A DNA stretch of 64,000 nt, from the IMG/VR virus record IMGVR_UViG_3300025133_000022, positions 64,001 through 128,000 of that record; one strand, given 5' to 3'. Source of the stretch: a virus. This document shows, piece after piece, positions 1-64,000 of this stretch. Made by a program: the position numbers and the translations under genes. Positions within the stretch are counted from its first letter, which is position 1, and each line of letters begins with the position of its first letter. The notes under the pieces were generated by a model. That model did not search any database and was not told the origin of the DNA. It saw only the letters and a program-made list of their open reading frames with translations.

Positions 1-70
1 GGGATGTAGCTCAACGGTAGAGCACGCGGCTGTTAACCGCATGATGAGAGTTCGATTCTCTCCTTCCCAG
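1..70 (+). tRNA. tRNA-Asn(GTT); first nucleotide lies just outside the window
   Basis: Cloverleaf; anticodon arm GCGG-CTGTTAA-CCGC; T-arm GAGAG-TTCGATT-CTCTC; G73. Confidence 0.9.
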
Positions 71-86
71 TCAATAAAGAAACAAC

Positions 87-575
87 ATGAATATTCAAAA
101 TCAAAACATTAGCAACACAACATACCCTGAACTAAACCTGTCAGGTTCTCTGCTTTACGGCAACACAGCCACCCAAACCAATTGGCTAAGCTGTGCTCTT
201 CACGGCACTAGATTCAAATGGTCTAAGCTTGACTACAGTACTTTTAGGCATTGCGTTGGGGCTGCTAAGCTGCAAAAAACAAGCTTGCGTGGCGCACTAC
301 TCTACAAATGCAACATGACGGGCAGCAACTTTAAAAAAGCTGACTTAACTGGAGCCACACTTCGAGGTTCATTTGAGGGGTGCAACTTTAAGAACGCACG
401 CCTACGCAAAGCAAATTTAGCAAACACATCACTGGCAGGCAGCTCTTTTAAGGGAGCTGACCTACGCAATGCAGATCTCAGTTACTGTGACCTAACAGGC
501 TGTGACTTCAACAATGCCAATATCCAAAACATCAACCTAACCAACGCAGTATTAACTGGTGCAACAGGACTTTAA
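87..575 (+). CDS. Pentapeptide repeat protein
   Basis: Tandem A(D/N)LxxA-type repeats (ADLTGATLRG, ANLANTSLAG, ADLRNADLSY). Confidence 0.9.
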   Translation: MNIQNQNISNTTYPELNLSGSLLYGNTATQTNWLSCALHGTRFKWSKLDYSTFRHCVGAAKLQKTSLRGALLYKCNMTGSNFKKADLTGATLRGSFEGCNFKNARLRKANLANTSLAGSSFKGADLRNADLSYCDLTGCDFNNANIQNINLTNAVLTGATGL

Positions 576-577
576 TT

Positions 578-718
578 ATGAAGTTCAGATGCAGTTCTTG
601 CAAACATAGTAGAAGCAAGTATCCTTACCCTGGCAGCACTTGTGACTACTGCGGCGAATCAACATTCGAAAAGAACAATGGTACAAAATGGAAACGGTTA
701 GATAAAAACCATTCTTAA
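578..718 (+). CDS. Small zinc-ribbon protein (46 aa)
   Basis: Hand translation MKFRCSSCKH...TCDYCGES: two CxxC pairs; fills the gap between genes. Confidence 0.5.
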   Translation: MKFRCSSCKHSRSKYPYPGSTCDYCGESTFEKNNGTKWKRLDKNHS

Positions 719-751
719 GCAATTCAATTACCATTCACAAAGGAATCAAGA

Positions 752-1123
752 ATGAAAGTTGGAGATATAGTTTGCCCCAACGGACTATACAATAGTTCTG
801 CTGCAGTACTCATCAGTAACATTCGCAGTGCCAAAGTAATGAAAGTGTTTCGTAACGGTAGCAACGGGTCAGATGGTATGGAAATCAAAATCCTAGAAGG
901 AAATGGTTCCGCCAACCCCCACACTACTTCCATTACATTAGAAATGGGCTGGGGCCCTGGTAGAAGATTCAGAAATCCCCAGACTTTTAGTGCTGGAGGC
1001 ACAGTCAGGGTGTTTCAACGTCCATTTCGAATTATGTCAAAAGCAAACCCTGGCGCAATGGGATTACCCGATTGCGACTTACCCGCCATGGATGATATTA
1101 TGCTCATCATGGCACTCACCTAG
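752..1123 (+). CDS. Hypothetical protein
   Basis: ORF track; co-directional and tightly packed; MKVGDIV SH3-like start. Confidence 0.6.
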   Translation: MKVGDIVCPNGLYNSSAAVLISNIRSAKVMKVFRNGSNGSDGMEIKILEGNGSANPHTTSITLEMGWGPGRRFRNPQTFSAGGTVRVFQRPFRIMSKANPGAMGLPDCDLPAMDDIMLIMALT

Positions 1124-1133
1124 GAAAAACAAC

Positions 1134-1427
1134 ATGTCTACCTCTATCCTTGAGCTCTGGTCCAAAACTCCACAAGAAAAAGCTAGCGCCGCTCTCACTC
1201 TCTCCTACAAGCGTCTCAAAGCCAATGCTGACGCCTATATGGTAGAAGCAGCACAAGAAAAACTAAACGCAGAAGCAGCACTATCAGCGGCACTACAAGG
1301 CAGCAAGACCACACCAGACTTTGCCTCAATTGTCAAAGCCAAACTGCGTTCAGCAGCAGCCGATCTCACATACTCCAAAGGTGCTGAAACTTACACCAAG
1401 TGTTTCAACACAGCACCTTCAGTATAG
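1134..1427 (+). CDS. Hypothetical helical protein
   Basis: Start re-called to ATG 1134 (MSTSILELW) after AGGAAA; ends in TAG. Confidence 0.65.
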   Translation: MSTSILELWSKTPQEKASAALTLSYKRLKANADAYMVEAAQEKLNAEAALSAALQGSKTTPDFASIVKAKLRSAAADLTYSKGAETYTKCFNTAPSV

Positions 1428-1459
1428 TGCTTCAGAGGAGCCACAAGCTCCTCTATTAT

Positions 1460-1530
1460 GGCCCGTTCGTCTAACGGAAGGACGCCAGGTTTTCATCCTG
1501 GAAATAGGGGTTCAATTCCCCTACGGGCTA
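1460..1530 (+). tRNA. tRNA-Glu(TTC)
   Basis: GGCCCGT/ACGGGCT acceptor stem; CCAGG-TTTTCAT-CCTGG anticodon arm; TTCAATT T-loop. Confidence 0.9.
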
Positions 1531-1562
1531 CTACAAAGAAGCAACCATGCTATGGAGCGGAA

Positions 1563-2357
1563 ATGAACACAATACACAGAGGCCTACGCGGTAAAAATGT
1601 TCTTGGCCTTAAGAGCCTGCTAAAAGAAGCGGGCCTTATTGTCACGCATAACAACATATTTGACCTACAAACTGAAGCAGGTGTCCGCACTGCACAAGAA
1701 AAATTAGGCCTAGAAAAAGATGGTATTGTCGGACCCAAGACATGGTCAGAATTGCTTGCCAAACCAAGACTTTTCAATAAACCTACCGATCCTATCGAAT
1801 GGGTTAAAGTTACTCCCTACTATCCTCAGAGAGATAATGAATATCATCCTGGCGGGACTTGCAATGTCACTAGCCTTGCTATGGTGCTTGCTTACCATGG
1901 GGTCATTCCCACAAAAGCGAATCAGCTTGAAGACGAGCTCTTCATTCGTCTTCAAAAAACAGACGCAATTGATGAATTCAACAAAAACTACCCATCTCTC
2001 AAAAAGATGGGATACAAACCAAGACATATCCACGGAATGCTCGGATGGCTTGCTCGTCAATATGGTTTCTCCTGGAAATACAGTGAAAAAACCTCACGTT
2101 CAGATCTAATTGATTTCGGAAAAACTACAGGGCCTATGATCATTAGTGGACGTTTTACAAGCAGCGGACATATTGTTACACTGGTAGGTATGACTCTCTT
2201 CAATGACTTGATTGTTCATGACCCGTGGGGAGACTGGAATAGCAACTATCGCAAACGCGATGGCAAATACAAAATCTACAATCGTGAAGCCATGGAAGAT
2301 GTGCTTAGCGGCCATAGCAAAGAGCTTAAAAGAGCTCATAGAATAACACCAGCTTGA
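1563..2357 (+). CDS. Putative endolysin: peptidoglycan-binding domain plus C39-like cysteine peptidase
   Basis: N-terminal FQ/AQEKLGLEKDGIVGPKTW (PG_binding_1-like); C39-type Cys (TCNVTSLAMVL), His (GHIVTL), Asp (HDPWG). Start moved past tRNA-Glu. Confidence 0.8.
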   Translation: MNTIHRGLRGKNVLGLKSLLKEAGLIVTHNNIFDLQTEAGVRTAQEKLGLEKDGIVGPKTWSELLAKPRLFNKPTDPIEWVKVTPYYPQRDNEYHPGGTCNVTSLAMVLAYHGVIPTKANQLEDELFIRLQKTDAIDEFNKNYPSLKKMGYKPRHIHGMLGWLARQYGFSWKYSEKTSRSDLIDFGKTTGPMIISGRFTSSGHIVTLVGMTLFNDLIVHDPWGDWNSNYRKRDGKYKIYNREAMEDVLSGHSKELKRAHRITPA

Positions 2358-2410
2358 AGGCAGCCGCAGGCTGCCTGCTAAAAGAGCTTGGTAACAATAG
2401 GAGTGACCAA

Positions 2411-2815
2411 ATGGAAACGGAATACACGTAGAGCCAAATCAGTTCATTCTTTGAGCGGTTAGAACAAGTAAGCAACGCACTTAACATCTGTGGAGACTAT
2501 GACTTCGAATTCACAGAATGGGAAAGCCAGTCTGGATTCATCACAGTCAGCTGGGAAGAACCAGCTTGTGGTAGCGGTTGTTGTGGCTATGACAGTCATG
2601 AAGGCCAAATACCAGTAGCACTGCTATTTGATCCCAACTGGGAAGCAACAATAGCTGCTGATAAGAAAGCAAAACTAGCTAAAGCAAAAGCTGACAAGCT
2701 TGCTAAAGAGCAAGCTGACAAGCTACAACAGCAACGAAAGGCCGAACAAGCCAAAGCCAACAGGCGTTTGACTTACCAACAATTAGCCAAAGAGTTCGGA
2801 GACACCAGTGTCTGA
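2411..2815 (+). CDS. Hypothetical protein with an in-frame TAG at codon 7 (readthrough candidate or pseudogene)
   Basis: AGGAG RBS 7 nt before ATG 2411; ATG GAA ACG GAA TAC ACG TAG (2429-2431), then 127 open codons to TGA 2813-2815, overlapping the next gene start. Missing from the ORF track. Confidence 0.65.
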
Positions 2816-3155
2816 ACACTCTTACGATCCTAACTGGAAGCTACGTATCGTAGTAGATCAAACACTAAAGCCAGGCCAACAGATAGCACAAGCTCTTCAT
2901 GCAGCCATTGAGTTCTTGTTTGTATATCCTGAACAATCAAACACATGGCACTGTCTAAGCAACAGCGTAGTCGTCATGAACTGTGAGCCAGAAGAGCTAC
3001 CCAAGCTCTTAGATCGTTGTAAAAAGAAAAATGTGCAATACTCTACCTTCATGGAGCCTGACATGGATAACCGACTTACAGCAGTCTGCATAGAGCCAAC
3101 ACGAACAGGAAAGAAGTGCACCAGCAATTACAAGCTGGCCATGCGAGACATCTAA
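2808..3155 (+). CDS. Peptidyl-tRNA hydrolase 2-like (PTH2 family) protein
   Basis: GQQIAQALHAA motif, then VVV..., EPD...LTAVCIEP, ...KLA; size about 115 aa fits PTH2. Confidence 0.7.
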   Translation: MSEHSYDPNWKLRIVVDQTLKPGQQIAQALHAAIEFLFVYPEQSNTWHCLSNSVVVMNCEPEELPKLLDRCKKKNVQYSTFMEPDMDNRLTAVCIEPTRTGKKCTSNYKLAMRDI

Positions 3156-3187
3156 AGGCTCAGCGAGGGCTTGGACCTCGCGTTTAT

Positions 3188-3259
3188 GAGGAATTAGCTC
3201 AGCGGTAGAGCAGCAAATTCTAAACTTGTTTGTCGGGGGTTCGAATCCCCCATTCCTCA
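3188..3259 (+). tRNA. Amber suppressor tRNA (anticodon CTA)
   Basis: GAGGAAT/ATTCCTC acceptor stem; GCTC/GAGC D-stem; GCAAA-TT CTA AA-CTTGT anticodon arm (CTA at 3220-3222, A31.C39 mismatch); GGGGG-TTCGAAT-CCCCC; A73. Confidence 0.85.
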
Positions 3260-3299
3260 CTGCCGTAGGCGTGCGTAGCACGCCTTGTGGATTGAGCTC

Positions 3300-3328
3300 T
3301 TGACACACAAAAACAATCTGGTTATGTT
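3300..3328 (+). promoter_or_regulatory. sigma70-like promoter upstream of the tRNA cluster
   Basis: TTGACA-17 nt-TATGTT. Confidence 0.55.
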
Positions 3329-3365
3329 GTCAGACTGTTCTTTGAAAACCACAATTGAAATGAAT

Positions 3366-3439
3366 CGGAGTGTAGCGCAGCCTGGTAGCGCATCTGCTTT
3401 GGGAGCAGAGGGTCGCAGGTTCAAATCCTGCCTCTCCGA
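3366..3439 (+). tRNA. tRNA-Pro(TGG)
   Basis: CGGAGTG acceptor start; TCTGC-TTTGGGA-GCAGA anticodon arm. Confidence 0.9.
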
Positions 3440-3458
3440 CCTTTTCTAAAGGAACAAA

Positions 3459-3755
3459 ATGGAATACAAAACAATCGAAACAGCATTGAGAAACGCAAGC
3501 GAAAGCGTGAACTTAGCTATCCAGCAGGTTCAGCTAGCGAAAATGAAAGATGAAGCAGTAAGCTGCCACATCCAAATTGCAAGATACTTCAAGATCCATG
3601 ACAACAAGCCAACAACCTACACAGAAATAGCGACTGCTATCGGTCGCCCGAAAAAGTACGTAGCCAACGTGCTTTCTGGTTACTACAAATTCCAGAAGAC
3701 TCAGTGGGGAAAAGGCTGGAAGATGAGAAAATCTTGTCTTAAGCAAGTCCTTTAA
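3459..3755 (+). CDS. Hypothetical protein, possible HTH
   Basis: AAGGA RBS; TYTEIATAIGRPKKYVANVL resembles a helix-turn-helix. Confidence 0.6.
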   Translation: MEYKTIETALRNASESVNLAIQQVQLAKMKDEAVSCHIQIARYFKIHDNKPTTYTEIATAIGRPKKYVANVLSGYYKFQKTQWGKGWKMRKSCLKQVL

Positions 3756-3818
3756 GTAAAAGCAATTAGTTAACGAAGAAATCGTTAACCACGACTGAAT
3801 GCCTGAGCAGATTACATC

Positions 3819-3894
3819 GCCTTCCACGCGGGTAACACAGGTTCAAATCCTGTACTCGGCTTTATGCCGAGTTCGTCTAGCGGCTAAGACACCT
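3819..3894 (+). tRNA. Circularly permuted tRNA-Gly(TCC), cassette A
   Basis: 3' half 3819-3861 (GC-CTTCCAC-GCGGG...ACAGG TTCAAAT CCTGT ACTCGGC U73), linker TTAT, 5' half 3866-3894 (GCCGAGT TC GTCTAGCGGCTAAGAC A CCT); perfect 7-bp acceptor stem. Confidence 0.8.
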
Positions 3895-3966
3895 CAAACT
3901 AATCTCTTGTATCCTTGTCAGTCACCTTCACGCCCATGATTCTGAGGCTGTAAATATCAGACGCAC

Positions 3967-4041
3967 GGCTATGTGGCTCAGTTTGGTTAGAGCAGGGGCT
4001 TCATACGCCCAAGGCCACAGGTTCAAATCCTGTCATAGCCA
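3967..4041 (+). tRNA. tRNA-Met(CAT), elongator or Ile2 type
   Basis: GGCTATG/CATAGCC acceptor stem; loop TTCATAC. Confidence 0.9.
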
Positions 4042-4056
4042 TTTCACACTATTTAA

Positions 4057-4132
4057 TGCGGAGTAGACTGGAGTTTGGTCCCAGCACGGTCTCATAAGCC
4101 GTATGACGTAGGTTCGAATCCTACTTCCGCCT
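4057..4132 (+). tRNA. tRNA-Met(CAT), initiator-like
   Basis: 1:72 mismatch (T.C); ACGGT-CTCATAA-GCCGT; GTAGG-TTCGAAT-CCTAC. Confidence 0.8.
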
Positions 4133-4146
4133 CTTTAGAGAATGCA

Positions 4147-4452
4147 ATGTTTGATATAATAATTCCTTTCCTCATGGGCATCGTTCTTGTCGGTGCTATG
4201 ATGGAAAGAACTCTTACAGTCATTCAAGGAAACATTTCACGAACTGCTGTACTTAGCATTCTTATCAGTTCTGTGTATTGGTTTAACATCCAATATGTAG
4301 CGAGTGGAAATGTAGCTGCTTATATTAGTTTCAGTATAGGAACTCTTATAGTTACCTGTTGGCAAAGCTGGCGAGAAAAACAACGCTATGCTGGACAACC
4401 GGGGAAAAGCAGAAGAATGACTGACAAACTTAAAAATATTAAGAAAGAATGA
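4147..4452 (+). CDS. Small membrane protein
   Basis: Three hydrophobic segments; start re-called past the tRNA (MFDIIIPF). Confidence 0.6.
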   Translation: MFDIIIPFLMGIVLVGAMMERTLTVIQGNISRTAVLSILISSVYWFNIQYVASGNVAAYISFSIGTLIVTCWQSWREKQRYAGQPGKSRRMTDKLKNIKKE

Positions 4453-4654
4453 ACAAGAGTTTTCATCGCAAAAATAACGGCCCTAAGGTACCTAGATCTG
4501 GGCAACCAGTCAGGGAAAAATGTGAATCCTTCATGGACAAAGCATTGTGGTGACGGCAGATAAGCTTCTTGAAGCCCTGTAACGACCGGCAGAAACTCTT
4601 ACCTCCTTGTCTTTCTTATGTATTTGAATACTTAGTATTTCCTATTTACTTTTT

Positions 4655-4730
4655 GTCCTTGTAGCTCAGTGTTTAGAGCGCCCGAACCTGAAAAGCAGGG
4701 AGGTCGTCGGTTAGAATCCAACCAAGGACA
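4655..4730 (+). tRNA. Atypical or pseudo tRNA-Phe(GAA)
   Basis: Perfect GTCCTTG/CAAGGAC acceptor stem and GCTC/GAGC D-stem; loop CTGAAAA, but distorted anticodon stem and TTAGAAT T-loop. Confidence 0.55.
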
Positions 4731-4852
4731 ACAAATACATCTAAGTGCATCCAGACCTTACAGGCAACCCAAGGGTCAAGCCTGCAAGTGAAACTGTACA
4801 TTTGTGGGTACACAAACCCCGTGAGACCGTTCTCGACACGTTAAATCGGAGG

Positions 4853-5035
4853 ACACACGTTAGAATGCCAGAGAAAGATTACATCGTGCCAATTTACGAG
4901 CCGGTGGTTCAACTCCACAGCTAGAAAGCATGTACGCACGTGCAAAGGCGTACAAGGAGCGACGTTGGGTCGCTCATCGTGGATCGAAAGCCCACGATTC
5001 CTAAAAAATCATCTTCTCACCTCTTGTCTAACACC
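4853..5035 (+). ncRNA. Cassette B: conserved flanks enclosing a non-tRNA multi-hairpin RNA
   Basis: Leader GTTAG-AATGCC...AGATTACATC|G; trailer ATCT...TTGT-CTAAC-ACC; cargo has four or five perfect hairpins (TGTACGC/GCGTACA, GAGCGAC/GTCGCTC, ATCGTGG/CCACGAT). Confidence 0.55.
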
Positions 5036-5098
5036 CTTACTCGCGTAGTTGAACCAGCTCGCTTGTACCACGTACGAATGCCCAGTGAGGATTACATC

Positions 5099-5205
5099 GC
5101 CTTATAAGCGGGTGGTCGCAGGTTCGAGTCCTGTCTCTCCAACCATGGTCTTGACGGGCCTGGCTGTTAGCACAGCCGGAGAGTAGCTCAGTTGGTAGAG
5201 CACCT
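5099..5205 (+). tRNA. Circularly permuted tRNA-Ile(TAT), cassette C
   Basis: 3' half 5099-5145 (GC-CTTATAA-GCGGG...CTCTCCA A CCA), 31-nt linker, 5' half 5177-5205 (CGGAGAG TA GCTC...GAGC A CCT). Confidence 0.8.
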
Positions 5206-5304
5206 ACAAACTGATCCCACAATTTCTTGTCGTACATTTTATCGAATTGAGCGTAGCTCAAACCCACCTCAATAACCATAAACAAATGCCAAATAGATTA
5301 CATC

Positions 5305-5380
5305 GTCCCCGCCATATGGGGACGTGGTGTACAGGCGCACACCCTGAGTCCAATCAGGGAGGAATGGGTTCGATTCCCGT
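5305..5380 (+). tRNA. Circularly permuted Trp(CCA)/Gly-like tRNA, cassette D, broken near nt 65/66
   Basis: 3' piece GTCCCC G CCA (5305-5314), linker TAT, 5' piece GGGGACG...CCCTG-AGTCCAAT-CAGGG...ATGGG TTCGATT CCCGT (5318-5380); abnormal loop size. Confidence 0.6.
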
Positions 5381-5631
5381 GTAATAATCTATTCACTTCT
5401 TTGTTGTTTTATGTAGCAACTGCTCCCTAAAAGTACTACATTACCATCGTGGGATACGTCAGGTTAGTCCTGGAAGACTTGGTACGTTAAGCCAAGCGCG
5501 TTAAAGCACTTAAGTGCCTTGACTGGTTTTAATCAGGATACGTCCCCGCGTCTTCACTGTCGCAAGACAGCAACCCTTCAGGTGGGTACTGATTAAAATC
5601 ACCACGATCGAATGCCAGAGTAGATTACATC

Positions 5632-5709
5632 GCTTTTGGAGCCGGTGGTTCCCGGTTCGAATCCGGGTCTCCCTACTATAGAGAGGTAGCTTAATCAGGT
5701 AGAGCACCG
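5632..5709 (+). tRNA. Circularly permuted tRNA-Gln(TTG), cassette E
   Basis: 3' half 5632-5675 (GC-TTTTGGA-GCCGG...CCCGG TTCGAAT CCGGG TCTCCCT A), linker CTAT, 5' half 5680-5709 (AGAGAGG TA GCTT...GAGC A CCG); joining gives a perfect CCGGC/GCCGG stem. Confidence 0.8.
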
Positions 5710-5780
5710 TTAAAACTAATCTCTCACTTCTTTGTCGATCACCTTTTTCATACAAAAAACAACCATACAGATGAGAAAAT

Positions 5781-5930
5781 ATGAGAAGTAGACAATACGC
5801 CAAAATCAAAAGACGAGTACGCTTGCGTCTCATCGACGGCATGGATCCAGAACGTGTCGAAGAATTAAAAAACGAAGAACTAGCTCGCCTTGAAGCAGGC
5901 GAACGACCCTACCGAGCACCATCTCGATAG
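5781..5930 (+). CDS. Small hypothetical protein (49 aa)
   Basis: Hand translation MRSRQYAKIKRRVRLRLIDGMDPERVEELKNEELARLEAG...; protein-like composition. Confidence 0.45.
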   Translation: MRSRQYAKIKRRVRLRLIDGMDPERVEELKNEELARLEAGERPYRAPSR

Positions 5931-5935
5931 AGTAT

Positions 5936-6024
5936 GGTAGGTGTAGCTCATTTGGAGACGCAAGTCGTAGAGCGCCGGGTTGTGATTCCGGAGGTAACGG
6001 GTTCAATCCCCGTCATCTACCCCA
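5936..6024 (+). tRNA. tRNA-His(GTG) with an extra hairpin in the D-loop
   Basis: Encoded G-1:C73 pair and CCA; CCGGG-TTGTGAT-TCCGG; D-loop contains GAC-GCAA-GTC. Confidence 0.85.
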
Positions 6025-6207
6025 AGAACTAGCTAGCCTAGAGAGCACCACAGTTGAGACAACTGTGGGTCAATGTTCTCGCCACGAACAATTTGCTAAA
6101 TAGTGAAGACAGAGAGCCATGAAAAGCGACGACCTGTTGTTCAGAGCCCGTGCCTACCAGGCAGCACGACCGGGCTCACCATGTTGGAATGCCATGTAGA
6201 ATACACC

Positions 6208-6319
6208 GAATCAACGTAAACCCGGCGCCTTTTGGCTTTGTAGGTTCGAATCCTACCTCACCGACCAAAGCTCTTGAAATAAGAGTTAGGTGAGTGGTGA
6301 AATGGTAAACACTCCGGAT
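6208..6319 (+). tRNA. Circularly permuted tRNA-Tyr(GTA), cassette G
   Basis: 3' half with GTA (6216-6218) AA CCCGG, type II variable arm GCC-TTTT-GGC, GTAGG TTCGAAT CCTAC CTCACCG A CCA (to 6267); hairpin linker; 5' half from 6288 (AGGTGAG TG GTG...CAC T CCGGA). Confidence 0.7.
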
Positions 6320-6462
6320 GATTTTATCTTCATCTACACTTCCTTGTCCAACACCCCACGGGAAAGCAACTCTTCGCGTAGAGTTGAGAGGAGCAGGCTC
6401 ACTGCAGTCGCGCCCAGTCGCGACCTTTCCCACCACGACCGAATGCCCTAGATAACTACATC

Positions 6463-6537
6463 GTAAAACTTGAAATTTTAAGGTCTGGGTTCGAGTCCCA
6501 GTGGGTCCACTTTGGGCCTGTGGTGTAACGGTAGCAT
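6463..6537 (+). tRNA. Circularly permuted tRNA with TGA anticodon, cassette F, broken at nt 25/26
   Basis: 3' part G TAAAA-CTTGAAA-TTTTA AGGT CTGGG TTCGAGT CCCAG TGGGTCC A (6463-6509), linker CTTT, 5' part GGGCCTG TG GTGT AACGGTA GCAT (6514-6537). Confidence 0.7.
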
Positions 6538-6573
6538 CAAACATGTTATCTAACTCTTTTGTCGGTCACCTTT

Positions 6574-6650
6574 GCGGGCATAGCTCACGCTGGTAGAGCA
6601 CCTCGTTGCCAACGAGGAGGTAGTGGGATCATCGCCCACTGTCCGCTCCA
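6574..6650 (+). tRNA. tRNA-Gly(GCC)
   Basis: GCGGGCA/TGTCCGC, U73, CCA; CCTCG-TTGCCAA-CGAGG; atypical T-loop ATCATCG. Confidence 0.85.
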
Positions 6651-6745
6651 AGGGTCTTGAAAACATCCCTACTCGTTAGGTAGCATCTTCCTGCTACATT
6701 CTGTCGTCTGCCAAGAGTCAGCGGCAGTCTTATATTGACTCTTAT

Positions 6746-6833
6746 GCGGGGTTAGCTCAGTCTGGCCAGAGCGCCGGCCTTCCAAGCCGGAGGCGAATAG
6801 TTTACACGGGTTCGAATCCCGTACCCCGCTCCA
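6746..6833 (+). tRNA. tRNA-Gly(TCC) with an expanded variable region
   Basis: GCGGGGT/ACCCCGC, U73, CCA; CCGGC-CTTCCAA-GCCGG; variable region of about 15 nt. Confidence 0.85.
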
Positions 6834-6838
6834 TGCAC

Positions 6839-6913
6839 AAGAACGAGGGTTCCATTGAGAGGAATCGTGGGCGAATAGCCCACTAGATGGTTCGAATCCA
6901 TCCGTTCTTACCA
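6839..6913 (+). ncRNA. Non-canonical tRNA-like RNA
   Basis: AAGAACG/CGTTCTT A CCA; canonical T-arm GATGG TTCGAAT CCATC; two 6-bp internal arms and no canonical D-arm. Confidence 0.6.
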
Positions 6914-7468
6914 CGCCCGTGAATACAATTACCACCTACCTGGATGCATCTTGTGTAGGCTGGACTGGGTAACTTCTCAACAACATTCATCTGGACCCAG
7001 GTGACCCTGCGGTTGAAAACATGGTTCGATCCCATGCACAGGCTCTGAAAAAGGCAGGATAGATAGCTGTACAATCTGCTATAACAAAAATATATACACC
7101 AAGTGGGGCGAGAAACCCACACCCATGCACATCGCCAATGTAGGGTCCGAGATCTGTCGAACCACTGACCTGACGGGAGTTAACCCTAATCAGACATGTA
7201 ATAACAGCAATCACCCATGTGCGGGTCATGCTAATGACGTTGGTGCCATCTCTAGGTATGCAGTAGCCCGGCCACCATCCCGGAACTGCAATGAGAAAGA
7301 ACACATCCTGAGGTTTGTGTATAATTAACCTCAACTTTATATGGCTTGTACTGTGGATACACATTCAAGCCAGTTCTTAAGCAGTCAATTAGATGACGTG
7401 CAGTGCGAGTACTCTTGCTGTGGTGACGACGGTCACAAACAAAATCTAACAAAAAGCTAAGAACAAAT

Positions 7469-7542
7469 GCGGGGGTAGTTTTCAACCGATAAAACATCGG
7501 CCTTCCAAGCCGAAGTCCCGAGTTCAAACCTCGGTGCCCGCT
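7469..7542 (+). tRNA. tRNA-Gly(TCC)
   Basis: TCGGC-CTTCCAA-GCCGA; CCGAG TTCAAAC CTCGG; U73. Confidence 0.85.
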
Positions 7543-7907
7543 CTTGTGTGATTAACTCATAGCCTACCGGCAAAACAAGACCTCGATCTTGTTCCAATAG
7601 AGCACCTGCGCAAAGGCAGGAGGTAGAGAGTTTAGGCGACTCTCATTGCACACCACGGGGAATAGCGCATCTGTGATGATCTATGAAGTAGCCAACAGAT
7701 CATTGGCGAAAAGTTGCATGCGCGCACACTGTCATAAATACTTCGAAGTAATGCGTCGACGGACAAGTGAACCAAGTACGGAGATAGCAATGCGTCTTAG
7801 CGCGTTGGATGTGGATCCAGAGGTACCCCGTGTGGGGTTCCCCAACCATTAAAGAATAATCATGGGTACAAACGAAAGTACCAGTGGCTTGAAGTAACAA
7901 TTACCAC

Positions 7908-7978
7908 GGGACCTTAGCTCAACGGTAGAGCAGTGGGCTTTTAACCTTCTGATCAGGGTTCGATTCCCTGAGGTCCCA
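7908..7978 (+). tRNA. tRNA-Lys(TTT)
   Basis: GGGACCT/AGGTCCC; loop CTTTTAA; CAGGG TTCGATT CCCTG. Confidence 0.85.
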
Positions 7979-8146
7979 TCAAGTTCAGGATGTAAGCAGT
8001 AGCGCTACAATACTTACTAGCACGACCAAGCGGTCCCAGAGGATACTCTGATCTGCAGCCTCGTGTAAACAGGGAGACACAATCTCCCTGCCTGAACACT
8101 TAAACTGCAGCCAACTGGCTGCATTCTTTTTAAGAAAGGAGGAATA

Positions 8147-8725
8147 ATGGGTGCAGATGGAGGATACCAATGGTTAGAAGTCACCAATAAATCAGCTCTT
8201 AAAGAGCTGGTCTGGATGCTCTGGCGCTACCAAAACAATAACTGCTGGGCTATCAAACATGCTAAAGAGCCAGAAGGCCTGCAAAACCCTGGAGTCAATT
8301 GGCTAGAAGGTGGTTATGGAACTGATTGTGACTACGACTTTAGAAGTCTCCTGGACTTCATTGACTACTGTATAGTAGAAGATGATCCAGTCTACTGCGG
8401 TACAGATCCACGACACCTTACGTTCGCTGAGCTAGAAGAAGACCTGCTAACTGACCCAGAATTTAATCTTTGGGCCTGGAAAGACTACGGTCTAAGCTGG
8501 AACCACTGGGACACCTGGTGGAAACAAAAACACTGGGGTCCAATCATGTACGGTATCGCCACCAAGCTGCGCGTTGAAAATCCCAATCCAACTGAGTATG
8601 CTCCCAATCCGTGGCCTGAAATCTACGTACCCAAGAACCTACGTAACACCACTGTCCAAGAGTGGGCACAACAAGTCAAAGCCCTTCTCCCCGGCGGACA
8701 CATCTATCAAGAAACATGGACGTAA
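8147..8725 (+). CDS. Hypothetical protein
   Basis: AAGGAGG RBS; 192-aa ORF. Confidence 0.75.
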   Translation: MGADGGYQWLEVTNKSALKELVWMLWRYQNNNCWAIKHAKEPEGLQNPGVNWLEGGYGTDCDYDFRSLLDFIDYCIVEDDPVYCGTDPRHLTFAELEEDLLTDPEFNLWAWKDYGLSWNHWDTWWKQKHWGPIMYGIATKLRVENPNPTEYAPNPWPEIYVPKNLRNTTVQEWAQQVKALLPGGHIYQETWT

Positions 8726-8994
8726 CATGGATTAGCTGCAGCGACCACATGCCACCTCCTGCAAAATGGGTGCTAGTTACTGTTGACATTCCGTACAACA
8801 ACCAACCACCCTCTGTTGAGTTGGCTCAGTGGAACAATCATCAACAATGGAGAACAGCCAGCAGTGCGCTTTCTTTAGAACAAGTATCTCACTGGACTGA
8901 AATTCCAAAGCCAGCTGAAGGCTGGCTAGGTAACATCCTGGCAGCCAAACAACATTTTGATAAATACTCCAAAAGGCAAATATGGAAACAGTAA
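8716..8994 (+). CDS. DUF551-like phage protein
   Basis: TWISCSDHMP...VLV...AQW...VSHWTEIPKP pattern. Confidence 0.7.
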   Translation: MDVTWISCSDHMPPPAKWVLVTVDIPYNNQPPSVELAQWNNHQQWRTASSALSLEQVSHWTEIPKPAEGWLGNILAAKQHFDKYSKRQIWKQ

Positions 8995-9323
8995 AACAAG
9001 CATATTACGATTCGGCTATTCAAATTGCTAAAGAAGCAGTTTCAAATGCAAAGCAACATTTAAAACACACTGAAAAATATCTTGAAAAAGCTATTCAGCA
9101 TAAAAAAGATGCATGCAGTCACGAAAATACTAGCACCTCAGAAGGTGCTCCAGGCGGAATGGGAATTTATTACCAACATAAATGGTGTACGGTCTGCAAC
9201 TACAGGTGGCCATCCTTCTCTGAATGGGTAAGCCGAGGCATAGGTTATGCTAACCGCGAAAGCAAAGGCACCATGCTGTTTAAACCCGGCACTGCAAATA
9301 CAAACATCAGTAGCGGGAACTAG
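8982..9323 (+). CDS. Hypothetical protein with a small Cys/His motif
   Basis: ORF track; CSH...WCTVC. Confidence 0.6.
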   Translation: METVKQAYYDSAIQIAKEAVSNAKQHLKHTEKYLEKAIQHKKDACSHENTSTSEGAPGGMGIYYQHKWCTVCNYRWPSFSEWVSRGIGYANRESKGTMLFKPGTANTNISSGN

Positions 9324-9532
9324 CTGACACGAGTATGCAAAAGAAGGCTCAAGTAAACACCCAAACACCAAGCTACTTCCAAAGTTGCCCTGATTGCAAC
9401 TTCGAAATAGTCTGGGGTAAATACCTCTACTATGTACGAACAGGCCAATGCCTCTGGGCTTTCAGTTCCAGTGGAGGGCCATTCAGGCTCCTTTGCATGA
9501 ACTGTGCTTGCATGTTACAGGTAAGCTTTAAC

Positions 9533-9609
9533 GGACCGGTAGCTCAGCTTGGTAGAGTGCCACCCTGATAAGGTAGAGGTCGTTGGTTCAAATCCAACTC
9601 GGTTCACCA
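9533..9609 (+). tRNA. tRNA-Ile(GAT)
   Basis: Loop CTGATAA; GTTGG TTCAAAT CCAAC; A73 CCA. Confidence 0.9.
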
Positions 9610-9619
9610 TAGGAACAAT

Positions 9620-9850
9620 ATGCTACGACACGTTCAAGAAAGTCATGATATCAGCCCCTGCCCATCTAAAGGATGTGCAATCGAATTAAACTACACACCC
9701 CCTGGCAATGAATACGAACCCAACGCTACCGCAGTTTTGAAATTTAGACCAAGCGGTCAGGGAAAAACCAAACAAGAAGCCTTTCGAGCTTTGGCAACAG
9801 AGCTTGAAGAAATCGCAGCAGCATGCAGGAAATATGCACTTGAACAATAA
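9620..9850 (+). CDS. Hypothetical protein
   Basis: AGGA RBS; ORF track. Confidence 0.6.
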   Translation: MLRHVQESHDISPCPSKGCAIELNYTPPGNEYEPNATAVLKFRPSGQGKTKQEAFRALATELEEIAAACRKYALEQ

Positions 9851-9896
9851 CGCCTAATCAGCTACTGTCTACTAGTCCGCCAGGACAGGAGGCAAT

Positions 9897-10139
9897 ATGT
9901 TTAAATTAATTGACATTGACACCAGATGTGTCGTAGCTGAGACCAGTACAAGTGCAGAAGCAAGAGCAGAAGCCATTAGGCTCATCAACGAACCAGAAGA
10001 ATTAACTCCGTACCACACTGAAAGCGACATTCTGACAATTACTTTATCAGAATATGGCAATCGCATTGTAGGCAAATACGGAAGCGAACTGACAGCACGT
10101 CAATTTTTGATCGTTGCAGACATGACACCAGTTCTTTAA
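9897..10139 (+). CDS. Hypothetical protein
   Basis: GGAGG RBS; ORF track. Confidence 0.65.
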   Translation: MFKLIDIDTRCVVAETSTSAEARAEAIRLINEPEELTPYHTESDILTITLSEYGNRIVGKYGSELTARQFLIVADMTPVL

Positions 10140-10159
10140 GTTTCTTTTCAAAAACACAA

Positions 10160-10182
10160 GCTCCCGCCATAAGGCGGGAGCT
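10160..10182 (+). terminator. Hairpin, probable intrinsic terminator
   Basis: GCTCCCGCC-ATAA-GGCGGGAGC followed by a T-rich tract. Confidence 0.55.
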
Positions 10183-10211
10183 TAATTTCCCTTAATAAGA
10201 GCTAAAATAGT

Positions 10212-10826
10212 ATGAAAATCGTATTTATAACAGGAGCTGGTATTAGCACAGCCTCTGGACTCCCCACATACAGGGGGGCCAATGGACTCTACGGCAATGA
10301 GCCAATAGAAGACGGTTACAGAATTGATGAAATCCTAAGTAGAAAAATTGCAAACATAAGACCAGATTTATTTAATAAATATCATGGTCAAATTGAAAAA
10401 GCTATTGCATTAGTTGAACCCAACACTATGCACTATGCTATCGCTGCTCTTCAAGAGCAGCACGATGTACGTATTTACACTCAAAACATCGATGACTTAC
10501 ATGAACGTGCGGGCAGCAAGCATGTTGTTCATCTGCACGGTGGAGGAGCTGAAAAAGAACCAGTCATTCTGTTCGGAGACTACTTGGATCCACAGAAGCT
10601 AAAGTGGATGAAGGCAGCCTGCAAGGCTGCTGATATACTGGTGCTTGTGGGCAGCTCTGCTGCCTTCCACTACATCCAAAGACCTTTCAAGAAAGCCAAG
10701 TATGACCACCCACAGGTCTTTATTCTAGACCCTGATCCACAACATCCACTGGCTGACACGGGTGTACACAAGAAGAATCCAAGCGAATACGCAGACATCA
10801 TCAAAATTATTCCAGAACTATTCTGA
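10212..10826 (+). CDS. Sir2-family NAD-dependent deacylase (sirtuin), lacking most of the Zn module
   Basis: GAGISTASGLPTYRG, TQNIDDLHERAG, HLHG, PVILFGD, VGSS motifs. Confidence 0.9.
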   Translation: MKIVFITGAGISTASGLPTYRGANGLYGNEPIEDGYRIDEILSRKIANIRPDLFNKYHGQIEKAIALVEPNTMHYAIAALQEQHDVRIYTQNIDDLHERAGSKHVVHLHGGGAEKEPVILFGDYLDPQKLKWMKAACKAADILVLVGSSAAFHYIQRPFKKAKYDHPQVFILDPDPQHPLADTGVHKKNPSEYADIIKIIPELF

Positions 10827-10842
10827 TAATAATTCAACTTAC

Positions 10843-10914
10843 GGACCTGTAGCTCAGCGGTAGAGCATTCGTCTTATATGCGATAGGTCGGAGGTTCAAA
10901 TCCTCTCAGGTCTA
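10843..10914 (+). tRNA. tRNA-Ile(TAT)
   Basis: GGACCTG/CAGGTCT; loop CTTATAT; GGAGG TTCAAAT CCTCT. Confidence 0.85.
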
Positions 10915-10937
10915 CTAAATTAACAAGAGAAATAAAA

Positions 10938-11303
10938 ATGATTAAATCACAAACAGTAAAAATGATTAGCTGCAATGACCTAGATTGCATGGTGCAAGAA
11001 GTCTACGAACGTCCCTATTGTTTCCAACAACAAAATGGATGCAAACCCAGGGGGATAGAAAGAGTAACCATCCCCACACTTGGTGAAGACTATGAAAACG
11101 ATACCATTTCTGAAGAAGCCAACAGTATGGGGGTTTCATTCAATGCCTGGCTTAAGCGAGACCCAGAAAAAACCACTGGTTATGGCTCAGTAGGACGATG
11201 CTGGGAAAGGAATTTCTACCCACACTTAGACATGGTTTTGAACGATCTGCATAAACGAGGTCTCGTTGCTGCAGGAGAATACATCATCAACATCGATTGG
11301 TAA
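10938..11303 (+). CDS. Hypothetical phage protein
   Basis: ORF track; WERNFYP...LNDLH..G pattern. Confidence 0.7.
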   Translation: MIKSQTVKMISCNDLDCMVQEVYERPYCFQQQNGCKPRGIERVTIPTLGEDYENDTISEEANSMGVSFNAWLKRDPEKTTGYGSVGRCWERNFYPHLDMVLNDLHKRGLVAAGEYIINIDW

Positions 11304-11315
11304 CCATCAGTACAT

Positions 11316-11387
11316 GCACCGTTAGTTCAATGGATAGAATGCTCGGCTACGAACCGAAGGATAGGGGTTCAAGTCCCTTGCGGTGTA
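11316..11387 (+). tRNA. tRNA-Arg(ACG)
   Basis: GCACCGT/GCGGTGT; CTCGG-CTACGAA-CCGAA. Confidence 0.9.
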
Positions 11388-11404
11388 CTATACAAGGAAA
11401 CAAT

Positions 11405-11962
11405 ATGCAGCCAATAACTCTTATTGTAGAAAACGAAGCAGCGTACCTGCATCTCATCGCCGATTGCTTTGAGCACGGTGCACACGAACCCAACCCATTT
11501 GTTAAGTCTCGAATAGACGAACTAGCTCTCAGCGATGTATTTGTCCGTCTGTCTGAAGATGCTTTGTATAACTATCTCGGATGCTACACTACTGATGTTC
11601 CTCCTGGAACTCTTGTCTATGAAAAAAACAACTATGAATCCTATCAAGAAGCAAGCATCACAGCCAAAGAATACGAAGTAAGAAAGCTTGTTCGAAAAAA
11701 CATGAAGCTGCACTATGAATGCACTCAGGTCCTCGTACCTAAGGCCGAGGACTACCCAATAGTTATTCACTGGCACTGGCTAGATGGCTGGGATAGATCT
11801 GGAAAAATCAAAGAAAGACACTTTATGTGGCATTCGTTATCCAACATCACTCGTATTAACAACAAAGACAATCCAATAAAATCAAGACACATGCAATGGG
11901 AAAGCCAATTCGGCGCCCTGTATGACAAGCTATCCAATACCACTGCAACACAATCTACGTGA
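11405..11962 (+). CDS. Hypothetical protein
   Basis: Start re-called past tRNA-Arg (AAGGA RBS, MQPITL). Confidence 0.7.
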   Translation: MQPITLIVENEAAYLHLIADCFEHGAHEPNPFVKSRIDELALSDVFVRLSEDALYNYLGCYTTDVPPGTLVYEKNNYESYQEASITAKEYEVRKLVRKNMKLHYECTQVLVPKAEDYPIVIHWHWLDGWDRSGKIKERHFMWHSLSNITRINNKDNPIKSRHMQWESQFGALYDKLSNTTATQST

Positions 11963-12009
11963 AGCACCCGTCTCAGCATAAAAATTCAAACCACAACAAC
12001 TTCATACTA

Positions 12010-12036
12010 AAGCCCCGCGTAGCGGGGCTTCTTTTG
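12010..12036 (+). terminator. GCGTAGC-capped hairpin, probable terminator
   Basis: AAGCCCC-GCGTAGC-GGGGCTT then CTTTTG. Confidence 0.65.
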
Positions 12037-12089
12037 TGAGAGCATTGACGCTCGAAGCAAACTGCATTAGCAGGAGAATCAAAGACATT

Positions 12090-12440
12090 ATGAATAGTGT
12101 AAATATTATCGGCAACCTTGGTCAAGATCCAATGCTGCGACACGTCGCCAGTGGCAAACCTGTTTTAAATTTTCGCATAGCTGTTGATAAATCACGCACC
12201 AGTAAGCACACTACAATGAGTGACACCAGCTGGTTTGATGTCACTGTCTGGGGAGCCGCAGCTGAATACCATGCCAAGTACCTGACCAAGGGCAGTCGTG
12301 TGGCCCTACAGGGCGAGCTGAACCAACGCTCCTGGCAAGACCGCGACGGCAACAAGCGTAGTGCAACAGAAATCATTGCTCATCGAATCGAATGGGTAAA
12401 ACTAAAACCAAACACCAGCAGCGTAGAACAAACTCTTTAA
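12090..12440 (+). CDS. ssb: Single-stranded DNA-binding protein
   Basis: MNSVNIIGNLGQDP...WFDVTVWG...KGSRVALQGEL...WQDRDGNKRSATEI OB-fold motifs. Confidence 0.9.
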   Translation: MNSVNIIGNLGQDPMLRHVASGKPVLNFRIAVDKSRTSKHTTMSDTSWFDVTVWGAAAEYHAKYLTKGSRVALQGELNQRSWQDRDGNKRSATEIIAHRIEWVKLKPNTSSVEQTL

Positions 12441-12476
12441 AAATCTGATATACTTACCTCTTGCTTGAGGTGAGAT

Positions 12477-12746
12477 ATGAAACCACTACAAAGAATGAGT
12501 CACGTTCTTCAAAACGCAACTATAAAATTTCTAGAAAATATTTTAAGTAAGAAGTTTTTAGTATTTATAACGGCGACAATACTAATGTCGCTTGGTTTGC
12601 TACCACCTGATCTCTGGGTGGCTGTAGCCTTGGCAGTGCTAGGCGTAGTGAGTGCAATTGATTACAAGCATGGAAGTAGATCTTTTGAGTCAACTTCAAC
12701 AGAAACTAACGACTCAACAGAAACCGAACCTACGCAAATCTTATAG
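12477..12746 (+). CDS. Two-TM membrane protein (holin-like)
   Basis: SKKFLVFITATILMSLG and LWVAVALAVLGVVSAIDY hydrophobic helices. Confidence 0.5.
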   Translation: MKPLQRMSHVLQNATIKFLENILSKKFLVFITATILMSLGLLPPDLWVAVALAVLGVVSAIDYKHGSRSFESTSTETNDSTETEPTQIL

Positions 12747-12797
12747 TCAAATAACCCTATTTGAAATGCCTAGATAATTATCTAAAGGTAAAAACCA

Positions 12798-13040
12798 ATG
12801 ACTCCTAAAGAAAGACAACAACTGCAAAACGCAAACCTACGTGAAAGAACAGCTACGGCAACAGCAAAAAGAGCAGGAAGAAAGAATCTAATTTTAAAAA
12901 CAAAGATTCAAAAGCTCGAAGAACAAATAGAACAACTACAGCAACAGTTAGAAGAAGCAAAGAAACCCAAACCAAAAAGCAGAACCAGAAGAAGCAAAAC
13001 CAAAACGATACCCGAGCTGACTAGTGCTGATTCCAAATAG
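12798..13040 (+). CDS. Basic coiled-coil hypothetical protein
   Basis: ORF track; heptad-like KIQKLEEQIEQLQQQLEE. Confidence 0.6.
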   Translation: MTPKERQQLQNANLRERTATATAKRAGRKNLILKTKIQKLEEQIEQLQQQLEEAKKPKPKSRTRRSKTKTIPELTSADSK

Positions 13041-13299
13041 TCTTCTAATCGTTCTGTCGATGCTAGGCACTATTGCCTTCTGCTGTGCAATCCTTTGGTC
13101 ACTGCCACAATTGTGGTACAGAATCAAATATGGGAAATTCAAACCTTCTTATGAAGAGCTTGAGCTACAGCACACAAAAGAAATACAAGAACTACACAAC
13201 GCGCACGTTGCGAAAGACCTCAAATTCGAAAGAGAAAGAAACGAAAGCCTCTCAACCGAACTGAAAAACACAATCAAAAAACTGGTCGATAAAATTTGA
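13024..13299 (+). CDS. Membrane-anchored coiled-coil protein
   Basis: N-terminal TM segment then a charged helix. Confidence 0.55.
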   Translation: MLIPNSLLIVLSMLGTIAFCCAILWSLPQLWYRIKYGKFKPSYEELELQHTKEIQELHNAHVAKDLKFERERNESLSTELKNTIKKLVDKI

Positions 13300-13313
13300 C
13301 CTAAGGAAAAACT

Positions 13314-13667
13314 ATGAATACCTACGAAATTCAACGTACCGTAACCACCACAAGAACCATCATCTCGCGCAAAACTTTCACTGAGACAGTTGAAAGCGAC
13401 AGCTTCTCTTCCGCAGCACTGGGAGCAGAAAGCGCTGCCATCTTTAGTAGTGATAGCCTCAGCGTCAAGACAGTCTCTGACTCCACGGAAGAGACCGAAG
13501 CAGTCATGGAAAGCATCAAGTTCGTTGGTGTGGCGAAAGCACCTGAAGTCGCGTCGGCTCCAGTTGATGATGGCAGCGGCCTGACCCCCGCACGCTATGA
13601 TTCTAGCCTCGCGCCAAGTGGAAAGGCATACTTCCCGATGCAGGTTGAACCAACTCCCAACACCTGA
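13314..13667 (+). CDS. Hypothetical protein
   Basis: AAGGA RBS; ORF track. Confidence 0.6.
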   Translation: MNTYEIQRTVTTTRTIISRKTFTETVESDSFSSAALGAESAAIFSSDSLSVKTVSDSTEETEAVMESIKFVGVAKAPEVASAPVDDGSGLTPARYDSSLAPSGKAYFPMQVEPTPNT

Positions 13668-13734
13668 TTTTTACAAAACCAACACCAAGAGCGCCCATTA
13701 GTGGGCGCTCTTCTATTTTTACACAGGAAAGTTA

Positions 13735-14862
13735 ATGAACCAGGTACCATTGTATATTATCAACTTGGACGACAGCGTCCCACTGCCTGGTGGTACGTTC
13801 GTATTAGATGTTCAAACAGAAAAACTGCATTTATTCAGCAGTGTCGAATCATACAACAAGCAATATGTTATTATTGGTATAGCTGATTGTCCAGACCCAA
13901 CAGAAATACTCGAAGACCCTACATCTGCCCTTGAGCCTTTGCTACAAGTAGGGGTCATGTGTCAAATCACAGAAACAGAAGCTGCAGACACCTTCACGGT
14001 ATATACTCTTCAGGTACTGCATCGAGTCTTGATTAGAAATATCAATAGAAACAAAAGTGAAGACGACCCATATACTCTTTGGGTTCAGCAAGAGCCTATA
14101 GCAGAAGAATTTCTCCCCGCAGAAGAAGAACTAAAGAGAGACATTCAAGATATGATTGGAATATTTCTCCGTAAAGAACAAATCTGGGCAGGTATGTCTG
14201 ATTCAACTATCAAGACACTGCGCTCAGATGAGCATCTTTTGAAAAAGATGCATCTTATGGCAGGGCACATGCTATCAGGTATTGAACGATTAGACTATTT
14301 GCAACAACTCAGCAATGTTGACAGATGGAATAAAGTACTAACTGTGGCTAGCAAAAAACTAAGCGCACAAGCGAGAGCACTACCTCCCCCCGTCTCTAAG
14401 AAAATAGACAAACCTAAAAAGAAAGGTAAGAAACTACTTACTTGGAGAGAACGAGTTGCAGAGAGCGACATGCCTGATGCCGTACGAGAGAAAGTACTAC
14501 GCGAAGTCAGCAAGTTGGAATCTACTCCAAAAAACAGTACCGAGTATGCTCAGACAGCCGACTACCTTCGATGGACTCTAAGCGTTCCATGGGGTAAAAC
14601 AAGCTACATACCAACAGACCTACGCAAACTCCACAGCAAACTAGACGAAACACACTACGGTTTAAGTGAAGTGAAAGAACACATGCTTGAAATCATGTGT
14701 GTCCAAGAGCTTCACGAAGGCTCCACGGGCTCTGTGCTTTGTTTTGTAGGCCCTCCCGGCACAGGCAAAACCACCATCGCAAAATCTATTGCAGACGTTT
14801 CAAATCGTCCACTTATTAGAATTGCCCTAGGTGGACTCAGCGATACTGCTGAATTTCGAGGT
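13735..14862 (+). CDS. lon: Lon-type AAA+ ATPase, exon 1
   Basis: Lon N-domain remnants; LDETHYGLSEVKEHMLE; CFVGPPGTGKTTIAKSIA (Walker A); IALGGLSDTAEFRG. Confidence 0.9.
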
Positions 14863-15782
14863 TAAGCAAAATGGCCTCGCGTGTTGGCAACAGCACGAAA
14901 ACAATTCCATTAATTGCTGGAACATCCTAATGACAAAGTCAAGGACAATCAGCAGCTAGATATTAGTGGTCACCACATGTTACATTAACTCTATAACCAC
15001 GGAGTTAACAATGAAATATCATGTAGGCGACACACTTGGTTCGTTTCTACTCATCAATAAAGATGGAGTAAAATGGACCGCAAAATGCACATGTGGAAAC
15101 ATTTGGTCAACAAGATTGATACGACTAAAAGGCCGTACCAACTGCCCCAAATGCTCACCGCCACGATCTTATAAGCAAAGACAACCAGGTGAAACAATTA
15201 ACAGCCACACCTTACTTGAACGATTACCATCTAGAAAATGGAAAACTCAATGTAAGTGTGGAGCAACTAGAATATGTTCACCAGCTGATCTTAAAAGATA
15301 CGATACATGTAAAGCCTGCTACGATCCTGAGAAAGTAGCAGGCCAACTCCGACTTCCTCCTAAAGAGAAAGAAACTAATTATCGTATCCGCTACTACAAA
15401 AAACATGCTAAAGAAAGAAACTACGATTGGGAATTGACAAAATTTCAAACCCAAACACTACTTCAAAGCATATGCAACTATTGTGGTAGCGAAAATGCTC
15501 AAGGCATTGACAGAGTAGACAACTCTCAAGGATATACAATTAGCAACTGTGTCAGTTGCTGCAATTTTTGCAATCATGCAAAGAAAAACTATCCTAAAGA
15601 AGAGTTTCTTAATCATATTAAGCGCATTTATGAATATCAGTTCAGAGACTATCCCGAAAGGGAGTACAGCCAAGCGGCTGGAAACATGGAACCCCCACGT
15701 GGGTGAAGATATAGTCCGATCTACATGGAAACATGTAGCAGCGAAAGCGAGTGTAGCCTAGCGAACTACGCTGAACACCATG
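14863..15782 (+). mobile_element. Group I intron in lon
   Basis: Exon ends in U (GGT); P AATTGCTGGAAC, Q AATCAGCAG, R GTTCAGAGACTA, S AAGATATAGTCC; terminal G at 15782; splicing restores EFRG|HRRTYV. Confidence 0.9.
15011..15706 (+). CDS. Intron-encoded HNH-type homing endonuclease
   Basis: GGAG RBS; two CxCG zinc modules; CNYCG...GIDRVDNSQGYTISNCVSCCNFCNHAK. Confidence 0.85.
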   Translation: MKYHVGDTLGSFLLINKDGVKWTAKCTCGNIWSTRLIRLKGRTNCPKCSPPRSYKQRQPGETINSHTLLERLPSRKWKTQCKCGATRICSPADLKRYDTCKACYDPEKVAGQLRLPPKEKETNYRIRYYKKHAKERNYDWELTKFQTQTLLQSICNYCGSENAQGIDRVDNSQGYTISNCVSCCNFCNHAKKNYPKEEFLNHIKRIYEYQFRDYPEREYSQAAGNMEPPRG

Positions 15783-16376
15783 CATAGACGTACATACGTA
15801 GCCAGCAGACCAGGACGACTCATCTCCGAACTAAAAGAGAAGGGCAGTATGGATCCACTCATCCTTTTAGATGAAGTTGATAAGCTTGCTCACTACAAGG
15901 GCGACCCAGCAGCAGCCCTATTAGAGATCTTAGATCCAGAACAAAACGATCATTTTGTAGACCACTACTTGGAAGTGCCAGTAAATCTAAGTAAAGCAAT
16001 GTTCATTTGCACAGCCAATTACGAAGAAAAAATTCCACAACCACTACTAGATCGTATGGAACTAATCAGGTTCCGAGCTTACGATGATGCTGAACGCGAC
16101 ATTATTACAAAACAATTTCTGCTGCCAAAAATCCAAGCTCAAGAAAACAATACAAATCTACCAGTAACCTTCGAAGATACAGCTTTAACTAGAATAGCTA
16201 AGATTCCACAAGTAAGAAAAATCGAGAAGATTTTAGCTAAGCTTGTTCGCCGAGGAGTTACCCAAGTCCATGTACATGGGAAGAAAGAATACGTCATTAC
16301 AAATGATGATGTATCAAAAATTAAACACAACTATGTGTCAAAATCCGATCGAAAAATAATTGGATTCAGGAAATAA
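15783..16376 (+). CDS. lon: Lon-type AAA+ ATPase, exon 2 (no protease domain follows)
   Basis: HRRTYVASRPG; PLILLDEVDKL (Walker B); GDPAAALLEILDPEQN; PLLDRMELI; ends ...RKIIGFRK. Confidence 0.9.
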   Translation, partial: HRRTYVASRPGRLISELKEKGSMDPLILLDEVDKLAHYKGDPAAALLEILDPEQNDHFVDHYLEVPVNLSKAMFICTANYEEKIPQPLLDRMELIRFRAYDDAERDIITKQFLLPKIQAQENNTNLPVTFEDTALTRIAKIPQVRKIEKILAKLVRRGVTQVHVHGKKEYVITNDDVSKIKHNYVSKSDRKIIGFRK

Positions 16377-16381
16377 TTACA

Positions 16382-16579
16382 ATGACAACACAATTAGATA
16401 CAAGCACGATCCCAAACCGCATTTGGTTTGTCAACAGTGGGAATGATATTAAAGGTCAATGGCCTAGCAGAAGACTTGCTCGTGTTCAAAAACGTGAACT
16501 TATCGCAGCAGGAAACACTGCGAACATTAGTTTTAGTTTGGTAACAATTGAAAAACCAATCGTAGATTCACATTCCTAA
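16382..16579 (+). CDS. Hypothetical protein
   Basis: ORF track; directly follows lon. Confidence 0.55.
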   Translation: MTTQLDTSTIPNRIWFVNSGNDIKGQWPSRRLARVQKRELIAAGNTANISFSLVTIEKPIVDSHS

Positions 16580-16587
16580 GCTGTGAG

Positions 16588-16617
16588 GAGGGGCGGCGTA
16601 GCCGCCCCTCTTGTTTG
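16588..16617 (+). terminator. GCGTAGC-capped hairpin, probable terminator
   Basis: GAGGGGCG-GCGTAGC-CGCCCCTC then TTGTTT. Confidence 0.65.
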
Positions 16618-16635
16618 AGATAACAGGAGCTAGCA

Positions 16636-17298
16636 TTGCTCAAATACAATCCAGAAAATCGTGTAAAAGATATAATCAAAAACCAAATCCTCGACTTACC
16701 AGAACTACAACACCAACTATCTAAAAATGCCATCTCGTATCTTCGAGAAAGGGTGTTTTTAGGGCAGTGTCAACCATATACTCAAAGAACAAGTAGTGGA
16801 CGACTAACTAGTATGCAAATTCAAACTATTTGTAAATTAAATATCTTGTGTTATCAAGAAAGTTATTATCATCGAGGATTGATAAATGCCGCAACTAAAA
16901 ATAATAAACCAATAGATGTAATCGCATTACATGATTACATCTATGCTCAACTTACACTCATTGTAGCAAACCCAAGATCCGAAATTTCAAACGACTCTCA
17001 AGCTCTTTTGAGAGGTCTAAAATTAAGTAGACGAGCACAAATCGCCCTACTTAATCAAAGAAATGGCCTTTCTGAAATTCTCCAAAGAGAACAACAACTT
17101 CAGCTTGCTCAACTTGGCACGCTAATCCTTCCACCCGCCCTTCTCACCATTTTACGTGAACCAGTTCACTTTGTAGACACTACCGCTACTGCCCTTGGCA
17201 GACTTGCTGAGGTGGTGCTGCGCCAAGGAATCAAATGCCAGGTTTCCACAACGACCAACTCTTTCATTTCAGAGCTTTTAGCAAGCTGCGTCCATTAG
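16636..17298 (+). CDS. Hypothetical protein
   Basis: AGGAG RBS before TTG; 220-aa ORF. Confidence 0.65.
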   Translation: MLKYNPENRVKDIIKNQILDLPELQHQLSKNAISYLRERVFLGQCQPYTQRTSSGRLTSMQIQTICKLNILCYQESYYHRGLINAATKNNKPIDVIALHDYIYAQLTLIVANPRSEISNDSQALLRGLKLSRRAQIALLNQRNGLSEILQREQQLQLAQLGTLILPPALLTILREPVHFVDTTATALGRLAEVVLRQGIKCQVSTTTNSFISELLASCVH

Positions 17299-19442
17299 CT
17301 TACTATGCATTGTCTAGTGCGTACTTTTGCTCCCAGATGCGTTCCAACAGGTCTGCCAGACCATCTCTAGAGTACATCTACAACTTAATCCAAGAAAGTG
17401 TTCTTGCTTTCGATATTGAATTTAATGGAAAATCAACCTTCCATACAAATTCAATAAGAAGACATCACACTACACCCAAACGCAATATGGGAATGCTTAA
17501 GGTACGCAGAACCAAGCAAGGCTATACAAGCTTACCAGAATCACTTTTGAAAAGCATGGGCTCTCCCTTGCATTTTCCGACCCTGCCACCAAGCTTGACT
17601 TTCACCCCAAATGAAAATTTTGAATTGATTCCATATCGCATACAGATGGAAGCAAAATGGGTAGATCGCAGAGGAATGATCAGTTGCTTAGGTAGTAATT
17701 TTCGCAAATGGGTTGCTAGCCAAGGCCCCAGAAGAACAATAACCTGCAGAGGATACCGACACACTTTAGAAGAAAGCAAAATACCAGAATACAGTATCAA
17801 CTACGTTCCAGGCAAAACTGTTTCTAAAGCCGGAAACTTCTTCCTCTACAGCCAGAACCTCAACATCTACAATCCATACACTAAAGAGTACGAAACTGTA
17901 CTGTGGGTGGGTCTGGCTAGTTGCATGAGCATACAATATCTTTATACTCATCCATACGCTACGAAAATCATGAAGAGTCTTCTGGAAGCTAAAAAGCTTA
18001 AGAAAACCATTACCCCTCTTAGTAGGTATAATGCAAAAACTCCAGAAGGCATACGTTGGAGTGCAGCTACTTGGGAAAAGATAGCAGGTCAAACTTTAGA
18101 CCAGTACCAGAAGCAAAGTCATTCAAAAATTCTCGAAACACTAATTTTAGTTGAAGAACTGTTTTCTACTCCAGAAGGCATCAAGCTTCAGCGCATGGAA
18201 GATCTTGCACAAATAAAAAAACAAGAACTTGACGAATTAGAAGCTCAGTTAGAAATTACCGAAAAACAACTTCTCAAAACACAAACAGCAATAATAACAG
18301 AACTGCAACGCGTTAGAGAATACCAACTGAGCCTTCAAAGAAACCGAGAGAAAATTCCCTCCCTTGTGAAAGAGAAAGAAAAACTCCACCCAGAAGTAAG
18401 TGCACGAAAAGCAATTTTCAGTAAGATTCAAACTGCAATAGAAAAGAAAAGAACAGCATTCGAGCTAAATAAACGAAACTTCTTACGCGCTGACAAATTT
18501 AAGAACTCTAGCTCCTATGCAGAAGGCCTAGCTAAGAGCGGACTGGTAATAGACGACTTGGTTTATAAGAACCAAGTCTCAGGCAGAATGAAAACCGCTA
18601 GTGATAACCCAGACATCACGGTACAGCGAGACTGGAAATTAATAAAAGCCTATATGCATACTACTCGTCCAATCAAGATGCATTTTGGTTTAGAGAATGA
18701 AAAACCAAGAGCTAGTGGACCTCATAGGTTAAAAGTATGGCTTGAAGAGGGTACACCCAAACTGAAAATTTCTCCATTGGTTGCCTGGGCGGCGCTAGGC
18801 TGGGACGAGACTACTTTCAAGATAACTCCTCATGCGGATAGCTGCTCCATAGATACAACACAGCCTGCTATGTCAATCTGTAATGACATCTTGGATCACA
18901 GCCCAACAGTTTGCATGGGAGAGCTCAGTGCAACTGCCAGCTGGGCGTTTCATGATAACAATCCTAAAATGCTGGCGTTAGCAATCCTAAGCTTTCTTCA
19001 AAGTGTTAACAAGAAAGACATCTGGGGGAAAACATATACTACGTTCCCTTTCTGGGAAGATGTACAAAAAAGCAAACTTCCCAACGATTACACACACTGG
19101 GTAGAAAATACTGTAATCAAACAATCAGAAGCGCCTAAGTATTATATATCCAAATGTAGTAATTACTTCTTCGAAGTAACTAAAGGATCTGATGGGTGTG
19201 ATTGTAGATGGGGGCGTCTGAGAAAAACAGACAATGGTCTTGTAGAAACAAGCAACAATAGCCACCTCAACTACATAAGAAGCGATTACAATACAACTTA
19301 TACTTTATTGTGCGCAAATGCGCAATGGGTATTATCTCCATTTGCTGCAATTCAACAGAAGCATGATGGAACTACACCTGGTTGGAACCCCATGTCCTAT
19401 GTGCCACCTCCAACTGATTCTTTAGCTACTCCTACTTCTTAA
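17235..19442 (+). CDS. Large coiled-coil protein with a C-terminal prokaryotic E2-like (UBC-fold) domain
   Basis: Central coiled coil; DHSPTVCMGE...LAILSFLQSVNKKDIWG resembles the Prok-E2 H-x-x-x-VC(L/M)G...N..D.WG pattern; true start uncertain. Confidence 0.6.
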   Translation: MPGFHNDQLFHFRAFSKLRPLAYYALSSAYFCSQMRSNRSARPSLEYIYNLIQESVLAFDIEFNGKSTFHTNSIRRHHTTPKRNMGMLKVRRTKQGYTSLPESLLKSMGSPLHFPTLPPSLTFTPNENFELIPYRIQMEAKWVDRRGMISCLGSNFRKWVASQGPRRTITCRGYRHTLEESKIPEYSINYVPGKTVSKAGNFFLYSQNLNIYNPYTKEYETVLWVGLASCMSIQYLYTHPYATKIMKSLLEAKKLKKTITPLSRYNAKTPEGIRWSAATWEKIAGQTLDQYQKQSHSKILETLILVEELFSTPEGIKLQRMEDLAQIKKQELDELEAQLEITEKQLLKTQTAIITELQRVREYQLSLQRNREKIPSLVKEKEKLHPEVSARKAIFSKIQTAIEKKRTAFELNKRNFLRADKFKNSSSYAEGLAKSGLVIDDLVYKNQVSGRMKTASDNPDITVQRDWKLIKAYMHTTRPIKMHFGLENEKPRASGPHRLKVWLEEGTPKLKISPLVAWAALGWDETTFKITPHADSCSIDTTQPAMSICNDILDHSPTVCMGELSATASWAFHDNNPKMLALAILSFLQSVNKKDIWGKTYTTFPFWEDVQKSKLPNDYTHWVENTVIKQSEAPKYYISKCSNYFFEVTKGSDGCDCRWGRLRKTDNGLVETSNNSHLNYIRSDYNTTYTLLCANAQWVLSPFAAIQQKHDGTTPGWNPMSYVPPPTDSLATPTS

Positions 19443-19446
19443 AACC

Positions 19447-19475
19447 GAGGGGGGCGCGTAGCGCCCCTTCTTTCA
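19447..19475 (+). terminator. GCGTAGC-capped hairpin
   Basis: GAGGGGGGC-GCGTAGC-GCCCCTTC then TTTC. Confidence 0.55.
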
Positions 19476-19484
19476 AGAGCAGAT

Positions 19485-20723
19485 ATGAATAAAACACCTA
19501 AAAAAACCTTTGAAATCATACCATTTGGCATTACACCAGACGTGACTGTCTGTATTGATCATGCAAGCCTATTGCGTTACCGCTACTTGGTAGCACAAGT
19601 ATCACCAAACGAAGTTCAATGGTACGCAAAAGTAAAACGAACAGTTACACCAGCTAGCGAACGATCCCGTCAATATTCCAATTCACTATGGACATATCAT
19701 ATCACAGATATGTTCGTTCCCGAACAAAGCGTGAGCAAAGGTTCTGTTGATACTGACATCAAACAAAACCCAGCAGCAATGTATCGACTCATGAAAGAAA
19801 TCGAAGGACGCTATCCTGATGATAGCAGTGAGCTTGGATTCAATACAGAGAAAGCCAACGAAGACATACAGGCTATGCACGTCTGGTGTCATTCGCACCC
19901 GTTCACTCAATATCCTACTCCGAGTGGGCAAGACGACAAAATGTTTTCTGATTGGGTCTATGATAATCAAATAGCCCAAACAATAACCTCTCCGTTCGTA
20001 GCACTTATCTTCGGCTCTAGTGAAAACATTCACGCACGCATATATGACCCGCTTACTCCTGGCATCATGTATGAAAATGTTAAAGTCTCTATCACTGTTG
20101 ATAAAGACTTTGATACAACTTACATGGACAATGCAGTAGCAACCAAGATTGAAGAAAAGACTTTCAATTACGCCAGCGGCGGCACTTACATTCGCTGCTC
20201 TGATGGAGTTTATCGCACTTCTGAAGTAAAAAATGCCTTTGATAAAACCAATCAGAAAAAGCTAATCAGCAAGAAAAACAAATGCTTTTTTGATAAATAT
20301 TTTCCAACAGACTGGGAAACATTTGTTGCAGATTGCAATAGCAAGTACGACAACACCAAAGAAATAATGGAGCTGTGGAACTTCATGTGTCGCTGGCTGC
20401 CTACAAAATTAGAGCGAACGCTTTTCTGCTTAGCTCTTGTAGATACTTCTGAAAGCTTAGAAAAAATGGCACGAGCCAAACAAGAAGACTTATTCCACAT
20501 ATCAGATGAGGACGCTATACTCGTTCTTACAACACACTTCTCATCTGATTCTGTCTGTAGTAAACAACTTCGTTCTGCTTTGACCTTCTCTAAGCGATAC
20601 GCAAAACAAAACAGTGAAGAAGGCAGACTCCGTGCAGTACGCTTTCTTAAGAAGAGCCTAGACAAAATTATCCACAACTCTGCCAGCCCTTCAGGCTACG
20701 TCTTTTTAGAAGACTGCAATTAA
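19485..20723 (+). CDS. JAB/MPN+ domain metalloprotease (deubiquitinase-like)
   Basis: NEVQW (catalytic Glu) and WCHSHP...PSGQDD (HxH-x7-S-x2-D). Confidence 0.8.
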   Translation: MNKTPKKTFEIIPFGITPDVTVCIDHASLLRYRYLVAQVSPNEVQWYAKVKRTVTPASERSRQYSNSLWTYHITDMFVPEQSVSKGSVDTDIKQNPAAMYRLMKEIEGRYPDDSSELGFNTEKANEDIQAMHVWCHSHPFTQYPTPSGQDDKMFSDWVYDNQIAQTITSPFVALIFGSSENIHARIYDPLTPGIMYENVKVSITVDKDFDTTYMDNAVATKIEEKTFNYASGGTYIRCSDGVYRTSEVKNAFDKTNQKKLISKKNKCFFDKYFPTDWETFVADCNSKYDNTKEIMELWNFMCRWLPTKLERTLFCLALVDTSESLEKMARAKQEDLFHISDEDAILVLTTHFSSDSVCSKQLRSALTFSKRYAKQNSEEGRLRAVRFLKKSLDKIIHNSASPSGYVFLEDCN

Positions 20724-20745
20724 CAAACACCAGCGAGAAATTACC

Positions 20746-21441
20746 ATGAGCACACGTGTATCATTCCAAAGACACAATGGCTTTGTAAGCCCAGAATGTC
20801 TTACTGATACTCTCAATATCATTGGAGTCGGCGCGACTGGCTCCAATGTAGCCCTAACAGCAGCTAAAATGGGGTTTACCAAATTTCGCATTTGGGATGA
20901 CGACATTGTTGAAGCTCATAATTTACCCAACCAGACATATGACCTCTGTCATGTTGGCATGCCAAAAGTAGAAGCACTTAAAACAGTGCTAAAACGCTTT
21001 AACCCCGAGATTGAAGTAGAAGTCAATCAGTGTTACTTCACCGCCAAAGAACATGGTGATGACCTGGAAGGCCCACTCATTCTCACCGTTGACACAATGA
21101 AAGCCCGCAAAGAAATCACAGACTGCTTTGAAGGCAACATTCTCATCGATACCGTAATCGAATCCCGTTTAGGATTCAATCATGGCACAATCAATATTAT
21201 AGATTGTACCAGTGCAAAAGATATAAAGGAATGGAAACATTCTTTATTCAGTGATGACGAAATACCCGAAGGTCCTTGTGGCTTTCGAATTTGTACCACC
21301 ATGGTTGGCATGGTTGCGAACTTTATGGTTCAGCAACTCTGCCAAAAATATGCTGCTCAGAAAACCAATGCAGCATGGAACCCAAAGAAAAAGACAGTGC
21401 TCGCCTTCAGTGACACTAGTCTAGACACCTATTCAACCTAA
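20746..21441 (+). CDS. ThiF/E1-like ubiquitin-activating enzyme
   Basis: IIGVGATGS; WDDDIVEAHNLPNQ; VGMPKVEAL; LTVDTMKAR; ESRLG; EGPCG. Confidence 0.9.
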   Translation: MSTRVSFQRHNGFVSPECLTDTLNIIGVGATGSNVALTAAKMGFTKFRIWDDDIVEAHNLPNQTYDLCHVGMPKVEALKTVLKRFNPEIEVEVNQCYFTAKEHGDDLEGPLILTVDTMKARKEITDCFEGNILIDTVIESRLGFNHGTINIIDCTSAKDIKEWKHSLFSDDEIPEGPCGFRICTTMVGMVANFMVQQLCQKYAAQKTNAAWNPKKKTVLAFSDTSLDTYST

Positions 21442-21454
21442 GGAATTATCGCAC

Positions 21455-21682
21455 ATGCGCACAATCTCTCTCGTCACTCTTCCAGGCTCTGGCCGTAGCG
21501 TTCAGCAAATCGAACCCGGAACCACCCTTGCATCCTTCGCTGCCGCCAATGGCGTAACAAACCGTCAGCTCTGTCTGAACGGTGACACAATCCCAAGAGC
21601 CCAGTGGGAATCTGTCGACCTGTTTGCATATGAAGGCAGGGTAGAAGTGGCCGCACTGCTAGGCAGCAAGGGCAACAGCTGA
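21455..21682 (+). CDS. Ubiquitin-like (beta-grasp) protein
   Basis: 75 aa; MRTISLVTLPG...IEPGTTL...LCLNG...; ends GSKGNS; directly after the E1 gene. Confidence 0.7.
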   Translation: MRTISLVTLPGSGRSVQQIEPGTTLASFAAANGVTNRQLCLNGDTIPRAQWESVDLFAYEGRVEVAALLGSKGNS

Positions 21683-21737
21683 GTTTAGCAAACTCAAACA
21701 TCTGAATGGATCCTTAAGGGGATCCATTCTTATTTAT

Positions 21738-22121
21738 ATGACAATCAAAATTCAAGTCATTGGTCTTCCAGGTTCTGGGAAGACCACTTATATTCGCAAA
21801 TTCTTAGAACAACACCCTGATGTCCAATACCTAGACATTTGTAATTTTACCGGCAGATGTCGAGAACAAAAATTCAGAAGAGCTTTCAAGAATGCACAAG
21901 GGCCTATCATTGCCGAAAGCGCTTGTGGCATTTACAATGCAGGTTATATCATTAGGGTAAATACCCCAATTCAAACTACGTATCGCCAGCTGAAAGCTAG
22001 AGATGATAAAGCTGATCTAGAATATCTTTCTCTACTGAGTACACAAATAGTGCCTGCCCATTGTACACTGAGGCTGCCGGAAGATCTCCCCGGCCAATTG
22101 CAGACCATACTAAGGAGGTAA
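21738..22121 (+). CDS. Small P-loop kinase-like protein
   Basis: IGLPGSGKTT Walker A. Confidence 0.7.
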   Translation: MTIKIQVIGLPGSGKTTYIRKFLEQHPDVQYLDICNFTGRCREQKFRRAFKNAQGPIIAESACGIYNAGYIIRVNTPIQTTYRQLKARDDKADLEYLSLLSTQIVPAHCTLRLPEDLPGQLQTILRR

Positions 22122-22126
22122 TAACT

Positions 22127-23014
22127 ATGTTACATATCAGGAATCTAGAAGTTCTACCAGAAATAGTAGACAGTGTTTACGCTTCTCCTACTGTGAAGCT
22201 TAAAGCAACCGGACCAATTAACAGTTACGCAATCCTACGAGACATATTCACTCCAAAGCACACTGCTTTAATTCAGCACCTAGGTGATGGCAAATGGGCA
22301 CGAGTCCGTGGATCCAGCGACCTGACAATCTCCGGTCTCCGTGGTCGAGACTCTCAACAAACAGCATGCATCAACAGTCTAGTACACGAAAAGATTTTAA
22401 TTAATACAATTATTGGTCAAGCTGGCACAGGCAAAACCACCATCGCTCTAGCTTATGCGCTTGACCGCTGGTTCAATGAAAACAAAAGAATTGTCCTAAG
22501 TAAACCAACCGCAATGGTTGGTGAAGGAAAAGCTTTTGGACCCGTGCCTGGAGACATGGCTGAAAAATACGCACCATATCTAGCAAGTTATGAAATTGCT
22601 ATGAAGCGACTACTAGGTTGCAACTCTCAAGGTCAACTTGAAGCCATGAAACGCAAAAAGCATCTAGAGTACGTACCTATTGAATTAGTACGCGGCAGTG
22701 AATTCGAAAACTGTACCTTCATTCTTGACGAAGCACAAAACCTTACATGGCATGAGATCAAAACCCTTATCAGTCGTATGGGTGAGGGCACAACGCTAAT
22801 TATTTTAGGAGATCTACGTCAAATTGATATTGTCGATCGTCGCGGATGCACCATACCAGCAAGCACTACGGGTCTATATAAACTAATTCACTCCCTCCCA
22901 TATCAGCAATCTGCGATAAGCAGCCAGATGGAATTGACTACACAATATCGCAGTCCTATTACTAAACTCATCGCCGACGTTGATGAGTGGCTTGCAAAAC
23001 CAAACAAAACCTAA
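22127..23014 (+). CDS. phoH: PhoH-like ATPase
   Basis: GQAGTGKTT; FGPVPGDMAEKYAPYL; RGSEFEN...ILDEAQNLT; GDLRQID. Confidence 0.9.
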   Translation: MLHIRNLEVLPEIVDSVYASPTVKLKATGPINSYAILRDIFTPKHTALIQHLGDGKWARVRGSSDLTISGLRGRDSQQTACINSLVHEKILINTIIGQAGTGKTTIALAYALDRWFNENKRIVLSKPTAMVGEGKAFGPVPGDMAEKYAPYLASYEIAMKRLLGCNSQGQLEAMKRKKHLEYVPIELVRGSEFENCTFILDEAQNLTWHEIKTLISRMGEGTTLIILGDLRQIDIVDRRGCTIPASTTGLYKLIHSLPYQQSAISSQMELTTQYRSPITKLIADVDEWLAKPNKT

Positions 23015-23030
23015 AGTTTATCAAACAACT

Positions 23031-23279
23031 ATGAACAACAACGAACAAATCTCCAAAGAAATTATCAAGCAACTCTCGATGCTTTCTTTGGAGAACCAGG
23101 TTGAAATCCTGGCGAACGTGCTTATGTTTTTAGGTACTGACCACATGTCAGCTGAAGAAAACATTAACCCAAATAACATTGCAGAAATCATACTATTAGA
23201 CCGACGAAGCAATGGAGAAACAGTAGCCAATGCGCTGGCCCTTCAGGGCCTGACTATGATGTTGTGGCTACAGCAGTGA
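23031..23279 (+). CDS. Hypothetical protein
   Basis: ORF track, start re-called to MNNNEQ. Confidence 0.55.
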   Translation: MNNNEQISKEIIKQLSMLSLENQVEILANVLMFLGTDHMSAEENINPNNIAEIILLDRRSNGETVANALALQGLTMMLWLQQ

Positions 23280-23303
23280 AAACCAAGTACAAAGAGGTAA
23301 CAT

Positions 23304-23753
23304 ATGAGAAGTGGACAGTTAAAAGTCTACAAGAACAGTGGGGCTGCGCAATTCAGCCTTATTGAATGTCGTCGTGACGATCGAGGATTCGTCATCAAAG
23401 AAGGAGCAGTTCTAGTAGAAGTTGCCAAGTGCAACGGAAAAGACAGTGATGGAAACATTCAAGCCAACTGGGGGGATAAAATCAGTTTTGCTATTAATAT
23501 AGCAGATATCTGCAACCTCATGGATGAATACAACGTACGAGCACACCGCTTGTTTCACAACTATAAAGGTACTGTCAAGTCCCTAGAATTTCGTCCCGGA
23601 GCCGGCAAATACGAAGGCACCTACATGCTTCAAGTTAATGAGGGCGGCAAAGATGGTAAAACTATCGTTGTTCCGTTAACTAATGGTGAATATAACATGA
23701 TCATGAGATTACTAGTCGGCTGTGCAGCTCCAAAGCTGCTCGGCTGGGAATAA
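23304..23753 (+). CDS. Hypothetical protein, possibly Whirly/PC4-like nucleic-acid binding
   Basis: GAGG RBS; duplicated beta-beta-beta-alpha pattern. Confidence 0.55.
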   Translation: MRSGQLKVYKNSGAAQFSLIECRRDDRGFVIKEGAVLVEVAKCNGKDSDGNIQANWGDKISFAINIADICNLMDEYNVRAHRLFHNYKGTVKSLEFRPGAGKYEGTYMLQVNEGGKDGKTIVVPLTNGEYNMIMRLLVGCAAPKLLGWE

Positions 23754-24063
23754 TCTAGTGTTTAGGATTCATACAAACGGTAAAACCGTCAAGTTATCTT
23801 CTCTGCAATTAGCAGAAGCTCTAGTAGCTAGAAGTATCAATCCAAAAGTTTCAGACCGCACACAACAGACAATACCATCACTCGCAGAAGCAATGGCAAA
23901 AAGCATGGAAGCACAAGGTCTCCTCGGAGACAGTACACCCAGGCAGCTTCTTGCCCTTGGAATCGGAGTTGGATACTATCTAAATACGTTCTTTAGAAAG
24001 AACGAAGTAAAAATTCAGGAACAATTAAATGCAAATGAACGTCATTCTGATGGAAATAGCTAA
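23722..24063 (+). CDS. Hypothetical protein (start uncertain)
   Basis: ORF track. Confidence 0.5.
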   Translation: MQLQSCSAGNNLVFRIHTNGKTVKLSSLQLAEALVARSINPKVSDRTQQTIPSLAEAMAKSMEAQGLLGDSTPRQLLALGIGVGYYLNTFFRKNEVKIQEQLNANERHSDGNS

Positions 24064-24217
24064 TCACCCTGTAGTCAAAGCAGCAGCAGTACGGCTTGCA
24101 GTAGAGTTAGCAGAAGGTGGTCTTGCAAAAACAATTGACCGCGCCATCGATAGAATGGCTTACAGCATTGCAAAAAAAATCATAGAAGAAAAGAAACAAA
24201 AAGGAAAACAGCTATGA
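24029..24217 (+). CDS. Hypothetical protein
   Basis: ORF track; stop overlaps the next start. Confidence 0.5.
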   Translation: MQMNVILMEIANHPVVKAAAVRLAVELAEGGLAKTIDRAIDRMAYSIAKKIIEEKKQKGKQL

Positions 24218-24588
24218 GCCTACAATTCAACACAAAAATTACTATCTTAAAAAACCCACGCGGCTCACTCCGCGCATTCGCAACACTGATCGTGAACGAT
24301 GTAATTCACATCAATGGCTTTCGGATCCTAGAAGGTTCTAAAGGAACTTTTGTTTCCGCACCTCAGAAAAAGGGCAACAAGCCAGACCCAGAAACCGGAA
24401 AGGATGTTTACTACGATGAAGTTAGATTCGTAGAAGAAACCAAAGAAGACCAGTGGCGCGGCCCTGTGGCAGAACAAGCATTCCAAACAATTCTTGACGC
24501 ATACAATGTGCAAAGCGGTACTTCTGGCAGCACTGGTCGCCCAGAGCCTACCAACGAGCGTCCAAAAACTCGAGCCGTTCGCTGGTAA
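24214..24588 (+). CDS. spoVG: SpoVG-family nucleic-acid-binding protein
   Basis: LRAFATLIVND...INGFRILEGSKGTFVSAPQKK...GKDVYYD. Confidence 0.8.
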   Translation: MSLQFNTKITILKNPRGSLRAFATLIVNDVIHINGFRILEGSKGTFVSAPQKKGNKPDPETGKDVYYDEVRFVEETKEDQWRGPVAEQAFQTILDAYNVQSGTSGSTGRPEPTNERPKTRAVRW

Positions 24589-24597
24589 GTAAACAAA

Positions 24598-24625
24598 CCG
24601 GGAGCCCCAAGCTCCCGGTTTTATT
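24598..24625 (+). terminator. Probable intrinsic terminator
   Basis: CCGGGAGC-CCCAA-GCTCCCGG then TTTTATT. Confidence 0.7.
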
Positions 24626-24639
24626 GTCTGAGGTAACCA

Positions 24640-25197
24640 ATGTCAAACAACACTAATACCGATGCAGTACCTACCACATCTATCGAAGACATTATGGAAG
24701 AAGTCGTGTCTGGAGCCCAAGCGCATTCAGCTGCTACAGAAATCTTTATGGACTCATTCGTGTTCTACGGAAATACACTTAGCCACTGGCTAGACGAAAT
24801 GGCTGTGGCTATTCCAAAAGAAATTCATCCTGAAGATCTTCAAAGACTGTATCTGGATGTAGCTTATAAAATTCAACGAGCCAGCAATTTCTATACAATG
24901 GCTAGCGCAATCCATGGCGGATTGGTGGATGGTGGAAATATCAAGAAAAGCGATCTTGTAAAATCACTCGTAGATCAATTCTCAACCACTAAGAGAAAAA
25001 GACCTGCTGCCACCATTATTGAACGAATGGCTGACTCTTACATGAATGCAACTGTGCACACTCGCATTGCTGCCAAAATTGTGAAAGATTTCTGGCGCGA
25101 AAGAAAAGATGCGCTGATTGAAATACGAAAATGCTTAGAACAAGTGAGCATCAGTATCCATACAGAGATGAAATACCTCCACGCCAATCGGAATTAA
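24640..25197 (+). CDS. Hypothetical helical protein
   Basis: GAGG RBS; 185-aa ORF. Confidence 0.7.
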   Translation: MSNNTNTDAVPTTSIEDIMEEVVSGAQAHSAATEIFMDSFVFYGNTLSHWLDEMAVAIPKEIHPEDLQRLYLDVAYKIQRASNFYTMASAIHGGLVDGGNIKKSDLVKSLVDQFSTTKRKRPAATIIERMADSYMNATVHTRIAAKIVKDFWRERKDALIEIRKCLEQVSISIHTEMKYLHANRN

Positions 25198-25200
25198 ACA

Positions 25201-25446
25201 ATGTTTAAAGACACAACAGTAGAACAAAACCAACGTTTAGCCGAAGCCATTCTTACAAGAATGTCTGAGGACGCAACTGAAGGAAACCTTGCTTGGTTAA
25301 CAGAAATCTTATCAGAAGCAATTGAAAGCAATCAAAATCAAGTGACAAACTTACTGTGTGCAGTGTTTAGCTTGGACTGCTATGATGAGCTAATTGAATG
25401 GTTTGATACTGTTCTTGAAGAGTCAGAACTTCAGGACGAATACTAA
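25201..25446 (+). CDS. Acidic hypothetical protein
   Basis: ORF track; translationally coupled. Confidence 0.6.
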   Translation: MFKDTTVEQNQRLAEAILTRMSEDATEGNLAWLTEILSEAIESNQNQVTNLLCAVFSLDCYDELIEWFDTVLEESELQDEY

Positions 25447-26012
25447 TGAAAAGTCACGAGGACCACAAAAGACTAATGCTAGCCATCCTACATCAAGCAA
25501 TGGATGACTATGTAAAAATGCAACACCCACGCTGTCGACGACGGAAATACGAAAAAGAAGCATTCTGGAGTGCTCGTGACCTGTTCTGGAACAAAAACCA
25601 TGAGCTAAACATCATAAGTGAAGAAGGGACTCCGGTCACACTTCAAACTTTAGCACTAGCAGCTTCAGGTAGAGGGAATGTAAATCTAAACAATTTACAT
25701 TCCCATCTTGTTAACGAGTCTATTAAATACTGGAAAGAAAAACACGTGAAAACAATAAGTATCCCAGAAGACGTTGTCATTGAAGGTCATGCCTATATGG
25801 TTGAACAAGCTGATAGCCCGCACATTGATTTTGATGCAAAAACCATTCAACTAGACAAGAAGAATCCTGCTGCGGAAAAACAATTTATGCAACTTGTAAT
25901 TGAGCTTAGTTGTCATCACAGAGAAATTCGCACAAGCGCAAAAGCAAGACGTGAGCTTAGCGAAGCAGTCTACGAACTGCTTCGCATGAATGATTGTTTT
26001 ACCGGAGATTAG
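25446..26012 (+). CDS. Hypothetical protein
   Basis: ORF track; TAATG coupling. Confidence 0.65.
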   Translation: MKSHEDHKRLMLAILHQAMDDYVKMQHPRCRRRKYEKEAFWSARDLFWNKNHELNIISEEGTPVTLQTLALAASGRGNVNLNNLHSHLVNESIKYWKEKHVKTISIPEDVVIEGHAYMVEQADSPHIDFDAKTIQLDKKNPAAEKQFMQLVIELSCHHREIRTSAKARRELSEAVYELLRMNDCFTGD

Positions 26013-26017
26013 AAAGC

Positions 26018-26494
26018 TCAGTAATCCTTCCAGGTCTTAGCAACTCGACCTGCCATAGAAACAAATGTGGAGTTGGGCACAGACTCTATCAAAGAACTAG
26101 CGTTATGAATTTTCTTCGTTTGGTGAATGATTAATTCTGCACCAACTTGGTCAAGCGCATCTTGCTCTACAAGTTTCGCATCAACATAATCTGGTCCGCG
26201 AATAAACACCTGTGGTCGAAGTTGCAAAATAAGTGCAGAAGGGTCAGCTTCAGTAAAAACAACGACCTCATCTACAAATCGACAGCTATTGAGTACATAA
26301 GCACGGTTAATAAGAGGAACAGTTTTGTCTTTGCCATATTTCTTATGTAAATAAGAATCTGCATTAATACCTACGGTTACCCGTCCAAACCTACTAGCAA
26401 ACTCAAACAGCTCAACATGTCCGGCATGCATAACATTAAAAGTTCCTGTAACTAACACATGTGAGGCATGTAGCTTTTCGATTTCTTGAGGCAT
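26018..26494 (-). CDS. Cytidylyltransferase-family nucleotidyltransferase (HldC/RfaE domain II-like)
   Basis: VTGTFNVMHAGH; VGINAD; R...L.SCRFVDEVVVF; RPQVFIRGPDY. Confidence 0.85.
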   Translation of the reverse strand: MPQEIEKLHASHVLVTGTFNVMHAGHVELFEFASRFGRVTVGINADSYLHKKYGKDKTVPLINRAYVLNSCRFVDEVVVFTEADPSALILQLRPQVFIRGPDYVDAKLVEQDALDQVGAELIIHQTKKIHNASSLIESVPNSTFVSMAGRVAKTWKDY

Positions 26495-26594
26495 AGTATT
26501 ATCTCCATGAAGCGCTATGAATCAAAGACCTTAGGTCAGCAACTCGCTAGACTTGCATATTAAGTCTAACACACAAAAACAATAGGAAACACCC

Positions 26595-27224
26595 ATGTTC
26601 TGTGCATTTATAACACTAGGTGTGATATGCGCTATTCTCTCAGCCGTAATATTCATAGAAATAGAGCACATACACACTCATTACAATGCCAAGATTAAAG
26701 CAATGACAACACAAGTCACAGAAGCTCAAATAATAGAAGCAGACTTGCAAAACAAAATCAAAAACCTTAACCTGCATTTCGAAGAGCAACAGCAAGCAAA
26801 CAAAATCTTGCAGTCAGAAGCTTACAAACGTGGCGATAAAAAAGGCAGACAAGACGCACTCAAGCGAAGCAAAAGCATAACTCACGGATTTGTTTCCGAA
26901 AACTTCGCTCCTCTTTTCAATCACCATGACTGGAACCCCAAAGATTTCAGGCACATGGGGGACCCTATCGACTACCTGGTGATACCTGGCATGAGCTTAG
27001 TTCACCAGGCAGGAGCACAAGCAAATGTTGAGGAAGTTGTCTTGCTGGACATCAAAACCGGCAACAGTCAACTTAATACCGTGCAACGACGTATTCGAGA
27101 TGCCGTTGTGAACGGCAGGGTGCGCTTTGCAACATACAACACAGACAAGGGCCAGCTACGATGCTGGCCACCTAGTCTGGAATCAGCACAATTAAAGCTA
27201 CCACTCAAAACAAATACAAAATGA
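26595..27224 (+). CDS. Membrane-anchored endonuclease related to Holliday junction resolvases
   Basis: N-terminal TM plus coiled coil; ENFAP..., FRHMGDPIDYLV, LLDIKTGNSQL...QRRIRDAV. Confidence 0.75.
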   Translation: MFCAFITLGVICAILSAVIFIEIEHIHTHYNAKIKAMTTQVTEAQIIEADLQNKIKNLNLHFEEQQQANKILQSEAYKRGDKKGRQDALKRSKSITHGFVSENFAPLFNHHDWNPKDFRHMGDPIDYLVIPGMSLVHQAGAQANVEEVVLLDIKTGNSQLNTVQRRIRDAVVNGRVRFATYNTDKGQLRCWPPSLESAQLKLPLKTNTK

Positions 27225-27985
27225 AATCAATTACAGCAGACACCTTTTATGAATGTCGCATTTGCGGTCGTGCCTACATGGAGTCAGGAATAGCAAGTTT
27301 CTGTCATCCAGACACTTTCGTCAAATCCGTTGACCCGTACTTAGTTATGGCAGCAATTAGACGTAAGCTCATCAAAGAGCCGACTTATACAGTCAAAGAC
27401 ATTGAAGACTTTCCTGACGAGTCACCAAGACGTTCAGATTTATACGACATGCAAGAACCAGGAAAAGCCAATCCTGGCAAGAACCTAGAGCCTGAGGAAA
27501 AGCATCCACACAACGAGACAGAAGACGGACCCTGCGAACTCACCGAATGGGGAGACCAAGTAGTCACCCACACTAGCGGAGCTAAACGTGCCAACGGAGA
27601 CAAGATCCGCTGGGACCTCATGCCTGTCGCACCTATGCGAGACACCGCGTTGATCTGGACCTTTGGTGCAAATAAATACGGTGACAGAAATTGGGAGCAA
27701 GGTTTCGACTGGTCGGGCCCCTACGCTAGTTTACAGCGACACCTACAAGCATGGTTCTCAGGAGAAGACTTCGACAAAGAGTCTGGCATGAGCCACCTGG
27801 CTCATGCCGCCTGCAACCTACAGATGCTACAGCAGTTTGAGTACACACACAAAGAGGGTGACAACCGCCCTCACAACAGCTGCCCACCGACTAGGAAATC
27901 AAATGCCGAAAGACAAGAGAATGAGTCCACTAAGGACAAAAATAAAAAAGAAAGACATCTTGAAAAAAAACCTACACGTTGGTGA
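27221..27985 (+). CDS. dATP/dGTP diphosphohydrolase (DUF5664-like) domain protein
   Basis: GDKIRWDLMP; FGANKYGDRNW; RHLQAWFSGEDFDKESGMSHLAHAACNL. Confidence 0.85.
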   Translation: MKSITADTFYECRICGRAYMESGIASFCHPDTFVKSVDPYLVMAAIRRKLIKEPTYTVKDIEDFPDESPRRSDLYDMQEPGKANPGKNLEPEEKHPHNETEDGPCELTEWGDQVVTHTSGAKRANGDKIRWDLMPVAPMRDTALIWTFGANKYGDRNWEQGFDWSGPYASLQRHLQAWFSGEDFDKESGMSHLAHAACNLQMLQQFEYTHKEGDNRPHNSCPPTRKSNAERQENESTKDKNKKERHLEKKPTRW

Positions 27986-28253
27986 TGTGGTCGTCTGTAT
28001 CCCGAACCATGTGCGAACCAATGTTGCCGGTATCGGAATGATCTGTGGGGAAACTCTCCGCCACACTCGAGTGCTGAGAGTCAGTGGAGAAATCATCACA
28101 GGCAACAAACCCCTAAACACCAAAAGTATTGAAGACTGGAGTGGTGCAAACGCAAGCTTTGCACTTCATGCAGGTGGCTTCTACCTGCTTCGCGAACACG
28201 ACACCCAGTTGTGGGTGCAGCAACTTCGCAACTACATCAAAGAGCATACATGA
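27903..28253 (+). CDS. Hypothetical protein (start uncertain; TTG 27960 possible)
   Basis: ORF track; LHVGDVVVC. Confidence 0.5.
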   Translation: MPKDKRMSPLRTKIKKKDILKKNLHVGDVVVCIPNHVRTNVAGIGMICGETLRHTRVLRVSGEIITGNKPLNTKSIEDWSGANASFALHAGGFYLLREHDTQLWVQQLRNYIKEHT

Positions 28254-28564
28254 AGCCATTAGGTACGTTTCTCAACATCAAGGACGTAGTCGGACAAGAA
28301 ATTTGTAGCGGAGACATCATCATTCACTTTGCTGGAAGAGGCAGGTTTTCTATAGGAGAAACCCTACATGTTGTCTGCGGCATCACCAAGAGCAATATGC
28401 CGAAAAGTATTTATGTTGGTTCTATTCCAATCAGAATCAACGAACTGTCAAACCCACTAACCGTTTCTGTAAAATCAAGAAGAACATCTTATGTACGAAT
28501 AGACAAACCTATTAATGCTTCTAGAATTACAGAAGCACGCAAATACATTCAGGAGAACACATGA
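28250..28564 (+). CDS. Hypothetical protein
   Basis: ATGA overlap; DVVGQEICSGDIII. Confidence 0.55.
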   Translation: MKPLGTFLNIKDVVGQEICSGDIIIHFAGRGRFSIGETLHVVCGITKSNMPKSIYVGSIPIRINELSNPLTVSVKSRRTSYVRIDKPINASRITEARKYIQENT

Positions 28565-28824
28565 CGCCAAAAAAAGCATTAGCCACACTCGTAAGAGCAG
28601 CAATGAGTCAAAACCAATTGCTAGTAGGACCTGCTTTGCACCTGCAAAAAACTATAATCAAGGAGCTTGAAGCTCCCCAATTGCATAGCAGTCAGCTAAA
28701 AGCCATCAAGGCTGAGAACACGGACCTAACGCTACGTATCGCTGAACTAGAAGAGGAACTAGCTGAAGCACGCAAACCACGACGCAGAACAAGGAAGAAG
28801 AATGATGACACTGGAACCTCGTGA
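28561..28824 (+). CDS. Coiled-coil hypothetical protein
   Basis: AGGAG RBS; ORF track. Confidence 0.6.
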   Translation: MTPKKALATLVRAAMSQNQLLVGPALHLQKTIIKELEAPQLHSSQLKAIKAENTDLTLRIAELEEELAEARKPRRRTRKKNDDTGTS

Positions 28825-29422
28825 CATGACACTTGCCACATCAAACTATCCTGACAAAGGAAAGCCAGTGTGGTACATGCATCCAGAGCGAACACCGTTG
28901 GGGTTAGAAGATTTTCAAACCCCACTAAAAAACATCTGCAGGTACAACGGCAGTATTCGCTGGCATCTAATTCGTCATCTTGCACTTGGGGTTCTGTTGT
29001 GCCGAGTTCGATTTGGCACAGGTCATTTCGCCCGCAACATTGCGGGCTATTACGCTGCTCACGACCTACACGAATGCATTGTAGGTGACGTAGTCTCCGG
29101 AATGAAAAAATACCTAACAGGCTTTCGAGAAATCGAGAACGCCTGGGAAGTGCATACACATGAGCAAATTGAAATGCCACTAGACTTATCTCTTAGCAAG
29201 AAGGCAGTCCGAGAACTTGACTTGCTTGCTCTTGTTGTAGAGATGAAACGTCTGGAACATCCAGCAGCATACATTGCTGAACGGAACACCAAACTGACAC
29301 CTACAGAAACAGAGCTTGAATGCTTTGATAGTGTAGCTAAGCTCAGTGATGAAGACTGCTGGAAAATTATCACAGATGCAATTGAAACAGCGAGAGAAGA
29401 ACTACCATGGCAACAAAAATAG
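28802..29422 (+). CDS. HD-domain 5'-deoxynucleotidase (YfbR-like)
   Basis: L.NICRYNG...WHL..H; AAHDLHECIVGDV; ELDLLALVVE. Confidence 0.8.
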   Translation: MMTLEPRDMTLATSNYPDKGKPVWYMHPERTPLGLEDFQTPLKNICRYNGSIRWHLIRHLALGVLLCRVRFGTGHFARNIAGYYAAHDLHECIVGDVVSGMKKYLTGFREIENAWEVHTHEQIEMPLDLSLSKKAVRELDLLALVVEMKRLEHPAAYIAERNTKLTPTETELECFDSVAKLSDEDCWKIITDAIETAREELPWQQK

Positions 29423-30573
29423 AGATTGAGAACAAGACCGGACTAGCAGCACTAGATGCTATCATTAAGACAACCAGTAAGAAACGAGGAGTAGACCTTA
29501 GCGGCATCCGACTCGGAAGCATAAAACCGTTTAGCACTGGCAGCATGCAGCTTGATCTTGGACTTAAGATCGGAGGCATGCCAGAAGGACGAGTCATTGA
29601 AGTCTTCGGACAAGAGTCTACCCTGAAAACCAGCCTATGTCTCGCTGCACTCGCTCGGAAACAACAAGCTCGAATCGCAGCAGGAATTCATAAACGCGAC
29701 CTCATCCTAGACATCGAGCACTCACTGACCGACCCTTTTATTGAAGGTTTCGGTATCGATCTTGACCAGTGCATCATCTTGCAGCCAGGCTCTGCAGAGG
29801 AAGCATTACAGGTCAGTATCGACTACGTAAAATCAGGTGAAATCGACTGCGTACTCATCGACTCTGTTGATGCTATGCAGAATGAAAAACAACAGCGTCG
29901 TCAGATTGGCGAGAATGATGTTGGAGGCATTTCCAAAGACATGGCAAATGCCATGAGACAGATCAGCAAGCTAGCTGTTCAATATAGTACTACCTATCTG
30001 TTCATTAATCAAATCAAAATGAATCCAGGTGTAATGTTTGGCTCCCCAGAAACCACCCCAGGTGGCTCTGCACTACGTTTCTACGCGAGTCTACGAATCA
30101 AATGCATGAGTCGTAAAGCCTGTCCAGCTATTCCAAACGCTACCACTATGCGCATGCGGATTGTAAAAACAAAAATGGGAGGAGATTTCAATGAAATTAT
30201 TGAAGTTCCATTCGTTTTTGGAAAAGGTTTTGCTAAAGCTCTTGATATCGAAGCAGTAGCCAAAGAATTAAAGATATTACGTCACAGCGCAGGTCAAAGC
30301 AAGGTCCAGTGGGTACCAGATGCAGAGTTCGAACCACTCCTTCTCGACATTGAGAAAGGAAAAAGTGCAGGTCAGCAAGCCCTAATCAACACTCCGTGGC
30401 TGCTCGAACGTCTACGCCAAGCGTGCTTCTTGCATGCAAATGCAGACTGTGCACTTTCCCCAAAAGAAGTCCTAGCAATAGGACCCCCAATACTAACAGA
30501 AGCACAGCAGGAAATCATCACCAAGGCAGAAGCCTTGGTGGAGGAACTTGATGACACCTCAACAGAAGCTTGA
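29407..30573 (+). CDS. recA: RecA recombinase
   Basis: STGSMQLDLGLKIGGMPEGRVIEVFGQESTLKT; DIEH; LIDSV; FINQIKM..GVMFGSPETTPGG.ALRFYAS. Confidence 0.95.
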   Translation: MATKIEIENKTGLAALDAIIKTTSKKRGVDLSGIRLGSIKPFSTGSMQLDLGLKIGGMPEGRVIEVFGQESTLKTSLCLAALARKQQARIAAGIHKRDLILDIEHSLTDPFIEGFGIDLDQCIILQPGSAEEALQVSIDYVKSGEIDCVLIDSVDAMQNEKQQRRQIGENDVGGISKDMANAMRQISKLAVQYSTTYLFINQIKMNPGVMFGSPETTPGGSALRFYASLRIKCMSRKACPAIPNATTMRMRIVKTKMGGDFNEIIEVPFVFGKGFAKALDIEAVAKELKILRHSAGQSKVQWVPDAEFEPLLLDIEKGKSAGQQALINTPWLLERLRQACFLHANADCALSPKEVLAIGPPILTEAQQEIITKAEALVEELDDTSTEA

Positions 30574-30754
30574 GCACCTACAAGATATGCAATCTTTCCG
30601 AGCCTTGTTCATTCGGAACTTGGCTCGTGAACTTGCTTCATTTATACCAACCCAAACTGTCCAAGAAATAGTTGTGCAAGCATATGCTGAACTTCTGGAC
30701 AAACGACTACCGTCAGCTACCGAGGCATCTTATCCGAAGCCTGCAGAACAATAG
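30548..30754 (+). CDS. Hypothetical protein
   Basis: GGAGG RBS; ORF track. Confidence 0.55.
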   Translation: MMTPQQKLEHLQDMQSFRALFIRNLARELASFIPTQTVQEIVVQAYAELLDKRLPSATEASYPKPAEQ

Positions 30755-30783
30755 GATCAACTACTCAAGGAGGTAGATCCACC

Positions 30784-33036
30784 ATGAGAGAACAACTACA
30801 AACCAGAACAGAAGAGTCCCACGGAGAGCTTAGTAGCGCCCATTTCGGAATTAGCATATCTGATCAAGCTCACGTTATTGGCATTCTAAGAAACCGACTA
30901 TACTCTGATAAAATCATGGCCGTACTTCGTGAGTACGGCACTAATGCGTGGGATGCACACGTCGAAGCAGGTCTTAAAAACAAGCCTATCAAAATCACCT
31001 TGCCAAGCAGGTTCTTGCCAACTCTACGTATTAGAGACTTTGGTCCCGGTATTCCAGAGAAAAACATCTTCGATGTGTATTGCCAGTATGGCAACAGTAC
31101 TAAACGTGAAACAAATACTGCAGTAGGTATGCTCGGTATTGGATGTAAGTCCGGCTTTGCATATTCTGATACATTTACTATTGTCAGTTACCATGCTGGC
31201 ATGAAGAAAACCTATGTCGCATTTATTGACCCAACAAACCTTGGCAAAATGACCAAGCTTGCCGAAACAGAATGTGGCAGCGAAACTGGTGTTGAGATTC
31301 AGATCCAAACCCAAGCCAATGATGTTGACGCATTTCGTAACAAAGCTAGAAGTCTATTCAAGTATTTCAACCCAAGACCAGAAATCAACTGCATACTACC
31401 CATTCGAGAATACACTAACACAGGTACTGGGTGGGCGCTTCGCAGCAAGAACAACAACGATACAGATTCTGGTCCAATTGCGATTATGGGTAACATTGGC
31501 TACCCGATCAAACCCCAGCGCTTAGACAAGCTGCCAGAAAATCTAAAGTCCTTGCTCAATGTTAACATTGACATGCTGTTCCCTATAGGTGCCGTAAGTA
31601 TTGCAGCCAGCAGAGAAGATTTAGAGTACACAGACAAAACTCTGAACGCAATCAGAACCACCCTAGAAATGTGTTTGCGTGAGCTAGAGGTAAATGTAAA
31701 AGAATCTCTAAGTAAAGCAAAAACATTACACGAAGCAAGAAGTACTTTTGTTAAAACAGCAGGTAAAAAATATTCCTGGACCAACAGAAATGGACGACAA
31801 CAAAACTTATCTTGGATTGTCGCTATGGCACACAAAATGTGGAGATCACCAACCACCGGAATCGCATACGACTTAAGCAATAGTGTTTTCTCGCCTCTCC
31901 GTAATAATAAAAACTTACAAGTTCGTGCACTAATGCCAGGAGCCTATCAAACGATAGGTCTTACTTCCAGAGGCACAACCTTTGATCATGGTCAGAATAT
32001 TATTATCGCCCTGTGTGATGTAAAAAGCCAATGGGTTGGTCGCACAGATAATCTTCGTGAAGAATTGCTGTCCAAAAAAGCTATCAATTATCATATTCTA
32101 ATTGTAAAACTGCTCGACGATGACATAAAAGTTAGCTCGGCAGCATACAATAAATGGCTTCAAGAATGTGAGCTTGAAGGCACACCTACTTTCAAGCTAA
32201 GCGACTACGAAGGCAAATCCATAAGAGGCCCTGCAGCTTCACCAAAGACAAGAAATAAAAAAACCGTAAAGAAAGTTTTCAAACTGAAAGCCGACACCTT
32301 TGTTTCTCATGTTAGCGCACCAAGTGACAACTATGAAACATACACCGCAGACTTGAAAAACGGTAGCGGGATATGGATGGAAATCTACACATTTCGTCCA
32401 GTGCTTAGCACTAATGCGATTCTAAAAGAACAGTTGAGCAACTTGCGTGCCATCGGTATCGATTTGTCTAAAACAGATATCATTGCTGTAAAAACAAAAG
32501 AGAAAGAAAAAGTTGGCAAAAAATGGACTCTGTTTGAAGACTGGTACGAGAGCAAGCTTAGTCAATTTGTTAAAAACAGCCCCGATATCGACAAGCTTCT
32601 GAAACTTCAAGCTGTCAAACAGTCTGTCAATGAAAGAGCAAGGTACAATTACAGAAATCGCGCAAACAGTCTTGTCAATATTGGCGGATTGCCAAAGACC
32701 CATACGCTAGTTAAGTTTTTCAATGAAGTCTGGGAAACCCTAGACGCAAGTGGACAAGCTGACATAAATGAACAAAAGAGACAGAAAATTATCTACAATG
32801 CGATTAGTGCATTGCCAGATGACAAACGACCAAAATCAAGCTATAATTTGTATGAAAAACGAACTGCAATTGTAGAACTTTACCCGATGCTTCAACATTC
32901 ACAAGTGTTTCAAATCGGGTATTGGGGAGACGGATATTACAAGTCCAACCCAGCCACAGCTGGCGCCATGCCAAAAGACGAAGCAACAAAAGTTGCAGAA
33001 TATATACAACTTGTAGACAAAAGTAAGGAAAAATAA
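30784..33036 (+). CDS. rIIA: rIIA-like protein (GHKL/HATPase N-terminus)
   Basis: RLYSDKIMAVLREYGTNAWDAH; IRDFGPGI; YGNSTKRETN..VGMLGIGCKS.FAYSDTF. Confidence 0.85.
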   Translation: MREQLQTRTEESHGELSSAHFGISISDQAHVIGILRNRLYSDKIMAVLREYGTNAWDAHVEAGLKNKPIKITLPSRFLPTLRIRDFGPGIPEKNIFDVYCQYGNSTKRETNTAVGMLGIGCKSGFAYSDTFTIVSYHAGMKKTYVAFIDPTNLGKMTKLAETECGSETGVEIQIQTQANDVDAFRNKARSLFKYFNPRPEINCILPIREYTNTGTGWALRSKNNNDTDSGPIAIMGNIGYPIKPQRLDKLPENLKSLLNVNIDMLFPIGAVSIAASREDLEYTDKTLNAIRTTLEMCLRELEVNVKESLSKAKTLHEARSTFVKTAGKKYSWTNRNGRQQNLSWIVAMAHKMWRSPTTGIAYDLSNSVFSPLRNNKNLQVRALMPGAYQTIGLTSRGTTFDHGQNIIIALCDVKSQWVGRTDNLREELLSKKAINYHILIVKLLDDDIKVSSAAYNKWLQECELEGTPTFKLSDYEGKSIRGPAASPKTRNKKTVKKVFKLKADTFVSHVSAPSDNYETYTADLKNGSGIWMEIYTFRPVLSTNAILKEQLSNLRAIGIDLSKTDIIAVKTKEKEKVGKKWTLFEDWYESKLSQFVKNSPDIDKLLKLQAVKQSVNERARYNYRNRANSLVNIGGLPKTHTLVKFFNEVWETLDASGQADINEQKRQKIIYNAISALPDDKRPKSSYNLYEKRTAIVELYPMLQHSQVFQIGYWGDGYYKSNPATAGAMPKDEATKVAEYIQLVDKSKEK

Positions 33037-34022
33037 TGATCCCAAGAATTATCACTAACACAACAGTCACCATCCACCTAGAAGGTGACATTATCTCAGC
33101 CAATGCTCAGCATCCAGCATTTGATCAAATCAGAGAAGCAGCCTTGGCACAGGATTGGAATCAAGTTCGCACACTAACAAACGTAAGTGAAGCTATTAAA
33201 GTCTGGTCTGACAATGAATTTGAAATCAATGACGACCAGGTTCTATACAATGGAACTCCGGTTCCATCAGAACTTGAAAAACGCATTTTGGCTTTCGTAG
33301 AAAGCAAAGTTGACTTTAGCCACCTGTTGACTTTTTACCGCAAGCTAATCAAGAACCCAAGCCGCAGGTCTGTCCAGCAACTCTACAAGTTTCTTGAGCA
33401 TGAGTCTATTCCAATCGGAGAAGACGGGTGCTTCTACGCATACAAAGCTGTCCGACAAGACTGGATGAGCTACGGAGCTGACAGACGCACTGGCGAAAGA
33501 CAACTCAACAAGATCGGCATGACACCCACCATGCCTAGAAATGAAGTCGACGACGACCCTACTCGTGGTTGCTCTTATGGCTTTCACGTTGGATCCCTTG
33601 CCTATGCTAGTGGCTTCGGCGGCGGCGGCAGCAAGTTGCTTATCTGTCGTATCTCACCTGAAAACGTAGTTAGTGTCCCGCATGACTGCGCGCACCAAAA
33701 ACTGCGTTGCAGTAGCTACACAGTTGTACAAGAATACGTTGGCCCTCTTCCAGATACTTTCTGGAGTCCAAACCAACCTGACTATGACGATGGTGTGTTC
33801 GAGAACTCTCCTACAGACACTCGCATTGCCAGTATCCAAGCAGAGATGGAAGAGTCCGAAGACCAGCTAGAGCGCCTGCAGACAGCGCTAGAAGCTGCAG
33901 AAGACGCTGAGGTAGGGCAGACAGTACTAAACGGTCTGCTGAACGCCATGACGGATGTTGAAGGCATCCTTCAGCGTCTAGAAACAGATCTAGCTAGCTT
34001 AAATGAGCCCTACGAGGGTTGA
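33036..34022 (+). CDS. rIIB: rIIB-like protein
   Basis: NPS..SVQQLYKFL...PIGEDGCFYAYK; MPRNEVDDDP..GCSYGFHVGS; VVSVP.D....KLRC; coupled to rIIA. Confidence 0.85.
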   Translation: MIPRIITNTTVTIHLEGDIISANAQHPAFDQIREAALAQDWNQVRTLTNVSEAIKVWSDNEFEINDDQVLYNGTPVPSELEKRILAFVESKVDFSHLLTFYRKLIKNPSRRSVQQLYKFLEHESIPIGEDGCFYAYKAVRQDWMSYGADRRTGERQLNKIGMTPTMPRNEVDDDPTRGCSYGFHVGSLAYASGFGGGGSKLLICRISPENVVSVPHDCAHQKLRCSSYTVVQEYVGPLPDTFWSPNQPDYDDGVFENSPTDTRIASIQAEMEESEDQLERLQTALEAAEDAEVGQTVLNGLLNAMTDVEGILQRLETDLASLNEPYEG

Positions 34023-34040
34023 TTCACAACCCTAAAAACA

Positions 34041-34072
34041 AGGGTCGGGTCCTACGGGACCCGGCCTTTTCT
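34041..34072 (+). terminator. Probable intrinsic terminator
   Basis: GGTCGGGTCC-TAC-GGGACCCGGCC then TTTT. Confidence 0.7.
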
Positions 34073-34128
34073 AATTAAGAAATCAAATGGAGCAACACTC
34101 TGAACCCATTCAGCCATCAGGAATCTAA

Positions 34129-34452
34129 ATGACACATAGCATGTATATTAAGACTAAAAACTATTCCAAATGCAAAATCGTTTACGAAATCCACAGTCAC
34201 TACATCAAATTCGACATCCAAGAAACAACCAACGACACTTGGAAGACAGTCATCAAAGGCAGTATCAAGTGGGATGGCTGCAGCAACTTTAAATACAAAG
34301 ACACCACTCATTACTGCGGCTTCGCAGAAGCTCAACACTGGCTGGACATTCTACACTGCTGTTACTACATCTGTGAACAGGAGATGCCTGGCTGGGATAG
34401 TCTGGGCGAAGAATCCAGCTGGCCAGAAGGATACAAACGACATGACGCTTGA
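34129..34452 (+). CDS. Hypothetical protein
   Basis: ORF track; IKWDGCSN. Confidence 0.6.
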   Translation: MTHSMYIKTKNYSKCKIVYEIHSHYIKFDIQETTNDTWKTVIKGSIKWDGCSNFKYKDTTHYCGFAEAQHWLDILHCCYYICEQEMPGWDSLGEESSWPEGYKRHDA

Positions 34453-34732
34453 TGAATTGCAAATTGTAGCAGATACAGCATGGATTACGCTGGGACCCGA
34501 TGGCTTTGGAGTCGTAGTTGCTAACGAGCCTTTGCTTGATGGGTTTAGAGTTGAGGTGACTGGTTTCGAAGGAAGTACTATGTACCACTTCTCAGAAACA
34601 GTGTCACGATACAAAATAGAACAACGACGAGGGAACACTCGTTACAATTACATTCGAGAAACAGTAGCTCGCATTCGCAAAGCTATTACTGATCTACGAA
34701 CATCCCAGATCTTACAAAATCTGGGAGAATAA
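34442..34732 (+). CDS. Hypothetical protein
   Basis: Start re-called to MTLDELQ. Confidence 0.55.
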   Translation: MTLDELQIVADTAWITLGPDGFGVVVANEPLLDGFRVEVTGFEGSTMYHFSETVSRYKIEQRRGNTRYNYIRETVARIRKAITDLRTSQILQNLGE

Positions 34733-34763
34733 TCGCCGGCGGGCAGTAAACGCAAGGAGAAGC

Positions 34764-35051
34764 ATGACTGAAGAGCAAATTGATATCATCATTCGTACGC
34801 TAACTTCCTCTCTTCCTGACATGAATTACACTGTCGCATTTGACCTTGGCGACCAAATGCTAGCTGTAGCTGTTTGTGCTAGACACAAAGACACTATCTA
34901 CATGGTCACAGACCAATCGTCACGCATGAGAATCAGAGCAGAACACAGCAACAGAATTCAAGCATATGTAAACCACCTTACACAGGTAGTAACAGAACTT
35001 TACAAAGAGCTGGCAGAACAAATTATACTAGAGGGCAGCCACAATGAGTAA
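34764..35051 (+). CDS. Hypothetical protein
   Basis: AAGGAG RBS. Confidence 0.65.
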   Translation: MTEEQIDIIIRTLTSSLPDMNYTVAFDLGDQMLAVAVCARHKDTIYMVTDQSSRMRIRAEHSNRIQAYVNHLTQVVTELYKELAEQIILEGSHNE

Positions 35052-35274
35052 CTGGAACAACGACTCAACCAAAGACGAACTGCAAGCCGAACTTGTCCGA
35101 CTAGAAAGACTGCACGAACGAAACAGATCCAAGTACCTAGAACTGCAAGCCAAAGTTAAGAAATTACAAGCAGAAAACAAAGAACTCAAAACCAAACTAG
35201 GCAAAGAGCAAGACGCCAATCTCGATAAAAGCACCCTGCATTTTTCGGATCTGTTTGGAGGTTTTAAATTTTGA
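35044..35274 (+). CDS. Coiled-coil hypothetical protein
   Basis: ORF track; overlapping start and stop. Confidence 0.6.
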   Translation: MSNWNNDSTKDELQAELVRLERLHERNRSKYLELQAKVKKLQAENKELKTKLGKEQDANLDKSTLHFSDLFGGFKF

Positions 35275-36599
35275 GCAACTTCGTACACTTGCACATGCAC
35301 ACCGAATACAGCACACTCGATGGCATCAACAGGATTGAAACTCTGCCCGACCACATCATAAGCTTGGGTCAGAAAGCCGTGGCTATCACAGACCACGGCA
35401 ACATCAGCGGCAGCTACAAATTTGCCAAGAGCTGTAGAGCCAAGGGCATCAAGCCTATCATTGGCCTAGAAGCCTATTACACTCCACATGACGCAGCAGT
35501 GCGCGAACTAGACGATCTGGGAAAGAGGTACTATCACATGGTGCTCCTGGCCAAGAACGGAGTAGGCTTGAAGAACCTCCGATGGCTAAGCACCAAGGCG
35601 TTTACTCAGGGCTTCTACGCGAAGCCACGATTGGACGATCGCATCATTGCTGATCACTCAGAAGGCATCATTGCTACAAGCGCATGCCTGGGAAGTAGGA
35701 TCAGTCAGCTGATTCTAAACGACCGTAAGGTCGAAGCAGAAAAAATGCTACTGCACCACAATGCGATATTTAAAGACAGCTTCTTCATCGAAGTACAGTT
35801 ACACCCCATGGGTGAGCAACAGCTAGTCAACCAAGTGTTGTTAGACATTGCGAAGAGGCACAGTCTGCCGCTCATCCTTACAAACGACTGCCACTACACT
35901 CACGAGCAAGACAAACTGCTGCACGAAAAGGCACTATGCATGAGTACTAATGCCAAAATGAGTGATCCACCATGGGACCCTGAACGCAAAGCCAAGGGTC
36001 TTACTGGAAAGACCCGATTTAGTTTCGGGCCCATCGATGTACATGTAGCACACCATGACTGGATGTGGAAACATGCACAAGCTCAAGGAATTCCCTATGA
36101 AGCAATTAGTAACACTGCTGCAGTGGCAGACAGTATCCGTGATGATCAATACTTCATGGATATTCGTAACAGATATCCCCGCTATCAGCATGTTGACACT
36201 GGGGAAACTAGCTGGAACGCTTTAGAGTACTTAGCAAAAGAACTTCTTTGGAAAAAAATGAACGGTCAAGTACCAGAAGTCTATCGAAATCGCATGGATC
36301 ATGAACTTGGAATCATTAAAAAAATGGGGTTCTCTGACTATTTGCTTATTGTTCATCAATTTTTAGAAGGGGCTCGGAAAGAAGATGTCTTTATTGGTCC
36401 AGGTCGAGGTAGTGCTGCCGGAAGTCTAGTCAGCTACGCACTGGGTATCACCCAAGTGGATCCAATCAAATACGGACTTGTATTTGAACGTTGGCTTAAC
36501 TACGGTCGTGCTGCTCAGCCAATTTTATTTGACCAACACATGGTGCAGCAAATCAAGAGCATGACACCTGTAAAAGCGCCATGCTCTCATAGTCATTAA
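35271..36599 (+). CDS. dnaE: DNA polymerase III alpha, N-terminal fragment (PHP domain to pre-catalytic region)
   Basis: FVHLHMHTEYSTLDG; AITDHGN; GLEAY; TNDCHY; GPGRGSAAGSLVSYALGITQVDP...FERWLN. Confidence 0.9.
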   Translation: MSNFVHLHMHTEYSTLDGINRIETLPDHIISLGQKAVAITDHGNISGSYKFAKSCRAKGIKPIIGLEAYYTPHDAAVRELDDLGKRYYHMVLLAKNGVGLKNLRWLSTKAFTQGFYAKPRLDDRIIADHSEGIIATSACLGSRISQLILNDRKVEAEKMLLHHNAIFKDSFFIEVQLHPMGEQQLVNQVLLDIAKRHSLPLILTNDCHYTHEQDKLLHEKALCMSTNAKMSDPPWDPERKAKGLTGKTRFSFGPIDVHVAHHDWMWKHAQAQGIPYEAISNTAAVADSIRDDQYFMDIRNRYPRYQHVDTGETSWNALEYLAKELLWKKMNGQVPEVYRNRMDHELGIIKKMGFSDYLLIVHQFLEGARKEDVFIGPGRGSAAGSLVSYALGITQVDPIKYGLVFERWLNYGRAAQPILFDQHMVQQIKSMTPVKAPCSHSH

Positions 36600-37318
36600 G
36601 TAGGTATGGCAACCCAGCCATCTCGTACAGTGAAAGTGACACTCTTTACATAGCCTGAATTGTCATGAAACATAACTCTTGCATCATTGGGAGCAGTTAT
36701 GCTTCCGATGCTTAAGCTCATTGTCTCCTGGCTTAATATATTCTCATCGGAATCAAGAAGGCATGCCATCACGGAAACTTCTGCTGCAGAATCTACATAC
36801 CAGTAGACTAGCAATGCAGAAGGCTCCGTGCTTTGTTCGTCATCCCCACCGGAGCCAACATTACCGACACCACTGGTAATCGAGGCTTCCCAGTCACCTC
36901 CACTGTGTTTGAAAGCCCAAGCGTTAACCCAGGTCGTGCTAAACTTTAAACCTATCCCAATGGCGGCATTAGACCATGTCCCAGTAATATCACTTAAATT
37001 CAATCTAGTGATGTACATAAACTGATCAGCATCCCAAGTGCCGTCAACACCTGGGTCAAGCTGCACGGCTAAACTTTGACTTGAAAGAACTGAGTGTGCT
37101 GTAGCGTTTGTGGTCAGGGTATTCGAAGTACCGAGACTGCTACTATCAAGTGCCCCTTGGGTATCGGTGATAGTGTTGCCAACAAGATCTCTGTTTGAAA
37201 GAGTGGCCGCTGGGCTTCCACCCCCGCCAGAAGCAGTAGTATCATTAAGAGCCTCTCCTGAGAGAGGCCCTCCACCAGTTACTGTAACTTGTACCTTACT
37301 ATTGGTTGGACCCGACAT
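36596..37318 (-). CDS. Hypothetical Gly/Ser/Thr-rich beta protein (virion-like)
   Basis: 240-aa ORF; composition like a fibre or lectin module. Confidence 0.6.
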   Translation of the reverse strand: MSGPTNSKVQVTVTGGGPLSGEALNDTTASGGGGSPAATLSNRDLVGNTITDTQGALDSSSLGTSNTLTTNATAHSVLSSQSLAVQLDPGVDGTWDADQFMYITRLNLSDITGTWSNAAIGIGLKFSTTWVNAWAFKHSGGDWEASITSGVGNVGSGGDDEQSTEPSALLVYWYVDSAAEVSVMACLLDSDENILSQETMSLSIGSITAPNDARVMFHDNSGYVKSVTFTVRDGWVAIPT

Positions 37319-37321
37319 GCA

Positions 37322-37729
37322 TCACCAACAAACGATAGTGATCGTACTGCCAGAACTCAGACTTAAGGCATCAATTTGCAAACTAGCAACATTTAAACCT
37401 TCTGCAGTCTCAAGAACAGTACTCCCAGTGCTTTGATAACTAGGAAAGCCACCAGCCCAAATCTCAATAATAGGGTTGTTGTAGATCCCATACATTTGAT
37501 CAGTCTTGCTAAAAGCTTCATCAGCTCGACGCTTCTTATGAATGCGTTGGAGATTGTTCAGCGTGTAGTCAATTGTGTCGGCAGCATCTGTCATGATGAA
37601 TTGTAGACGCCTTGCTGGGCGTCCAAGAACATTGGTGAAATCAATTTGATCACCAGCAGCAACTGCAGTAATCTCAGCACTTCGCTGAGAGCTTGGAATA
37701 GATTTGGAAACAGGCGTATAAGTTGCCAT
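37322..37729 (-). CDS. Hypothetical protein (virion-like)
   Basis: AAGGAG RBS on the - strand; 135 aa. Confidence 0.7.
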   Translation of the reverse strand: MATYTPVSKSIPSSQRSAEITAVAAGDQIDFTNVLGRPARRLQFIMTDAADTIDYTLNNLQRIHKKRRADEAFSKTDQMYGIYNNPIIEIWAGGFPSYQSTGSTVLETAEGLNVASLQIDALSLSSGSTITIVCW

Positions 37730-37740
37730 CGTAAAACTCC

Positions 37741-38235
37741 TTAAGGATTGTTAATGATTAGTGGTGCGGAATCATAATGCACATCAACAAAACCAACTGG
37801 AGTCCCAGTCATTTTCGCTGTTGCTTGCAAAAAGAAATAATCGCCAGCTTCAGTAAGCCGCGCATCTTCACTTGTAAATGAAAAATTGGCAAAACCGCCA
37901 TCGCCAGCACCACCTGCAAGAGTACAGGTAGCAATACGAACAAATGCAGCATTGCGAAAGCGATATATTTCAAGATCATACTGCCCACCACTGCCATCGC
38001 TCATTAAATGAAAGTGAATGCTAGACATACGAAGAGCACTATCGACTCCAACACGGCCATAATTCGCAGCAGCAGCCCAGCTAAAAGTATTTGGTTGCCC
38101 AAGGACCGAATCTTTATCAACAGGATCGTTAAACCATTCAACCCCAGGCTGATAGGCAAGGGCAGTCATACTAAAACGAAGCTCACCAATAGTGTTTCCG
38201 TCAATAGTAATTCCTGTCATATAGTCAACAGGCAT
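37741..38235 (-). CDS. Hypothetical protein (virion-like)
   Basis: GGAG RBS on the - strand; 164 aa, beta-rich. Confidence 0.7.
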   Translation of the reverse strand: MPVDYMTGITIDGNTIGELRFSMTALAYQPGVEWFNDPVDKDSVLGQPNTFSWAAAANYGRVGVDSALRMSSIHFHLMSDGSGGQYDLEIYRFRNAAFVRIATCTLAGGAGDGGFANFSFTSEDARLTEAGDYFFLQATAKMTGTPVGFVDVHYDSAPLIINNP

Positions 38236-38295
38236 CGAAACTCCAAATTATATTTAATATTACCCACATCACCAACCGGGAGACCGAGCAAATCT

Positions 38296-39480
38296 ATGAA
38301 AAAACTAATTAACAAAATCAAAACCCACTATAACCAAAACCGATTGGCACTTGTCGATCAAGATTTTCTATCCTTTGAAGAAGATCTTAGCACAAATCAA
38401 GATCTAGAGCTAGTAGAACTAGCCCTAACACATAATCTCAAATTTGTAGAAAACCCAACCAATAGCATCATCTTGTACCTAACTGGTCTTACTGACCAGT
38501 TCGACAATGAGAAAGCTAGAGCTGACACGAGAGGTGGCTCTCCCCCTGACATTGACATCGACTTTGAAGCCCTTGGTAGAGACAAGGCGGTCGATTGGGT
38601 GGTTGAAGAGTGGGGGCGAAATCATGTTGCAAACATTATGACCCAAGGCACCTTTAAGCCCAAGAGTCTTACAAGAAGATTTTTCAAGATCACTGAGGGA
38701 GACCAAGAAGTCATGAGAGAAATCCTTCGAATGATCCCGCCCCCACACTTTGGCAAAGAACCAAAGTTAAAAGAAATCATTGAAGGTAACAAAGACAAGG
38801 GCTATGTAGCCCATCCAGAACTAGCTACTGCTCACAAGTACAAGGAATGGTATGAATTCACCAAGAAACTGGAAGGAATGGTTGCTAACTTTGGCATCCA
38901 CGCAGCTGGAATCGTTATCAGCGACTTCCCCATCCCAGACACCATTCCCTGCTGGAAAAACAGCAAGAGCGAATTCATTACCCAATACGACATGCACGAA
39001 GTTGAAGAACTAGGAAGCATCAAGTTTGACTTCCTGGTAATCAACAATCTAGACATCCTGAAAGAATGCGTACGACTTATTAAACTAAGACACAACATCG
39101 AATACGATATTTATAATGTGCCTGACGGAGATGAAAAGGCTTACGAACTCATGGCTCAAGGACTGCTAACCGGCGTCTTTCAAATGGAGACCAGTGGATC
39201 AGCCAAAAAACTGATCCAACGCATCAAGCCTACCAACTTAGAAGAACTTAGCGACATTAACGCATTGAATCGACCTGGACCAATGGAAGCAGGTCTAGAC
39301 GAAGCCTATGTAGTAAACAAGACCAATGGCTACGCTCCCAAGGACATGCCTCCTGCTCTTGCAGAAATTCTAAAAGGAACCTATTGGACTCTGGTGTATC
39401 AAGAGCAAATCATGCGACTGGTATCCGAACTGGCAGGATTCACGCTTCAAGAGGCAGATGACGTTAGACGAGCAATGGGT
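38296..39480 (+). CDS. dnaE: DNA polymerase III alpha, catalytic fragment, exon 1
   Basis: SPPDIDIDFE; GIHAAGIVIS; KFDFL; GVFQMET; NALNRPGP; LVYQEQIM; ADDVRRAMG. Start re-called to MKKLINK. Confidence 0.9.
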
Positions 39481-39508
39481 TGACAACACTTTAGCATAGC
39501 GCTATGGT
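39480..39508 (+). promoter_or_regulatory. sigma70-like promoter at the 5' splice site, probably driving the intron endonuclease
   Basis: TTGACA-17 nt-TATGGT, followed by the AAGGAG RBS of ORF 39529. Confidence 0.55.
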
Positions 39509-40545
39509 ACTTCATACAAGGAGTACTTATGCAAACCAAAATCACAGATGAAAAGAAGCTAGAAATTGCTCTAGCTTACCAGCAGGGTCAAAGTACAATA
39601 GAGATTGCAAACAACTACGGCTGCTCGACTACCATAGTTTACAGAGCTCTGAAACTGCTTGAGACTCCTAGGAGAACTGGTGGCCATCAGCCACCAAACT
39701 TCAAAGATACTTACTTTGACCAGATCAACACAGAGGAAAAAGCCTACTTCCTAGGCTTAATCATCGCAGACGGAAGCGTATGTCAGCCCTCCAGGGGCGG
39801 TCAAAAAATTTTCCAGTTGGAACTCCTTGAGCAAGACAACAAGCTCATTGCCCAACTCTGCCAAGAACTCCAATACCCTCTGTCCAGGATTAAAACTTAC
39901 CAGCGAACAGGCAGATCAGCTACAAGCAAAGTCTCAATTACCTCAAACCAACTAGCTAAAAGCCTAGCAAAATACGGAGTGGTTGCAGACAAAGCCCCTT
40001 GGACTGAACTACCCACAATAGACGCAAGCCTGATGAGACATGCTCTTAGAGGACTGTACGATGGCGATGGAAGTATTGCCAAGTACAGACTCGTACTGAC
40101 AGCAGGCAACACAGTGATTCTAAACCAAGTGCGTGACCATCTGATCAGCACCTTAAGCCTGAATCCAAAAGCCATTAGAATCTACAAAACAGGAGAAAGA
40201 GCCTGGGCTCTTTCTATCAACAGAAAGCTGGAAAGACAATCTGTGATGAAGCACCTCTACCAAGATGCTTCTGTCGCTATGCAAAGAAAAGCCCGCTGGC
40301 TGGGCAACCAGTCAGAATAACCATTCCGTGAATTCAGAGAAAGCCCAGAGGTGGGTAACCCTGAGCCAAGCTGTAGAGGAATCTACAGAAGGTGCAACGA
40401 CTAGTGAATACAATCCAGAACGGATTATGAATCACCACGAGCGCGGAACATCCCAAGCGGATGAAGATATAGTCTGAGCTACGCCAATAGCCTAAAAAGA
40501 AAGCGTAGAAGCTCAGGATAAAGAGCCTGAGCGATAACAACACTG
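39481..40545 (+). mobile_element. Group I intron in dnaE
   Basis: Exon ends in U; CCGTGAATTCAGAGAA, AACCCTGAGCCAAG, GTGCAACGACTA and AAGATATAGTCT core elements; terminal G 40545; splicing restores RRAMG|KKK. Confidence 0.9.
39529..40320 (+). CDS. Intron-encoded LAGLIDADG homing endonuclease with an N-terminal HTH
   Basis: AYFLGLIIADGS and ALRGLYDGDGSI motifs. Confidence 0.9.
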   Translation: MQTKITDEKKLEIALAYQQGQSTIEIANNYGCSTTIVYRALKLLETPRRTGGHQPPNFKDTYFDQINTEEKAYFLGLIIADGSVCQPSRGGQKIFQLELLEQDNKLIAQLCQELQYPLSRIKTYQRTGRSATSKVSITSNQLAKSLAKYGVVADKAPWTELPTIDASLMRHALRGLYDGDGSIAKYRLVLTAGNTVILNQVRDHLISTLSLNPKAIRIYKTGERAWALSINRKLERQSVMKHLYQDASVAMQRKARWLGNQSE

Positions 40546-41907
40546 AAAAAGAAAGTCTCCGTGCTGGAGAAGTACAGAGACCCCTTCATTAAAGGCTGTG
40601 TAGACCACAATATCAATAAGCAATATGCAGAAACTCTTTGGGACGACACTCTACTTGGTTTTGCTAACTATTGCTTTAACAAGTCCCACAGTCTGGCATA
40701 CAGCGTCATCACCTACCTTTGCGCTTTTTTCAAAGCACACTACCCTACTGAGTTCTTCACCTCGTTGATGACTATCCGATCTCAGGTGATGCAACCAAAA
40801 CTATGGGCGCAGAAAGCGCCCCAGTTCGTTAGCGAGGCCAAGAAGATGGGAGTACGTGTTCACGCACCCTACATCCAGAAGTCCAAACTTGGCTTCACCA
40901 TTGAAGACGATGAAATCTACTTTGGTCTCAATGCCATTAAGCAAGTAGGAGTAACAGCTTGCCGAAGCATTATTGCTGCAAGAAAGCGGGGAAACTTTAA
41001 AGACATCTGGGACTTTTTAGCTCGAGTCAACAGACAGAAAGTTACCACCAGAACCTTTGAGGCCCTGGTAAGAGCGGGTGCGTTCGACCGCATGGGTTAC
41101 CTACGGTCAGAACTACTCGAAAAGACTAAAGACATCTATTCATTCTTCAACAACAACATTGAATATGAAGAAAGAATCCAAAATCATAAAATTAGAGCAG
41201 CTGAAAATCAAAAAAAAGATGCACGCCGTACAGAAATTCAAAAAGAAATCAAGAATGCTAAAACACTTATCAAGCAAATGAAAAAAGAAAAGCTGAATGT
41301 GCCTGCATTTCTACAACATGCTGCCGACTATGACAAAAGATTAAGAAACGTAAGACAACAGATTCGTGCAACCGGGTTAAAGCCAGAAGAAACATTGTCA
41401 GGAAAAGACCTACAAGAGTATAACGAATCTTTGACTCTTCGAAAAAAACCAGAACTCAAGTTGAAAGACAAACCAATTCAGCCAGAGCTTACTAGAGTTA
41501 GAGCTGTAAAGATAAGCGTCGCAGAATTAATGGAACAAGCAGATTTCATTGGATGCTATCTTCATGACCATCCAGCTCCCGTCTTGTATCCAGATACTAC
41601 CCGCATTGCCAACGCACAACAAGGTGACTACCTAGGCATGGCAGGGCAAATTACCAACTGGAAGCAAATCAAAACCAGAAAGGGAGATGACATGGCTTTC
41701 GCCCAGATGGGCGACGGTACTGGTCTCGCAGAACTAATAATCTTTCCATATGTGTACAAAAGACTCAAAGCCAGTGGTAAACTACCAGAGCCAAGAGATA
41801 TTGTTCGGGTTAGATGTGAAGTAGAAACAGCTGGAAACGAAGATAGCGAAGAAAATGGTGAAATTAAAGTCATCGTTAAAGATATCGAAGTCTACCAGTC
41901 CAAATAG
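40546..41907 (+). CDS. dnaE: DNA polymerase III alpha, catalytic fragment, exon 2
   Basis: FANYCFNKSHSLAY; KAHYPTEFF; FGLNAIKQVG; LVRAGAFD; C-terminal OB fold (KTRKGDDMAF). Confidence 0.9.
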   Translation, partial: KKKVSVLEKYRDPFIKGCVDHNINKQYAETLWDDTLLGFANYCFNKSHSLAYSVITYLCAFFKAHYPTEFFTSLMTIRSQVMQPKLWAQKAPQFVSEAKKMGVRVHAPYIQKSKLGFTIEDDEIYFGLNAIKQVGVTACRSIIAARKRGNFKDIWDFLARVNRQKVTTRTFEALVRAGAFDRMGYLRSELLEKTKDIYSFFNNNIEYEERIQNHKIRAAENQKKDARRTEIQKEIKNAKTLIKQMKKEKLNVPAFLQHAADYDKRLRNVRQQIRATGLKPEETLSGKDLQEYNESLTLRKKPELKLKDKPIQPELTRVRAVKISVAELMEQADFIGCYLHDHPAPVLYPDTTRIANAQQGDYLGMAGQITNWKQIKTRKGDDMAFAQMGDGTGLAELIIFPYVYKRLKASGKLPEPRDIVRVRCEVETAGNEDSEENGEIKVIVKDIEVYQSK

Positions 41908-41915
41908 GAGAGAAA

Positions 41916-43019
41916 ATGAGTACATACAGATGGCGTCCGCAAGAAGAGCGTCTCCTTCAGACGCTCCTGCCTACGAATAGCTACAGGGAAATCTCTGAGC
42001 AGATCAACCGTAGGCACGACAAAGGAATCACCGGATTCCCATGTGAACGCACAGACGAAGCAGTAAGGAAGAAGTGTATCCGCGAAAGCTGGACTCCACA
42101 GTCCTGCACAGGCTTCAGTGAAGCAGACCCACATGACAAGCGCTGGGACCAGCTCCGAGAGATCCAAGAGCAGTACAAGGCCCAGGGCACAGAGAAGCTG
42201 CGAGGAGTAATCGGTGAAGACAAGATCACTACCAAGATCCTGTCTCTTAGTGACATCCACTTCCCGCTTGCACGTGAAGATCTCCTTGCGCAGATCGTCA
42301 GAACGCATGCAGATGCAGATGTAGTCGTAGTCAACGGTGACCTCATGGAGGGTTACATCTTCAGCACCTTTGCAAAGAATAGAAGTATTGCAGCACTAGA
42401 TGAATACCGTGCAGCATTCCTGTTCATCAAGATGCTGAGTGAACGTTTCCCCAAGGTCATTCTTGTAGACGGAAATCACGACATCAGAGCCGGTAGAGCT
42501 CTTAAGTCTGCAGGATTCGACAAGGACGCAAGTCAGATTCTACGTCCAAATCTGATGGCACGCCTTGCCAATGGCGAACTGCTCGATAAGAGTGGACTTC
42601 TCCTTGAAAAGTTGGATTTCAGTAATGTTATCTACGAACCCCGTGAGAGCTGGTTTGTAAAGGTCGGAAAGACCCTCTTCGTCCACCCTCATGGACGTGG
42701 CGGCAGCAAGCCAGGCCACACCGTAACGAATCATGGCGATAAGCTCATGAGACGATACGAAGACAACGAAGTTGATTCGGTAGTATGCGGTCACACGCAC
42801 AAAATCTACAAGGGCATCATCAATGGCAAGCTATACATCGAACAGGGATTCCTTGCTGGCATTCTAGCTTACTTGCACAGCCCCAAGAGCGACTCCCGCT
42901 TCAACTACCAAAATGGCTATGCAGTCATTTACCAGGACGCTGATGGAAACACAGATTTCAATCTCAGCGGCCCTGTCTACATGGGCGAAAGCCTACCGCC
43001 AAAAAAAGAAGCACTATAG
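41916..43019 (+). CDS. Calcineurin-like metallophosphoesterase
   Basis: LSDIHFP; VNGDLME; GNHD; FVHPH; CGHTH. Confidence 0.85.
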   Translation: MSTYRWRPQEERLLQTLLPTNSYREISEQINRRHDKGITGFPCERTDEAVRKKCIRESWTPQSCTGFSEADPHDKRWDQLREIQEQYKAQGTEKLRGVIGEDKITTKILSLSDIHFPLAREDLLAQIVRTHADADVVVVNGDLMEGYIFSTFAKNRSIAALDEYRAAFLFIKMLSERFPKVILVDGNHDIRAGRALKSAGFDKDASQILRPNLMARLANGELLDKSGLLLEKLDFSNVIYEPRESWFVKVGKTLFVHPHGRGGSKPGHTVTNHGDKLMRRYEDNEVDSVVCGHTHKIYKGIINGKLYIEQGFLAGILAYLHSPKSDSRFNYQNGYAVIYQDADGNTDFNLSGPVYMGESLPPKKEAL

Positions 43020-43021
43020 GA

Positions 43022-43396
43022 GTGAAAATGAGTAGAATTCTAGGACCTGATGGACAGCCTGTCAGGCCTCAACGACAAATTCCAGATGAAGTAATTATAC
43101 ATCATCTAGGAGACCATGATGGACGACTTAACGCACTAGCAGCCCAGTCTGTACATATGGGAATCATGGTAGAATATCTGGTTGAACAACTAGGTACTCT
43201 GTTACCAAATTTCGATCTTGACCCAGAAGAATTTGCAGAGTTTCGTAAACGCAGATTTGAAGAAATGCAAAACGAAGCAAAAGCAATTGAAGAAGCTCGA
43301 GCCAAAGCCGTTGCAGAGCAGGCTCAGAACCAAGCAGATTTTCCAGACTTGGATCTAGACGAAATTGATGACGGAGATATTAAACCTAATGGGTGA
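43022..43396 (+). CDS. Hypothetical acidic protein
   Basis: ORF track. Confidence 0.65.
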   Translation: MKMSRILGPDGQPVRPQRQIPDEVIIHHLGDHDGRLNALAAQSVHMGIMVEYLVEQLGTLLPNFDLDPEEFAEFRKRRFEEMQNEAKAIEEARAKAVAEQAQNQADFPDLDLDEIDDGDIKPNG

Positions 43397-44594
43397 CTGG
43401 GCTTTCGTAGAGCATGCCACCAAGCAGCTCATGCGAGGACGCTCAGGTGATTCAAAAGGACCAACCTTCTGGCCTTCAGAGGCCAGTGCAACCTACGTAA
43501 ATGATGAAGGGAAAGAAATAACTGTTGGGAAATGCCGAAGAGCAATATTCTTCAGGTATCTTATTGACAGTTATAAATTCTTTGAAAAGTACAAAATCTG
43601 GCGACCTCTAGTTGAGAAACTTAAGAAGGAGTCAAAACCTGTAGACCGCTACATGCTATGGATCTGGGCAGCCGGCAACCAAGCTGAAGACTTCCTAATT
43701 GAACAAGCAAAGAAAAGCGGCATCTACGTAGACGAACAAGTCCCAGTGTATATCAAGTCCCACAGAGTATCAGGTAAGAAAGACATTGAAGTTCACAACC
43801 CAGAGACAAGTAAGCTAAGTATCGTAGAGGCCAAGAGCGTCTACGGCTTTGGAGCTAACACAGTACTCGGAACTGAATCCCAAAGAAGGCGAGGATTCAT
43901 GGGTGAACCAAGAGAAAGCAACCTGATGCAGATTGCTCTCTATCATTGGTGGTCCGCCAGTTTGGATGCCGCCTATGAAGAGAGTCGTCTAGTGTACATC
44001 GCAAGAGATACAGGTAGGTATGCAGAATATCTAGTACGTACCATCGATGAAGACGGTACAATTCACATTGAATATAGACCCTGGCACCCAAACAAGGGAG
44101 CATGGACACGAGTAGCATTCACCATCAATCATTTACTAGATAGCTATGAAGCCATCCAGTTAGCTGTTGATAGTGGGCGAATTCCACCAAGGGACTTTGA
44201 CATATCGTGGAGTAAAGAACGCTTAGATCAAACCTTCAAAGCTGGAAAACTAAGTAAAGGTGAAGCAGACAAGTATGTAAAAATCGAGGCACGCAAGGCT
44301 GAGAACGCCTGGATTGCCGAGATGCAAAACCTTGACGAAGATGACCATATGATCACCGCAGCAGAAGAACGTCCAGATATCTTGCTGGCACCAGTCACCA
44401 AGCAACTGGCTAAGTTTCGTGCACATGAAGACATGGGGGCAAGTTACAACAAAGATAAAGCAAAACTTGTTAAAATGCTTCGAGCTGTCAAACCTAAAAA
44501 AGAACTGATGCCTATTGAAAAGGGTGATTGGCAGTGCAGGTTCTGCAAGTTTTCACCAACTTGCTACTTTGATGAAAATTCTGAGGAAAAATAA
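43389..44594 (+). CDS. Cas4-like/PD-(D/E)XK exonuclease
   Basis: KCRR..FF; KKDIEV...VEAKSVYG; QIALY; C-terminal CRFCKFSPTC Fe-S cysteines. Confidence 0.75.
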   Translation: MGDWAFVEHATKQLMRGRSGDSKGPTFWPSEASATYVNDEGKEITVGKCRRAIFFRYLIDSYKFFEKYKIWRPLVEKLKKESKPVDRYMLWIWAAGNQAEDFLIEQAKKSGIYVDEQVPVYIKSHRVSGKKDIEVHNPETSKLSIVEAKSVYGFGANTVLGTESQRRRGFMGEPRESNLMQIALYHWWSASLDAAYEESRLVYIARDTGRYAEYLVRTIDEDGTIHIEYRPWHPNKGAWTRVAFTINHLLDSYEAIQLAVDSGRIPPRDFDISWSKERLDQTFKAGKLSKGEADKYVKIEARKAENAWIAEMQNLDEDDHMITAAEERPDILLAPVTKQLAKFRAHEDMGASYNKDKAKLVKMLRAVKPKKELMPIEKGDWQCRFCKFSPTCYFDENSEEK

Positions 44595-44858
44595 ATGAAT
44601 ACATTCTTCTTCGTTAAGGTAAGACTAGGAAAAACACAAGGGCGCCGAAGCTGGAGCTTCGGACCCTTTGTTCAATTTGAAGACGCAACTCGCCTTCTAG
44701 ACCATATCCCAAAACTCATTATAGGAATGGGTTCAATTCCAAATCGATATACAATGACAATTGAAGAACGCCACTTGACTCAAGGCAAGTGGGTCAAACT
44801 TAATACAAGAAGTAAACTTACAGTTAGTGAAAACATGGTAGTAACAGAATCTAGATGA
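44595..44858 (+). CDS. Hypothetical protein
   Basis: ORF track; coupled. Confidence 0.55.
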   Translation: MNTFFFVKVRLGKTQGRRSWSFGPFVQFEDATRLLDHIPKLIIGMGSIPNRYTMTIEERHLTQGKWVKLNTRSKLTVSENMVVTESR

Positions 44859-45901
44859 CACATATATTAGACAACAAAACATTAGCAGCCGACGATGTGC
44901 TATGCGTACCAGCCATGGGAATCCTGCCCAGCAGGTCTGATGCGAAGATAGCGCCGTTTATCTACAGCGCCCCTATGGACACGGTAACAGGCTACACCTT
45001 AACCAAAGAGCTTGTTGAGCTGGGTCACTTCCCCGTGGTTAGTAGAGCTTTAAAACGAGATGAATGGTTGCGAACCTTAAGAGAATTCGCAGGTCACCCA
45101 CAGGTCTTCTTTGCGATCGGTCTAGACCGAAATCAATTAAAAAACCTAATAGATACACTGATAGAGATGGAAATTGACAAGCCAATTAACTTGGCAATTG
45201 ACATTGCTCATGGAGATATGAAGCAAGCTCACGAACTGGCTGCCTATCTTTCAGAACTGGGCATTTGCCGCTTTATTATGAGCGGTAGTATCTGCACTCC
45301 TTCAGCTGCAATACGAGCTACAATGAATGGCTGCACTCACCTGCGAGTTGGTGTCGGTCCAGGCAGTGTATGCAGCACACGATTAATGACAGGTTGTGGA
45401 TATCCTCAGCTTAGTGCAATCTATCAAATTGCCAAGCTGGGGCCACGTGCCCAAATCATTGCTGATGGAGGAATCAGAAACTCTGGCGACGCAGTCAAAT
45501 ATCTTGCAGCTGGAGCCAACGGAGTTATGCTAGGCGGTCTTTTGTCAAAAACAGTAGAAGCTACTGGGTGGGAGTTTGTTGGGTGGGAGCAACCGCCTAC
45601 AGACGGCACAATATCTTTCCCTATGCCAAGCCCAGAACCCATCTATCAAAAGAACTTTCGAGGGCAAGCAAGCGCATCATTCATGCGCGAACATGGAAAA
45701 ACTCACGCATGTCCTGAAGGCATAGAGAAAACTATCACCTGGGAAGGTGACAAGTTAAAACATACAGTTAAAAGTTTTGAAGCTGGTATAGCCGGTGGCA
45801 TAAGTTTGCTTGGCCTTACTAGCATTGAAGAACTTGGTCCTGAAACTGTAGAAATGGTGCAGGTCACCAACAGTGCAATCTTGGAAGGAAAACCACAATG
45901 A
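44855..45901 (+). CDS. IMPDH/GMP reductase family protein without CBS domains
   Basis: SAPMDTV; IDIAHG; LRVGVGPGSVCSTR; IIADGGIRNSGDAVK.LAAGA..VMLG; FRGQAS; PEG. Confidence 0.9.
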   Translation: MTHILDNKTLAADDVLCVPAMGILPSRSDAKIAPFIYSAPMDTVTGYTLTKELVELGHFPVVSRALKRDEWLRTLREFAGHPQVFFAIGLDRNQLKNLIDTLIEMEIDKPINLAIDIAHGDMKQAHELAAYLSELGICRFIMSGSICTPSAAIRATMNGCTHLRVGVGPGSVCSTRLMTGCGYPQLSAIYQIAKLGPRAQIIADGGIRNSGDAVKYLAAGANGVMLGGLLSKTVEATGWEFVGWEQPPTDGTISFPMPSPEPIYQKNFRGQASASFMREHGKTHACPEGIEKTITWEGDKLKHTVKSFEAGIAGGISLLGLTSIEELGPETVEMVQVTNSAILEGKPQ

Positions 45902-46110
45902 TCAAAACGGTAGATATTGCATGGACTTTTACTTTTTCAACAGAGGTAGAAGTGGAAGTAGATGACGAGCTGGACGAAGAAACAGCTGATGCAGACGCAA
46001 TGAAGAAGGCAGACAATCTGATGCGGGATATGACCTTGCGTCAAGTAATCAACTACCTTTGCATTGACGACTGCTCTGCAGACAATTTCGAAACCACAGA
46101 TGTATACTAG
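45898..46110 (+). CDS. Acidic hypothetical protein
   Basis: ORF track. Confidence 0.55.
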   Translation: MIKTVDIAWTFTFSTEVEVEVDDELDEETADADAMKKADNLMRDMTLRQVINYLCIDDCSADNFETTDVY

Positions 46111-46120
46111 GAGATAAAAC

Positions 46121-46924
46121 GTGAAAAGCATTTGGGTCGCAGGAGACTTCTTCTACGACGAATTCAACATCGGTAGGTACCGGGGCGAAGGGCCCCGGTT
46201 TCTAATTGATGAAACAGTAACCAGACCTGGAGGAGCCGCCAACACACTGGCGAATGCACGGGCAATCTGCAGAAATTCTGCGATCAAATGCCAAGCCACA
46301 GGCTACTCCCAACCAAAGGTCTTACGTCGTTGGATTCAAGACGACAAAACCATTTTCGAGTACTGGGACTACCAAGGTGGTGTCACAGACCCATGGGAAA
46401 TCTTAAACAAGAAAGACCCCAGCTTTCATGGTGCCAGGGAATTCAATACCCTAGTAGTTAGTGAATACAACAAAGGGTTTAGTAAATGTGATGTAACAAA
46501 CGCAGCGGTATTCGACCTGCTTGTTGTGGATAGTAGGTACAAGACGGCACCGATCAAGGAACTAAAGCATTTGACCCAAACAAGTATCTGGCGCTGCACA
46601 GGTACAGAATACAATGAAAGGTGGGCTGAGCATTTCGACTGGGTGGTTCACACGAACCACGCTGAGAGAATCACAGTGTTCCAGCCCAACGAACAAGACA
46701 CCATTGGCAACTTATCAGCACAGATCGATGTGCCTGAACTAGATATTGTAGACCCAGTAGGCGCTGGCGATACGTTCACTGCTGCACTGGCTGCACATCT
46801 GACAAATGCTGGGGTAGTTGAATTCGAAACCTTGGTTAATGCTACTCGCTTCGCAGTTGCAGCTGCGCAGAATGCATGTGCAAAAAAATTCACAGCAAAA
46901 ACAGACGTACGATTGGAGAAATAA
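46121..46924 (+). CDS. PfkB-family sugar kinase (HldA/RfaE domain I-like)
   Basis: VAGDFFYD; RPGGAANT..N; VSEYNKG; DPVGAGDTFTAAL. Confidence 0.85.
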   Translation: MKSIWVAGDFFYDEFNIGRYRGEGPRFLIDETVTRPGGAANTLANARAICRNSAIKCQATGYSQPKVLRRWIQDDKTIFEYWDYQGGVTDPWEILNKKDPSFHGAREFNTLVVSEYNKGFSKCDVTNAAVFDLLVVDSRYKTAPIKELKHLTQTSIWRCTGTEYNERWAEHFDWVVHTNHAERITVFQPNEQDTIGNLSAQIDVPELDIVDPVGAGDTFTAALAAHLTNAGVVEFETLVNATRFAVAAAQNACAKKFTAKTDVRLEK

Positions 46925-49390
46925 ATGTACATTACGAACAAAGAAGAATTAGTAGACGAATTAAAGCCACGCCTTCGTGAATATCTTACAATGATGCTAG
47001 GCGCCGAAGCACAAAAAAAGCAGTTTTGCTGCTATGTACATCAAGAAAACACACCCAGCATGGCATACAACCCAAAGACCGGCTTCACCACCGTTCATTG
47101 TTTTGGTTGTGGTGTAAGTCATGACATCTTTGACGCATGTGAGGAGCTAGAGGGACTGCCTGCGCGTGGATCTGACTGGATTACACAAACGCTACCCCAC
47201 TTGGCGGAAAAGCTAGGTGTAGAAGTACGCCTCGGAGAAGCAAGCCCCACCGATCGAGCTAAAGGCAAATTATATAAACTATGCTCAGACATTACCAAAG
47301 TTTTAAGTGGTACCACATCTCATATCAAGTACCTACAGGAACGGGGCTGGTCTGACAAGTATTTGAAATTTGGCAACATTCCAATTGAAGACTTAAAAAG
47401 TCAACTAATAGAAATGGGCTGGAGTCACTCCGACTTGGACACCAGCCTGATGATCGAAAGCAGTCGACAGCCATATTTTGGAGAAGACATGTCTATGACG
47501 GTAGTCATTGAAGACTACCGTGGGCGTCCTATCGGATTTCAAAGCAGAAGAATAGAAGGCAAGCCCAAATACATCAACACTCCAGAAACTCTTATCTACG
47601 AGAAGAGAAAAACTCTTCTCGGTCTTAATACCGCACTTAAGCTAGCACGCCATCAAGGACTCTACATCGTCGAAGGACCTGGTGACTTGGCGTCACTTCA
47701 TCGTGCCGGTATTGAAAACGCAGCAGCTCTATGCGGCAGTAGCTTTACAGCTGACCATCTACAGCTACTCAAAATGCTAGGTATCAGGAGAGTGTACTTT
47801 GCACTGGATTGGGAAGAGAGTGGCTACAAGGCTGTCCACAGAATCTTAAAGGAAGAACTTCGGTTTGCCCCAGGTGTGAGTTGCTATGTAGTGGCAGCTC
47901 CAAAAACAGGAGAAAAAGATCCATGCGACTTCATCAACAGTCTCAATATTGATGAAGCTGAAGTAGCGTGGAGCACCTTAAAAAAGATTCCTGCTTTTGA
48001 CTGGGTCATAGATAGAATCGGTGAAAACAGCACACCTGAAGACCTGTGTGAAGAGATGGTTCCAATCATCGCAAGTGAGGAAACCGCTGTACGTCGAGAA
48101 ATGTTCGTCGCCAGTCTTGCGCGCCAAACTGGCATCAGTCATCAAGCCATTGATCAAGATGTTCGGAACATTCGTGACGGAAAAACCAAAGAAAGAAACG
48201 ATAGGCACCTAGCTGCTGGAGAACAATATATCCGCGCACTGCGTGATGAACCTGGTAACGCACAATCACTTCTAGCCGAATATGAATCCAATATAGAGTA
48301 TATTGAAAAAGAATTCGGAAAGAACACGATTGGCGTTAACTATCAACTCAGCAAGTACGAAGCACTTCAAGAAAAACGCGCAAGAGAAGCAGAGGCTGGT
48401 ATCGTTGGTGAATTCACTATGGCTCACTACACTCAGTTCAAAGAAGCTTTCTCAGGAGGTGCCACCTGGACTGATGGTGTACTCGTGTACTTTGGTGGGC
48501 GAGAAAATAGCGGCAAAACCGCTACCGTTATTGGGCTGGCTATGGACATTGCGATTAACGATTCTGACGCCATCGTATTGATGCACTTTACTGACGATTC
48601 GTTTGCACAGGTCGAGCCACGACTTAAAGCAAATATTGGCTTAATGATCAAAAACCCTGGGGACCCAACCCTTACTATTGGTATGACTAACAACCCTGTC
48701 AGATGCGAAACACCTGAAGAAAGAGCATGTTACTTTGCTGCAGATGAAAAATTCAGACAACTGATTGCAGATGAAAAACTAATCATCCTAGATATGGAAG
48801 ACGGCAGCACTCTCAGTACGTTGGAAAAAAACCTTCGGCACATCCGACGTAAGCATCCAGAAAGAAAGCTATTTGTAGTTTGTGACAACACTCACAACTA
48901 CATGGACTACCTTCAGCTGGACCAACCTACTCGTATGACTAGGATTTCTAATACTCAAAAGATGCTTACCGGCAAGTACCATTGCGCTATCTTCGCAACT
49001 GCAGAATATCGCAAGAACGCAGCCAGCGACTCCAGTAAGATGAAGCTACCAACCAACGATGACCTTGCAGACGCAAGAGCATTGAAGTACCGTCCCAACG
49101 CTATCATTCACGTCTACAATGACTTGAATGACCGCATGGATGATGCAGAAATTTTCTGGGAAAGCGATCACCAACGAGGTGAGCGACTACCTCGACTCAT
49201 GTTAGTAGTGTCTAAAAACAAAATCAGCAAATACAAAGACAAACTCATGATGGATCTTGACCCAGTCACTGTTTGTCTTCGCGAATACGATACGAATAGA
49301 GCCAGAGAAGAATCTGAAGAATTCTTCGAGAAAAAAGAAAACGGTGAAATCACCGTACAAGATGGTGTGATCGTAGAAGCAGACTGGTAA
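46925..49390 (+). CDS. DNA primase-helicase fusion
   Basis: CHC2 Zn finger (CYVH...HCFGCG); RPIGFQSR...PKYINTPET; TOPRIM IVEGPGD; DnaB-like GRENSGKT and later motifs. Confidence 0.85.
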   Translation: MYITNKEELVDELKPRLREYLTMMLGAEAQKKQFCCYVHQENTPSMAYNPKTGFTTVHCFGCGVSHDIFDACEELEGLPARGSDWITQTLPHLAEKLGVEVRLGEASPTDRAKGKLYKLCSDITKVLSGTTSHIKYLQERGWSDKYLKFGNIPIEDLKSQLIEMGWSHSDLDTSLMIESSRQPYFGEDMSMTVVIEDYRGRPIGFQSRRIEGKPKYINTPETLIYEKRKTLLGLNTALKLARHQGLYIVEGPGDLASLHRAGIENAAALCGSSFTADHLQLLKMLGIRRVYFALDWEESGYKAVHRILKEELRFAPGVSCYVVAAPKTGEKDPCDFINSLNIDEAEVAWSTLKKIPAFDWVIDRIGENSTPEDLCEEMVPIIASEETAVRREMFVASLARQTGISHQAIDQDVRNIRDGKTKERNDRHLAAGEQYIRALRDEPGNAQSLLAEYESNIEYIEKEFGKNTIGVNYQLSKYEALQEKRAREAEAGIVGEFTMAHYTQFKEAFSGGATWTDGVLVYFGGRENSGKTATVIGLAMDIAINDSDAIVLMHFTDDSFAQVEPRLKANIGLMIKNPGDPTLTIGMTNNPVRCETPEERACYFAADEKFRQLIADEKLIILDMEDGSTLSTLEKNLRHIRRKHPERKLFVVCDNTHNYMDYLQLDQPTRMTRISNTQKMLTGKYHCAIFATAEYRKNAASDSSKMKLPTNDDLADARALKYRPNAIIHVYNDLNDRMDDAEIFWESDHQRGERLPRLMLVVSKNKISKYKDKLMMDLDPVTVCLREYDTNRAREESEEFFEKKENGEITVQDGVIVEADW

Positions 49391-49423
49391 ACCAATCAAC
49401 AAAAGAAAAACAAAAGAAAAATA

Positions 49424-50095
49424 ATGAACTTACTAAAAATCGGAACCAACACAAAATTAGGCAAGGGTATCGCGGGCTTTTCGCTGCCCGCGATATCAAC
49501 TTGTCCAGGACGCACAGCATTGTGTGAAGGAATTTGTTATGCAACAAGCGGATTTTTCCGTTTTAGGAACGTACGTACGTCACTACAGAGGTCTCTTAAG
49601 GCTGCTGGGGATGATGGATTTGCCACTATCATCAGCAGTGAAATTAGCAGGAGACGAAGCATTAAAGCGGTGCGCATTCACCCCGCTGGTGACTTCTATA
49701 GCGTTGAATATATCAACAAGTGGATTAAAATCGTTACAGACAACCCCAATACCAGCTTCTGGGCTTACACCAGAAGCTGGAGAGTCCCCAAACTTGTCCC
49801 AGGACTCAAGGAGCTCGGAGAGCTCCCCAACATTGAACTCTTCGCCAGCATTGACGAAGAATCAGGGCGCCAACAGAAAACAGAGAAGAGCACAGCAGCT
49901 AGAACTCAAAAGGTTTCTAAAGTCCCTCCGAAGTGGCTCCGCACTGCGGACGTTGTCGATAGCTGGAAAGAAGTAGACAGCACCTACGTCCAGTGTCCTA
50001 ATCTAAAAAATAAAACCATTACGTGTGCTAAGTGCACGTACTGTTTTAAGCCCGCAGGAGGCAAGAAAATGAACGTAGTCTTCACCAAACACTGA
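49424..50095 (+). CDS. Gp88-like protein (radical-SAM-related fold)
   Basis: FSLPAISTCPG...CEGICYA; VRIHPAGDFYS; FWAYTR; CP...TCAKC..C. Confidence 0.75.
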   Translation: MNLLKIGTNTKLGKGIAGFSLPAISTCPGRTALCEGICYATSGFFRFRNVRTSLQRSLKAAGDDGFATIISSEISRRRSIKAVRIHPAGDFYSVEYINKWIKIVTDNPNTSFWAYTRSWRVPKLVPGLKELGELPNIELFASIDEESGRQQKTEKSTAARTQKVSKVPPKWLRTADVVDSWKEVDSTYVQCPNLKNKTITCAKCTYCFKPAGGKKMNVVFTKH

Positions 50096-50102
50096 GGAAC
50101 TC

Positions 50103-50369
50103 ATGAACGCAACCGAAGCAAGAAGACTCCAAGATGCTTTCTTTATGAGCCAGCAGCTCGACATGGATAGCATCCTGTCCGAAATCAAGAAAAAAGCTGC
50201 TCAAGGCTACGACAGCATTAGCATCGATGTTGCCAGCATCGACTCCAGGGCCGTAGCCAGAATCGTAAAACAAACCACAATCAAACTACAGAACCTAGGG
50301 TTCACCTGCAAGTACCACGCACATAGTGGACGCAACGAAACAACAAGATACATAGAGGTCACCTGGTAA
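50103..50369 (+). CDS. Hypothetical protein
   Basis: GAGG RBS. Confidence 0.6.
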   Translation: MNATEARRLQDAFFMSQQLDMDSILSEIKKKAAQGYDSISIDVASIDSRAVARIVKQTTIKLQNLGFTCKYHAHSGRNETTRYIEVTW

Positions 50370-50695
50370 TGTACACAATTACAATCTTGACCAAGAGTGG
50401 CAACACAGCCATTCACAACGTCAGCGAATACGTATTCCAGTCATTCAAGGATTGGTTAATTGATGGAGAAGGCACAGCCAAAACGAACAGCACAATGTTC
50501 CAAGATGGCCTTCCAAACAATCTCAATAACGGCTACCATCAGAAGCCATGCAACATCTTCCTGTTCTCCGATGGAGCAATCCAACGGGACAACATCGATA
50601 CCATTAGCTGGGGAGAACTAGTCAAGCAGCCAGCGACAGTACCGCGTCAACGTATCGAAATGCTTGACAAGCACCCTGACGCGGTGAGCAATTGA
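50369..50695 (+). CDS. Hypothetical protein
   Basis: TAATG coupling. Confidence 0.6.
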   Translation: MYTITILTKSGNTAIHNVSEYVFQSFKDWLIDGEGTAKTNSTMFQDGLPNNLNNGYHQKPCNIFLFSDGAIQRDNIDTISWGELVKQPATVPRQRIEMLDKHPDAVSN

Positions 50696-51015
50696 GCAAA
50701 CTAGAAGACGCAGGGTGGGATGCCTTCCGAAACGAAGGCATGCTTTGGTGGATCAACAGGATCCTACACACCTTCGGGTGGAGTATCATCATGTCCTACG
50801 ACGAGCAAAACAACTTCATCAAAGCATTCCCAGCCAGAACAACTTGGCTGGACTTCGATGAAGAAACCAATAAGCGCAGACTCAAGCAGTTTCAAAACAA
50901 GGGTAGTGTACCAAACCCCAACGCCCTCACTGAAACAGCAAAACAAAAACAGTCGGTAGATCCGACAGGAGAAACAAATGAGCAACACATTAGAAACCAG
51001 AAGTATACCAAGTGA
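50692..51015 (+). CDS. Hypothetical phage protein
   Basis: W..FR..GMLWWINRILHTFGWSI...FPART pattern. Confidence 0.65.
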   Translation: MSKLEDAGWDAFRNEGMLWWINRILHTFGWSIIMSYDEQNNFIKAFPARTTWLDFDEETNKRRLKQFQNKGSVPNPNALTETAKQKQSVDPTGETNEQHIRNQKYTK

Positions 51016-51535
51016 CCTTAAGGTTGGAGATCGACTCAGTCGAGTCAGCTACATGAAGATTCTTGGCAAGAGGGGTAACAACTTCTCTGTTGAGAACGAA
51101 GAAGGTATGACCTGGACCGTCGCTGGCTCTATCCTTCAAAACGAAGCCTTCAGCGCAACTCAATTCACTAAGGAACGCGAGGTATCTCGTACTGAAATGG
51201 TTGAGGCCCTTGAAAGCGCTGGTGACAGTGTCTTCACCGTCGTGTTTGACAAAAAGGTTAGTCAGAAATCCATCGCTCAAGAAATCACTGACCTTCAAGC
51301 AGACGAAGAAGGCTTTCAGACTATGAGCAAGCGAGACATCAACAAGTTGGCCAAAACCCTACTAGCAGGTACAGAACGGCGCCTTGTCGGCTATCTAGCA
51401 AGCACTGAGCCAAAGATGGGTCGCAGTACCGTAGTTGATCTTGAGATCGCCACAGATAAGCACAGGCTTCGTCTCGTGGACCACAGGACCATCAAGGAGC
51501 TAGTGCTTCGTAACGTTCGTTACACACTGAAGTAG
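50978..51535 (+). CDS. Hypothetical phage protein
   Basis: AGGAG RBS; FTV.F.KK...GEER.L.G...GRS.V.DL...RLVDHRTI pattern. Confidence 0.7.
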   Translation: MSNTLETRSIPSDLKVGDRLSRVSYMKILGKRGNNFSVENEEGMTWTVAGSILQNEAFSATQFTKEREVSRTEMVEALESAGDSVFTVVFDKKVSQKSIAQEITDLQADEEGFQTMSKRDINKLAKTLLAGTERRLVGYLASTEPKMGRSTVVDLEIATDKHRLRLVDHRTIKELVLRNVRYTLK

Positions 51536-51539
51536 TCCA

Positions 51540-51815
51540 ATGGCCAGCACACCAGCATCAGTCGTTAATCACGCTGTGGTGGAGCTGACCGGACTGGGGA
51601 GGAAGCTGTCGTTCACAGTGATCGGCAGCGACTCCCCAGAGCTCCCTCCGGGGAGCTCTTTCGTTTGCCCAGGCCATGTGTGGTCTGCAGCATTCGCCGG
51701 CAACCACCCGCACGTCAAGTGCGATATCCAGCCAGGACACGTCTACTTCGTAGGCAAGCTAAAGACATTCTGCGCACAGAATGCATGGGGCAGAGAATGG
51801 AGACCATTTAGATGA
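51540..51815 (+). CDS. Hypothetical protein
   Basis: ORF track; coupled. Confidence 0.5.
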   Translation: MASTPASVVNHAVVELTGLGRKLSFTVIGSDSPELPPGSSFVCPGHVWSAAFAGNHPHVKCDIQPGHVYFVGKLKTFCAQNAWGREWRPFR

Positions 51816-52090
51816 AAACCACACCACTAGGCGAGACCTTTACCGGCGTCCTCGAATTCGACGGCGGCATGTACAACAACAGGAGTAGTTGGCTTGTAGT
51901 CAACAGTGACAATCCAAACGTCGCCCCAGGCATGCGATGCCGCGCCATGAACAGCAGACTTGAAACCCTCTTTGAGGGCAAGAGAAAGAACTACAGCTTT
52001 GGCACCGCGCCCAATGGGCGCTTATTTATCACGGGTCGCTTCAAGACCAGGATGCTATACGGCAGTGCCCTCACGGTGCCTCATGCTTAA
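51812..52090 (+). CDS. Hypothetical protein
   Basis: ATGA overlap. Confidence 0.55.
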   Translation: MKTTPLGETFTGVLEFDGGMYNNRSSWLVVNSDNPNVAPGMRCRAMNSRLETLFEGKRKNYSFGTAPNGRLFITGRFKTRMLYGSALTVPHA

Positions 52091-52325
52091 AGAAGACGTA
52101 TTTAAGATCGCGCGGGAAGCGTGTGCGGAAAGTCCTTGCTGGCTAAGAGTGAGCACAGAGTACTCTGGAAAGTTCATCAAGCTGCAAGTTGTTCATCACG
52201 CGCCTCACAAAAGCATACAAGATAGCATTACCATGAGCATCGACCCAGCTTGGGAAAGAGAGTTCATTGTCAAAAGCATTACAAGCACTGTCGACAGGTT
52301 GATTAAATATATTGGAAACAAATGA
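52083..52325 (+). CDS. Hypothetical protein
   Basis: Start re-called to MLKEDV. Confidence 0.55.
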   Translation: MLKEDVFKIAREACAESPCWLRVSTEYSGKFIKLQVVHHAPHKSIQDSITMSIDPAWEREFIVKSITSTVDRLIKYIGNK

Positions 52326-52537
52326 CACTAAGCGAATTAAAAACACGACTTGAAGAAACTGATCAAGAACTCATCAGGGCAACAACTGATGATATGGTTG
52401 TTGACGAAATGTTAGCTCAAGCAAGCAGTATTAACAACAGTTGCATAAACGATATAGTCGACTTCCTGCTAGAAAGTGGCTACCAAATTAAAGAATTGGT
52501 AGAAAAGTTAGAAAGTACAGGAGTGTTGAATGCATGA
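52322..52537 (+). CDS. Hypothetical protein
   Basis: ORF track. Confidence 0.55.
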   Translation: MTLSELKTRLEETDQELIRATTDDMVVDEMLAQASSINNSCINDIVDFLLESGYQIKELVEKLESTGVLNA

Positions 52538-52841
52538 CATGCTAGGTAAGGTAATCGCTAATGGTGATGTAGTTCTGTTCCTCAAGGACGGGTACCACGG
52601 CGCCAGTCACATGGTGGGTGTAGTTGAACGCCAGACTCCTAAGAGAGTGCGGGTCTTCGCTGCCCCTCTACCACAGAAGAAAGACGACTGGGTTCCTAAG
52701 AGCACTAGCAAGACACCAGGCAAGCTCCTGGTTGTGACAGGAGCTACTGGAGTTGTTGGCCATCCTGTTACTCAAAAACTAATTGCGTTACTCAAGGAGA
52801 GTAAAGATGAAAATTCACGAAGCAATTCCTCACGGACTTGA
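52530..52841 (+). CDS. Hypothetical SH3-like protein
   Basis: AGGAG RBS; DMLGKVIANGDVV. Confidence 0.6.
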   Translation: MHDMLGKVIANGDVVLFLKDGYHGASHMVGVVERQTPKRVRVFAAPLPQKKDDWVPKSTSKTPGKLLVVTGATGVVGHPVTQKLIALLKESKDENSRSNSSRT

Positions 52842-53049
52842 AGAGCAAGTCAAATTCGTGGGAACTATAAGGTTGCTGCAGGGATATACAATTATCGACA
52901 TCGTCGATCTTCCAGACAAGCATCCAGGCAAAAGCATTTACGCTGAGGACCCTGCTCGCGGGTGGGCCTTTACCTACCTGTATAAAAGCATGCTAGAGGA
53001 AAACAGGCGAATCATTCATGCAATCACAAAGGAGAGTGAGTGTGAGTAA
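52807..53049 (+). CDS. Hypothetical protein
   Basis: AAGGAG RBS; MKIHEA. Confidence 0.55.
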   Translation: MKIHEAIPHGLEEQVKFVGTIRLLQGYTIIDIVDLPDKHPGKSIYAEDPARGWAFTYLYKSMLEENRRIIHAITKESECE

Positions 53050-53302
53050 CCTGGTCCTAACGGCAAGCCAAGCAGCAGAAGCCAACTTGTGTTGGGGCGG
53101 CACCCTCACTGAAGAATCTCTCGTAATTAACCGCCTGGCAGCTACTGTCAGTTACCTTTATAAAAAACTTGAAGACAGACCCTTGGGTCTGGACAAAGAG
53201 ACTATTGCAAAAGCCATCAACTCCGAACTGGACTGGCTAACACTCGACCAATGTCGTTATGCAGCCAACTGCGTAGTAACGGCAATCCAAGAAGAAGGAT
53301 GA
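53042..53302 (+). CDS. Hypothetical protein
   Basis: AAGGAG RBS before GTG. Confidence 0.5.
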   Translation: MSNLVLTASQAAEANLCWGGTLTEESLVINRLAATVSYLYKKLEDRPLGLDKETIAKAINSELDWLTLDQCRYAANCVVTAIQEEG

Positions 53303-53305
53303 AAA

Positions 53306-54169
53306 ATGAATATGAATAAAGAAATGGCACTTGAGCAATGGGGCAAGCCCCAAACAGTAGACAGGGACGGCTTCGTACGCCTTGTAGACTACATGGGCAA
53401 CGATACAGCTATCACAGATGCTGCACGAGTTAGTTACGGAGCTGGCACCAAGACTGTTCGAGAAGACACTCAGCTACTACGATTCCTGATGCGTAACGAA
53501 CACTTTAGTCCGTTCGCCATGTGTCAGGTGAAGCTGCACGTACGCTTGCCTATCTTTGTGCATGCGCAATTTGTCAGACACGACAGGTTCCATTGGAATG
53601 TAATGAGCGCCAGATACTCTGAAATGCCTACTAAGAGTTGGCAGCCTGGAGTAAAAGACATACGCGGGCAAGGCAAAGGTAATAAGCAGGTTGGAAACGG
53701 TAAGATGAGCTGGGATGAACAAAACAAAGCCCAGCTAGACATCTCAAATGCCTACCATGTGGGCAGGCTAGCCTATAAGACACTTCTTAAAGATGGAGTG
53801 TGTCGAGAACAAGCGCGAACCGTACTTCCCATGGGTCAGTACACAGAAGCATACGTCACAGCCAATCTGGGTGATTGGCTACTGTTCCTGAAAGCAAGAC
53901 TGAGTTCCCATGCTCAGTTAGAAATCGGGTTATTCGCCGAGGCTATCTTCAAAATGTTCAAAGACCTGTTCCCCGTCACTATGGAAGCTTTTGCTGACTA
54001 CCAGCTGTGTGGAGTAAAAATGTCTGCGCAGGAAATGGAGTGGATTCGTGATGCCCTCAGCCCAATGGTTGAAGTGCTTAAGGACAATCCAAGCACCAGA
54101 GCCAACAGCCTCTCCGGGTCTATCAAGAACAAGAGAGAACGCCTTGACTTCTGGAGAAAGATCACGTGA
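53306..54169 (+). CDS. thyX: Flavin-dependent thymidylate synthase
   Basis: GFVRLVDYMG.D..I..AARVSYG; EHFSPF; PIFV..QFVRH...SARY; REQARTVLP; R....AQLEI. Confidence 0.9.
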   Translation: MNMNKEMALEQWGKPQTVDRDGFVRLVDYMGNDTAITDAARVSYGAGTKTVREDTQLLRFLMRNEHFSPFAMCQVKLHVRLPIFVHAQFVRHDRFHWNVMSARYSEMPTKSWQPGVKDIRGQGKGNKQVGNGKMSWDEQNKAQLDISNAYHVGRLAYKTLLKDGVCREQARTVLPMGQYTEAYVTANLGDWLLFLKARLSSHAQLEIGLFAEAIFKMFKDLFPVTMEAFADYQLCGVKMSAQEMEWIRDALSPMVEVLKDNPSTRANSLSGSIKNKRERLDFWRKIT

Positions 54170-54411
54170 CACTCGAGGACTTTAATGAAGCCTGGAGCAC
54201 CTACTGCCGAGAAGCTTCTGCATTAGCCTCCAGGTATTCAGGACAATCAAAGACCGAGCACTTACTCAATCAAATGTATTGCGAGTACGCGACACTGCAC
54301 CAGAGATTTATCAAGCAAGGCTGTAGCCTAGCCTTCATCTGGCCTAGGTTCCATGGAGTCGACAAGGCTAGCTTTGAACTGATGGTAAACCCTGTGCGGA
54401 CTCACGAATAG
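54166..54411 (+). CDS. Hypothetical protein
   Basis: GTGA overlap. Confidence 0.5.
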   Translation: MTLEDFNEAWSTYCREASALASRYSGQSKTEHLLNQMYCEYATLHQRFIKQGCSLAFIWPRFHGVDKASFELMVNPVRTHE

Positions 54412-54419
54412 GAAAAACA

Positions 54420-54866
54420 ATGGATAGCAAACAAATCGACAACGAATTAAAAAAAATTGAGAGAGAAATCAAATACCTAAAACGTTTACTGGAAAACAGA
54501 AGATTCTTATCTGAATCACCAAGTGTGGTTTTAAGCGAAACCAAAAACAGACTTGAGTCAGCAGAATGTCGCAAAGCCAGCTTACTCCAGCAACCAGAAG
54601 CAAAGACTTTCCAAAAATCTATCACTGGGTACAAAATCACAGCTACTAAGGAACCCGTTCAGTGGGGTCCTATTGAGATTAACAGCGAGCAAAAGCGAGA
54701 CCCTGACTTGATTAAAATATACTTCAAGCAACGAGGTGCAAGTAAGAACGGGAACGGCTACAAGCGTGGAGCTGCTCTAACTCTAACTGAAGAAGCACTG
54801 GAAAACTTGATGAGCCACATTCCAGAGCACGGAACCTACCCTCATCTACGACTAGAGAGACAGTAA
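54420..54866 (+). CDS. Protein with an N-terminal ValRS C-terminal-arm-like coiled coil
   Basis: LKKIEREIKYLKRLLENRRFLSESPSVVLSETKNRL matches the L.K...EI.....KL.N..F..KAP..VV..E..KL pattern. Confidence 0.55.
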   Translation: MDSKQIDNELKKIEREIKYLKRLLENRRFLSESPSVVLSETKNRLESAECRKASLLQQPEAKTFQKSITGYKITATKEPVQWGPIEINSEQKRDPDLIKIYFKQRGASKNGNGYKRGAALTLTEEALENLMSHIPEHGTYPHLRLERQ

Positions 54867-55168
54867 TGACTAAAAAAACACTCATTCTAACTCCTATTAG
54901 TGGTGCTGACGGGCAGTTAATTCAAGTAGGAGACAACATTGTCTGTACTAGAAAAAACAGTGGTGTTTTGTTTTTTGGCATATATCAGGGATTCACTACC
55001 TCTGACAGCACTAGTCGCAAACAGTATGACTTCCCTAACAACATCAATAGAAGCTATAGATTCTATTATAAATGGAATACGTATGATCATGAGTACATCT
55101 GTGAAAAGGAATGGTGTTTGCCAAACTCTGTAGTAGAGCCAAAAGCCAGAAGAATGTTGAAAAGATAA
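54866..55168 (+). CDS. Hypothetical SH3-like protein
   Basis: GADGQLIQVGDNIVC. Confidence 0.55.
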   Translation: MTKKTLILTPISGADGQLIQVGDNIVCTRKNSGVLFFGIYQGFTTSDSTSRKQYDFPNNINRSYRFYYKWNTYDHEYICEKEWCLPNSVVEPKARRMLKR

Positions 55169-55180
55169 ACAAGTGAGAAA

Positions 55181-55738
55181 ATGAAAACCATTGTAATTAA
55201 TCTATTTGGAGGTCCGGGTGCTGGCAAAAGCACCCTAGCCTCCGAGTTGTACGTGCTGATGAAACGCCAGGGCCTATCAGTTGAGCTCGTACGAGAGTAC
55301 GCAAAAGACTGGGCATACCAAGACAAGCACATCGACACCCTGATGAAACAAACATACATCCTTGCCAAGCAAGCTCAACGAGAGTCCAGCCTGTATTGGA
55401 AAGTGAAGTACATCATCACCGACTGCCCTATGGCTCTGAGTGGATTCTATGCTCAAAAGTATCTTGGTACACCAGCCATGAGCGTACTGATGCTGGAATT
55501 CCTACGAGAAGCTGAACGCGCAGATATTAAGCACGTGTACTTCCAAGTACCAAGAAAGAAAGAATACAACCCAAATGGCAGGTACGAAAACGAGGCTGAT
55601 GCTATCGCTATTGACCAAGAACAAGCCACATACTTCGGGAACTTCTTCAACCCCATAAAACTGGAGGGACCAGACAACGAGTTGGCCCTCCAGATCTATC
55701 ACACACTAAGGATTCAAGAACAATGCACGCAATGCTAG
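55181..55738 (+). CDS. P-loop NTPase (NadR/AAA_28-like kinase)
   Basis: INLFGGPGAGKST; ELVREYAKD; IITDCP. Confidence 0.8.
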   Translation: MKTIVINLFGGPGAGKSTLASELYVLMKRQGLSVELVREYAKDWAYQDKHIDTLMKQTYILAKQAQRESSLYWKVKYIITDCPMALSGFYAQKYLGTPAMSVLMLEFLREAERADIKHVYFQVPRKKEYNPNGRYENEADAIAIDQEQATYFGNFFNPIKLEGPDNELALQIYHTLRIQEQCTQC

Positions 55739-56253
55739 ATATTGAGACACTGGGTACTGGTCCAGACGCCCCTGTGCTTAGCGCAGCAGTTGTCTTCTTT
55801 GACCCAGAAACAGAAAAGACATTCGAACAGGCAAAATTCATATTCAATGTAACTTTGCAAACTACTCGAGTCATTGATTTCACCACCGTCACATGGTGGA
55901 TTAACCAAAGCCCAGAAGCCAGAGCTCACTGGATGAATGTAAAAGAATACAATACCCTCGAACAATTCGTGCAGTTTTGCGAAACCCATAGCAAAGTAAC
56001 TTGGTGGGCTAACAGTCCAGCATTCGATGAAGTTATCATGAGCTCGTTGCTCCGTGACGCTGATGAACGAGTTCCTTGGAAATTCTGGACCTGGCGTGAC
56101 GTCAGAACCATTAGGAACTTCCTATTCAACCAAACAAAACCAAACAACAATAACGTGCACGACCCTCTAGCAGATTGTCTTGCTCAGATCGAACTTGTGA
56201 ATAGGTTTTATGCTCAGCAAGCCATGGTAGCCATACTCCAGGAGCAAAAATGA
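55723..56253 (+). CDS. DEDDh 3'-5' exonuclease (Rv2179c-like)
   Basis: MLDIETLGT; WANSPAFD; W..RDVRT; H.PL.DC..Q. Confidence 0.85.
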   Translation: MHAMLDIETLGTGPDAPVLSAAVVFFDPETEKTFEQAKFIFNVTLQTTRVIDFTTVTWWINQSPEARAHWMNVKEYNTLEQFVQFCETHSKVTWWANSPAFDEVIMSSLLRDADERVPWKFWTWRDVRTIRNFLFNQTKPNNNNVHDPLADCLAQIELVNRFYAQQAMVAILQEQK

Positions 56254-56855
56254 TTGTACAACACAGCATTGGAAGCGGATTTGTTCCACAAATCACAAGC
56301 ACAATGATCAATAAATTCGAAGTAGTTCATGTAAAGAGTTTTACTCAAGACAGTGCTAAAGAATTTGCAGAAGCCATCGCGAGAGCATGCGAAACAGGTC
56401 AAACCTTCATCCCGGTAGTTGTTAACAGCTATGGTGGTCAAGTCCATGCGCTTATGTCCATGATAGATACTATGGAGGCTTGCAAACTTCCCATCTATAC
56501 GATCGCACAAGGTGTGGCTATGAGTTGCGGTAGCTTTCTTCTAGCTTTTGGCGATCAGCGTTACTCTACTCCGAATAGTACTATTATGATTCATAGTATT
56601 GCTCTTGGAGCCATGGGCAAACTAGCTGATATTGAAAGCAGCACTGCACACGGACGTGTGCTTAGCACTAAGTTATGGAGCAGATTAGATCGACGTTGCG
56701 GACAAAAACAGGGTTTCTTTGAAGCTCTTATGAAAAACAACGAAAATGCTGACCTGTACCTAACAGCCAAGCAGGCAAAGAAATTCAACCTGATTGACAA
56801 GGTCAAGACTCCAGCTGTTCAAATAACAGCTACAGTCACCTATAAATTCAATTGA
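56250..56855 (+). CDS. clpP: ClpP-like serine protease 1
   Basis: VNSYGG; GVAMSCGSFLL (Ser); PNSTIMIH (His); DLYLTAKQA..NLID (Asp). Confidence 0.85.
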   Translation: MIVQHSIGSGFVPQITSTMINKFEVVHVKSFTQDSAKEFAEAIARACETGQTFIPVVVNSYGGQVHALMSMIDTMEACKLPIYTIAQGVAMSCGSFLLAFGDQRYSTPNSTIMIHSIALGAMGKLADIESSTAHGRVLSTKLWSRLDRRCGQKQGFFEALMKNNENADLYLTAKQAKKFNLIDKVKTPAVQITATVTYKFN

Positions 56856-56861
56856 GGAACC

Positions 56862-57431
56862 ATGAAAGAACTACTTAAGAAAGCCATCGCAAAACTAAAC
56901 TCGATTGTTAATAAGCCAACTGGCCCAACAGTCGAAGAATTAATCGCAGACGGCATTAAACAAACAGCAACAAGCTTCAGTGACTCTTATAGTGAAAAAC
57001 AATCACTACTACGCTCTGCTTCACGCCATGCTAGTTTTGCAGGCACAGACATCAGACTGTATATTAGTGATGCGCCATTCGACTTAACGAAGTACACCAC
57101 ATACGAAACCTACAGCACAGCACAATCTATAAGGTGGAATATTGGCCCCAACGACGCAATGGCCAATGGTGTTGTCAAAAGTATTAATTTTGGAAGCTTA
57201 CCACCTGACATTGAAGAGAAATATTTAACAGTTTTTGGTGTCAATGAATATGGTGACTACTCTGTTATTGCTGCCTTTAGAATAGAAAAAGTTACACAAA
57301 TGAATTCTCAGACCTCTGTCGACGATCTCTTCTTAGAACGAAACGTCATGTGGGTTGGCGAATACCTTCGTAATTCGGTAACACAAACAGAAAACTGGTC
57401 AAAAAGGAGTGACAATGACACCAGAAACTAG
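56862..57431 (+). CDS. Hypothetical protein
   Basis: GAGG RBS; 189 aa. Confidence 0.7.
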   Translation: MKELLKKAIAKLNSIVNKPTGPTVEELIADGIKQTATSFSDSYSEKQSLLRSASRHASFAGTDIRLYISDAPFDLTKYTTYETYSTAQSIRWNIGPNDAMANGVVKSINFGSLPPDIEEKYLTVFGVNEYGDYSVIAAFRIEKVTQMNSQTSVDDLFLERNVMWVGEYLRNSVTQTENWSKRSDNDTRN

Positions 57432-57891
57432 CGGATGGAAAAACTATTGGCTTGATGTCAGAAGCCCACTGGCACCCAAAGAAGCAATTGTACTGCATAC
57501 AGACAAAGATCCACATGTAGCCACAGAGGCAATTATAAACGGCTTGTGTGCCGGACTCGCTATACCAAAAAAAGTAGATAAGTGGTGGGGGTACGAGCTA
57601 CACTTTCGTAACGACGATTTGTATTGTATGAAACTACTACACTTCGAGCATGGTGGCTGCACCAGCATGCATTTTCATGTAGGCAAACATGAAACTCTTT
57701 TGGTCGTAAGCGGAGTCCTTACAGTAGAAACCATACACAACAAACAAAGTGTCTTCAGGAGACTAGGGCCTGGGTCGGCCCTAGTCACGCCACCAGGATT
57801 TATACACAGGCTTATTGCTGCAGAAGGTGCGGTGGATATAATTGAAGCCTCAACAAAAGACCATGATGACGACAGTGTAAGAATCGCATAA
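57409..57891 (+). CDS. Cupin, mannose-6-phosphate/lyxose isomerase-like
   Basis: VDKWWGYE...YCMKLL...TSMHFHVGKHET..VVSG...H.L.A...IIEAST. Confidence 0.8.
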   Translation: MTMTPETSGWKNYWLDVRSPLAPKEAIVLHTDKDPHVATEAIINGLCAGLAIPKKVDKWWGYELHFRNDDLYCMKLLHFEHGGCTSMHFHVGKHETLLVVSGVLTVETIHNKQSVFRRLGPGSALVTPPGFIHRLIAAEGAVDIIEASTKDHDDDSVRIA

Positions 57892-57942
57892 CCTTTTCGA
57901 AAGAACGTATTGTCATCAACATAATCAAATGAAGGAGAGAGA

Positions 57943-58260
57943 ATGATCTACAAAAAGAAACACAGTGAGGTGCAAGGCCTCTGGTGTCGCAAGAATAAAG
58001 TATTCTATTATTTTGAATCAGGAGTACACAGCATCAGAAATCCTCTTGATCGCATCAAGAACACCCTAGTTAGTCGAGGGCTCTTGGCGTGGGACATAGA
58101 GGGGACTAAACTCCACGAAGAGCCTGTAGTAAGAATGAGCTGGGCAGAAGCTGAGGAGCGCGGATACAAGGCAGAAGCAATCTACTTTAGCTCACATATC
58201 AAAGCACAAGTTGAGATGGCTCAAGGTGGCAAGAAACCAACCAAGAATCCGTGGGGCTAA
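57943..58260 (+). CDS. Hypothetical protein
   Basis: AAGGAG RBS. Confidence 0.6.
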   Translation: MIYKKKHSEVQGLWCRKNKVFYYFESGVHSIRNPLDRIKNTLVSRGLLAWDIEGTKLHEEPVVRMSWAEAEERGYKAEAIYFSSHIKAQVEMAQGGKKPTKNPWG

Positions 58261-58262
58261 TC

Positions 58263-58496
58263 ATGAACAAACGACAGATTCGAGCACTTGAGGCAGCAGG
58301 ACGATGCACACTATTTGCTATCGAAGACCTAGAGCAAGAGCTACTTGTAATAACGGAGCGAAAAAAACAAATTGTCCAACTGTTAAGCGAAAGGAGAGAG
58401 GAGCTTGCCCTCCTCTCTGACAAGGTATCGCTTAATTTAACTGCACCTACTTGGGTGTCCAGAACAACAACAAATGAACCTAAACCAAAGACTTAA
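58263..58496 (+). CDS. Coiled-coil hypothetical protein
   Basis: ORF track. Confidence 0.5.
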   Translation: MNKRQIRALEAAGRCTLFAIEDLEQELLVITERKKQIVQLLSERREELALLSDKVSLNLTAPTWVSRTTTNEPKPKT

Positions 58497-59355
58497 GTAC
58501 CTTGGTGGACTCATCTTGCTTATTTTGATCTTTAGCTCAGGTTGGCTCTTGCGAGGCATATCAGCAGACTCCAACATAGAGAGTCTGCTGAAGAACCACG
58601 AGATCGAATTGCAAAAAATCAAAGTGGTCCACACACGTAACAGTACATTAATTGAAGAACTAGAGGTTGCTGGTGCTAATCGTGCTGTATTGCTTGATGA
58701 AATCGCTAGTCTGAAAAGCAAGCCTACTGAAATCAGATACATCACCAAGGTAGAAACAATCATAGTGGGCGAACCCACGTTCGTCACCACAGAGTTGCCA
58801 GAATCACACACGTTCCGCACCGATATCGGTCTTGCCGTAGCTGAGTTTTCAGTTGAAGGTGAAAACGATCAGCCGGAGTACGTGTTCGACACCGCTGACC
58901 TCAAAATCGAAGCTGACTTCGTCATTGCTGAGCACGATAGCGCACTTAGCCTACGAATCACCAGCGACCTAGAACCAGGCACCCAATATGAGGTGCCAGT
59001 GGATGAACTAAATGTCAAACACATCAAAGAACAAAAGCTCTTCGACCCCCATGTCCTGCTGGGAGGAAGCATCTCGGCAGGCACAGGAACGATTGGACTG
59101 GCACCTCATGTCGGTCTGTCTCTCCTGCATGCTAGAAGGGGACTCGATCTGGTGCAAATCCGGCTTGGATCTACCGGCGAGCGAACAAATAGCACAACTG
59201 GGAGTGAGTCTAGATTTTCTATCGGGCTCGACCCAGTACTCTACAACATCGGTGACAGCCTGCCTGTCCTCACCAACTGCTGGCTCGGCGGAGGAGCCAC
59301 CATTGACACCAGCGGGCAACTTAGCGGAACCCTCAGTTTCGGTGCCAAACTCTGA
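58474..59355 (+). CDS. Membrane-anchored protein (N-terminal TM, coiled coil, C-terminal beta region)
   Basis: YLGGLILLILIFSSGWLL anchor; amphipathic beta strands at the C-terminus. Confidence 0.65.
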   Translation: MNLNQRLKYLGGLILLILIFSSGWLLRGISADSNIESLLKNHEIELQKIKVVHTRNSTLIEELEVAGANRAVLLDEIASLKSKPTEIRYITKVETIIVGEPTFVTTELPESHTFRTDIGLAVAEFSVEGENDQPEYVFDTADLKIEADFVIAEHDSALSLRITSDLEPGTQYEVPVDELNVKHIKEQKLFDPHVLLGGSISAGTGTIGLAPHVGLSLLHARRGLDLVQIRLGSTGERTNSTTGSESRFSIGLDPVLYNIGDSLPVLTNCWLGGGATIDTSGQLSGTLSFGAKL

Positions 59356-59468
59356 GTACGTTAGCTTCAGCAGCGTCGACATCAAAGCTATCATGGACGG
59401 AAAGGTAGTCGGGGTGTTGCAAGAGATCAAGTACGGCACCCGCGAACCAGTGGGTATTTGGAGGATGA

Positions 59469-59786
59469 ATGAAGATCATAATTGAAATCGACGACAAGGG
59501 AGCAGGCACCTACCAGCAAGACGACGAAGAACCACGTCCATGCACCATGACCAACATGAGCCAAAGCACCGAAGTCAAGCCAATTCACATGTTGGGCTCA
59601 CCAGCTGCTATTGAGTTCCTGAGGAGTCCCAACATGCAAGTTGACCTAAGCCTTCATGTCAGTCTTCCACGTCCTGAGAAAGCTACTCCGCTCCCAGAAA
59701 AGACTGCTTGGCCCCCTGCACAGACTGAAAGCGTCTGGGGCTACCGCAACTACTGCGACTGTGGGATCTGTTACGAGGAAGAGTAA
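59469..59786 (+). CDS. Hypothetical protein
   Basis: GGAGG RBS; C-terminal CDCGIC. Confidence 0.55.
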   Translation: MKIIIEIDDKGAGTYQQDDEEPRPCTMTNMSQSTEVKPIHMLGSPAAIEFLRSPNMQVDLSLHVSLPRPEKATPLPEKTAWPPAQTESVWGYRNYCDCGICYEEE

Positions 59787-60526
59787 TGATGGCGACAGGC
59801 GGACAAGCCTTATCTGAAGAGCGGCTGAGAGCATACTTTAAATGCTCTCAGCTATTTTACTTCGGAGGCACAGCAGAACCTAACTTGCCAAACAAAATGG
59901 CTCAGATCGCTGTGGAATATTACATGAGCAGCAAGCTCAGAAGCCCACAACGTGACAGAGCCTACCTGGTAAGTAAAGCTATTTTGCATGCAGCCAAACT
60001 CTGCAACTTAGACACCAAATATCTGGTTGGCCAACAGCAACAACTGGTTAACCGTACAACCCTGTGGCTTGATGAATTCTTGAAGCTATTTAAAGCAAAC
60101 ATCTACTATCCAGTAACAGGACCTCTGCCTTGGCGAAAAACAATAAGTCGAACAACTATTGATCTAAAAATCAGCGGCATCTTCAGAACAACAAAGAATC
60201 AAACGCTCCATGTAATTTCCTTCAGTCCGTTTAGCGACAGGCAGTCACAAGTAAATGATCCAATTCTACATCTCAAAACACAAGCACTGCAGAACTTTGT
60301 AAAGAACCACCCATCGCGCCCACGAACAACAGTGCATATGTTATGGGTGCAAAGAAATGGAACACTTGGTCATGATTTTATTACTAGCAAATCAATAAAC
60401 CCAGACTATGCAGATGCAATCACAAGAAAAATAAAACAAGCAGAACAAGGAGACTACATACCTTTGCTTCCCTGCCCTTACCAATGCGCCTTCAAAAGCA
60501 AGTGCTACCCAGGAGAAAACAAGTGA
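59786..60526 (+). CDS. Hypothetical protein, possibly a degenerate PD-(D/E)XK nuclease
   Basis: YFKCSQLFY and C-terminal CPYQCAFKSKC resemble the Cas4/AddB-like Cys arrangement. Confidence 0.5.
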   Translation: MMATGGQALSEERLRAYFKCSQLFYFGGTAEPNLPNKMAQIAVEYYMSSKLRSPQRDRAYLVSKAILHAAKLCNLDTKYLVGQQQQLVNRTTLWLDEFLKLFKANIYYPVTGPLPWRKTISRTTIDLKISGIFRTTKNQTLHVISFSPFSDRQSQVNDPILHLKTQALQNFVKNHPSRPRTTVHMLWVQRNGTLGHDFITSKSINPDYADAITRKIKQAEQGDYIPLLPCPYQCAFKSKCYPGENK

Positions 60527-60825
60527 ATACCTTTGGTACTAAATTTATTATCATATCCGATATTGTCCAACCAGTCCCAGGCCTGGCTATAGGCAACCCA
60601 CCTGAACGAGTCATTCACCATGCTACAATTAAGCGTGGGTTCCAAGAATATGTAGTTCTGGCTTCAGCAACATCTGAAAAACTATACCTAAACAAAGTTG
60701 AACGCAACAGAGCTACCTTCGTGCTTCAAGCCATTGAAGACGATGAAGAATACAAGGATCTTGTGGCGTTTCTGACAGCATCAGGAATCTTCAATATGGG
60801 AGGTCCAAAAAAGTATGGCAATTAA
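60523..60825 (+). CDS. Hypothetical protein
   Basis: AGGAG RBS before GTG 60523. Confidence 0.55.
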   Translation: MNTFGTKFIIISDIVQPVPGLAIGNPPERVIHHATIKRGFQEYVVLASATSEKLYLNKVERNRATFVLQAIEDDEEYKDLVAFLTASGIFNMGGPKKYGN

Positions 60826-61237
60826 AAGCAGATGGACAAACCAATTCAAGACTCTAACCAATCAATCCAAATTTCACGAAAAGGTACGCGCCATCCTGCA
60901 AGCAGACACTCTTCTTCGAGGCTTCAGTTGCTACCAAGAAATCCCCGTAAAGGATCTCTGTGAAAACTACCCCGACAACCATTACTTTGATTGGTATATT
61001 GAAGAACTGGGCACCGTAGTTGAGCTCCACGGAGCTCAACATTATAAAGTAGTTAATCGTGGCAATGTCTCGTACGAGCAAGCTCAACAAGACTTTCGTG
61101 GTATCCAATCACGTGACAAAAAGAAAAAGGCTGCTGCATTAGCAGCAGGTCTTAAATACGTAGAAGTCTCCTATAAGGAGTACGCAAAAATAAATGCAAC
61201 CAGATTCAAAGAGTTGCTATTCGAGGTAACAGCATGA
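60815..61237 (+). CDS. Vsr/DUF559-like endonuclease
   Basis: YFDWYI...VVELHGAQHY...RDKKKK..A...G..YVEVSY. Confidence 0.7.
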   Translation: MAIKSRWTNQFKTLTNQSKFHEKVRAILQADTLLRGFSCYQEIPVKDLCENYPDNHYFDWYIEELGTVVELHGAQHYKVVNRGNVSYEQAQQDFRGIQSRDKKKKAAALAAGLKYVEVSYKEYAKINATRFKELLFEVTA

Positions 61238-61899
61238 AGCTCACATCAATTCTATCGAACGATACACCAGAAGAAATGGAAGATGGAGATGTTCTGTCAG
61301 CCCTGTTCGGCAGCACATCTCCTGGTTTCTGGCCAGGCGTTCCATCATTCTATGGCGTAGAAAATCGCGCAGTGCTAATCGCTGGAGAAATCAACGAAGT
61401 AGTAGCCAATAGTGTCATCGCCCAACTGCAACAACTACAAGCAGAAGATCCAGAAGCCCCTATTAGGGTATATGTCAACACTGTCGGAGGCGACGCGGCC
61501 AGTGGCTTCGCTCTGTATGACTGGATGCGTTGCTTAAGTACGCCAATTGTCGGAATTGCATATGGGCGCTGCAGCTCTGCAGGACTACCCATCTTTATGG
61601 GAGCTGACTTGCGATTCAGCACTCCTCGCTGTCGTTTCTTCTACCATGAAGTAGTTGGAGGCATGGGGGTAGCTTCTAGTGCTGAACTTGAAGAAGCATC
61701 CCAAAACTATACCTGGTGTCAAGAAACCATGAAAGATATCTTGATGACCAGATGCAAGAAAATCAACAAAACTTCATGGAAGAAACACTTTGCAGGCAAA
61801 ACCAGCTTCCATTTTGGTACTAAGTTTGCTTTAGAAATGGGCATTATTCATGACCAACTTATAGAAATTAAAAAGAAGGTCACCCTCGAGAAGGAGTGA
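61234..61899 (+). CDS. clpP: ClpP-like protease 2
   Basis: IAGEINE...IAQLQQL...PIRVYVNTVGGD; GRCSSAG (Ser); RFFYH (His); catalytic Asp not evident. Confidence 0.75.
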   Translation: MKLTSILSNDTPEEMEDGDVLSALFGSTSPGFWPGVPSFYGVENRAVLIAGEINEVVANSVIAQLQQLQAEDPEAPIRVYVNTVGGDAASGFALYDWMRCLSTPIVGIAYGRCSSAGLPIFMGADLRFSTPRCRFFYHEVVGGMGVASSAELEEASQNYTWCQETMKDILMTRCKKINKTSWKKHFAGKTSFHFGTKFALEMGIIHDQLIEIKKKVTLEKE

Positions 61900-61902
61900 A
61901 GA

Positions 61903-62277
61903 ATGGCTAGTAGAGGAAGAGGAGCCCGAACAAAGGGCTTCCAATTTGAAAGAGACATTGCTAAAGCCTTCTCCGATACAACAGGAGAAGAATTCAAACG
62001 AGGACTTGGTCAAACAAGAGGGGGTGGGGCTGATGTGCCCGATGTGCTTCCGGCTTGTGGCGTACTCGCTGATCTCATTCATATCGAATGCAAAAGACAA
62101 AAACTATGTAGTATCAAGGGGGCAATGAAACAGGCCGTCGCTGATATCGGCGAATTTACCAAAGTCCCCATAGTGGTAACAAAAGACGATCGCAAGGAAA
62201 CGCTTGTAACAATGAAGTTTCAAGATTTCTTACCAATGTTCAACGCCTGGTTGCAGAACCAAAAACGAGAAACGTAA
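61903..62277 (+). CDS. Holliday junction resolvase (Hjc-like)
   Basis: RTKGFQFERDIAK; PDV; IECKRQ. Confidence 0.8.
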   Translation: MASRGRGARTKGFQFERDIAKAFSDTTGEEFKRGLGQTRGGGADVPDVLPACGVLADLIHIECKRQKLCSIKGAMKQAVADIGEFTKVPIVVTKDDRKETLVTMKFQDFLPMFNAWLQNQKRET

Positions 62278-62957
62278 TGTTGTACAGGATTCTACCTACT
62301 GATTCTAGAGCTATGCCACTGGACTGTACATCTAGAGATTTCGCAATGGAATACCTTGCTTGTAGATTGAATCCAAAACAATCAACAAACAAACTACATG
62401 CATTAGTTATGCCATTTTTTGACCACTGGGTACGCATGCTGGTAGAGCCAGCGTACCCAAAAGATCTTAACTACATCGCCCTATGTCGCAGACTATGCTA
62501 CAAAAGCGAAGACCCGACAGAATTGCTACATTATTATATTAATTGGGCAAACAGAACAAGTTCTGTAAAAGAAGAACTTGTTTTTCTATTCTTTGAAAGG
62601 CTTCGTAACCTTAAATATTATCCAAAACTCGCAAGTCCAAAAATGGCCGAATACGTCATCGCAATGGACTTTCGCAACTATCTAAAAGATAGAATCGTCA
62701 GTAGTGTTAGGCACCCCATTGACATTCCCAACCCTGAGCTTACATTCAACTCGTTAAGAGTTGAAGACACACATCCAGATTACCTACTTCTAAAAACTTT
62801 AGGATTAGATGCCTGGGAAAGCTATGTGCTTGAATTATTGAAGCTGGGCATGAACACAATGGAAATCAGTGTGCTAACAAGACTGCCTAGAAAAACTTTT
62901 GCCAAAGAGGAAAATCAAATATGGCTCAAACTAAAACACAGATGGCAGGAAGCGTAA
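62277..62957 (+). CDS. Hypothetical protein
   Basis: TAATG coupling; possible C-terminal HTH. Confidence 0.6.
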   Translation: MLYRILPTDSRAMPLDCTSRDFAMEYLACRLNPKQSTNKLHALVMPFFDHWVRMLVEPAYPKDLNYIALCRRLCYKSEDPTELLHYYINWANRTSSVKEELVFLFFERLRNLKYYPKLASPKMAEYVIAMDFRNYLKDRIVSSVRHPIDIPNPELTFNSLRVEDTHPDYLLLKTLGLDAWESYVLELLKLGMNTMEISVLTRLPRKTFAKEENQIWLKLKHRWQEA

Positions 62958-63421
62958 GTAACCAACAAGCGCTAGTGAAACGCCTGCTCGGAAACAACAA
63001 ACCTAAACCTACCAAAACAATTATTCCAGGTGGGCAAAACATCCTAGATGAAATCAGCCAAAGCATGCTTGAGCGCGCATTGTTAACCTATTTGCGACGT
63101 CATCGTTACTTTGAAAACTTTAAACTTTCTTTTGCTAAGGACCCAAAAGAATTAGATCTACAGGTTGAGAAAATCCAAAGTTTCCCTTATGACGGCAAGT
63201 ACGCCATTTGGGAATTGCCAGCTCAAGGCAAGAGATGGCTTGCTGAACAACTCGCAAAGATCCTAGTATCTCAAAAACTCGTATATATCGAAGCCCGATA
63301 TGACGGCCTATACGTAGCAACTGAAAAAGCCGAAACCAAATTTGGTCCCGGCACTGAGCAATGGGAACCTTTCTATGAAATGCTCCCAGCACGCATTAGT
63401 GAATACGCAATAGCACGATAA
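62921..63421 (+). CDS. Hypothetical protein
   Basis: GAGG RBS; ORF track. Confidence 0.6.
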   Translation: MAQTKTQMAGSVSNQQALVKRLLGNNKPKPTKTIIPGGQNILDEISQSMLERALLTYLRRHRYFENFKLSFAKDPKELDLQVEKIQSFPYDGKYAIWELPAQGKRWLAEQLAKILVSQKLVYIEARYDGLYVATEKAETKFGPGTEQWEPFYEMLPARISEYAIAR

Positions 63422-63425
63422 GTTT

Positions 63426-63453
63426 AAAAAGACCTCCTTTACGGAGGTCTTTT
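63426..63453. terminator. Bidirectional terminator between convergent genes
   Basis: AAAAA-GACCTCC-TTTAC-GGAGGTC-TTTT. Confidence 0.75.
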
Positions 63454-63670
63454 AAGTTAAGGGTTCTTCCTCAATAGACTCCACCCTAGACTCCAGTGAG
63501 CTAACTGTACTCCTGACATCTGCCATCTCAGTTTGTTGAATTGTTGTCAATTGATGCATTTGACTCATAGTCAAATAGTGCTCAGCTGCTACCAGCATAT
63601 CATTAATTGTTTCTTCAATCTTGGTCAGCCTAGCTAAAAGCCGATTGTATTGTTCGCTACTTACTGCCAT
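63452..63670 (-). CDS. Coiled-coil hypothetical protein
   Basis: GGAGGAG RBS on the - strand; MAVSSEQYNRL. Confidence 0.65.
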   Translation of the reverse strand: MAVSSEQYNRLLARLTKIEETINDMLVAAEHYLTMSQMHQLTTIQQTEMADVRSTVSSLESRVESIEEEPLT

Positions 63671-64000
63671 TGTTGCTCCTCCCAGTGTTGTTCCCAAAAC
63701 GCTAAAGCAGACATCCCTTTGTCATCTACATAAAGCTCAGCGCTAGGTTTCCCAAAATAAATTTCATCGAACTCAAAGCCCCAAGCCCCAAGCTGCTCAA
63801 ATGTAATTGCAGCCACCTTGGCTTGCGCTGCACCCACATTACCATGAGCACTACCCATGCCGCGAGCCGTTTGGATAATAACAGTATGTCCTTGCTTTCG
63901 CATACTGCTTAGTATGTTGGCCGCTCCAGGAAGCGGCTGACACCTGGTGTAATCTGTACCCGCAGGGCCAGGCACATCGCCATCACATAGCGTACCGTCT
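63661..64000 (-). CDS. HAD-family phosphatase (capsule-biosynthesis phosphatase-like), 5' truncated by the window
   Basis: ...DGTLC at the window edge (DxDGT); IIQTARGMG; FDEIYFGKP.A.LYVDDK. Confidence 0.8.
   Translation of the reverse strand, partial: DGTLCDGDVPGPAGTDYTRCQPLPGAANILSSMRKQGHTVIIQTARGMGSAHGNVGAAQAKVAAITFEQLGAWGFEFDEIYFGKPSAELYVDDKGMSALAFWEQHWEEQQWQ

What the first reader, a model, noticed from the sequence alone, without database searches (positions are those of the whole stretch)
3788..6570. Family of circularly permuted tRNA genes inside a conserved structured cassette
Seen: six tRNA-containing cassettes (A 3788-3926 Gly-TCC; C 5067-5235 Ile-TAT; D 5275-5409 Trp/Gly-like; E 5601-5743 Gln-TTG; G 6178-6355 Tyr-GTA; F 6432-6570 TGA anticodon). 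Each carries the 3' half of a tRNA upstream of its 5' half, joined by a 3-31 nt linker. The halves pair into acceptor, D and T arms with matching identity features (U73 for Gly; long variable arm and A73 for Tyr). Established: permuted tRNA genes are known from some algae (e.g. Cyanidioschyzon merolae) and the archaeon Thermofilum pendens, where bulge-helix-bulge splicing circularises them. I do not know of such a family in a bacteriophage. Inference: a phage-specific back-splicing or two-piece tRNA maturation system, possibly hiding tRNA genes from integrases or anticodon nucleases, or giving regulated maturation. No intact Gln, Tyr or Trp tRNA gene is visible in this window, so the permuted copies may be the functional ones.
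Basis: partly seen in the sequence, partly recalled or inferred. Interest (0 to 1): 0.96.

Follow-up and report, generated by a model that had tools for sequence, protein, structure and literature searches.

The report
Phage Y RNA array mimicking tRNAs
The "back-to-front tRNA genes" are a cluster of eight small RNA genes of the known Y RNA (YrlA) type, the partners of the Ro60 protein that this phage also encodes. They are not tRNA genes that need splicing, but several copy a tRNA more completely than any published Y RNA, down to the anticodon arm.

Summary
The cassettes are real, and five of the six listed (A, C, E, G, F) do place T arm and acceptor 3' strand ahead of acceptor 5' strand and D arm. 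D keeps the normal D-anticodon-T order. Two further cassettes (B, H) were missed.

The conserved flanks are the Ro60-docking stem of bacterial and phage Y RNAs: CGAAUGC on the 5' side, CUUGUC on the 3' side, and two covarying helices. Rfam YrlA aligns full-length to C, E and F, below its gathering score, as it also does for a mycobacteriophage of the species with a published YrlA. The 192.5-kb marine phage encodes a Ro60 ortholog 10.8 kb upstream on the same strand. Five other Ro60-encoding phages carry the same scaffold, four as arrays of at least five copies; one was found by DNA motif alone.

There is no bulge-helix-bulge motif, no ribozyme match and no RtcB. The genome also has ordinary tRNAs for Gln-UUG, Gly-UCC and Ile-UAU. 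Back-splicing is therefore not supported.

Departing from published YrlAs:
- arrays of 7-8 copies;
- a composite 5-bp anticodon stem with a canonical 7-nt loop;
- N73-CCA encoded in the acceptor loop of some copies.

Verdict: new variant of a known kind. The scan has noted similar phage Y RNAs on other DNA.

The parts
3788..3926 (+). Cassette A: YrlA-type Y RNA. Outer helix GACTGA/TCAGTC. Permuted tRNA-like module with a Glu/Asp-like body, a 7-bp acceptor closed by TTAT, and a composite anticodon arm (loop CTTCCAC) with the docking stem entering at 28/29.
   Evidence: Own model R1 129.8 bits; fold; ARAGORN on rejoined halves; body comparison. Orthologues in L112, L118 and L119 keep the UCC loop while the stem changes.
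4441..4617 (+). Outer helix GAAAGA/TCTTTC, extendable to 9 bp; inner helix AAGAGTTT/AAACTCTT; TCATCG junction. Its 5' strand overlaps the stop codon of the small ORF 4147-4452.
   Evidence: Helix and motif scan; fold, z = -2.1. R1 does not find it, so this is the weakest member.
4853..5040 (+). YrlB-like; no acceptor or D arm.
   Evidence: Motif; fold; R1 48.5 bits; orthologue L112 14657-14810 at 49.8 bits.
5067..5240 (+). Cassette C: YrlA-type Y RNA. Outer helix GTACGA/TCGTAC. Anticodon arm with loop CTTATAA. Acceptor 3' strand followed by an encoded A73-CCA and a 35-nt structured loop.
   Evidence: Rfam YrlA 40.9 bits, full length. R1 93.5 bits although C was not in the training set. CCA. 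One contig of independent sample X2 covers 4922-5310.
5272..5412 (+). Cassette D: Y RNA with the same docking stem (AAACAA/TTGTTT; inner helix AATAGATTA/TAATCTATT). The tRNA-like part is in native order: extra hairpin, D-like arm, 5-bp stem with a 6-nt loop holding CCA, T arm. No acceptor stem. The layout resembles that described for D. radiodurans Yrn1.
   Evidence: Fold; R1 29.7 bits; sequence read directly.
5600..5745 (+). Cassette E: YrlA-type Y RNA. Outer helix GATCGA/TCGATC. Gln-like body. Composite anticodon arm (loop TTTTGGA) with the docking stem entering at 29/30.
   Evidence: Rfam YrlA 37.6 bits, full length; R1 129.9 bits; best body match is tRNA-Gln; one contig of X2 covers 5574-6093.
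6176..6358 (+). Cassette G: YrlA-type Y RNA with the canonical YrlA geometry. The anticodon stem (CCGG/CCGG) runs on into the docking stem, and only GTAAA of a Tyr-like loop remains. It has a variable-arm hairpin, a 3-bp D stem, and an encoded A73-CCA followed by a hairpin loop.
   Evidence: R1 41.3 bits; fold; ARAGORN calls Tyr-gta at one junction only; orthologue L118 15824-15979.
6432..6572 (+). Cassette F: YrlA-type Y RNA. Outer helix GACCGA/TCGGTC. Self-contained 5-bp anticodon hairpin (TAAAA/TTTTA, loop CTTGAAA) with the docking stem entering at 26/27. About 47 nt of its T arm, acceptor and D region are 88-94% identical to unannotated or mis-annotated stretches beside Ro-like genes in Streptomyces phages.
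   Evidence: Rfam YrlA 27.2 bits; R1 112.1 bits; Streptomyces phage matches.

Best explanation
Window 3788-6572 is an array of eight Y RNA genes, set among ordinary tRNA genes on the + strand of a 192.5-kb marine phage.

Shown or read from the sequence:
- Each RNA closes with a two-helix 'handle'. A 6-bp outer helix is followed by a conserved asymmetric internal loop (5' AUGCC opposite 3' pyrimidine-rich ...YUUG), then a 6-9-bp inner helix, often with one bulged base, then UUAC-AUCG.
- This handle matches the Ro60-docking stem of YrlA.
- The far end of the handle carries a tRNA-derived module. In A, C, E, G and F it comes in the YrlA order: T arm, acceptor stem closed by a loop, D arm.
- In A, C, E and F the handle branches off between tRNA positions 26 and 30, so a complete anticodon arm survives: a 5-bp stem, partly built from the two 'halves', and a 7-nt loop with U33 and a purine at 37.

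Inferred:
- The RNAs are cut out of a long transcript made together with the tRNAs.
- They are bound by the phage's own Ro60 ortholog (527 aa, 10.8 kb upstream, same strand).
- At least those with a 7-bp acceptor stem, and above all C and G with their encoded N73-CCA, are opened by RNase P and trimmed. The result would be two-piece RNAs with a free CCA end, as shown for M. smegmatis YrlA.
- The particle most likely works as other Ro60/Y RNA particles do. The Y RNA gates Ro60 or tethers it to a partner, and the tRNA-shaped end is the handle for tRNA-recognising proteins. This would serve surveillance, repair or protection of the large tRNA set that the phage brings. This last step is the least certain.

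They are not spliced into tRNAs.
For: 1. Rfam YrlA (RF02553) aligns over its whole length to C (40.9 bits, E 1.5e-7), E (37.6) and F (27.2). The matching blocks are CGAAUGC, UAC, T arm, acceptor hairpin, GUAGCUCA..GGUAGAGC and CUUGUCG. A Bixzunavirus (phage LRRHood, the species in which YrlA was published) scores only 36.1 bits with this model.
2. The phage encodes Ro60 at genome 55441-57024: Pfam vWA_Ro60 at 2.4e-18, TROVE at 23.1 bits, and a full-length match to D. radiodurans Rsr (PDB 2nvo) at 1.4e-17. Among its 2221 homologues, many of those that carry a source name are called '60 kDa SS-A/Ro ribonucleoprotein'.
3. The helices covary. Over 24 copies from six phages, 91.6% of cells are paired against 63.8% in shuffles. 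The covariation score is 0.607 against 0.159 in shuffles and 0.06-0.11 when the partners are slid. Both sides change at 23 of 28 pairs. The outer-helix hexamers of 14 copies are 98.8% paired, with three or four pair types at positions 2-4.
4. The scaffold and Ro60 travel together. Three syntenic relatives with Ro60 at 72, 56 and 48% identity carry arrays (L112, L118, L119). Myxococcus phage Mx1 (38%) carries two copies. A 359-kb phage found by the DNA motif alone has Ro60 and at least five copies 5-10 kb downstream of it.
5. My own covariance model finds exactly seven copies in the 192.5-kb genome, all in this array.
6. Published precedent: the YrlA architecture, its presence in 22 phages, and RNase P cleavage plus CCA addition in M. 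smegmatis YrlA (PMC4201824).
7. N73-CCA is kept in the C-type orthologues while the loop after it varies from 4 to 35 nt. The phage also has a CCA-adding-type nucleotidyltransferase.
Against: - None of the Rfam matches reaches the gathering score of 69 bits. Cassette A gets no Rfam YrlA match at all.
- The Ro60 gene is 10.8 kb away, whereas Chen et al. found nearly all YrlAs within 4 kb.
- No RNA data exist: expression, RNA ends and Ro60 binding are all inferred.
- Published YrlAs lack an anticodon loop. The complete anticodon arms and encoded CCA seen here would also be expected of something that acts as a tRNA.
- Part of the covariation evidence comes from alignments fitted to my model, and some copies were found by a scan that required pairing.
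Confidence: 0.85

Rival explanations
1. Ro60-tethered tRNA decoys or two-piece tRNAs. This is a functional refinement, not a rival identity. After RNase P cleavage and CCA maturation, the modules with full anticodon arms would be taken for real tRNAs by aminoacyl-tRNA synthetases, modification enzymes or host anticodon nucleases. They would then act as decoys, sensors or sponges during infection.
For: - 16 of 17 hairpins at this position, in six phages, have a 7-nt loop with T at 33 and a purine at 37. Most stems, some of them composite, are exactly 5 bp.
- The UCC loop of the A type is kept in four phages while its stem changes: CGC/GCG, CATCC/GGAAG, CTC/GAG.
- N73-CCA is conserved in the C type.
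- Two mini Y RNAs in L112 carry only an anticodon-like hairpin.
- M. smegmatis YrlA receives CCA in vivo (PMC4201824).
Against: - The anticodon changes between orthologues of the C type (UAU, CUU, UAG, CGU) and of the E type (UUG, UGG).
- N73 is not conserved in the A type (T, A, A).
- The bodies do not match the anticodons.
- No nuclease, synthetase or binding datum exists.
- A helix projecting from positions 26-30 would probably clash with the ribosome (inference).
Confidence: 0.12
2. Genuine circularly permuted tRNA genes. The flanks would pair to present two cleavage sites, the ends would be ligated into a circle or a spliced product, and the linker would be removed to give functional tRNAs.
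For: - Rejoined halves are called as tRNAs by ARAGORN.
- Acceptor stems are 7 bp, and C and G encode CCA.
- The phage has a weak RNA-ligase-like match (24.8 bits, below the cut-off).
Against: - The flanks are the YrlA/Ro60 docking stem.
- There is no bulge-helix-bulge: the two unpaired stretches face each other at one end of the inner helix instead of flanking a 4-bp helix (read from the sequence).
- No ribozyme or intron family matches, and the phage has no RtcB.
- The junction falls at four different tRNA positions.
- Normal Gln-ttg, Gly-tcc (two copies) and Ile-tat genes exist.
- A Glu/Asp-like body carries a Gly anticodon, and a Gln-like body carries UGG in L118.
- B, D, H and the mini copies share the flanks but could never yield a tRNA.
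Confidence: 0.03
3. The covarying flanks are a new small self-cleaving ribozyme or a permuted mini-intron. This reading also appears in another first-stage note on the same stretch.
For: About 60 nt of conserved, covarying structure with conserved unpaired bases, and a conserved G at the end of CATCG.
Against: - The same conserved bases (CGAAUGC and CUUGUC) are the published Ro60-contact region of YrlA (PMC4201824).
- The scaffold occurred with Ro60 in all six phages examined.
- It is far too small for a group I intron.
- Rfam gives no ribozyme match even at E up to 10.
Confidence: 0.02

Closest known systems
YrlA (Y RNA-like A), Rfam RF02553; S. Typhimurium, M. smegmatis and mycobacteriophages (Chen et al. 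2014, PMC4201824; structure in Wang et al. 2018, bioRxiv 10.1101/312249)
   Same: - A Ro60-docking stem made from the 5' and 3' ends, with CGAAUG on the 5' strand and CUUGUC on the 3' strand.
- A YUAY motif.
- A tRNA-like module in the order T arm, closed acceptor-like stem, D arm.
- Located in a genome with a Ro60 gene on the same strand.
- Some members have a 7-bp acceptor stem, as in M. smegmatis.
   Different: - Eight paralogues in one array, against the two Y RNAs each shown for S. Typhimurium and M. smegmatis (PMC4201824).
- 10.8 kb from Ro60, inside the tRNA cluster.
- In A, C, E and F the docking stem branches off at positions 26-30, so a complete anticodon arm remains. The solved S. 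Typhimurium YrlA 'lacks the anticodon loop'. In the Bixzunavirus YrlA, the hairpin at that place is not anticodon-like and lies 2 nt ahead of the T stem, where a variable arm would sit.
- N73-CCA is encoded in some acceptor loops.
- Rfam scores are below the gathering threshold.
D. radiodurans Yrn1 and S. Typhimurium / M. smegmatis YrlB (PMC4201824)
   Same: - Cassette D has the D-like arm, then a 5-bp stem with a 6-nt loop, then the T arm. This is the layout described for Yrn1.
- Cassette B keeps only a T arm, as YrlB does.
   Different: The handle sequence is of the YrlA type, and D carries an extra 5' hairpin. No binding data exist, and no PNPase-binding module was identified.
Circularly permuted tRNA genes of Cyanidioschyzon merolae and Thermofilum pendens
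   Same: The 3' part lies upstream of the 5' part, the acceptor ends are joined by a short linker, and the flanks pair with each other.
   Different: Those are matured through a bulge-helix-bulge motif by the splicing endonuclease and a ligase, via a circular intermediate. Here there is no such motif, the flanks are a conserved protein-docking stem, and several family members hold no tRNA at all.
Two-piece (circularly permuted) tmRNA of alpha-proteobacteria and cyanobacteria
   Same: The gene order is permuted, so that the acceptor 3' strand and T arm come first. The mature RNA stays in two base-paired pieces with a free CCA end. (This description is from general knowledge and was not checked here.)
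   Different: No mRNA-like tag region, no tmRNA model match above noise, and a different partner protein.

Membership tests
YrlA-type Y RNA (RF02553; Chen et al. 2014) | Conserved Ro60-contact motif GNCGAAN0-1G near the 5' end, in a stem formed with the 3' end | tested here: met
   C, E and F have CGAAUG, aligned to the model's CgaAUGC. A, B, G and H have UGAAUG, AGAAUG, GGAAUG and AGAAUG; D has CAAAUG. The first G of the motif is replaced in most copies. The stem with the 3' end is present and covaries.
YrlA-type Y RNA (RF02553; Chen et al. 2014) | tRNA-like module in the order T arm, acceptor-like stem closed by a loop, D arm, with tRNA tertiary-contact bases | tested here: met
   Met for A, C, E, G and F. 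Not met for B, D and H, which are other Y RNA types on the same handle.
YrlA-type Y RNA (RF02553; Chen et al. 2014) | YUAY motif after the docking stem | tested here: met
   UUAC in A, B, C, D and E; CUAC in F; AUAC in G.
YrlA-type Y RNA (RF02553; Chen et al. 2014) | Encoded on the same strand as a Ro60/Rsr ortholog and close to it (nearly all within 4 kb) | tested here: inconclusive
   Ro60 is present on the same strand but 10.8 kb upstream. The same spacing and gene order hold in three relatives. The scaffold occurs together with Ro60 in all six phages examined.
YrlA-type Y RNA (RF02553; Chen et al. 2014) | Score at or above Rfam's gathering threshold (69 bits) | tested here: not met
   40.9, 37.6 and 27.2 bits. 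For calibration, the YrlA of a Bixzunavirus, the species with a published YrlA, scores 36.1 bits.
YrlA-type Y RNA (RF02553; Chen et al. 2014) | Bound by Ro60/Rsr in cells | not testable with these tools
   Needs immunoprecipitation or a gel-shift assay. No RNA run holds this DNA.
Circularly permuted tRNA genes (C. merolae / T. pendens type) | 3' half upstream of the 5' half, with the acceptor ends joined by a linker | tested here: met
   A, C, E, G and F.
Circularly permuted tRNA genes (C. merolae / T. pendens type) | Bulge-helix-bulge motif (two 3-nt bulges around a 4-bp helix) formed by the termini at the processing junction | tested here: not met
   Read from the sequence. A 3-5-nt stretch (CAU...) and a 5-8-nt stretch (...AAAC) face each other at the same end of a 6-9-bp helix.
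Circularly permuted tRNA genes (C. merolae / T. pendens type) | The product is a coherent tRNA whose body and anticodon agree and which is needed for decoding | tested here: not met
   The A-type body is Glu/Asp-like but carries UCC. The E-type body is Gln-like but carries UGG in L118. Anticodons differ between orthologues. Normal Gln-ttg, Gly-tcc and Ile-tat genes are present.
Circularly permuted tRNA genes (C. merolae / T. pendens type) | A splicing endonuclease and ligase are available | tested here: inconclusive
   The phage has no RtcB and only a sub-threshold RNA-ligase-like match. The host is unknown.
Self-cleaving ribozymes / group I introns | Match to a known catalytic RNA family | tested here: not met
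   No such match in 3600-7000 even at E up to 10. The only intron in the window is at 40257-40493.

The most novel reading that the evidence does not exclude
These are Y RNA/tRNA chimeras that are opened by RNase P to expose a CCA end. With their complete anticodon arms, they would be taken for specific tRNAs by host or phage factors such as anticodon nucleases, synthetases or U34/37-modifying enzymes. The array would be a Ro60-based tRNA decoy, sensor or repair system used in the phage-host contest over tRNAs. The changing anticodons between orthologues would be the trace of an arms race.
Probability: 0.12. Interest if true: 0.85.

Novelty: new variant of a known kind. Interest (0 to 1): 0.5.

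Why it matters
The purpose of the tRNA-like end of bacterial and phage Y RNAs is still open. The 2014 and 2018 papers name no partner for it.

This phage lineage offers unusually informative natural variants. A single Ro60 gene is served by seven or eight Y RNAs. Their modules range from nothing, through a lone T arm or a lone anticodon hairpin, to an almost complete tRNA with anticodon arm and encoded CCA. This points to tRNA-recognising proteins, and perhaps anticodon-specific ones, as the partners. It also gives concrete RNAs to test.

In practice, such cassettes are left unannotated or mis-called as partial tRNAs. One example is the 'tRNA-Ser(cga)' of Streptomyces phage Sham. They could also be mistaken for split or permuted tRNA genes.

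Tried and rejected
- **Motif scan of viral contigs** (CGAATGCC, gap, TTACATCG): 89 loci, which I estimate is about what chance would give. Only L015 proved real when the 3' partner was required.
- **The search for related loci with the single Ro60 protein**: nothing. Relatives were reached instead through the search for homologous proteins and the look-up of encoding contigs, walking along the contigs.
- **RNA evidence**: no RNA holder is listed for this DNA, so expression and RNA ends could not be examined.
- **ARAGORN on rejoined halves**: positive, but it cannot separate a tRNA mimic from a permuted tRNA gene.
- **Does each module copy the phage tRNA with the same anticodon?** With the anticodon loop left out, this holds only for the E type, which is Gln-like. 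Otherwise no.
- **Promoter and terminator scan of 3000-8200**: no unit structure per cassette.
- **Hairpin-ribozyme loop B (CCAGAG, AUUAC)**: looked similar by eye, but those bases vary between cassettes, so rejected.
- **Bulge-helix-bulge and a group I-type splice (terminal G, U before the junction)**: considered and rejected on geometry and size.
- **Misassembly**: rejected on the independent contigs. The high-depth 'joints' in that output are ordinary tRNAs of other organisms that share D and T arms with cassette C.
- **Extra weak YrlA matches** at genome 48326 and 73441 overlap real tRNAs and were taken as the known tRNA-dimer artefact.

Full report
**What is in the sequence.**

A motif search finds seven + strand copies of GAATGCC, a 3-9-nt spacer, then ATTACATCG between 3797 and 6463. 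Each has a matching 3' flank 130-180 nt downstream. That flank is a pyrimidine-rich run ending in TTG, followed by the exact complement of the six bases that precede ATG on the 5' side. An eighth, more divergent copy (H, 4441-4617) turns up when only the helix and the TTG are required.

The flanks form two helices:
- an outer 6-bp helix: GACTGA/TCAGTC, GAAAGA/TCTTTC, GTTAGA/TCTAAC, GTACGA/TCGTAC, AAACAA/TTGTTT, GATCGA/TCGATC, GTTGGA/TCCAAC, GACCGA/TCGGTC;
- an inner 6-9-bp helix, often with one bulged base.

A conserved asymmetric internal loop separates the two helices.

Minimum-energy folds place a multi-branch junction between the flank strands. In A, C, E, G and F this junction holds, in order:
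- a T arm with GGTTCRANTCC;
- a 7-bp hairpin made of acceptor 3' strand, loop and acceptor 5' strand;
- a D arm.

D does not fit. After an extra hairpin it reads D-like arm, a 5-bp stem with a 6-nt loop holding CCA, then T arm. This is the native order, and there is no acceptor stem. B has only a T-arm-like hairpin among four others, and H has no tRNA-like part.

**What the cassette is.**

Rfam finds no ribozyme or intron in this stretch. At a relaxed threshold the YrlA model (RF02553) aligns over its whole length to C (40.9 bits), E (37.6) and F (27.2). The conserved blocks of the model fall exactly on the conserved flank bases: CgaAUGC, CUAc and CUuGucG. The model's T arm, acceptor-like hairpin and D arm fall on the 'permuted halves'.

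YrlA is the tRNA-mimicking Y RNA bound by bacterial Ro60 (Rsr). Chen et al. 2014 (PMC4201824) describe:
- the motif GNCGAAN0-1G;
- the YUAY element;
- the order T arm, acceptor-like stem, D arm;
- its presence beside Ro60 in 254 bacterial species and 22 phages.

The scores are below Rfam's gathering score of 69 bits. However, the YrlA of a Bixzunavirus (phage LRRHood), the species in which a phage YrlA was published, scores only 36.1 bits.

**The protein partner is there.**

The window is bases 64001-128000 of a 192.5-kb virus record. At 55441-57024, on the same strand and 10.8 kb upstream of cassette A, lies a 527-aa protein. It has:
- a Ro60 vWA domain (2.4e-18) and a TROVE match at threshold;
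- a full-length match to D. radiodurans Rsr (2nvo, 1.4e-17) and to Xenopus and human Ro60;
- 2221 homologues, and many of those that carry a source name are called '60 kDa SS-A/Ro ribonucleoprotein'.

**Relatives.**

The nearest isolate by Ro60 is Myxococcus phage Mx1 (38% identity). It carries a canonical YrlA and a second copy in its tRNA cluster, both unannotated.

I walked along metagenomic contigs that encode Ro60 at 72, 56 and 48% identity. All three show the same gene order: Ro60, dUTPase, ribonucleotide reductase, further genes, a peptidoglycan-binding peptidase, a CUA-anticodon tRNA, tRNA-Pro, then an array of the same scaffold.

A covariance model built from ten of these RNAs (R1) gives the following:
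- It recovers C, which was not in the training set, at 93.5 bits, and B, G and D at 48.5, 41.3 and 29.7 bits.
- It finds exactly seven copies in the whole genome, all in this array.
- It finds at least five copies 5-10 kb downstream of a Ro60 gene in a 359-kb phage that had been picked up by the DNA motif alone. That co-occurrence is independent of how the locus was found.

Over 24 copies from six phages:
- 91.6% of cells in the five modelled helices are paired, against 63.8% in shuffles;
- the covariation score is 0.607, against 0.159 in shuffles and 0.06-0.11 for slid partners;
- 23 of 28 pairs change on both sides.

Caveats apply. The alignment is fitted to the model, and part of the collection was found by requiring pairing. 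The window's own copies, however, were found from the 5' motif alone.

**Why not spliced tRNA genes.**

1. At the junction, a 3-5-nt stretch (CAU...) and a 5-8-nt stretch (...AAAC) face each other at one end of the inner helix. This is not a bulge-helix-bulge.
2. The handle enters the tRNA body at different places: 26/27 in F, 28/29 in A and C, 29/30 in E, and inside the anticodon loop in G.
3. The phage has no RtcB and only a sub-threshold RNA-ligase-like match.
4. B, D, H and the 65-85-nt mini copies in relatives share the handle but could not give a tRNA.
5. The genome has ordinary genes for Gln-ttg (just before the window), Gly-tcc (two copies) and Ile-tat.
6. With the anticodon loop left out, the A-type body best matches tRNA-Glu/Asp although its loop reads UCC. 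The E-type body best matches tRNA-Gln even in L118, where the loop reads UGG. From memory, the A type closely resembles E. coli tRNA-Glu, including its 4-nt variable loop. That is a lead, not a test.
7. N73 of the A type is T, A and A in three phages.

ARAGORN does call the rejoined halves as tRNAs, but that is expected of a good mimic.

Misassembly is excluded. Contigs of a second sample cover C and E whole, and most of F, with no differences.

**What departs from published YrlAs.**

In the solved S. Typhimurium YrlA the anticodon stem runs straight into the Ro60 stem, and 'YrlA lacks the anticodon loop' (10.1101/312249). In the Bixzunavirus YrlA, the hairpin upstream of the T arm is not anticodon-like and lies 2 nt ahead of the T stem, where a variable arm would sit.

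Here A, C, E and F keep a full anticodon arm:
- a 5-bp stem, which in A, C and E is built from 2-3 pairs contributed by the end of the '5' half' plus 2-3 pairs of a local hairpin;
- a 7-nt loop;
- a normal 4-5-nt variable loop before the T stem.

Across six phages, 16 of 17 such loops have T at position 33 and a purine at 37. The A-type loop keeps UCC in four phages while its stem changes: CGC/GCG, CATCC/GGAAG, CTC/GAG. The C and E types change anticodon instead: UAU, CUU, UAG and CGU for C; UUG and UGG for E.

In C and G, and in the C-type orthologues and three copies of the 359-kb phage, the acceptor 3' strand is followed by N73-CCA. The rest of the loop varies from 4 to 35 nt. In M. smegmatis, YrlA is cut by RNase P at its 7-bp acceptor stem and given CCA in vivo (PMC4201824). 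The phage also encodes a CCA-adding-type nucleotidyltransferase 4 kb upstream of Ro60. The most likely mature form of at least these copies is therefore a two-piece RNA with a free CCA end, held together by the handle. This is inference.

**Mechanism and confidence.**

Identity as Ro60-partner Y RNAs of the YrlA class: about 0.85.

Function is inferred from other Ro60 particles, where the Y RNA gates the Ro60 ring or tethers it to an effector. The tRNA-shaped end is then the part recognised by tRNA-handling proteins. A decoy or sensor role towards anticodon-specific factors is the most novel reading still open (about 0.12). Back-splicing into functional tRNAs is about 0.03. A new ribozyme is about 0.02.

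**Novelty.**

The kind is known: Y RNAs that mimic tRNA, including in phages. The variant is new as far as the searched literature shows. It consists of arrays of 7-8 copies set in the tRNA cluster, complete anticodon arms, encoded CCA, and mini copies that display only an anticodon-like hairpin.

Earlier notes of this scan describe comparable phage Y-RNA-like arrays on other DNA. One note on this same stretch already calls it an array of eight Y-RNA-like scaffolds.

Noticed in passing
window 3188-3260; also L112 12323-12401 and L118 12369-12443: A tRNA with anticodon CUA (ARAGORN labels it 'Pyl'; Rfam tRNA 67.1 bits). It sits at the same place, just upstream of tRNA-Pro and the Y RNA array, in three related phages. 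It may be an amber suppressor, which would hint at TAG read-through or recoding late in infection.
   Followed up: partly
window 5937-6021: Rfam tRNA (51.1 bits) with anticodon loop TTGTGAT (His, GUG). It carries an insertion of about 15 nt in the D loop that can form a GAC-GCAA-GTC hairpin. ARAGORN does not call it. The tRNA-His genes of the relatives are of normal length.
   Followed up: no
window 4655-4730 and 6746-6833: The first is another tRNA seen by Rfam (45.5 bits) but not by ARAGORN. The second is a tRNA-Gly(tcc) with a 12-nt insertion in the variable region. The phage's tRNA set includes several structurally odd members.
   Followed up: no
window 40257-40493: Group I intron (Rfam 62.9 bits, above the gathering score). 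It overlaps the 3' end of the open reading frame 39529-40320 and lies just upstream of the frame 40561-41907, probably splitting one gene.
   Followed up: no
L001 3925-4115 (Streptomyces phage Sham, ON645339.1 68249-68439): A Y RNA of the F type, closed by a 12-bp helix (CCCCTGAAGATT/AATCTTCAGGGG), lies about 650 nt upstream of the Ro-like gene. GenBank annotates part of it as a 62-nt 'tRNA-Ser(cga)'. In about 13 sister phages the same stretch has no annotation.
   Followed up: partly
L097 8253-8382 and 8605-8712 (Myxococcus phage Mx1, OR576727.2 45167-45296 and 45519-45626): Two Y RNAs in the tRNA cluster of Mx1, about 11 kb upstream of its TROVE gene. The first is unannotated. The second lies under a 123-nt 'hypothetical protein' CDS (45524-45646), and its CATC forms the stem of an anticodon-like hairpin with loop CTGGAAA.
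   Followed up: partly
genome 51416-51784 (12.2 kb before the window start), and L110 1320-5784: Upstream of Ro60 lies a CCA-adding / poly(A)-polymerase-type nucleotidyltransferase. The relatives add NAD-salvage genes (NAMPT, a NUDIX/NMN-adenylyltransferase fusion, NAD kinase), a Macro domain and SIR2. This forms a neighbourhood devoted to RNA and NAD metabolism around the Ro60 / Y RNA / tRNA block.
   Followed up: no
window 5098-5204 (read-laying output): Very high contig depth and 'joints' from 5202 to 5114 with 17-20 inserted letters. These are ordinary tRNAs of abundant marine organisms whose D and T arms are nearly identical to those of cassette C. This shows how canonical the arms of the mimic are.
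   Followed up: yes
window 3785-3792, 5064-5071, 5597-5605, 6429-6436 and the matching 3' ends: CAC or CCAC is conserved just before the outer helix, and CACC just after it. These bases do not pair with each other. They may be processing signals or single-stranded tails for the Ro60 cavity.
   Followed up: no

What the first reader, a model, noticed from the sequence alone, without database searches (positions are those of the whole stretch)
3788..6570. Different break points and terminal ACC repeats suggest the cassette is mobile or captures RNAs
Seen: the tRNA is opened at different positions: nt 29/30 (Gly, Ile, Gln), 25/26 (F), about 32-33 (Tyr) and about 65/66 (D). The flank stays constant and the cargo always starts with G after TACAYC. 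Cassettes A, E, F and G begin with ACC(AY) and end with ACC. Overlapping the ends at ACC gives a hairpin (e.g. CAGTC-ACCAC-GACTG), so each cassette reads as a circular permutation of a tRNA plus a ~65-nt insert, opened in the insert's loop. Inference: repeated independent events, such as integration of circular RNA/cDNA intermediates with an ACC duplication, rather than duplication of a single ancestor.
Basis: inference. Interest (0 to 1): 0.7.

Follow-up and report, generated by a model that had tools for sequence, protein, structure and literature searches.

The report
Phage array of tRNA-mimicking Y RNAs
The "permuted tRNA cassettes" are real, but they are best read as eight copies of a known kind of small RNA (YrlA-type Y RNAs, partners of the Ro60 protein that this marine phage also encodes), not as a mobile element that captures RNAs.

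Summary
Seven cassettes, plus an eighth degenerate one, at window 3793-6567 share a two-strand flank around variable cargo. Five or six cargos are inside-out tRNAs, opened at 29/30, about 25/26, or 65/66.

The constant flank matches the Ro60-binding module of YrlA-type Y RNAs. Rfam RF02553 gives full-length but sub-threshold hits (40.9, 37.6 and 27.2 bits), with the same CGAAUGC, YUAY and CUUGUC signatures. The 192.5-kb phage encodes a Ro60 orthologue 10.8 kb upstream on the same strand, and also an RNA ligase and a tRNA nucleotidyltransferase. It has no reverse transcriptase or RtcB.

Two related phages carry orthologous cassettes at the same position among the tRNA genes, plus lineage-specific ones. 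Where cassettes abut, only CCAC, ACAC or CAC separates them. The "ACC repeat" is therefore a shared junction motif, not an integration scar.

The mobile/capture reading is not supported. The narrower idea that the tRNA modules have several origins stays open.

New relative to print, as far as I could search: the size of the array, anticodon-like 7-nt loops (Salmonella YrlA has none), and two attachment topologies on one scaffold. This scan has noted similar phage arrays on other DNA.

The parts
3793..3923 (+). Cassette A: Y-RNA scaffold with a permuted tRNA-Gly(UCC)-like module opened at 29/30. Acceptor stem closed by TTTAT. ACCAC lies before it and ACC after it.
   Evidence: model R1 119.4 bits (training member); orthologues L040:13100 and L043:12442
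4443..4615 (+). Cassette H: probable degenerate eighth scaffold (P1 GAAAG/CTTTC, AATGAA, TTTTCATC|G, CCTTGTC) with non-tRNA cargo. It overlaps the stop codon of the upstream ORF.
Evidence: P1 and P2 appear in the MFE fold; overall z only -1.0. Not found by R1 at E<=0.05.
4859..5032 (+). Cassette B: scaffold with a T-arm-like hairpin and three further hairpins as cargo. Not a full tRNA.
   Evidence: R1 47.1 bits, E 1.2e-9, not a training member; orthologue L040:14660
5072..5235 (+). Cassette C: scaffold with a permuted tRNA-like module (loop CTTATAA). ACCA is encoded after the acceptor strand, followed by a 32-nt linker containing a hairpin.
   Evidence: Rfam YrlA 40.9 bits, full length
5280..5409 (+). 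Cassette D: the same scaffold attached at 65/66. Order: closed 7-bp acceptor stem with GCCA-TAT, then D arm, anticodon arm (6- or 8-nt loop containing GTC), then T arm.
   Evidence: R1 28.7 bits, E 6.7e-5, not a training member
5606..5740 (+). Cassette E: scaffold with a permuted tRNA-like module (loop TTTTGGA). One extra nucleotide sits in the anticodon-stem region.
   Evidence: Rfam YrlA 37.6 bits
6183..6352 (+). Cassette F: scaffold with a class-II-like permuted tRNA module (Leu-type D arm, long variable region). ACCA is encoded, followed by a 20-nt linker hairpin.
   Evidence: (no ARAGORN cloverleaf); R1 48.0 bits, E 7e-10, not a training member
6437..6567 (+). Cassette G: scaffold with a permuted tRNA module that carries a complete 5-bp anticodon arm (loop CTTGAAA). 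Opened near 25/26.
   Evidence: Rfam YrlA 27.2 bits. Its T-arm/acceptor/D-arm junction matches unannotated DNA beside the Ro-like gene of Streptomyces phages.

Best explanation
The region is an array of eight phage-encoded Y RNAs of the YrlA type, interspersed with ordinary tRNA genes.

Each unit is probably cut out of the long tRNA-cluster transcript. It folds so that its two ends pair. This gives an outer stem (P1, 5-6 bp), a conserved internal loop (GAAUGC opposite CUUUGU), a second stem (P2), and the YUAY-AUC turn. That handle is the docking module for the phage's own Ro60 ring protein.

The variable cargo is the effector module. In five or six units it is a tRNA-shaped domain whose acceptor stem is closed by a loop or linker. 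For that reason it reads on DNA as a circularly permuted tRNA.

By analogy with bacterial and Thermus-phage Ro60/Y RNA particles, the RNA would tether Ro60 to tRNA-binding or RNA-degrading and repairing proteins during infection.

Shown here: the sequence family, the covarying structure, homology to YrlA, the Ro60 gene, and conservation in relatives. Inferred: Ro60 binding, processing and function.
For: 1. Rfam RF02553 (YrlA) aligns full-length (model 1-114) to C, E and G with E 6e-7 to 6e-3. The model consensus carries the same CgaAUGC at the 5' end, CUAc, and cUuGucG at the 3' end. The related cassette in L010 scores 59.4 bits.
2. A Ro60 orthologue lies at G000:C1:55441-57024 on the same strand, 10.8 kb upstream. 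It scores Pfam vWA_Ro60 67 bits and TROVE 23.1 bits, and matches phrog_850. It has about 2,200 homologues, many named '60 kDa SS-A/Ro ribonucleoprotein'.
3. Every other locus with these cassettes that I could inspect also has Ro60. These are L040/L037, L043/L039, L010 (Ro60 directly upstream) and Streptomyces phage TunaTartare ('Ro-like RNA binding protein' 0.7 kb downstream).
4. The consensus fold recovers P1, P2, the T arm, a closed acceptor stem and the D arm. 92.2% of cells are paired, against 70.2% in shuffles and about 40% when partners are slid. 22 of 30 pairs show compensatory change.
5. A model built from nine cassettes finds the non-training units F, B and D full-length, and finds 1-8 copies in other phage contigs.
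6. Non-tRNA or hairpin-only cargo on the same handle (B, H, L010 unit 1, L040 mini units) fits the Y RNA plan of a constant Ro module with a variable effector loop.
7. [quoted passage not shown] It reports Y RNAs beside Ro60 in 22 phages (PMC4201824) and in Thermus phage phiLo (PMC12135203).
Against: All Rfam hits are below the gathering score (best 40.9 against 69), and A, B, D, F and H are not hit by Rfam at all.

The array is 10.8 kb from Ro60, whereas published YrlAs are mostly within 4 kb.

Unlike Salmonella YrlA, these units keep an anticodon-like 7-nt loop. A and C would make formally perfect tRNAs if the handle were excised.

The phage has an RNA ligase (phrog_968, 173.8 bits).

There are no expression or binding data.
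Confidence: 0.85

Rival explanations
1. These are genuine permuted tRNA genes. The handle acts as an intron-like element that is cut out, the two tRNA halves are ligated (by the phage RNA ligase or host RtcB), and RNase P with 3' processing opens the acceptor end to give working tRNAs.
For: A and C give clean cloverleaves with U33, a purine at 37 and sensible anticodons. C, D and F encode CCA after the acceptor strand, and C and F have spacer-like linkers. Acceptor stems are 6-7 bp, the length that made M. smegmatis YrlA an RNase P substrate (PMC4201824). The phage encodes an RNA ligase and a tRNA nucleotidyltransferase.
Against: The junction is not a bulge-helix-bulge: 4 nt and 6 nt of unpaired sequence flank P2, as read from the sequence. 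The host is evidently bacterial. No endonuclease candidate or RtcB was found.

The genome already has canonical Gly-UCC (two copies), Ile-UAU and Gln-UUG tRNAs.

E has an 8-nt loop or bulge, D has a 6- or 8-nt loop, F gives no cloverleaf, and B and H are not tRNAs.

Orthologous units keep the body but change the 'anticodon' (CTTATAA, ATCGTAA, ATTAGGA).
Confidence: 0.07
2. It proposes a mobile cassette, or RNA capture through circular RNA/cDNA intermediates, that integrates with an ACC duplication.
For: Cargo and copy number differ between related phages. L040 has three tandem units where the window has one. ACC/CAC sits on both sides of most units. Attachment points differ (29/30, about 25/26, 65/66).
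Against: There is no reverse transcriptase and no RtcB. Three orthologous groups sit at conserved positions in the tRNA island. The ACC/CAC motif is single and shared between abutting units, and is absent from more distant Y RNA loci. Cargo is no closer to the phage's tRNAs than those tRNAs are to each other. Tandem duplication and divergence, or unequal crossing-over, explains the copy-number differences.
Confidence: 0.04
3. The covarying two-strand flank is a new small self-cleaving or self-splicing ribozyme, split by the cargo.
For: A conserved internal loop sits between two covarying helices. G is invariant after the 5' flank within this phage.
Against: The flank aligns to the Ro60-binding end of YrlA. 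No ribozyme family matched even at E<=10. The 'cut-site' G is not conserved in relatives: T in L043, and T, A or G in L010.
Confidence: 0.03

Closest known systems
YrlA (Y RNA-like A; Rfam RF02553) of Salmonella, Mycobacterium smegmatis and mycobacteriophages (Chen et al. 2014, PMC4201824; Wang et al. 2018, 10.1101/312249)
   Same: A Ro60 module formed by the paired 5' and 3' ends, with (C)GAAUG and YUAY. T arm, closed acceptor stem and D arm come in that order. The attachment is through the top of the anticodon stem. A Ro60 gene lies on the same strand. Seven-bp acceptor stems are like the RNase P-cleaved, CCA-tailed M. smegmatis YrlA.
   Different: There are eight copies rather than one or two, set in a tRNA island 10.8 kb from Ro60. 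D and T stems are as varied as those of different tRNAs, rather than nearly invariant. A 2-5-bp hairpin with a 7-nt anticodon-like loop is present, whereas Salmonella YrlA 'lacks the anticodon loop'. One unit is attached at 65/66. All score below Rfam's gathering threshold.
Deinococcus radiodurans Yrn1 and Thermus phage phiLo Yrl1/Yrl2 (PMC4201824; PMC12135203)
   Same: A Ro60-bound stem-bulge-stem handle with a variable distal module. In Yrn1 the arms run D-like, anticodon-like, then T, as in cassette D. The phiLo work shows that a phage Ro60 binds phage Y RNAs and host PNPase.
   Different: Cassette D also keeps a closed acceptor hairpin with GCCA. There are no binding data here. phiLo has two simple Y RNAs next to its Ro60.
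Circularly permuted tRNA genes of Cyanidioschyzon merolae, other algae and Thermofilum pendens (PMC3978253)
   Same: The gene order is 3' half, linker, 5' half. The ends pair next to the anticodon region. The acceptor end would have to be opened by RNase P or RNase Z.
   Different: Those genes use a bulge-helix-bulge cut by the archaeal/eukaryal splicing endonuclease and yield essential tRNAs. Here there is no BHB, the host is bacterial, canonical tRNA copies make the units redundant, and the handle is homologous to Ro60-binding RNA.
Earlier notes of this scan on other phages (e1-5642347: ten scaffold RNAs with tRNA-derived cargo; e1-5339959: tRNAs carrying a Ro60-docking hairpin in the anticodon arm)
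   Same: Multi-copy Y-like scaffolds inside phage tRNA islands with interchangeable tRNA-derived cargo.
   Different: They concern other genomes and other handle sequences. They are AI notes that I did not re-test.

Membership tests
YrlA-type Y RNA (RF02553) | Reaches Rfam's gathering score (69 bits) | tested here: not met
   Best scores are 40.9 (C), 37.6 (E) and 27.2 (G). All are full-length, with E 6e-7 to 6e-3. L010 unit 3 scores 59.4.
YrlA-type Y RNA (RF02553) | 5' motif GNCGAAN0-1G / CGAA in the Ro60-binding strand | tested here: met
   GAATGC is invariant in alignment A1. CGAATG is present in C, E and G. A, B, F and D have TGAATG, AGAATG, GGAATG and CAAATG.
YrlA-type Y RNA (RF02553) | Conserved YUAY at the junction to the tRNA-like domain | tested here: met
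   TTAC, CTAC or ATAC is present, followed by A(T/C)C, in the seven core cassettes (A-G); the degenerate eighth copy H has TTTTCATC instead. TACATC is invariant in A1.
YrlA-type Y RNA (RF02553) | tRNA-like domain: T arm, loop-closed acceptor stem and D arm, supported by covariation | tested here: met
   helices 3-5 are 94-98% paired, and 12 of 15 pairs show changes on both sides.
YrlA-type Y RNA (RF02553) | Encoded near a Ro60/TROVE gene on the same strand (published cases mostly within 4 kb) | tested here: inconclusive
   Same strand, but 10.8 kb away. In L010 and TunaTartare the units lie within 1 kb of Ro60.
YrlA-type Y RNA (RF02553) | Bound by Ro60 in vivo | not testable with these tools
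   No RNA run holds this phage.
Permuted tRNA genes (BHB-dependent) | Bulge-helix-bulge at the junction of the paired ends | tested here: not met
   Read from the sequence: CATC (4 nt) and, for example, TCAAAC (6 nt) are unpaired next to a 6-12-bp P2. There is no 3-4-3 motif.
Permuted tRNA genes (BHB-dependent) | The product is a needed, canonical tRNA | tested here: not met
   Canonical Gly-tcc, Ile-tat and Gln-ttg genes are present. E, D and F are non-canonical. The 'anticodon' is not conserved among orthologues of C.
Self-cleaving ribozymes / group I introns | Match to a known catalytic RNA family | tested here: not met
   No ribozyme hit in 3700-6700 at E<=10. The only intron in the window is a group I intron at 40257-40493.

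The most novel reading that the evidence does not exclude
Each unit is a species-specific tRNA decoy or adaptor. The Ro60 handle carries a complete tRNA body that still displays an anticodon-like loop. All ten clear hairpins across four phages have 7-nt loops with U at position 2 and a purine at position 6. Their triplets are UCC, UAU, UUG, UGA, UUU, CGU, UAG, GUU and GCU.

The array would present a panel of mock tRNAs to anticodon-recognising factors such as host anticodon nucleases or modification enzymes. It might also couple them to the phage's Ro60, RNA ligase and CCA-adding enzyme for tRNA protection or repair.

Units with 7-bp acceptor stems and encoded CCA (C, D, F) might be opened by RNase P into two-piece, CCA-tailed mimics tethered to Ro60.

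In this reading the modules were derived from different tRNAs more than once.
Probability: 0.15. Interest if true: 0.8.

Novelty: new variant of a known kind. Interest (0 to 1): 0.45.

Why it matters
What the tRNA-like domain of bacterial Y RNAs does is still unknown. This array is a natural experiment on that question. One Ro60 handle carries many different tRNA bodies, some with anticodon-like loops, some with encoded CCA, and one attached at a different site. They sit in a phage that also encodes Ro60, an RNA ligase and a CCA-adding enzyme.

If the modules matter individually, the array points to tRNA-species-specific roles in the phage-host contest over tRNAs.

It also warns annotators that "permuted tRNA genes" in phage tRNA islands may be Y RNAs. 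Cultured relatives, such as Streptomyces phage TunaTartare, have unannotated copies that could be tested directly.

Tried and rejected
- A strict flank pattern in IMG/VR gave 28 loci. Of these, 27 were chance matches inside genes and only L010 was real.
- A single-protein search for Ro60 relatives in viral contigs found nothing. Relatives were reached through the search for homologous proteins and the look-up of encoding contigs instead.
- The genome search could not open the ENA contigs behind L037-L039, so I walked along them using a neighbouring gene.
- No RNA holder is listed for this stretch.
- Laying four marine DNA runs gave only the same phage with no differences, plus unrelated tRNAs of other organisms. 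It gave no information on empty sites or joined forms.
- A relaxed whole-genome scaffold finder was too permissive. It returned 45 and 125 hits per strand, against about 20 in shuffles, and added nothing beyond the eight units.
- Two Wolin-lab reviews are not held in the library, so I could not read what they say about the number of Y RNAs per genome or about the dimeric-tRNA origin model.
- The Rnl1 family search found nothing even in its control genomes, so that blank is uninformative.
- Identity of cargo to the phage's own tRNAs gave no sign of recent copying.
Full report
**What is there.** The window is bases 64001-128000 of a 192,537-bp IMG/VR virus record from a marine metagenome. Between 3793 and 6567, on the + strand and among ordinary tRNA genes, the motif AATGCC, 3-9 nt, ANWACAYC, then G occurs seven times, against 0.04 expected. 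It occurs nowhere else in the genome.

Each copy is preceded by a 5-nt strand. That strand pairs perfectly with the 5 nt that follow a downstream (C)TTTGT(C). A second helix joins the bases just before TACAYC to bases just after the cargo. An eighth, degenerate unit (AATGAA, TTTTCATC|G) lies at 4443-4615.

**The cargo.**
- After un-permuting, A, C, E and G give ARAGORN cloverleaves: Gly-tcc, Ile-tat, an 8-nt ttgg loop, and 'Ser-tga'.
- D holds the acceptor 3' strand, GCCA, TAT and then nucleotides 1-65, so it is opened at 65/66.
- F is class-II-like and gives no cloverleaf.
- B and H are not tRNAs.

**Structure.** Across 21 cassettes from four phages, P1 has 21 different sequences. Nineteen pair fully with their own partner, against 3.8% of non-cognate combinations. 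P2 duplexes average -8.9 kcal/mol with the cognate strand and -5.1 with non-cognate strands.

On a nine-sequence alignment, RNAalifold recovers P1, P2, the T arm, a closed acceptor stem and the D arm. 92.2% of cells are paired, against 70.2% in shuffles and about 40% in slid controls. 22 of 30 pairs carry compensatory changes.

**Identity.** An E-value scan of Rfam gives full-length matches of RF02553 (YrlA, 'Y RNA-like') to C, E and G, at 40.9, 37.6 and 27.2 bits against a gathering score of 69.

The genome encodes a 527-aa Ro60 orthologue 10.8 kb upstream on the same strand. It scores vWA_Ro60 67 bits and TROVE 23.1 bits, matches phrog_850, and has thousands of homologues named Ro ribonucleoprotein.

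The only true IMG/VR hit of the strict motif, L010, has three tandem cassettes directly downstream of a Ro60 gene. One of them carries a plain hairpin as cargo, and another scores 59.4 bits for YrlA.

Part of cassette G matches unannotated DNA in Streptomyces phages. In TunaTartare that DNA lies 0.7 kb upstream of 'Ro-like RNA binding protein', inside a tRNA cluster.

[quoted passage not shown] It lists the signatures GNCGAAN0-1G and YUAY, and reports copies in 22 phages (PMC4201824). Thermus phage phiLo Ro60 binds two phage Y RNAs and host PNPase (PMC12135203).

**Relatives.** Ro60 homologues of 48-72% identity sit on 190-205-kb contigs. By walking along two of them I found six to seven cassettes in L040 and four to five in L043.
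- Three groups are orthologous to A, C and B. The others are lineage-specific.
- The order Pyl-Pro-ORF-cassette(s)-Met-Met is shared with L040. L040 has three tandem units where the window has one.
- Abutting units are separated only by ACCCAC, CCAC, ACAC or CAC.

The ACC(AY)...ACC ends are therefore one conserved junction motif shared by neighbours, probably a processing signal (inference). They are not a duplication made at each insertion. The motif is absent from more distant phage Y RNA loci, which carry one to eight scaffolds each. The G after TACAYC is also lineage-specific.

There is no reverse transcriptase and no RtcB. The Rnl1 search was uninformative. The phage does encode an RNA ligase (phrog_968, 173.8 bits) and a tRNA nucleotidyltransferase.

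The cargo is 61-75% identical to the phage's own tRNAs, the same as those tRNAs are to each other. The genome already has canonical Gly-UCC, Ile-UAU and Gln-UUG genes.

Mobility and capture are not supported. Several origins of the tRNA modules remain possible, for three reasons:
- D-arm types differ, F is class-II-like, and D is attached at another site.
- My model also scores a natural tandem tRNA pair (L040 9017-9140, 41 bits).
- That fits the published idea, quoted in 10.1101/312249, that YrlA arose from dimeric tRNA transcripts.

**What seems new.** Several features go beyond the published YrlA picture that I could read:
- The array has eight members and sits in a tRNA island.
- D and T arms are as diverse as those of real tRNAs.
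- There are two attachment topologies on one handle.
- A hairpin in the anticodon position has a 7-nt loop with T at position 2 and a purine at position 6 in all ten clear cases. The stem covaries (GC/GC, TC/GA, CC/GG). The triplet is conserved among the A orthologues (TCC) but varies among the C orthologues.

Salmonella YrlA lacks an anticodon loop. Earlier notes of this scan report comparable arrays in other phages, so the phenomenon is recurrent.

**Verdict.** These are YrlA-type Y RNAs serving the phage's Ro60 (confidence 0.85), and they form a new variant of a known kind.

Noticed in passing
window 3188-3260; L040 12323-12401: A tRNA with a CUA anticodon (amber suppressor; ARAGORN calls it 'Pyl') is conserved at the same place in the related phage. 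It may serve TAG read-through or partial recoding.
   Followed up: no
window 40257-40493: Group I intron, Rfam RF00028, 62.9 bits against a gathering score of 50.
   Followed up: no
window 5937-6021, 6746-6833, 4655-4730: Three otherwise good tRNAs carry insertions: about 15 nt in the D loop of a His-like tRNA, an 88-nt Gly-tcc, and a 14-nt anticodon region.
   Followed up: no
window 5410-5605: A 196-nt spacer with no ORF, between cassettes D and E, folds unusually well (-58.3 kcal/mol, z = -2.69). It may be a further structured RNA.
   Followed up: partly
window about 6083-6147: A possible ninth, very degenerate scaffold: CCAC, GAACA, ATTTGC ... CCTGT, TGTTC. It is followed by a strong hairpin just before cassette F. 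It was seen by eye only and was not found by model R1.
   Followed up: no
G000:C1:43249-44610 and 51392-52096 (outside the window): An RNA ligase (phrog_968) and a short tRNA nucleotidyltransferase (phrog_2244) lie upstream of Ro60. With Ro60 and the Y RNAs they form an RNA-repair-like gene set.
   Followed up: partly
L050 1512-2326 (IMGVR_UViG_3300032164_000003): About eight tandem scaffold units within 0.8 kb of a 91-kb viral contig. Large Y RNA arrays are therefore not unique to this phage.
   Followed up: no
L060 2888-3023 and 3965-4084 (Streptomyces phage TunaTartare NC_070784): Two or more unannotated Y-RNA-like genes sit in the tRNA cluster of a cultured phage beside its Ro-like gene. 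In sister phage Sham the corresponding stretch lies under a feature annotated tRNA-Ser.
   Followed up: partly
L040 9017-9140: The cassette model scores a natural tandem pair, tRNA-Gln then tRNA-Asn 3 nt apart, full-length at 41 bits. This shows how adjacent tRNA genes mimic the permuted layout.
   Followed up: no

What the first reader, a model, noticed from the sequence alone, without database searches (positions are those of the whole stretch)
17235..21682. Complete phage-encoded ubiquitin-like conjugation operon (E2 - JAB - E1 - Ubl)
Seen: four consecutive genes: a 735-aa coiled-coil protein with a C-terminal E2-like Cys motif (HSPTVCMG...NKKDIWG), a JAB protease (HSH...S..D), a ThiF/E1 and a 75-aa beta-grasp protein ending ...SKGNS. 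Established: E1/E2/JAB/Ubl operons occur in bacteria, and some act in antiviral defence (Bil/Bub-type systems; CBASS Cap2/Cap3), where JAB trims the Ubl to expose a C-terminal Gly. Inference: JAB removes NS after Gly, and the phage conjugates the Ubl to host or phage targets, as counter-defence or for proteolytic tagging. It lies directly downstream of the Lon-like ATPase.
Basis: partly seen in the sequence, partly recalled or inferred. Interest (0 to 1): 0.78.

Follow-up and report, generated by a model that had tools for sequence, protein, structure and literature searches.

The report
Phage-encoded ubiquitin-like tagging cassette
A 192-kb uncultured phage and its relatives carry a conserved block of genes for a small ubiquitin-like protein, its activating enzyme, a trimming protease and a large cysteine enzyme that probably transfers the tag; some relatives have polyubiquitin-style repeat genes, so this looks like a virus-owned version of a tagging system studied so far only in bacteria, as anti-phage defence.

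Summary
The four genes are real and lie at the stated coordinates. Three parts are well supported. The 231-aa protein is a minimal ThiF/E1 with an invariant Cys placed like the catalytic Cys250 of UBA5. The 412-aa protein has an invariant JAMM motif. The 75-aa protein folds as a beta-grasp (pLDDT 90; best matches MoaD, ThiS, ubiquitin).

The E2 assignment of the 735-aa protein is not proven. It founds an unannotated family (209 cluster representatives) with an invariant xPH...C-x-G motif, an alpha/beta-meander/helices order and E2 neighbours in the ESM Atlas. No HMM, profile-profile or fold search confirmed a UBC fold.

The new evidence is synteny. In all 12 other distinct loci that encode a relative of the big protein, down to about 15% identity, the order big protein, JAB, E1, Ubl is kept. 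It usually follows a protease-less Lon-like AAA+ gene.

Every Ubl unit ends in KGN. Five loci carry poly-Ubl or Ubl-fusion genes whose repeat boundary falls after Asn.

Targets and biological role are unknown. Earlier notes of this scan describe other phage Ubl cassettes on other DNA. I found no paper describing one.

The parts
13687..13712 (+). 11-bp-stem hairpin followed by a T-run just upstream of the Lon-like gene; probable upstream boundary of the transcription unit
   Evidence: Earlier notes on this genome read such hairpins as stop/restart signals; no transcript data exist.
13735..14862 (+). Exon 1 of the Lon-like AAA+ ATPase (LON substrate-binding N domain plus Walker A)
   Evidence: Pfam LON_substr_bdg 5.5e-9 and AAA 1.1e-7; phrog_15585. 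The uninterrupted orthologue in L002 is 586 aa. The junction ...EFRG|HRRTY... was checked.
14863..15782 (+). Group I intron with an endonuclease-like ORF (14966-15706) that interrupts the Lon-like gene
   Evidence: Rfam RF00028 at 15556-15738, 45.3 bits (gathering score 50), E 3.9e-9. The 5' exon ends in T and the intron ends in G. The gene is intact in L002 and 11 other loci.
15783..16376 (+). Exon 2 of the Lon-like AAA+ ATPase (rest of the AAA+ module and lid; no protease domain)
   Evidence: Pfam AAA 2.8e-9. The L005 orthologue has LON_substr_bdg, AAA and Lon_lid but no Lon_C. No Lon_C match in the whole genome.
16382..16579 (+). 65-aa ORF conserved in 7 related loci; function unknown
   Evidence: jackhmmer.
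16636..17298 (+). 220-aa ORF of unknown function. It occupies the slot that a conserved ~270-300-aa protein fills in more distant loci.
   Evidence: Searches give no family. The only detectable homologue is in L002.
17235..19442 (+). 735-aa multidomain Cys enzyme, the candidate E2-like Ubl carrier. Domains: N-terminal alpha/beta domain (~80-295), coiled-coil hairpin (297-418; nt 18123-18488), conserved His/Cys domain (427-612; nt 18513-19070), beta-rich C-terminal domain (633-709; nt 19131-19361).
   Evidence: AlphaFold2 model with pLDDT 81.5, above 90 over residues 430-620. The family has 209 representatives. The N terminus MPGF..Q.F is conserved in homologues, so the start at 17235 is real.
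18828..18833 (+). Invariant Pro532-His533 of the His/Cys domain
   Evidence: Invariant in 61 diverse members; codons checked.
18912..18920 (+). Invariant Cys560-x-Gly562, the candidate catalytic cysteine
   Evidence: Invariant in 61 members. The His-Cys spacing is 19-31 residues.
19451..19467 (.). GC-only palindromic hairpin (GGGGCGC TAC GCGCCCC) between the big gene and the JAB gene
   Evidence: function not tested.
19485..20723 (+). 412-aa JAB/JAMM metallopeptidase (N-terminal ~200 aa) with a conserved C-terminal domain of unknown function
   Evidence: Pfam Prok-JAB 3e-3, below the cut-off. 9 of 11 homologues hit Prok-JAB. E43, H136, H138, S147 and D150 are invariant. Motif at 19890-19934.
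20746..21441 (+). 231-aa minimal E1 (single ThiF-type adenylation domain). The invariant Cys178 (21277-21279) is the candidate thioester site.
   Evidence: Pfam ThiF 3.9e-19. PADLOC Cap2 models match over their E1 part, 5e-16. Among solved structures (PDB): 9egb 4.5e-15, PaaA 1.7e-11, UBA5 5e-9, ThiF 7e-9. The C178 motif aligns with UBA5 REGVC(250)AASLPTT.
21455..21682 (+). 75-aa beta-grasp Ubl precursor ending ..GSKGN-S; K72, G73 and N74 are at 21668-21676
21704..21729 (+). 11-bp-stem hairpin followed by a T-run right after the Ubl gene; probable end of the transcription unit

Best explanation
This is a phage-owned ubiquitin-like protein conjugation system, and it forms a conserved core block of a lineage of large uncultured phages.

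Proposed mechanism:
1. The Ubl is made as a precursor. Here it carries one extra residue; in relatives it occurs as head-to-tail poly-Ubl or as Ubl fused to a tail domain.
2. The JAB/JAMM peptidase cuts at the invariant ..VKGN / ..SKGN motif.
3. The minimal, probably homodimeric, UBA5/ThiF-like E1 adenylates the exposed C terminus and takes it onto Cys178.
4. The tag passes to the invariant Cys560 of the 735-aa protein. Its His/Cys domain acts as an E2-like carrier, and its N-terminal, coiled-coil and C-terminal domains would choose the targets, so it would be an E2/E3 hybrid.
5. The JAB may also reverse the modification.
6. The co-transcribed protease-less Lon-like AAA+ ATPase may act on tagged proteins.

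Shown here: the gene set, the folds or motifs of the E1, JAB and Ubl, the invariant catalytic-type residues, the precursor architectures and the synteny. Inferred: every transfer step, the E2 fold, the cleavage position, the targets and the link to the ATPase.
For: - Pfam ThiF 3.9e-19 for the E1.
- Invariant JAMM residues in 11 homologues, with 9 of 11 giving weak Prok-JAB hits.
- E1 Cys178 is invariant in 12 sequences and aligns with the catalytic Cys250 of UBA5.
- The big-protein family has 209 representatives with invariant P532, H533, C560, G562 and D595.
- The model's element order in 427-612 is helix, beta-meander, PH loop, Cys, then three or four helices.
- ESM Atlas structural neighbours 1 and 3 of residues 425-625 are UQ_con clusters (TM 0.40 and 0.39). 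In two independent members, the only Pfam-named set among the feature hits is viral clusters carrying Prok-E2_D.
- The order big protein, JAB, E1, Ubl is kept in L002 and in 11 further distinct loci, at 15-30% identity in the big protein.
- Poly-Ubl and Ubl-fusion genes in which every unit keeps the full GSVKGN end imply proteolytic release of active units.
- Hairpin/T-run sites bracket the stretch from the Lon-like gene to the Ubl gene.
Against: - No E2 model of Pfam, NCBIfam or PADLOC matches the big protein or 61 relatives.
- hhalign of the domain profile against Cap2 E2 domains and Prok-E2_D proteins found nothing.
- The His-Cys spacing of 19-31 residues is about three times that of canonical E2s.
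- The invariant terminal Asn is not what a Gly-terminated Ubl system predicts.
- The Arg of the E1 NxxRQ motif is replaced (HNLPNQ, invariant).
- Synteny within one phage lineage may partly reflect shared ancestry rather than functional coupling. This applies above all to the Lon-like gene.
- There are no experimental data.
Confidence: 0.6

Rival explanations
1. The E1, JAB and Ubl form a real activation and processing module, but the 735-aa protein is not an E2. Conjugation would be E2-independent, as in archaeal SAMP/UbaA or Urm1. The big Cys protein would be something else: a cysteine peptidase or deconjugase (His-then-Cys order as in permuted papain-like enzymes), a Cys-dependent E3, or the main substrate or scaffold.
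For: - No sequence or profile link to any E2 family.
- Atypical His-Cys spacing.
- Fold searches inconclusive.
- Minimal E1s such as UbaA work without an E2 (established knowledge).
Against: - ESM Atlas leads point to E2.
- The C-x-G-[DE] motif resembles the hC-x-G-[ND] seen in the Prok-E2_D proteins fetched here, and the xPH motif resembles that of Cap2 E2 domains.
- The helix, beta-meander and helices order fits UBC.
- An invariant Cys strictly linked to E1, JAB and Ubl is what a carrier would show.
Confidence: 0.2
2. The mature tag ends in Asn, and the E1 performs MccB-type chemistry. It would adenylate a C-terminal Asn, which cyclises to a succinimide. The product would be a Ubl-nucleotide adduct or an isoaspartyl or imide-linked conjugate rather than a Gly-Lys isopeptide.
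For: - Asn is invariant in about 30 units.
- 12 distinct single-unit genes stop right after Asn and none stops at Gly.
- The poly-Ubl register (71-aa units, the same length as the single-unit genes) puts the boundary after Asn.
- MccA-type precursors of MccB, an E1 homologue, all end in Asn and pass through a succinimide (PMC4010828).
- PaaA and MccB are among the solved-structure (PDB) hits of the E1 profile, at 1.7e-11 and 2.8e-7.
Against: - The 231-aa E1 has no N-terminal peptide-clamp extension.
- It has a UBA5-like Cys.
- A JAB and a Cys enzyme are not part of mcc clusters.
- JAMM peptidases normally cut after Gly, so Asn could simply be a P1' determinant.
Confidence: 0.12
3. The system is a sulfur-carrier system of ThiS/ThiF or MoaD/MoeB type, in which the Ubl is thiocarboxylated. 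It could serve, for example, thiolation of the phage's many tRNA-like RNAs.
For: - The best structural matches of the Ubl are MoaD and ThiS, with a weak ThiS hit at 0.016.
- The best NCBIfam hits of the E1 are ThiF models.
- The genome is rich in tRNA-like RNAs (earlier notes).
Against: - All hits lie far below the equivalog cut-offs (75.9 against 159 bits; 15.6 against 37.45).
- There is no rhodanese or other sulfurtransferase, thiazole or molybdopterin gene in the block.
- The C terminus is KGN, not GG.
- Poly-Ubl and fusion precursors and a 735-aa Cys enzyme have no place in sulfur relay.
Confidence: 0.05

Closest known systems
Bil operons (BilA Ubl, BilB E2, BilC JAB, BilD E1; type 6d of Iyer et al. 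2006, PMC1779556; described in PMC11601596 and PMC10557695)
   Same: A four-part set of separate genes: a free Ubl, a Cys-bearing carrier, a JAB/JAMM peptidase and an E1. No RING or HECT E3. The carrier is proposed to choose the targets itself.
   Different: - Bil is host-encoded anti-phage defence; this cassette is a core block of a phage.
[quoted passage not shown]
- The Prok-E2_D model does not match the big protein.
- The carrier is 650-1100 aa with a coiled coil and extra domains.
- The Ubl ends in KGN.
UBA5-UFM1 (minimal homodimeric E1 of eukaryotes)
   Same: A single adenylation domain with the catalytic Cys on the crossover segment. The motif PEGPC..TTM..VA here resembles REGVC(250)AASLPTTMGVVA in UBA5.
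   Different: There is no UFM1-interacting C-terminal extension and only about 30% local similarity. The Arg of NxxR is replaced by Asn (HNLPNQ).
Eukaryotic polyubiquitin and ubiquitin-fusion genes (UBB/UBC/UBI4, UBA52/RPS27A)
   Same: Relatives of this phage encode 2-3 head-to-tail Ubl units without spacers, sometimes with one to three extra residues at the end, and Ubl units fused to an unrelated C-terminal domain or a basic Gly/Arg-rich tail.
   Different: The Ubl family is unrelated (ThiS/MoaD-like in structure). The unit end is KGN rather than RGG. The presumed processing enzyme is a JAMM metallopeptidase rather than a Cys deubiquitinase.
Bub / 6E operons (PMC11601596) and their multi-domain Ubls (PMC11601603)
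   Same: A prokaryotic system with E1, E2, Ubl and a JAB peptidase that cuts a precursor. Its Ubls have 1-3 beta-grasp domains.
   Different: - Bub uses Ubl-E2 and JAB-E1 fusions.
- Bub lacks catalytic cysteines and works through oxyesters.
- Bub carries a DUF6527 serine protease.
- None of these holds here: the genes are separate, the Cys residues are invariant, and there is no DUF6527 match.
MccB/MccA (microcin C) and PaaA
   Same: An E1-family adenylating enzyme whose ribosomal substrate ends in an obligatory Asn (PMC4010828).
   Different: The substrates there are short peptides. MccB has an N-terminal peptide-binding domain. There is no JAB, no Cys carrier and no beta-grasp substrate.
Archaeal SAMP/UbaA/HvJAMM1 and the Lambda tail assembly Ubl (TAPI) with the JAB of TAPK (PMC1779556)
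   Same: A small ThiS/MoaD-like Ubl, a minimal E1 and a JAMM peptidase. Pairing of a Ubl with a JAB in phages is already known for tail assembly genes.
   Different: SAMP systems have no E2-like partner and end in GG. The lambda module has no E1, lies among the tail genes and is not a conjugation system.

Membership tests
ThiF/MoeB/E1 superfamily (231-aa protein) | Rossmann-type adenylation domain matching Pfam PF00899 above its cut-off, with a Gly-rich loop | tested here: met
   69.2 bits against a cut-off of 28.1, E 3.9e-19. IIGVGATGS is invariant.
ThiF/MoeB/E1 superfamily (231-aa protein) | Catalytic Cys on the crossover segment (needed for an E1 thioester) | tested here: inconclusive
   C178 is invariant in 12 sequences and aligns with UBA5 Cys250, but only in a sub-threshold HMMER segment. 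No structure or biochemistry.
ThiS/ThiF or MoaD/MoeB sulfur-carrier pairs | NCBIfam equivalog scores; C-terminal Gly-Gly on the carrier | tested here: not met
   ThiF model PRK08644 scores 75.9 bits against a cut-off of 159. ThiS scores 15.6 against 37.45. The carrier ends in KGN(S).
JAB/JAMM (MPN+) metallopeptidases (412-aa protein) | E ... HxH x(7-9) S xx D zinc site | tested here: met
   E43, H136, H138, S147 and D150 are invariant in 11 homologues.
JAB/JAMM (MPN+) metallopeptidases (412-aa protein) | Pfam Prok-JAB (PF14464) gathering score | tested here: not met
   17.8 bits against a cut-off of 25. 9 of 11 homologues give weak hits, best 6e-4. This is a divergent member by sequence score.
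Beta-grasp ubiquitin-like proteins (75-aa protein) | Beta-grasp fold | tested here: met
Beta-grasp ubiquitin-like proteins (75-aa protein) | Exposed or exposable C-terminal Gly used for activation | tested here: inconclusive
   G73 is invariant, but it is always followed by an invariant Asn. The cleavage position is unknown.
E2/UBC superfamily (residues 427-612 of the 735-aa protein) | Match to an E2 sequence model (UQ_con, Prok-E2_A to E, PADLOC E2 parts) | tested here: not met
   - No hit at E <= 0.1 for this protein or at E <= 0.01 for 61 relatives.
- PF14460, PF00179 and PF14457 were not found by the genome search. That tool also missed the weak JAB, so its blanks carry little weight.
- hhalign against Cap2 and Prok-E2_D templates found nothing.
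E2/UBC superfamily (residues 427-612 of the 735-aa protein) | UBC fold (N-terminal helix, four-strand meander, active-site loop, C-terminal helices) | tested here: inconclusive
   The element order in the model fits, with extra strands and an inserted helix. ESM Atlas structural rows 1 and 3 are UQ_con clusters at TM 0.40 and 0.39. Solved-structure (PDB) searches were filled by the coiled coil.
E2/UBC superfamily (residues 427-612 of the 735-aa protein) | Invariant catalytic Cys with an upstream His-containing (HPN-like) loop | tested here: inconclusive
   C560 and P532-H533 are invariant in 61 members, but they are spaced 19-31 residues apart rather than about 8-10.
Bil (BilABCD) | [quoted passage not shown] | tested here: not met
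   The E1 is 227-246 aa in all loci, with one ThiF domain.
Bub (6E/DUF6527) | Ubl-E2 and/or JAB-E1 or E2-E1 fusions; a DUF6527 protease; no catalytic Cys | tested here: not met
   The genes are separate. No PF20137 match in the genome. Cys residues are invariant in the E1 and the big protein.
Type II CBASS Cap2/Cap3 | E2-E1 fusion next to a CD-NTase | tested here: not met
   PADLOC E1-E2 models match only over their E1 part (model positions about 300-460). There is no fusion and no CD-NTase in the block.
PRTRC cassette | TIGR03736 PRTRC_ThiF and partner models above their cut-offs | tested here: not met
   25.6 bits against a cut-off of 144.75. No other PRTRC model hit.
MccB-type peptide adenylyltransferases | Substrate with an obligatory C-terminal Asn | tested here: met
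   Asn74 is invariant and is the last residue in most genes.
MccB-type peptide adenylyltransferases | N-terminal peptide-clamp domain on the enzyme; short peptide substrate | tested here: not met
   The E1 starts about 20 residues before the Gly-rich loop. The substrate is a folded 71-75-aa domain.

The most novel reading that the evidence does not exclude
A large lineage of phages runs its own ubiquitin-like pathway with new chemistry.
- The tags are made from polyubiquitin-like and fusion precursors.
- Their mature end is Gly-Asn rather than Gly.
- The minimal E1 activates the terminal Asn, with MccB-like succinimide-prone chemistry.
- An undescribed giant E2/E3 hybrid passes the tag to its targets.
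- The protease-less Lon-like AAA+ ATPase, encoded in the same transcription unit, reads the tagged proteins. That would amount to a viral analogue of a tag-and-unfold proteostasis pathway.
Probability: 0.15. Interest if true: 0.92.

Novelty: new variant of a known kind. Interest (0 to 1): 0.77.

Why it matters
Ubiquitin-like conjugation in prokaryotes has so far been characterised as host defence against phages (CBASS Cap2/Cap3, Bil, probably Bub). Here the machinery belongs to the virus. It is conserved across very divergent phages, which suggests a role in the infection cycle itself: remodelling host or phage proteins, counter-defence or assembly.

The family offers four things to study:
- a new, unannotated Cys enzyme family that is the candidate carrier;
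- the smallest kind of E1;
- polyubiquitin-like and ubiquitin-fusion-like gene architectures that arose outside eukaryotes;
- an unexplained invariant Gly-Asn terminus that may point to unusual activation chemistry.

All components are small enough for direct reconstitution, so the open questions can be tested.

Tried and rejected
- Close relatives in reference phages: megablast of the cassette and tblastn of the big protein found nothing. IMG/VR scans with patterns from the close family also found nothing. A subgroup alignment (A5) was needed to find relatives.
- E2 by sequence: Pfam, NCBIfam, PADLOC and PHROGs gave nothing. Profile searches of solved structures returned only coiled-coil proteins.
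- E2 by profile-profile comparison: I fetched three Cap2 and three Prok-E2_D genes from Gammaproteobacteria. hhalign gave probabilities below 1%. These templates are thin, so this is weak negative evidence.
- E2 by fold: Foldseek against PDB, VIA-align wide, VIA-align on the Foldseek list and BFVD, all on the full-length model, returned coiled-coil hits or unannotated phage proteins.
- The genome search 'relatives' is not available for virus records.
- PRTRC, Bub, CBASS and sulfur-carrier memberships were tested and rejected.
- The JAB profile does not reach solved JAMM structures by sequence.
- A second Ubl copy in this genome was sought and not found.

Full report
**Setting.** The window is bases 64001-128000 of a 192,537-bp IMG/VR virus record that CheckV rates as complete. 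Earlier notes on the same genome describe a contractile-tailed, probably marine phage with its own RNA polymerases, Y-RNA arrays and self-splicing introns.

**Observation.** One search confirms four consecutive + strand ORFs at the stated coordinates:
- 17235-19442 (735 aa)
- 19485-20723 (412 aa)
- 20746-21441 (231 aa)
- 21455-21682 (75 aa)

The gaps between them are 42, 22 and 13 nt. Two 11-bp-stem hairpins followed by T-runs lie at 13687-13712 and 21704-21729. They bracket the stretch from the Lon-like ATPase gene to the Ubl gene, so the cassette is probably the distal part of a longer transcription unit. A 65-aa and a 220-aa ORF separate the ATPase gene from the cassette, so "directly downstream" is only approximately right.

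**E1.** The 231-aa protein matches Pfam ThiF at 3.9e-19. It also matches the E1 part of PADLOC Cap2 models. It scores far below every NCBIfam equivalog cut-off, including ThiF, MoeB, UbaA and PRTRC_ThiF.

An alignment of 12 orthologues (A6) shows these invariant features:
- the Gly-rich loop;
- WD.D.VE.HNLPNQ.Y, in which the usual Arg of NxxRQ is replaced;
- VD..AR;
- R9-H10 near the N terminus;
- two cysteines, C178 and C199.

Against solved structures the profile hits 9egb (4.5e-15), PaaA (1.7e-11), UBA5 (5e-9), ThiF (7e-9), MoeB, Cap2, MccB and BubCD. A sub-threshold segment of the UBA5 alignment puts C178 (PEGPCGFRICTTMVGMVA) on REGVCAASLPTTMGVVA. Allowing for the construct's tag, that cysteine is the catalytic Cys250 on the UBA5 crossover segment (PMC12355090). 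The E1 is therefore a minimal enzyme, probably a homodimer, with a plausible thioester cysteine. This is inferred, not shown.

**JAB.** The Pfam Prok-JAB hit is weak (17.8 bits against a cut-off of 25). However, 9 of 11 homologues give the same weak hit. E43, H136, H138, S147 and D150, which make up the JAMM zinc site, are invariant. About 200 further residues form a conserved C-terminal domain of unknown function.

**The 735-aa protein.**
- *Family.* It has no match in Pfam, NCBIfam, PADLOC or PHROGs. It founds a sizeable family: five homologues at 33-47% identity and 209 cluster representatives at E <= 1e-3 in the 1.84-billion-protein library, 117 of them at <= 1e-10.
- *Conserved residues.* In a 61-sequence alignment only P479, G495, P532, H533, C560, G562 and D595 are invariant. 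The consensus motif is [WVI]HPH[TS], then 19-31 residues, then C[LM]GE...AF..N.PK...W[LIV].SAN..D.WG.
- *Model.* The AlphaFold2 model (pLDDT 81.5; above 90 over 430-620) shows an N-terminal alpha/beta domain, a coiled-coil hairpin (297-418), the His/Cys domain and a beta-rich C-terminal domain. The His/Cys domain runs helix, beta-meander, PH loop, an inserted helix, Cys, then three or four helices.
- *Evidence for an E2-like fold.* That element order is what a UBC-like domain with insertions would look like. The C-x-G-[DE] motif resembles hC-x-G-[ND] in the Prok-E2_D genes I fetched, and xPH resembles the Cap2 E2 loop. For residues 425-625, ESM Atlas structural rows 1 and 3 are clusters carrying UQ_con (TM 0.40 and 0.39 over about 120 residues). 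For this protein and for a distant member, the only Pfam-named set among the feature neighbours is viral clusters carrying Prok-E2_D.
- *Tests that failed.* No HMM hit in 61 members. hhalign against Cap2 and Prok-E2_D templates gave nothing. Every PDB fold search on the full-length model was filled by coiled-coil matches.
- *Conclusion.* The E2 fold is favoured but not demonstrated. An invariant Cys enzyme is certain.

**Synteny, the strongest new evidence.** A metagenome contig (L002) has this order: Lon-like ATPase (586 aa, uninterrupted), 67 aa, 201 aa, 778-aa relative of the big protein, JAB, E1, 75-aa Ubl, P-loop protein, PhoH.

Using a subgroup alignment (A5), I then fetched 11 IMG/VR loci and 2 MAG contigs that encode distant relatives of the big protein. 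Two pairs are near-identical, which leaves 11 distinct loci. It finds JAB, E1 and one or more Ubl genes immediately downstream of the big gene in every one of them. In these loci the big protein is only about 15-30% identical to the window's.

Upstream, a roughly 270-300-aa protein and a 70-85-aa protein are conserved in these loci. A Lon-like AAA+ protein of about 530-605 aa is found upstream in all but L014 and L016 (and L013, where the contig ends). That ATPase has the LON substrate-binding domain, the AAA module and the Lon lid, but no protease domain, and no Lon_C match exists anywhere in this genome.

These phages share ancestry, so the wider synteny alone does not prove function. Even so, a four-gene set retained through such divergence is under joint selection.

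**Precursors.** Every Ubl unit in all loci ends in [AT]TG[SA]VKGN, or GSKGN in the window's clade.
- Twelve distinct single-unit genes stop right after Asn, and none stops at Gly.
- Six single-unit genes carry extensions after Asn, from one residue (S here) to a 33-aa Gly/Arg-rich tail.
- Five loci encode tandem units. L012 has three. L017 and L016 have two, plus one to three extra residues. L006 has three and L015 has two, each followed by a shared 94-aa domain.
- The units are 71-73 aa, the same length as the single-unit genes. The residues after each internal Asn occupy the positions of Met-x-x-x in the first unit, so the repeat boundary falls after Asn.

These are the architectures of eukaryotic polyubiquitin and ubiquitin-fusion genes, and they require an endopeptidase, for which the adjacent JAB is the obvious candidate. 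The invariant Asn is unexplained. The second reading recalls MccB, an E1 homologue whose MccA substrates all end in Asn and react through a succinimide (PMC4010828). This genome has a single Ubl gene.

**Comparison with known systems.** The closest functional analogue is Bil: separate Ubl, E2, JAB and E1 genes, with no E3. But BilD has tandem adenylation domains plus a Cys domain, the BilB-type model does not match, and Bil is host defence (PMC11601596). Bub is excluded by its fusions, its lack of cysteines and its DUF6527 protease. CBASS Cap2/Cap3 is excluded because there is no E2-E1 fusion and no CD-NTase. Sulfur-carrier pairs and PRTRC are excluded by their score cut-offs and by the C terminus.

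Weak but suggestive relatives of the His/Cys domain sit next to ThiF genes in two other phage groups:
- Xanthomonas jumbo phage PhiXhv-15: an 892-aa protein, hhalign probability 51%, E 1.5e-4 over 105 columns.
- crAss001: gp79 has a Ubl-like N terminus ending ..KIKSGA, gp78 has SH..C.G, gp77 has a JAMM motif and gp76 is a ThiF.

**Literature and earlier notes.** I found no paper in the held library that describes a phage-encoded Ubl conjugation cassette. The jumbo-phage survey PMC7824862 does not mention one. Earlier notes of this scan report other phage Ubl cassettes on other DNA. They gave me the crAss, jumbo-phage and PRTRC leads, which I tested as described above.

**Verdict.** I file the finding as a new variant of a known kind of system.

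Noticed in passing
window 13735-16376 (intron about 14863-15782; ORF 14966-15706): The Lon-like AAA+ gene is split by a 920-nt group I intron (Rfam RF00028, 45.3 bits, just under the gathering score of 50, E 3.9e-9). The intron carries a Cys-rich endonuclease-like ORF. The 5' exon ends in T and the intron ends in G. Orthologues in 12 other loci are uninterrupted.
   Followed up: partly
window 13735-16376; L002 4407-6167; L005 2465-4222: The phage Lon-like protein has the LON N domain, the AAA+ module and the lid but no protease domain, and no Lon_C match exists in the genome. It is conserved just upstream of the Ubl cassette in most related loci. Its partner protease, if there is one, is unknown.
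   Followed up: partly
window about 56289-56807 and 61360-61767 (ORFs 56250-56855 and 61234-61899): There are two ClpP-family (PF00574) genes, at 96.7 and 85.6 bits. They could be head-maturation proteases or genuine ClpP partners for an unfoldase. I did not examine them.
   Followed up: no
L006 11865-12800; L015 11955-12674; L012 11374-12015; L017 10340-10771; L016 9719-10198: These are polyubiquitin-like genes with 2-3 head-to-tail Ubl units, each ending GSVKGN. In L006 and L015 the units are followed by a shared 94-aa Cys-containing domain of unknown function.
   Followed up: partly
L014 11715-12029; L017 9984-10271; L016 10848-11111: These are single Ubl units fused to short Gly/Arg/Pro-rich basic tails with a shared GRPSGGGRGNNP motif, in the manner of ubiquitin-fusion genes.
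   Followed up: no
L004 (Bacteroides phage crAss001, MH675552.1) 2247-6657: gp79 (Ubl-like N-terminal domain ending ..KIKSGA, then an extension), gp78 (SH..C.G motif), gp77 (JAMM HSH..S..D) and gp76 (ThiF with a 160-aa N-terminal extension) look like a distant version of the same cassette in crAss-like phages.
   Followed up: partly
L003 (Xanthomonas phage PhiXhv-15, PV764602.1) 3238-7488: An 892-aa protein with an HPH...CLG motif lies immediately upstream of a 227-aa ThiF gene in jumbo phages. The next two genes (70 and 228 aa) show no Ubl or JAMM features.
   Followed up: partly
window 21738-23014: A 127-aa P-loop kinase-like protein and a PhoH-like ATPase (Pfam 2.8e-37) follow the cassette here and in nearly all related loci.
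   Followed up: no
window 19451-19467: A perfect 7-bp all-GC palindromic hairpin sits in the 42-nt gap between the big gene and the JAB gene.
   Followed up: no
tool behaviour: the genome search found no candidate for Prok-JAB in this genome, although hmmscan scores the JAB at 17.8 bits. Its blanks for weakly matching families should not be read as absence.
   Followed up: yes
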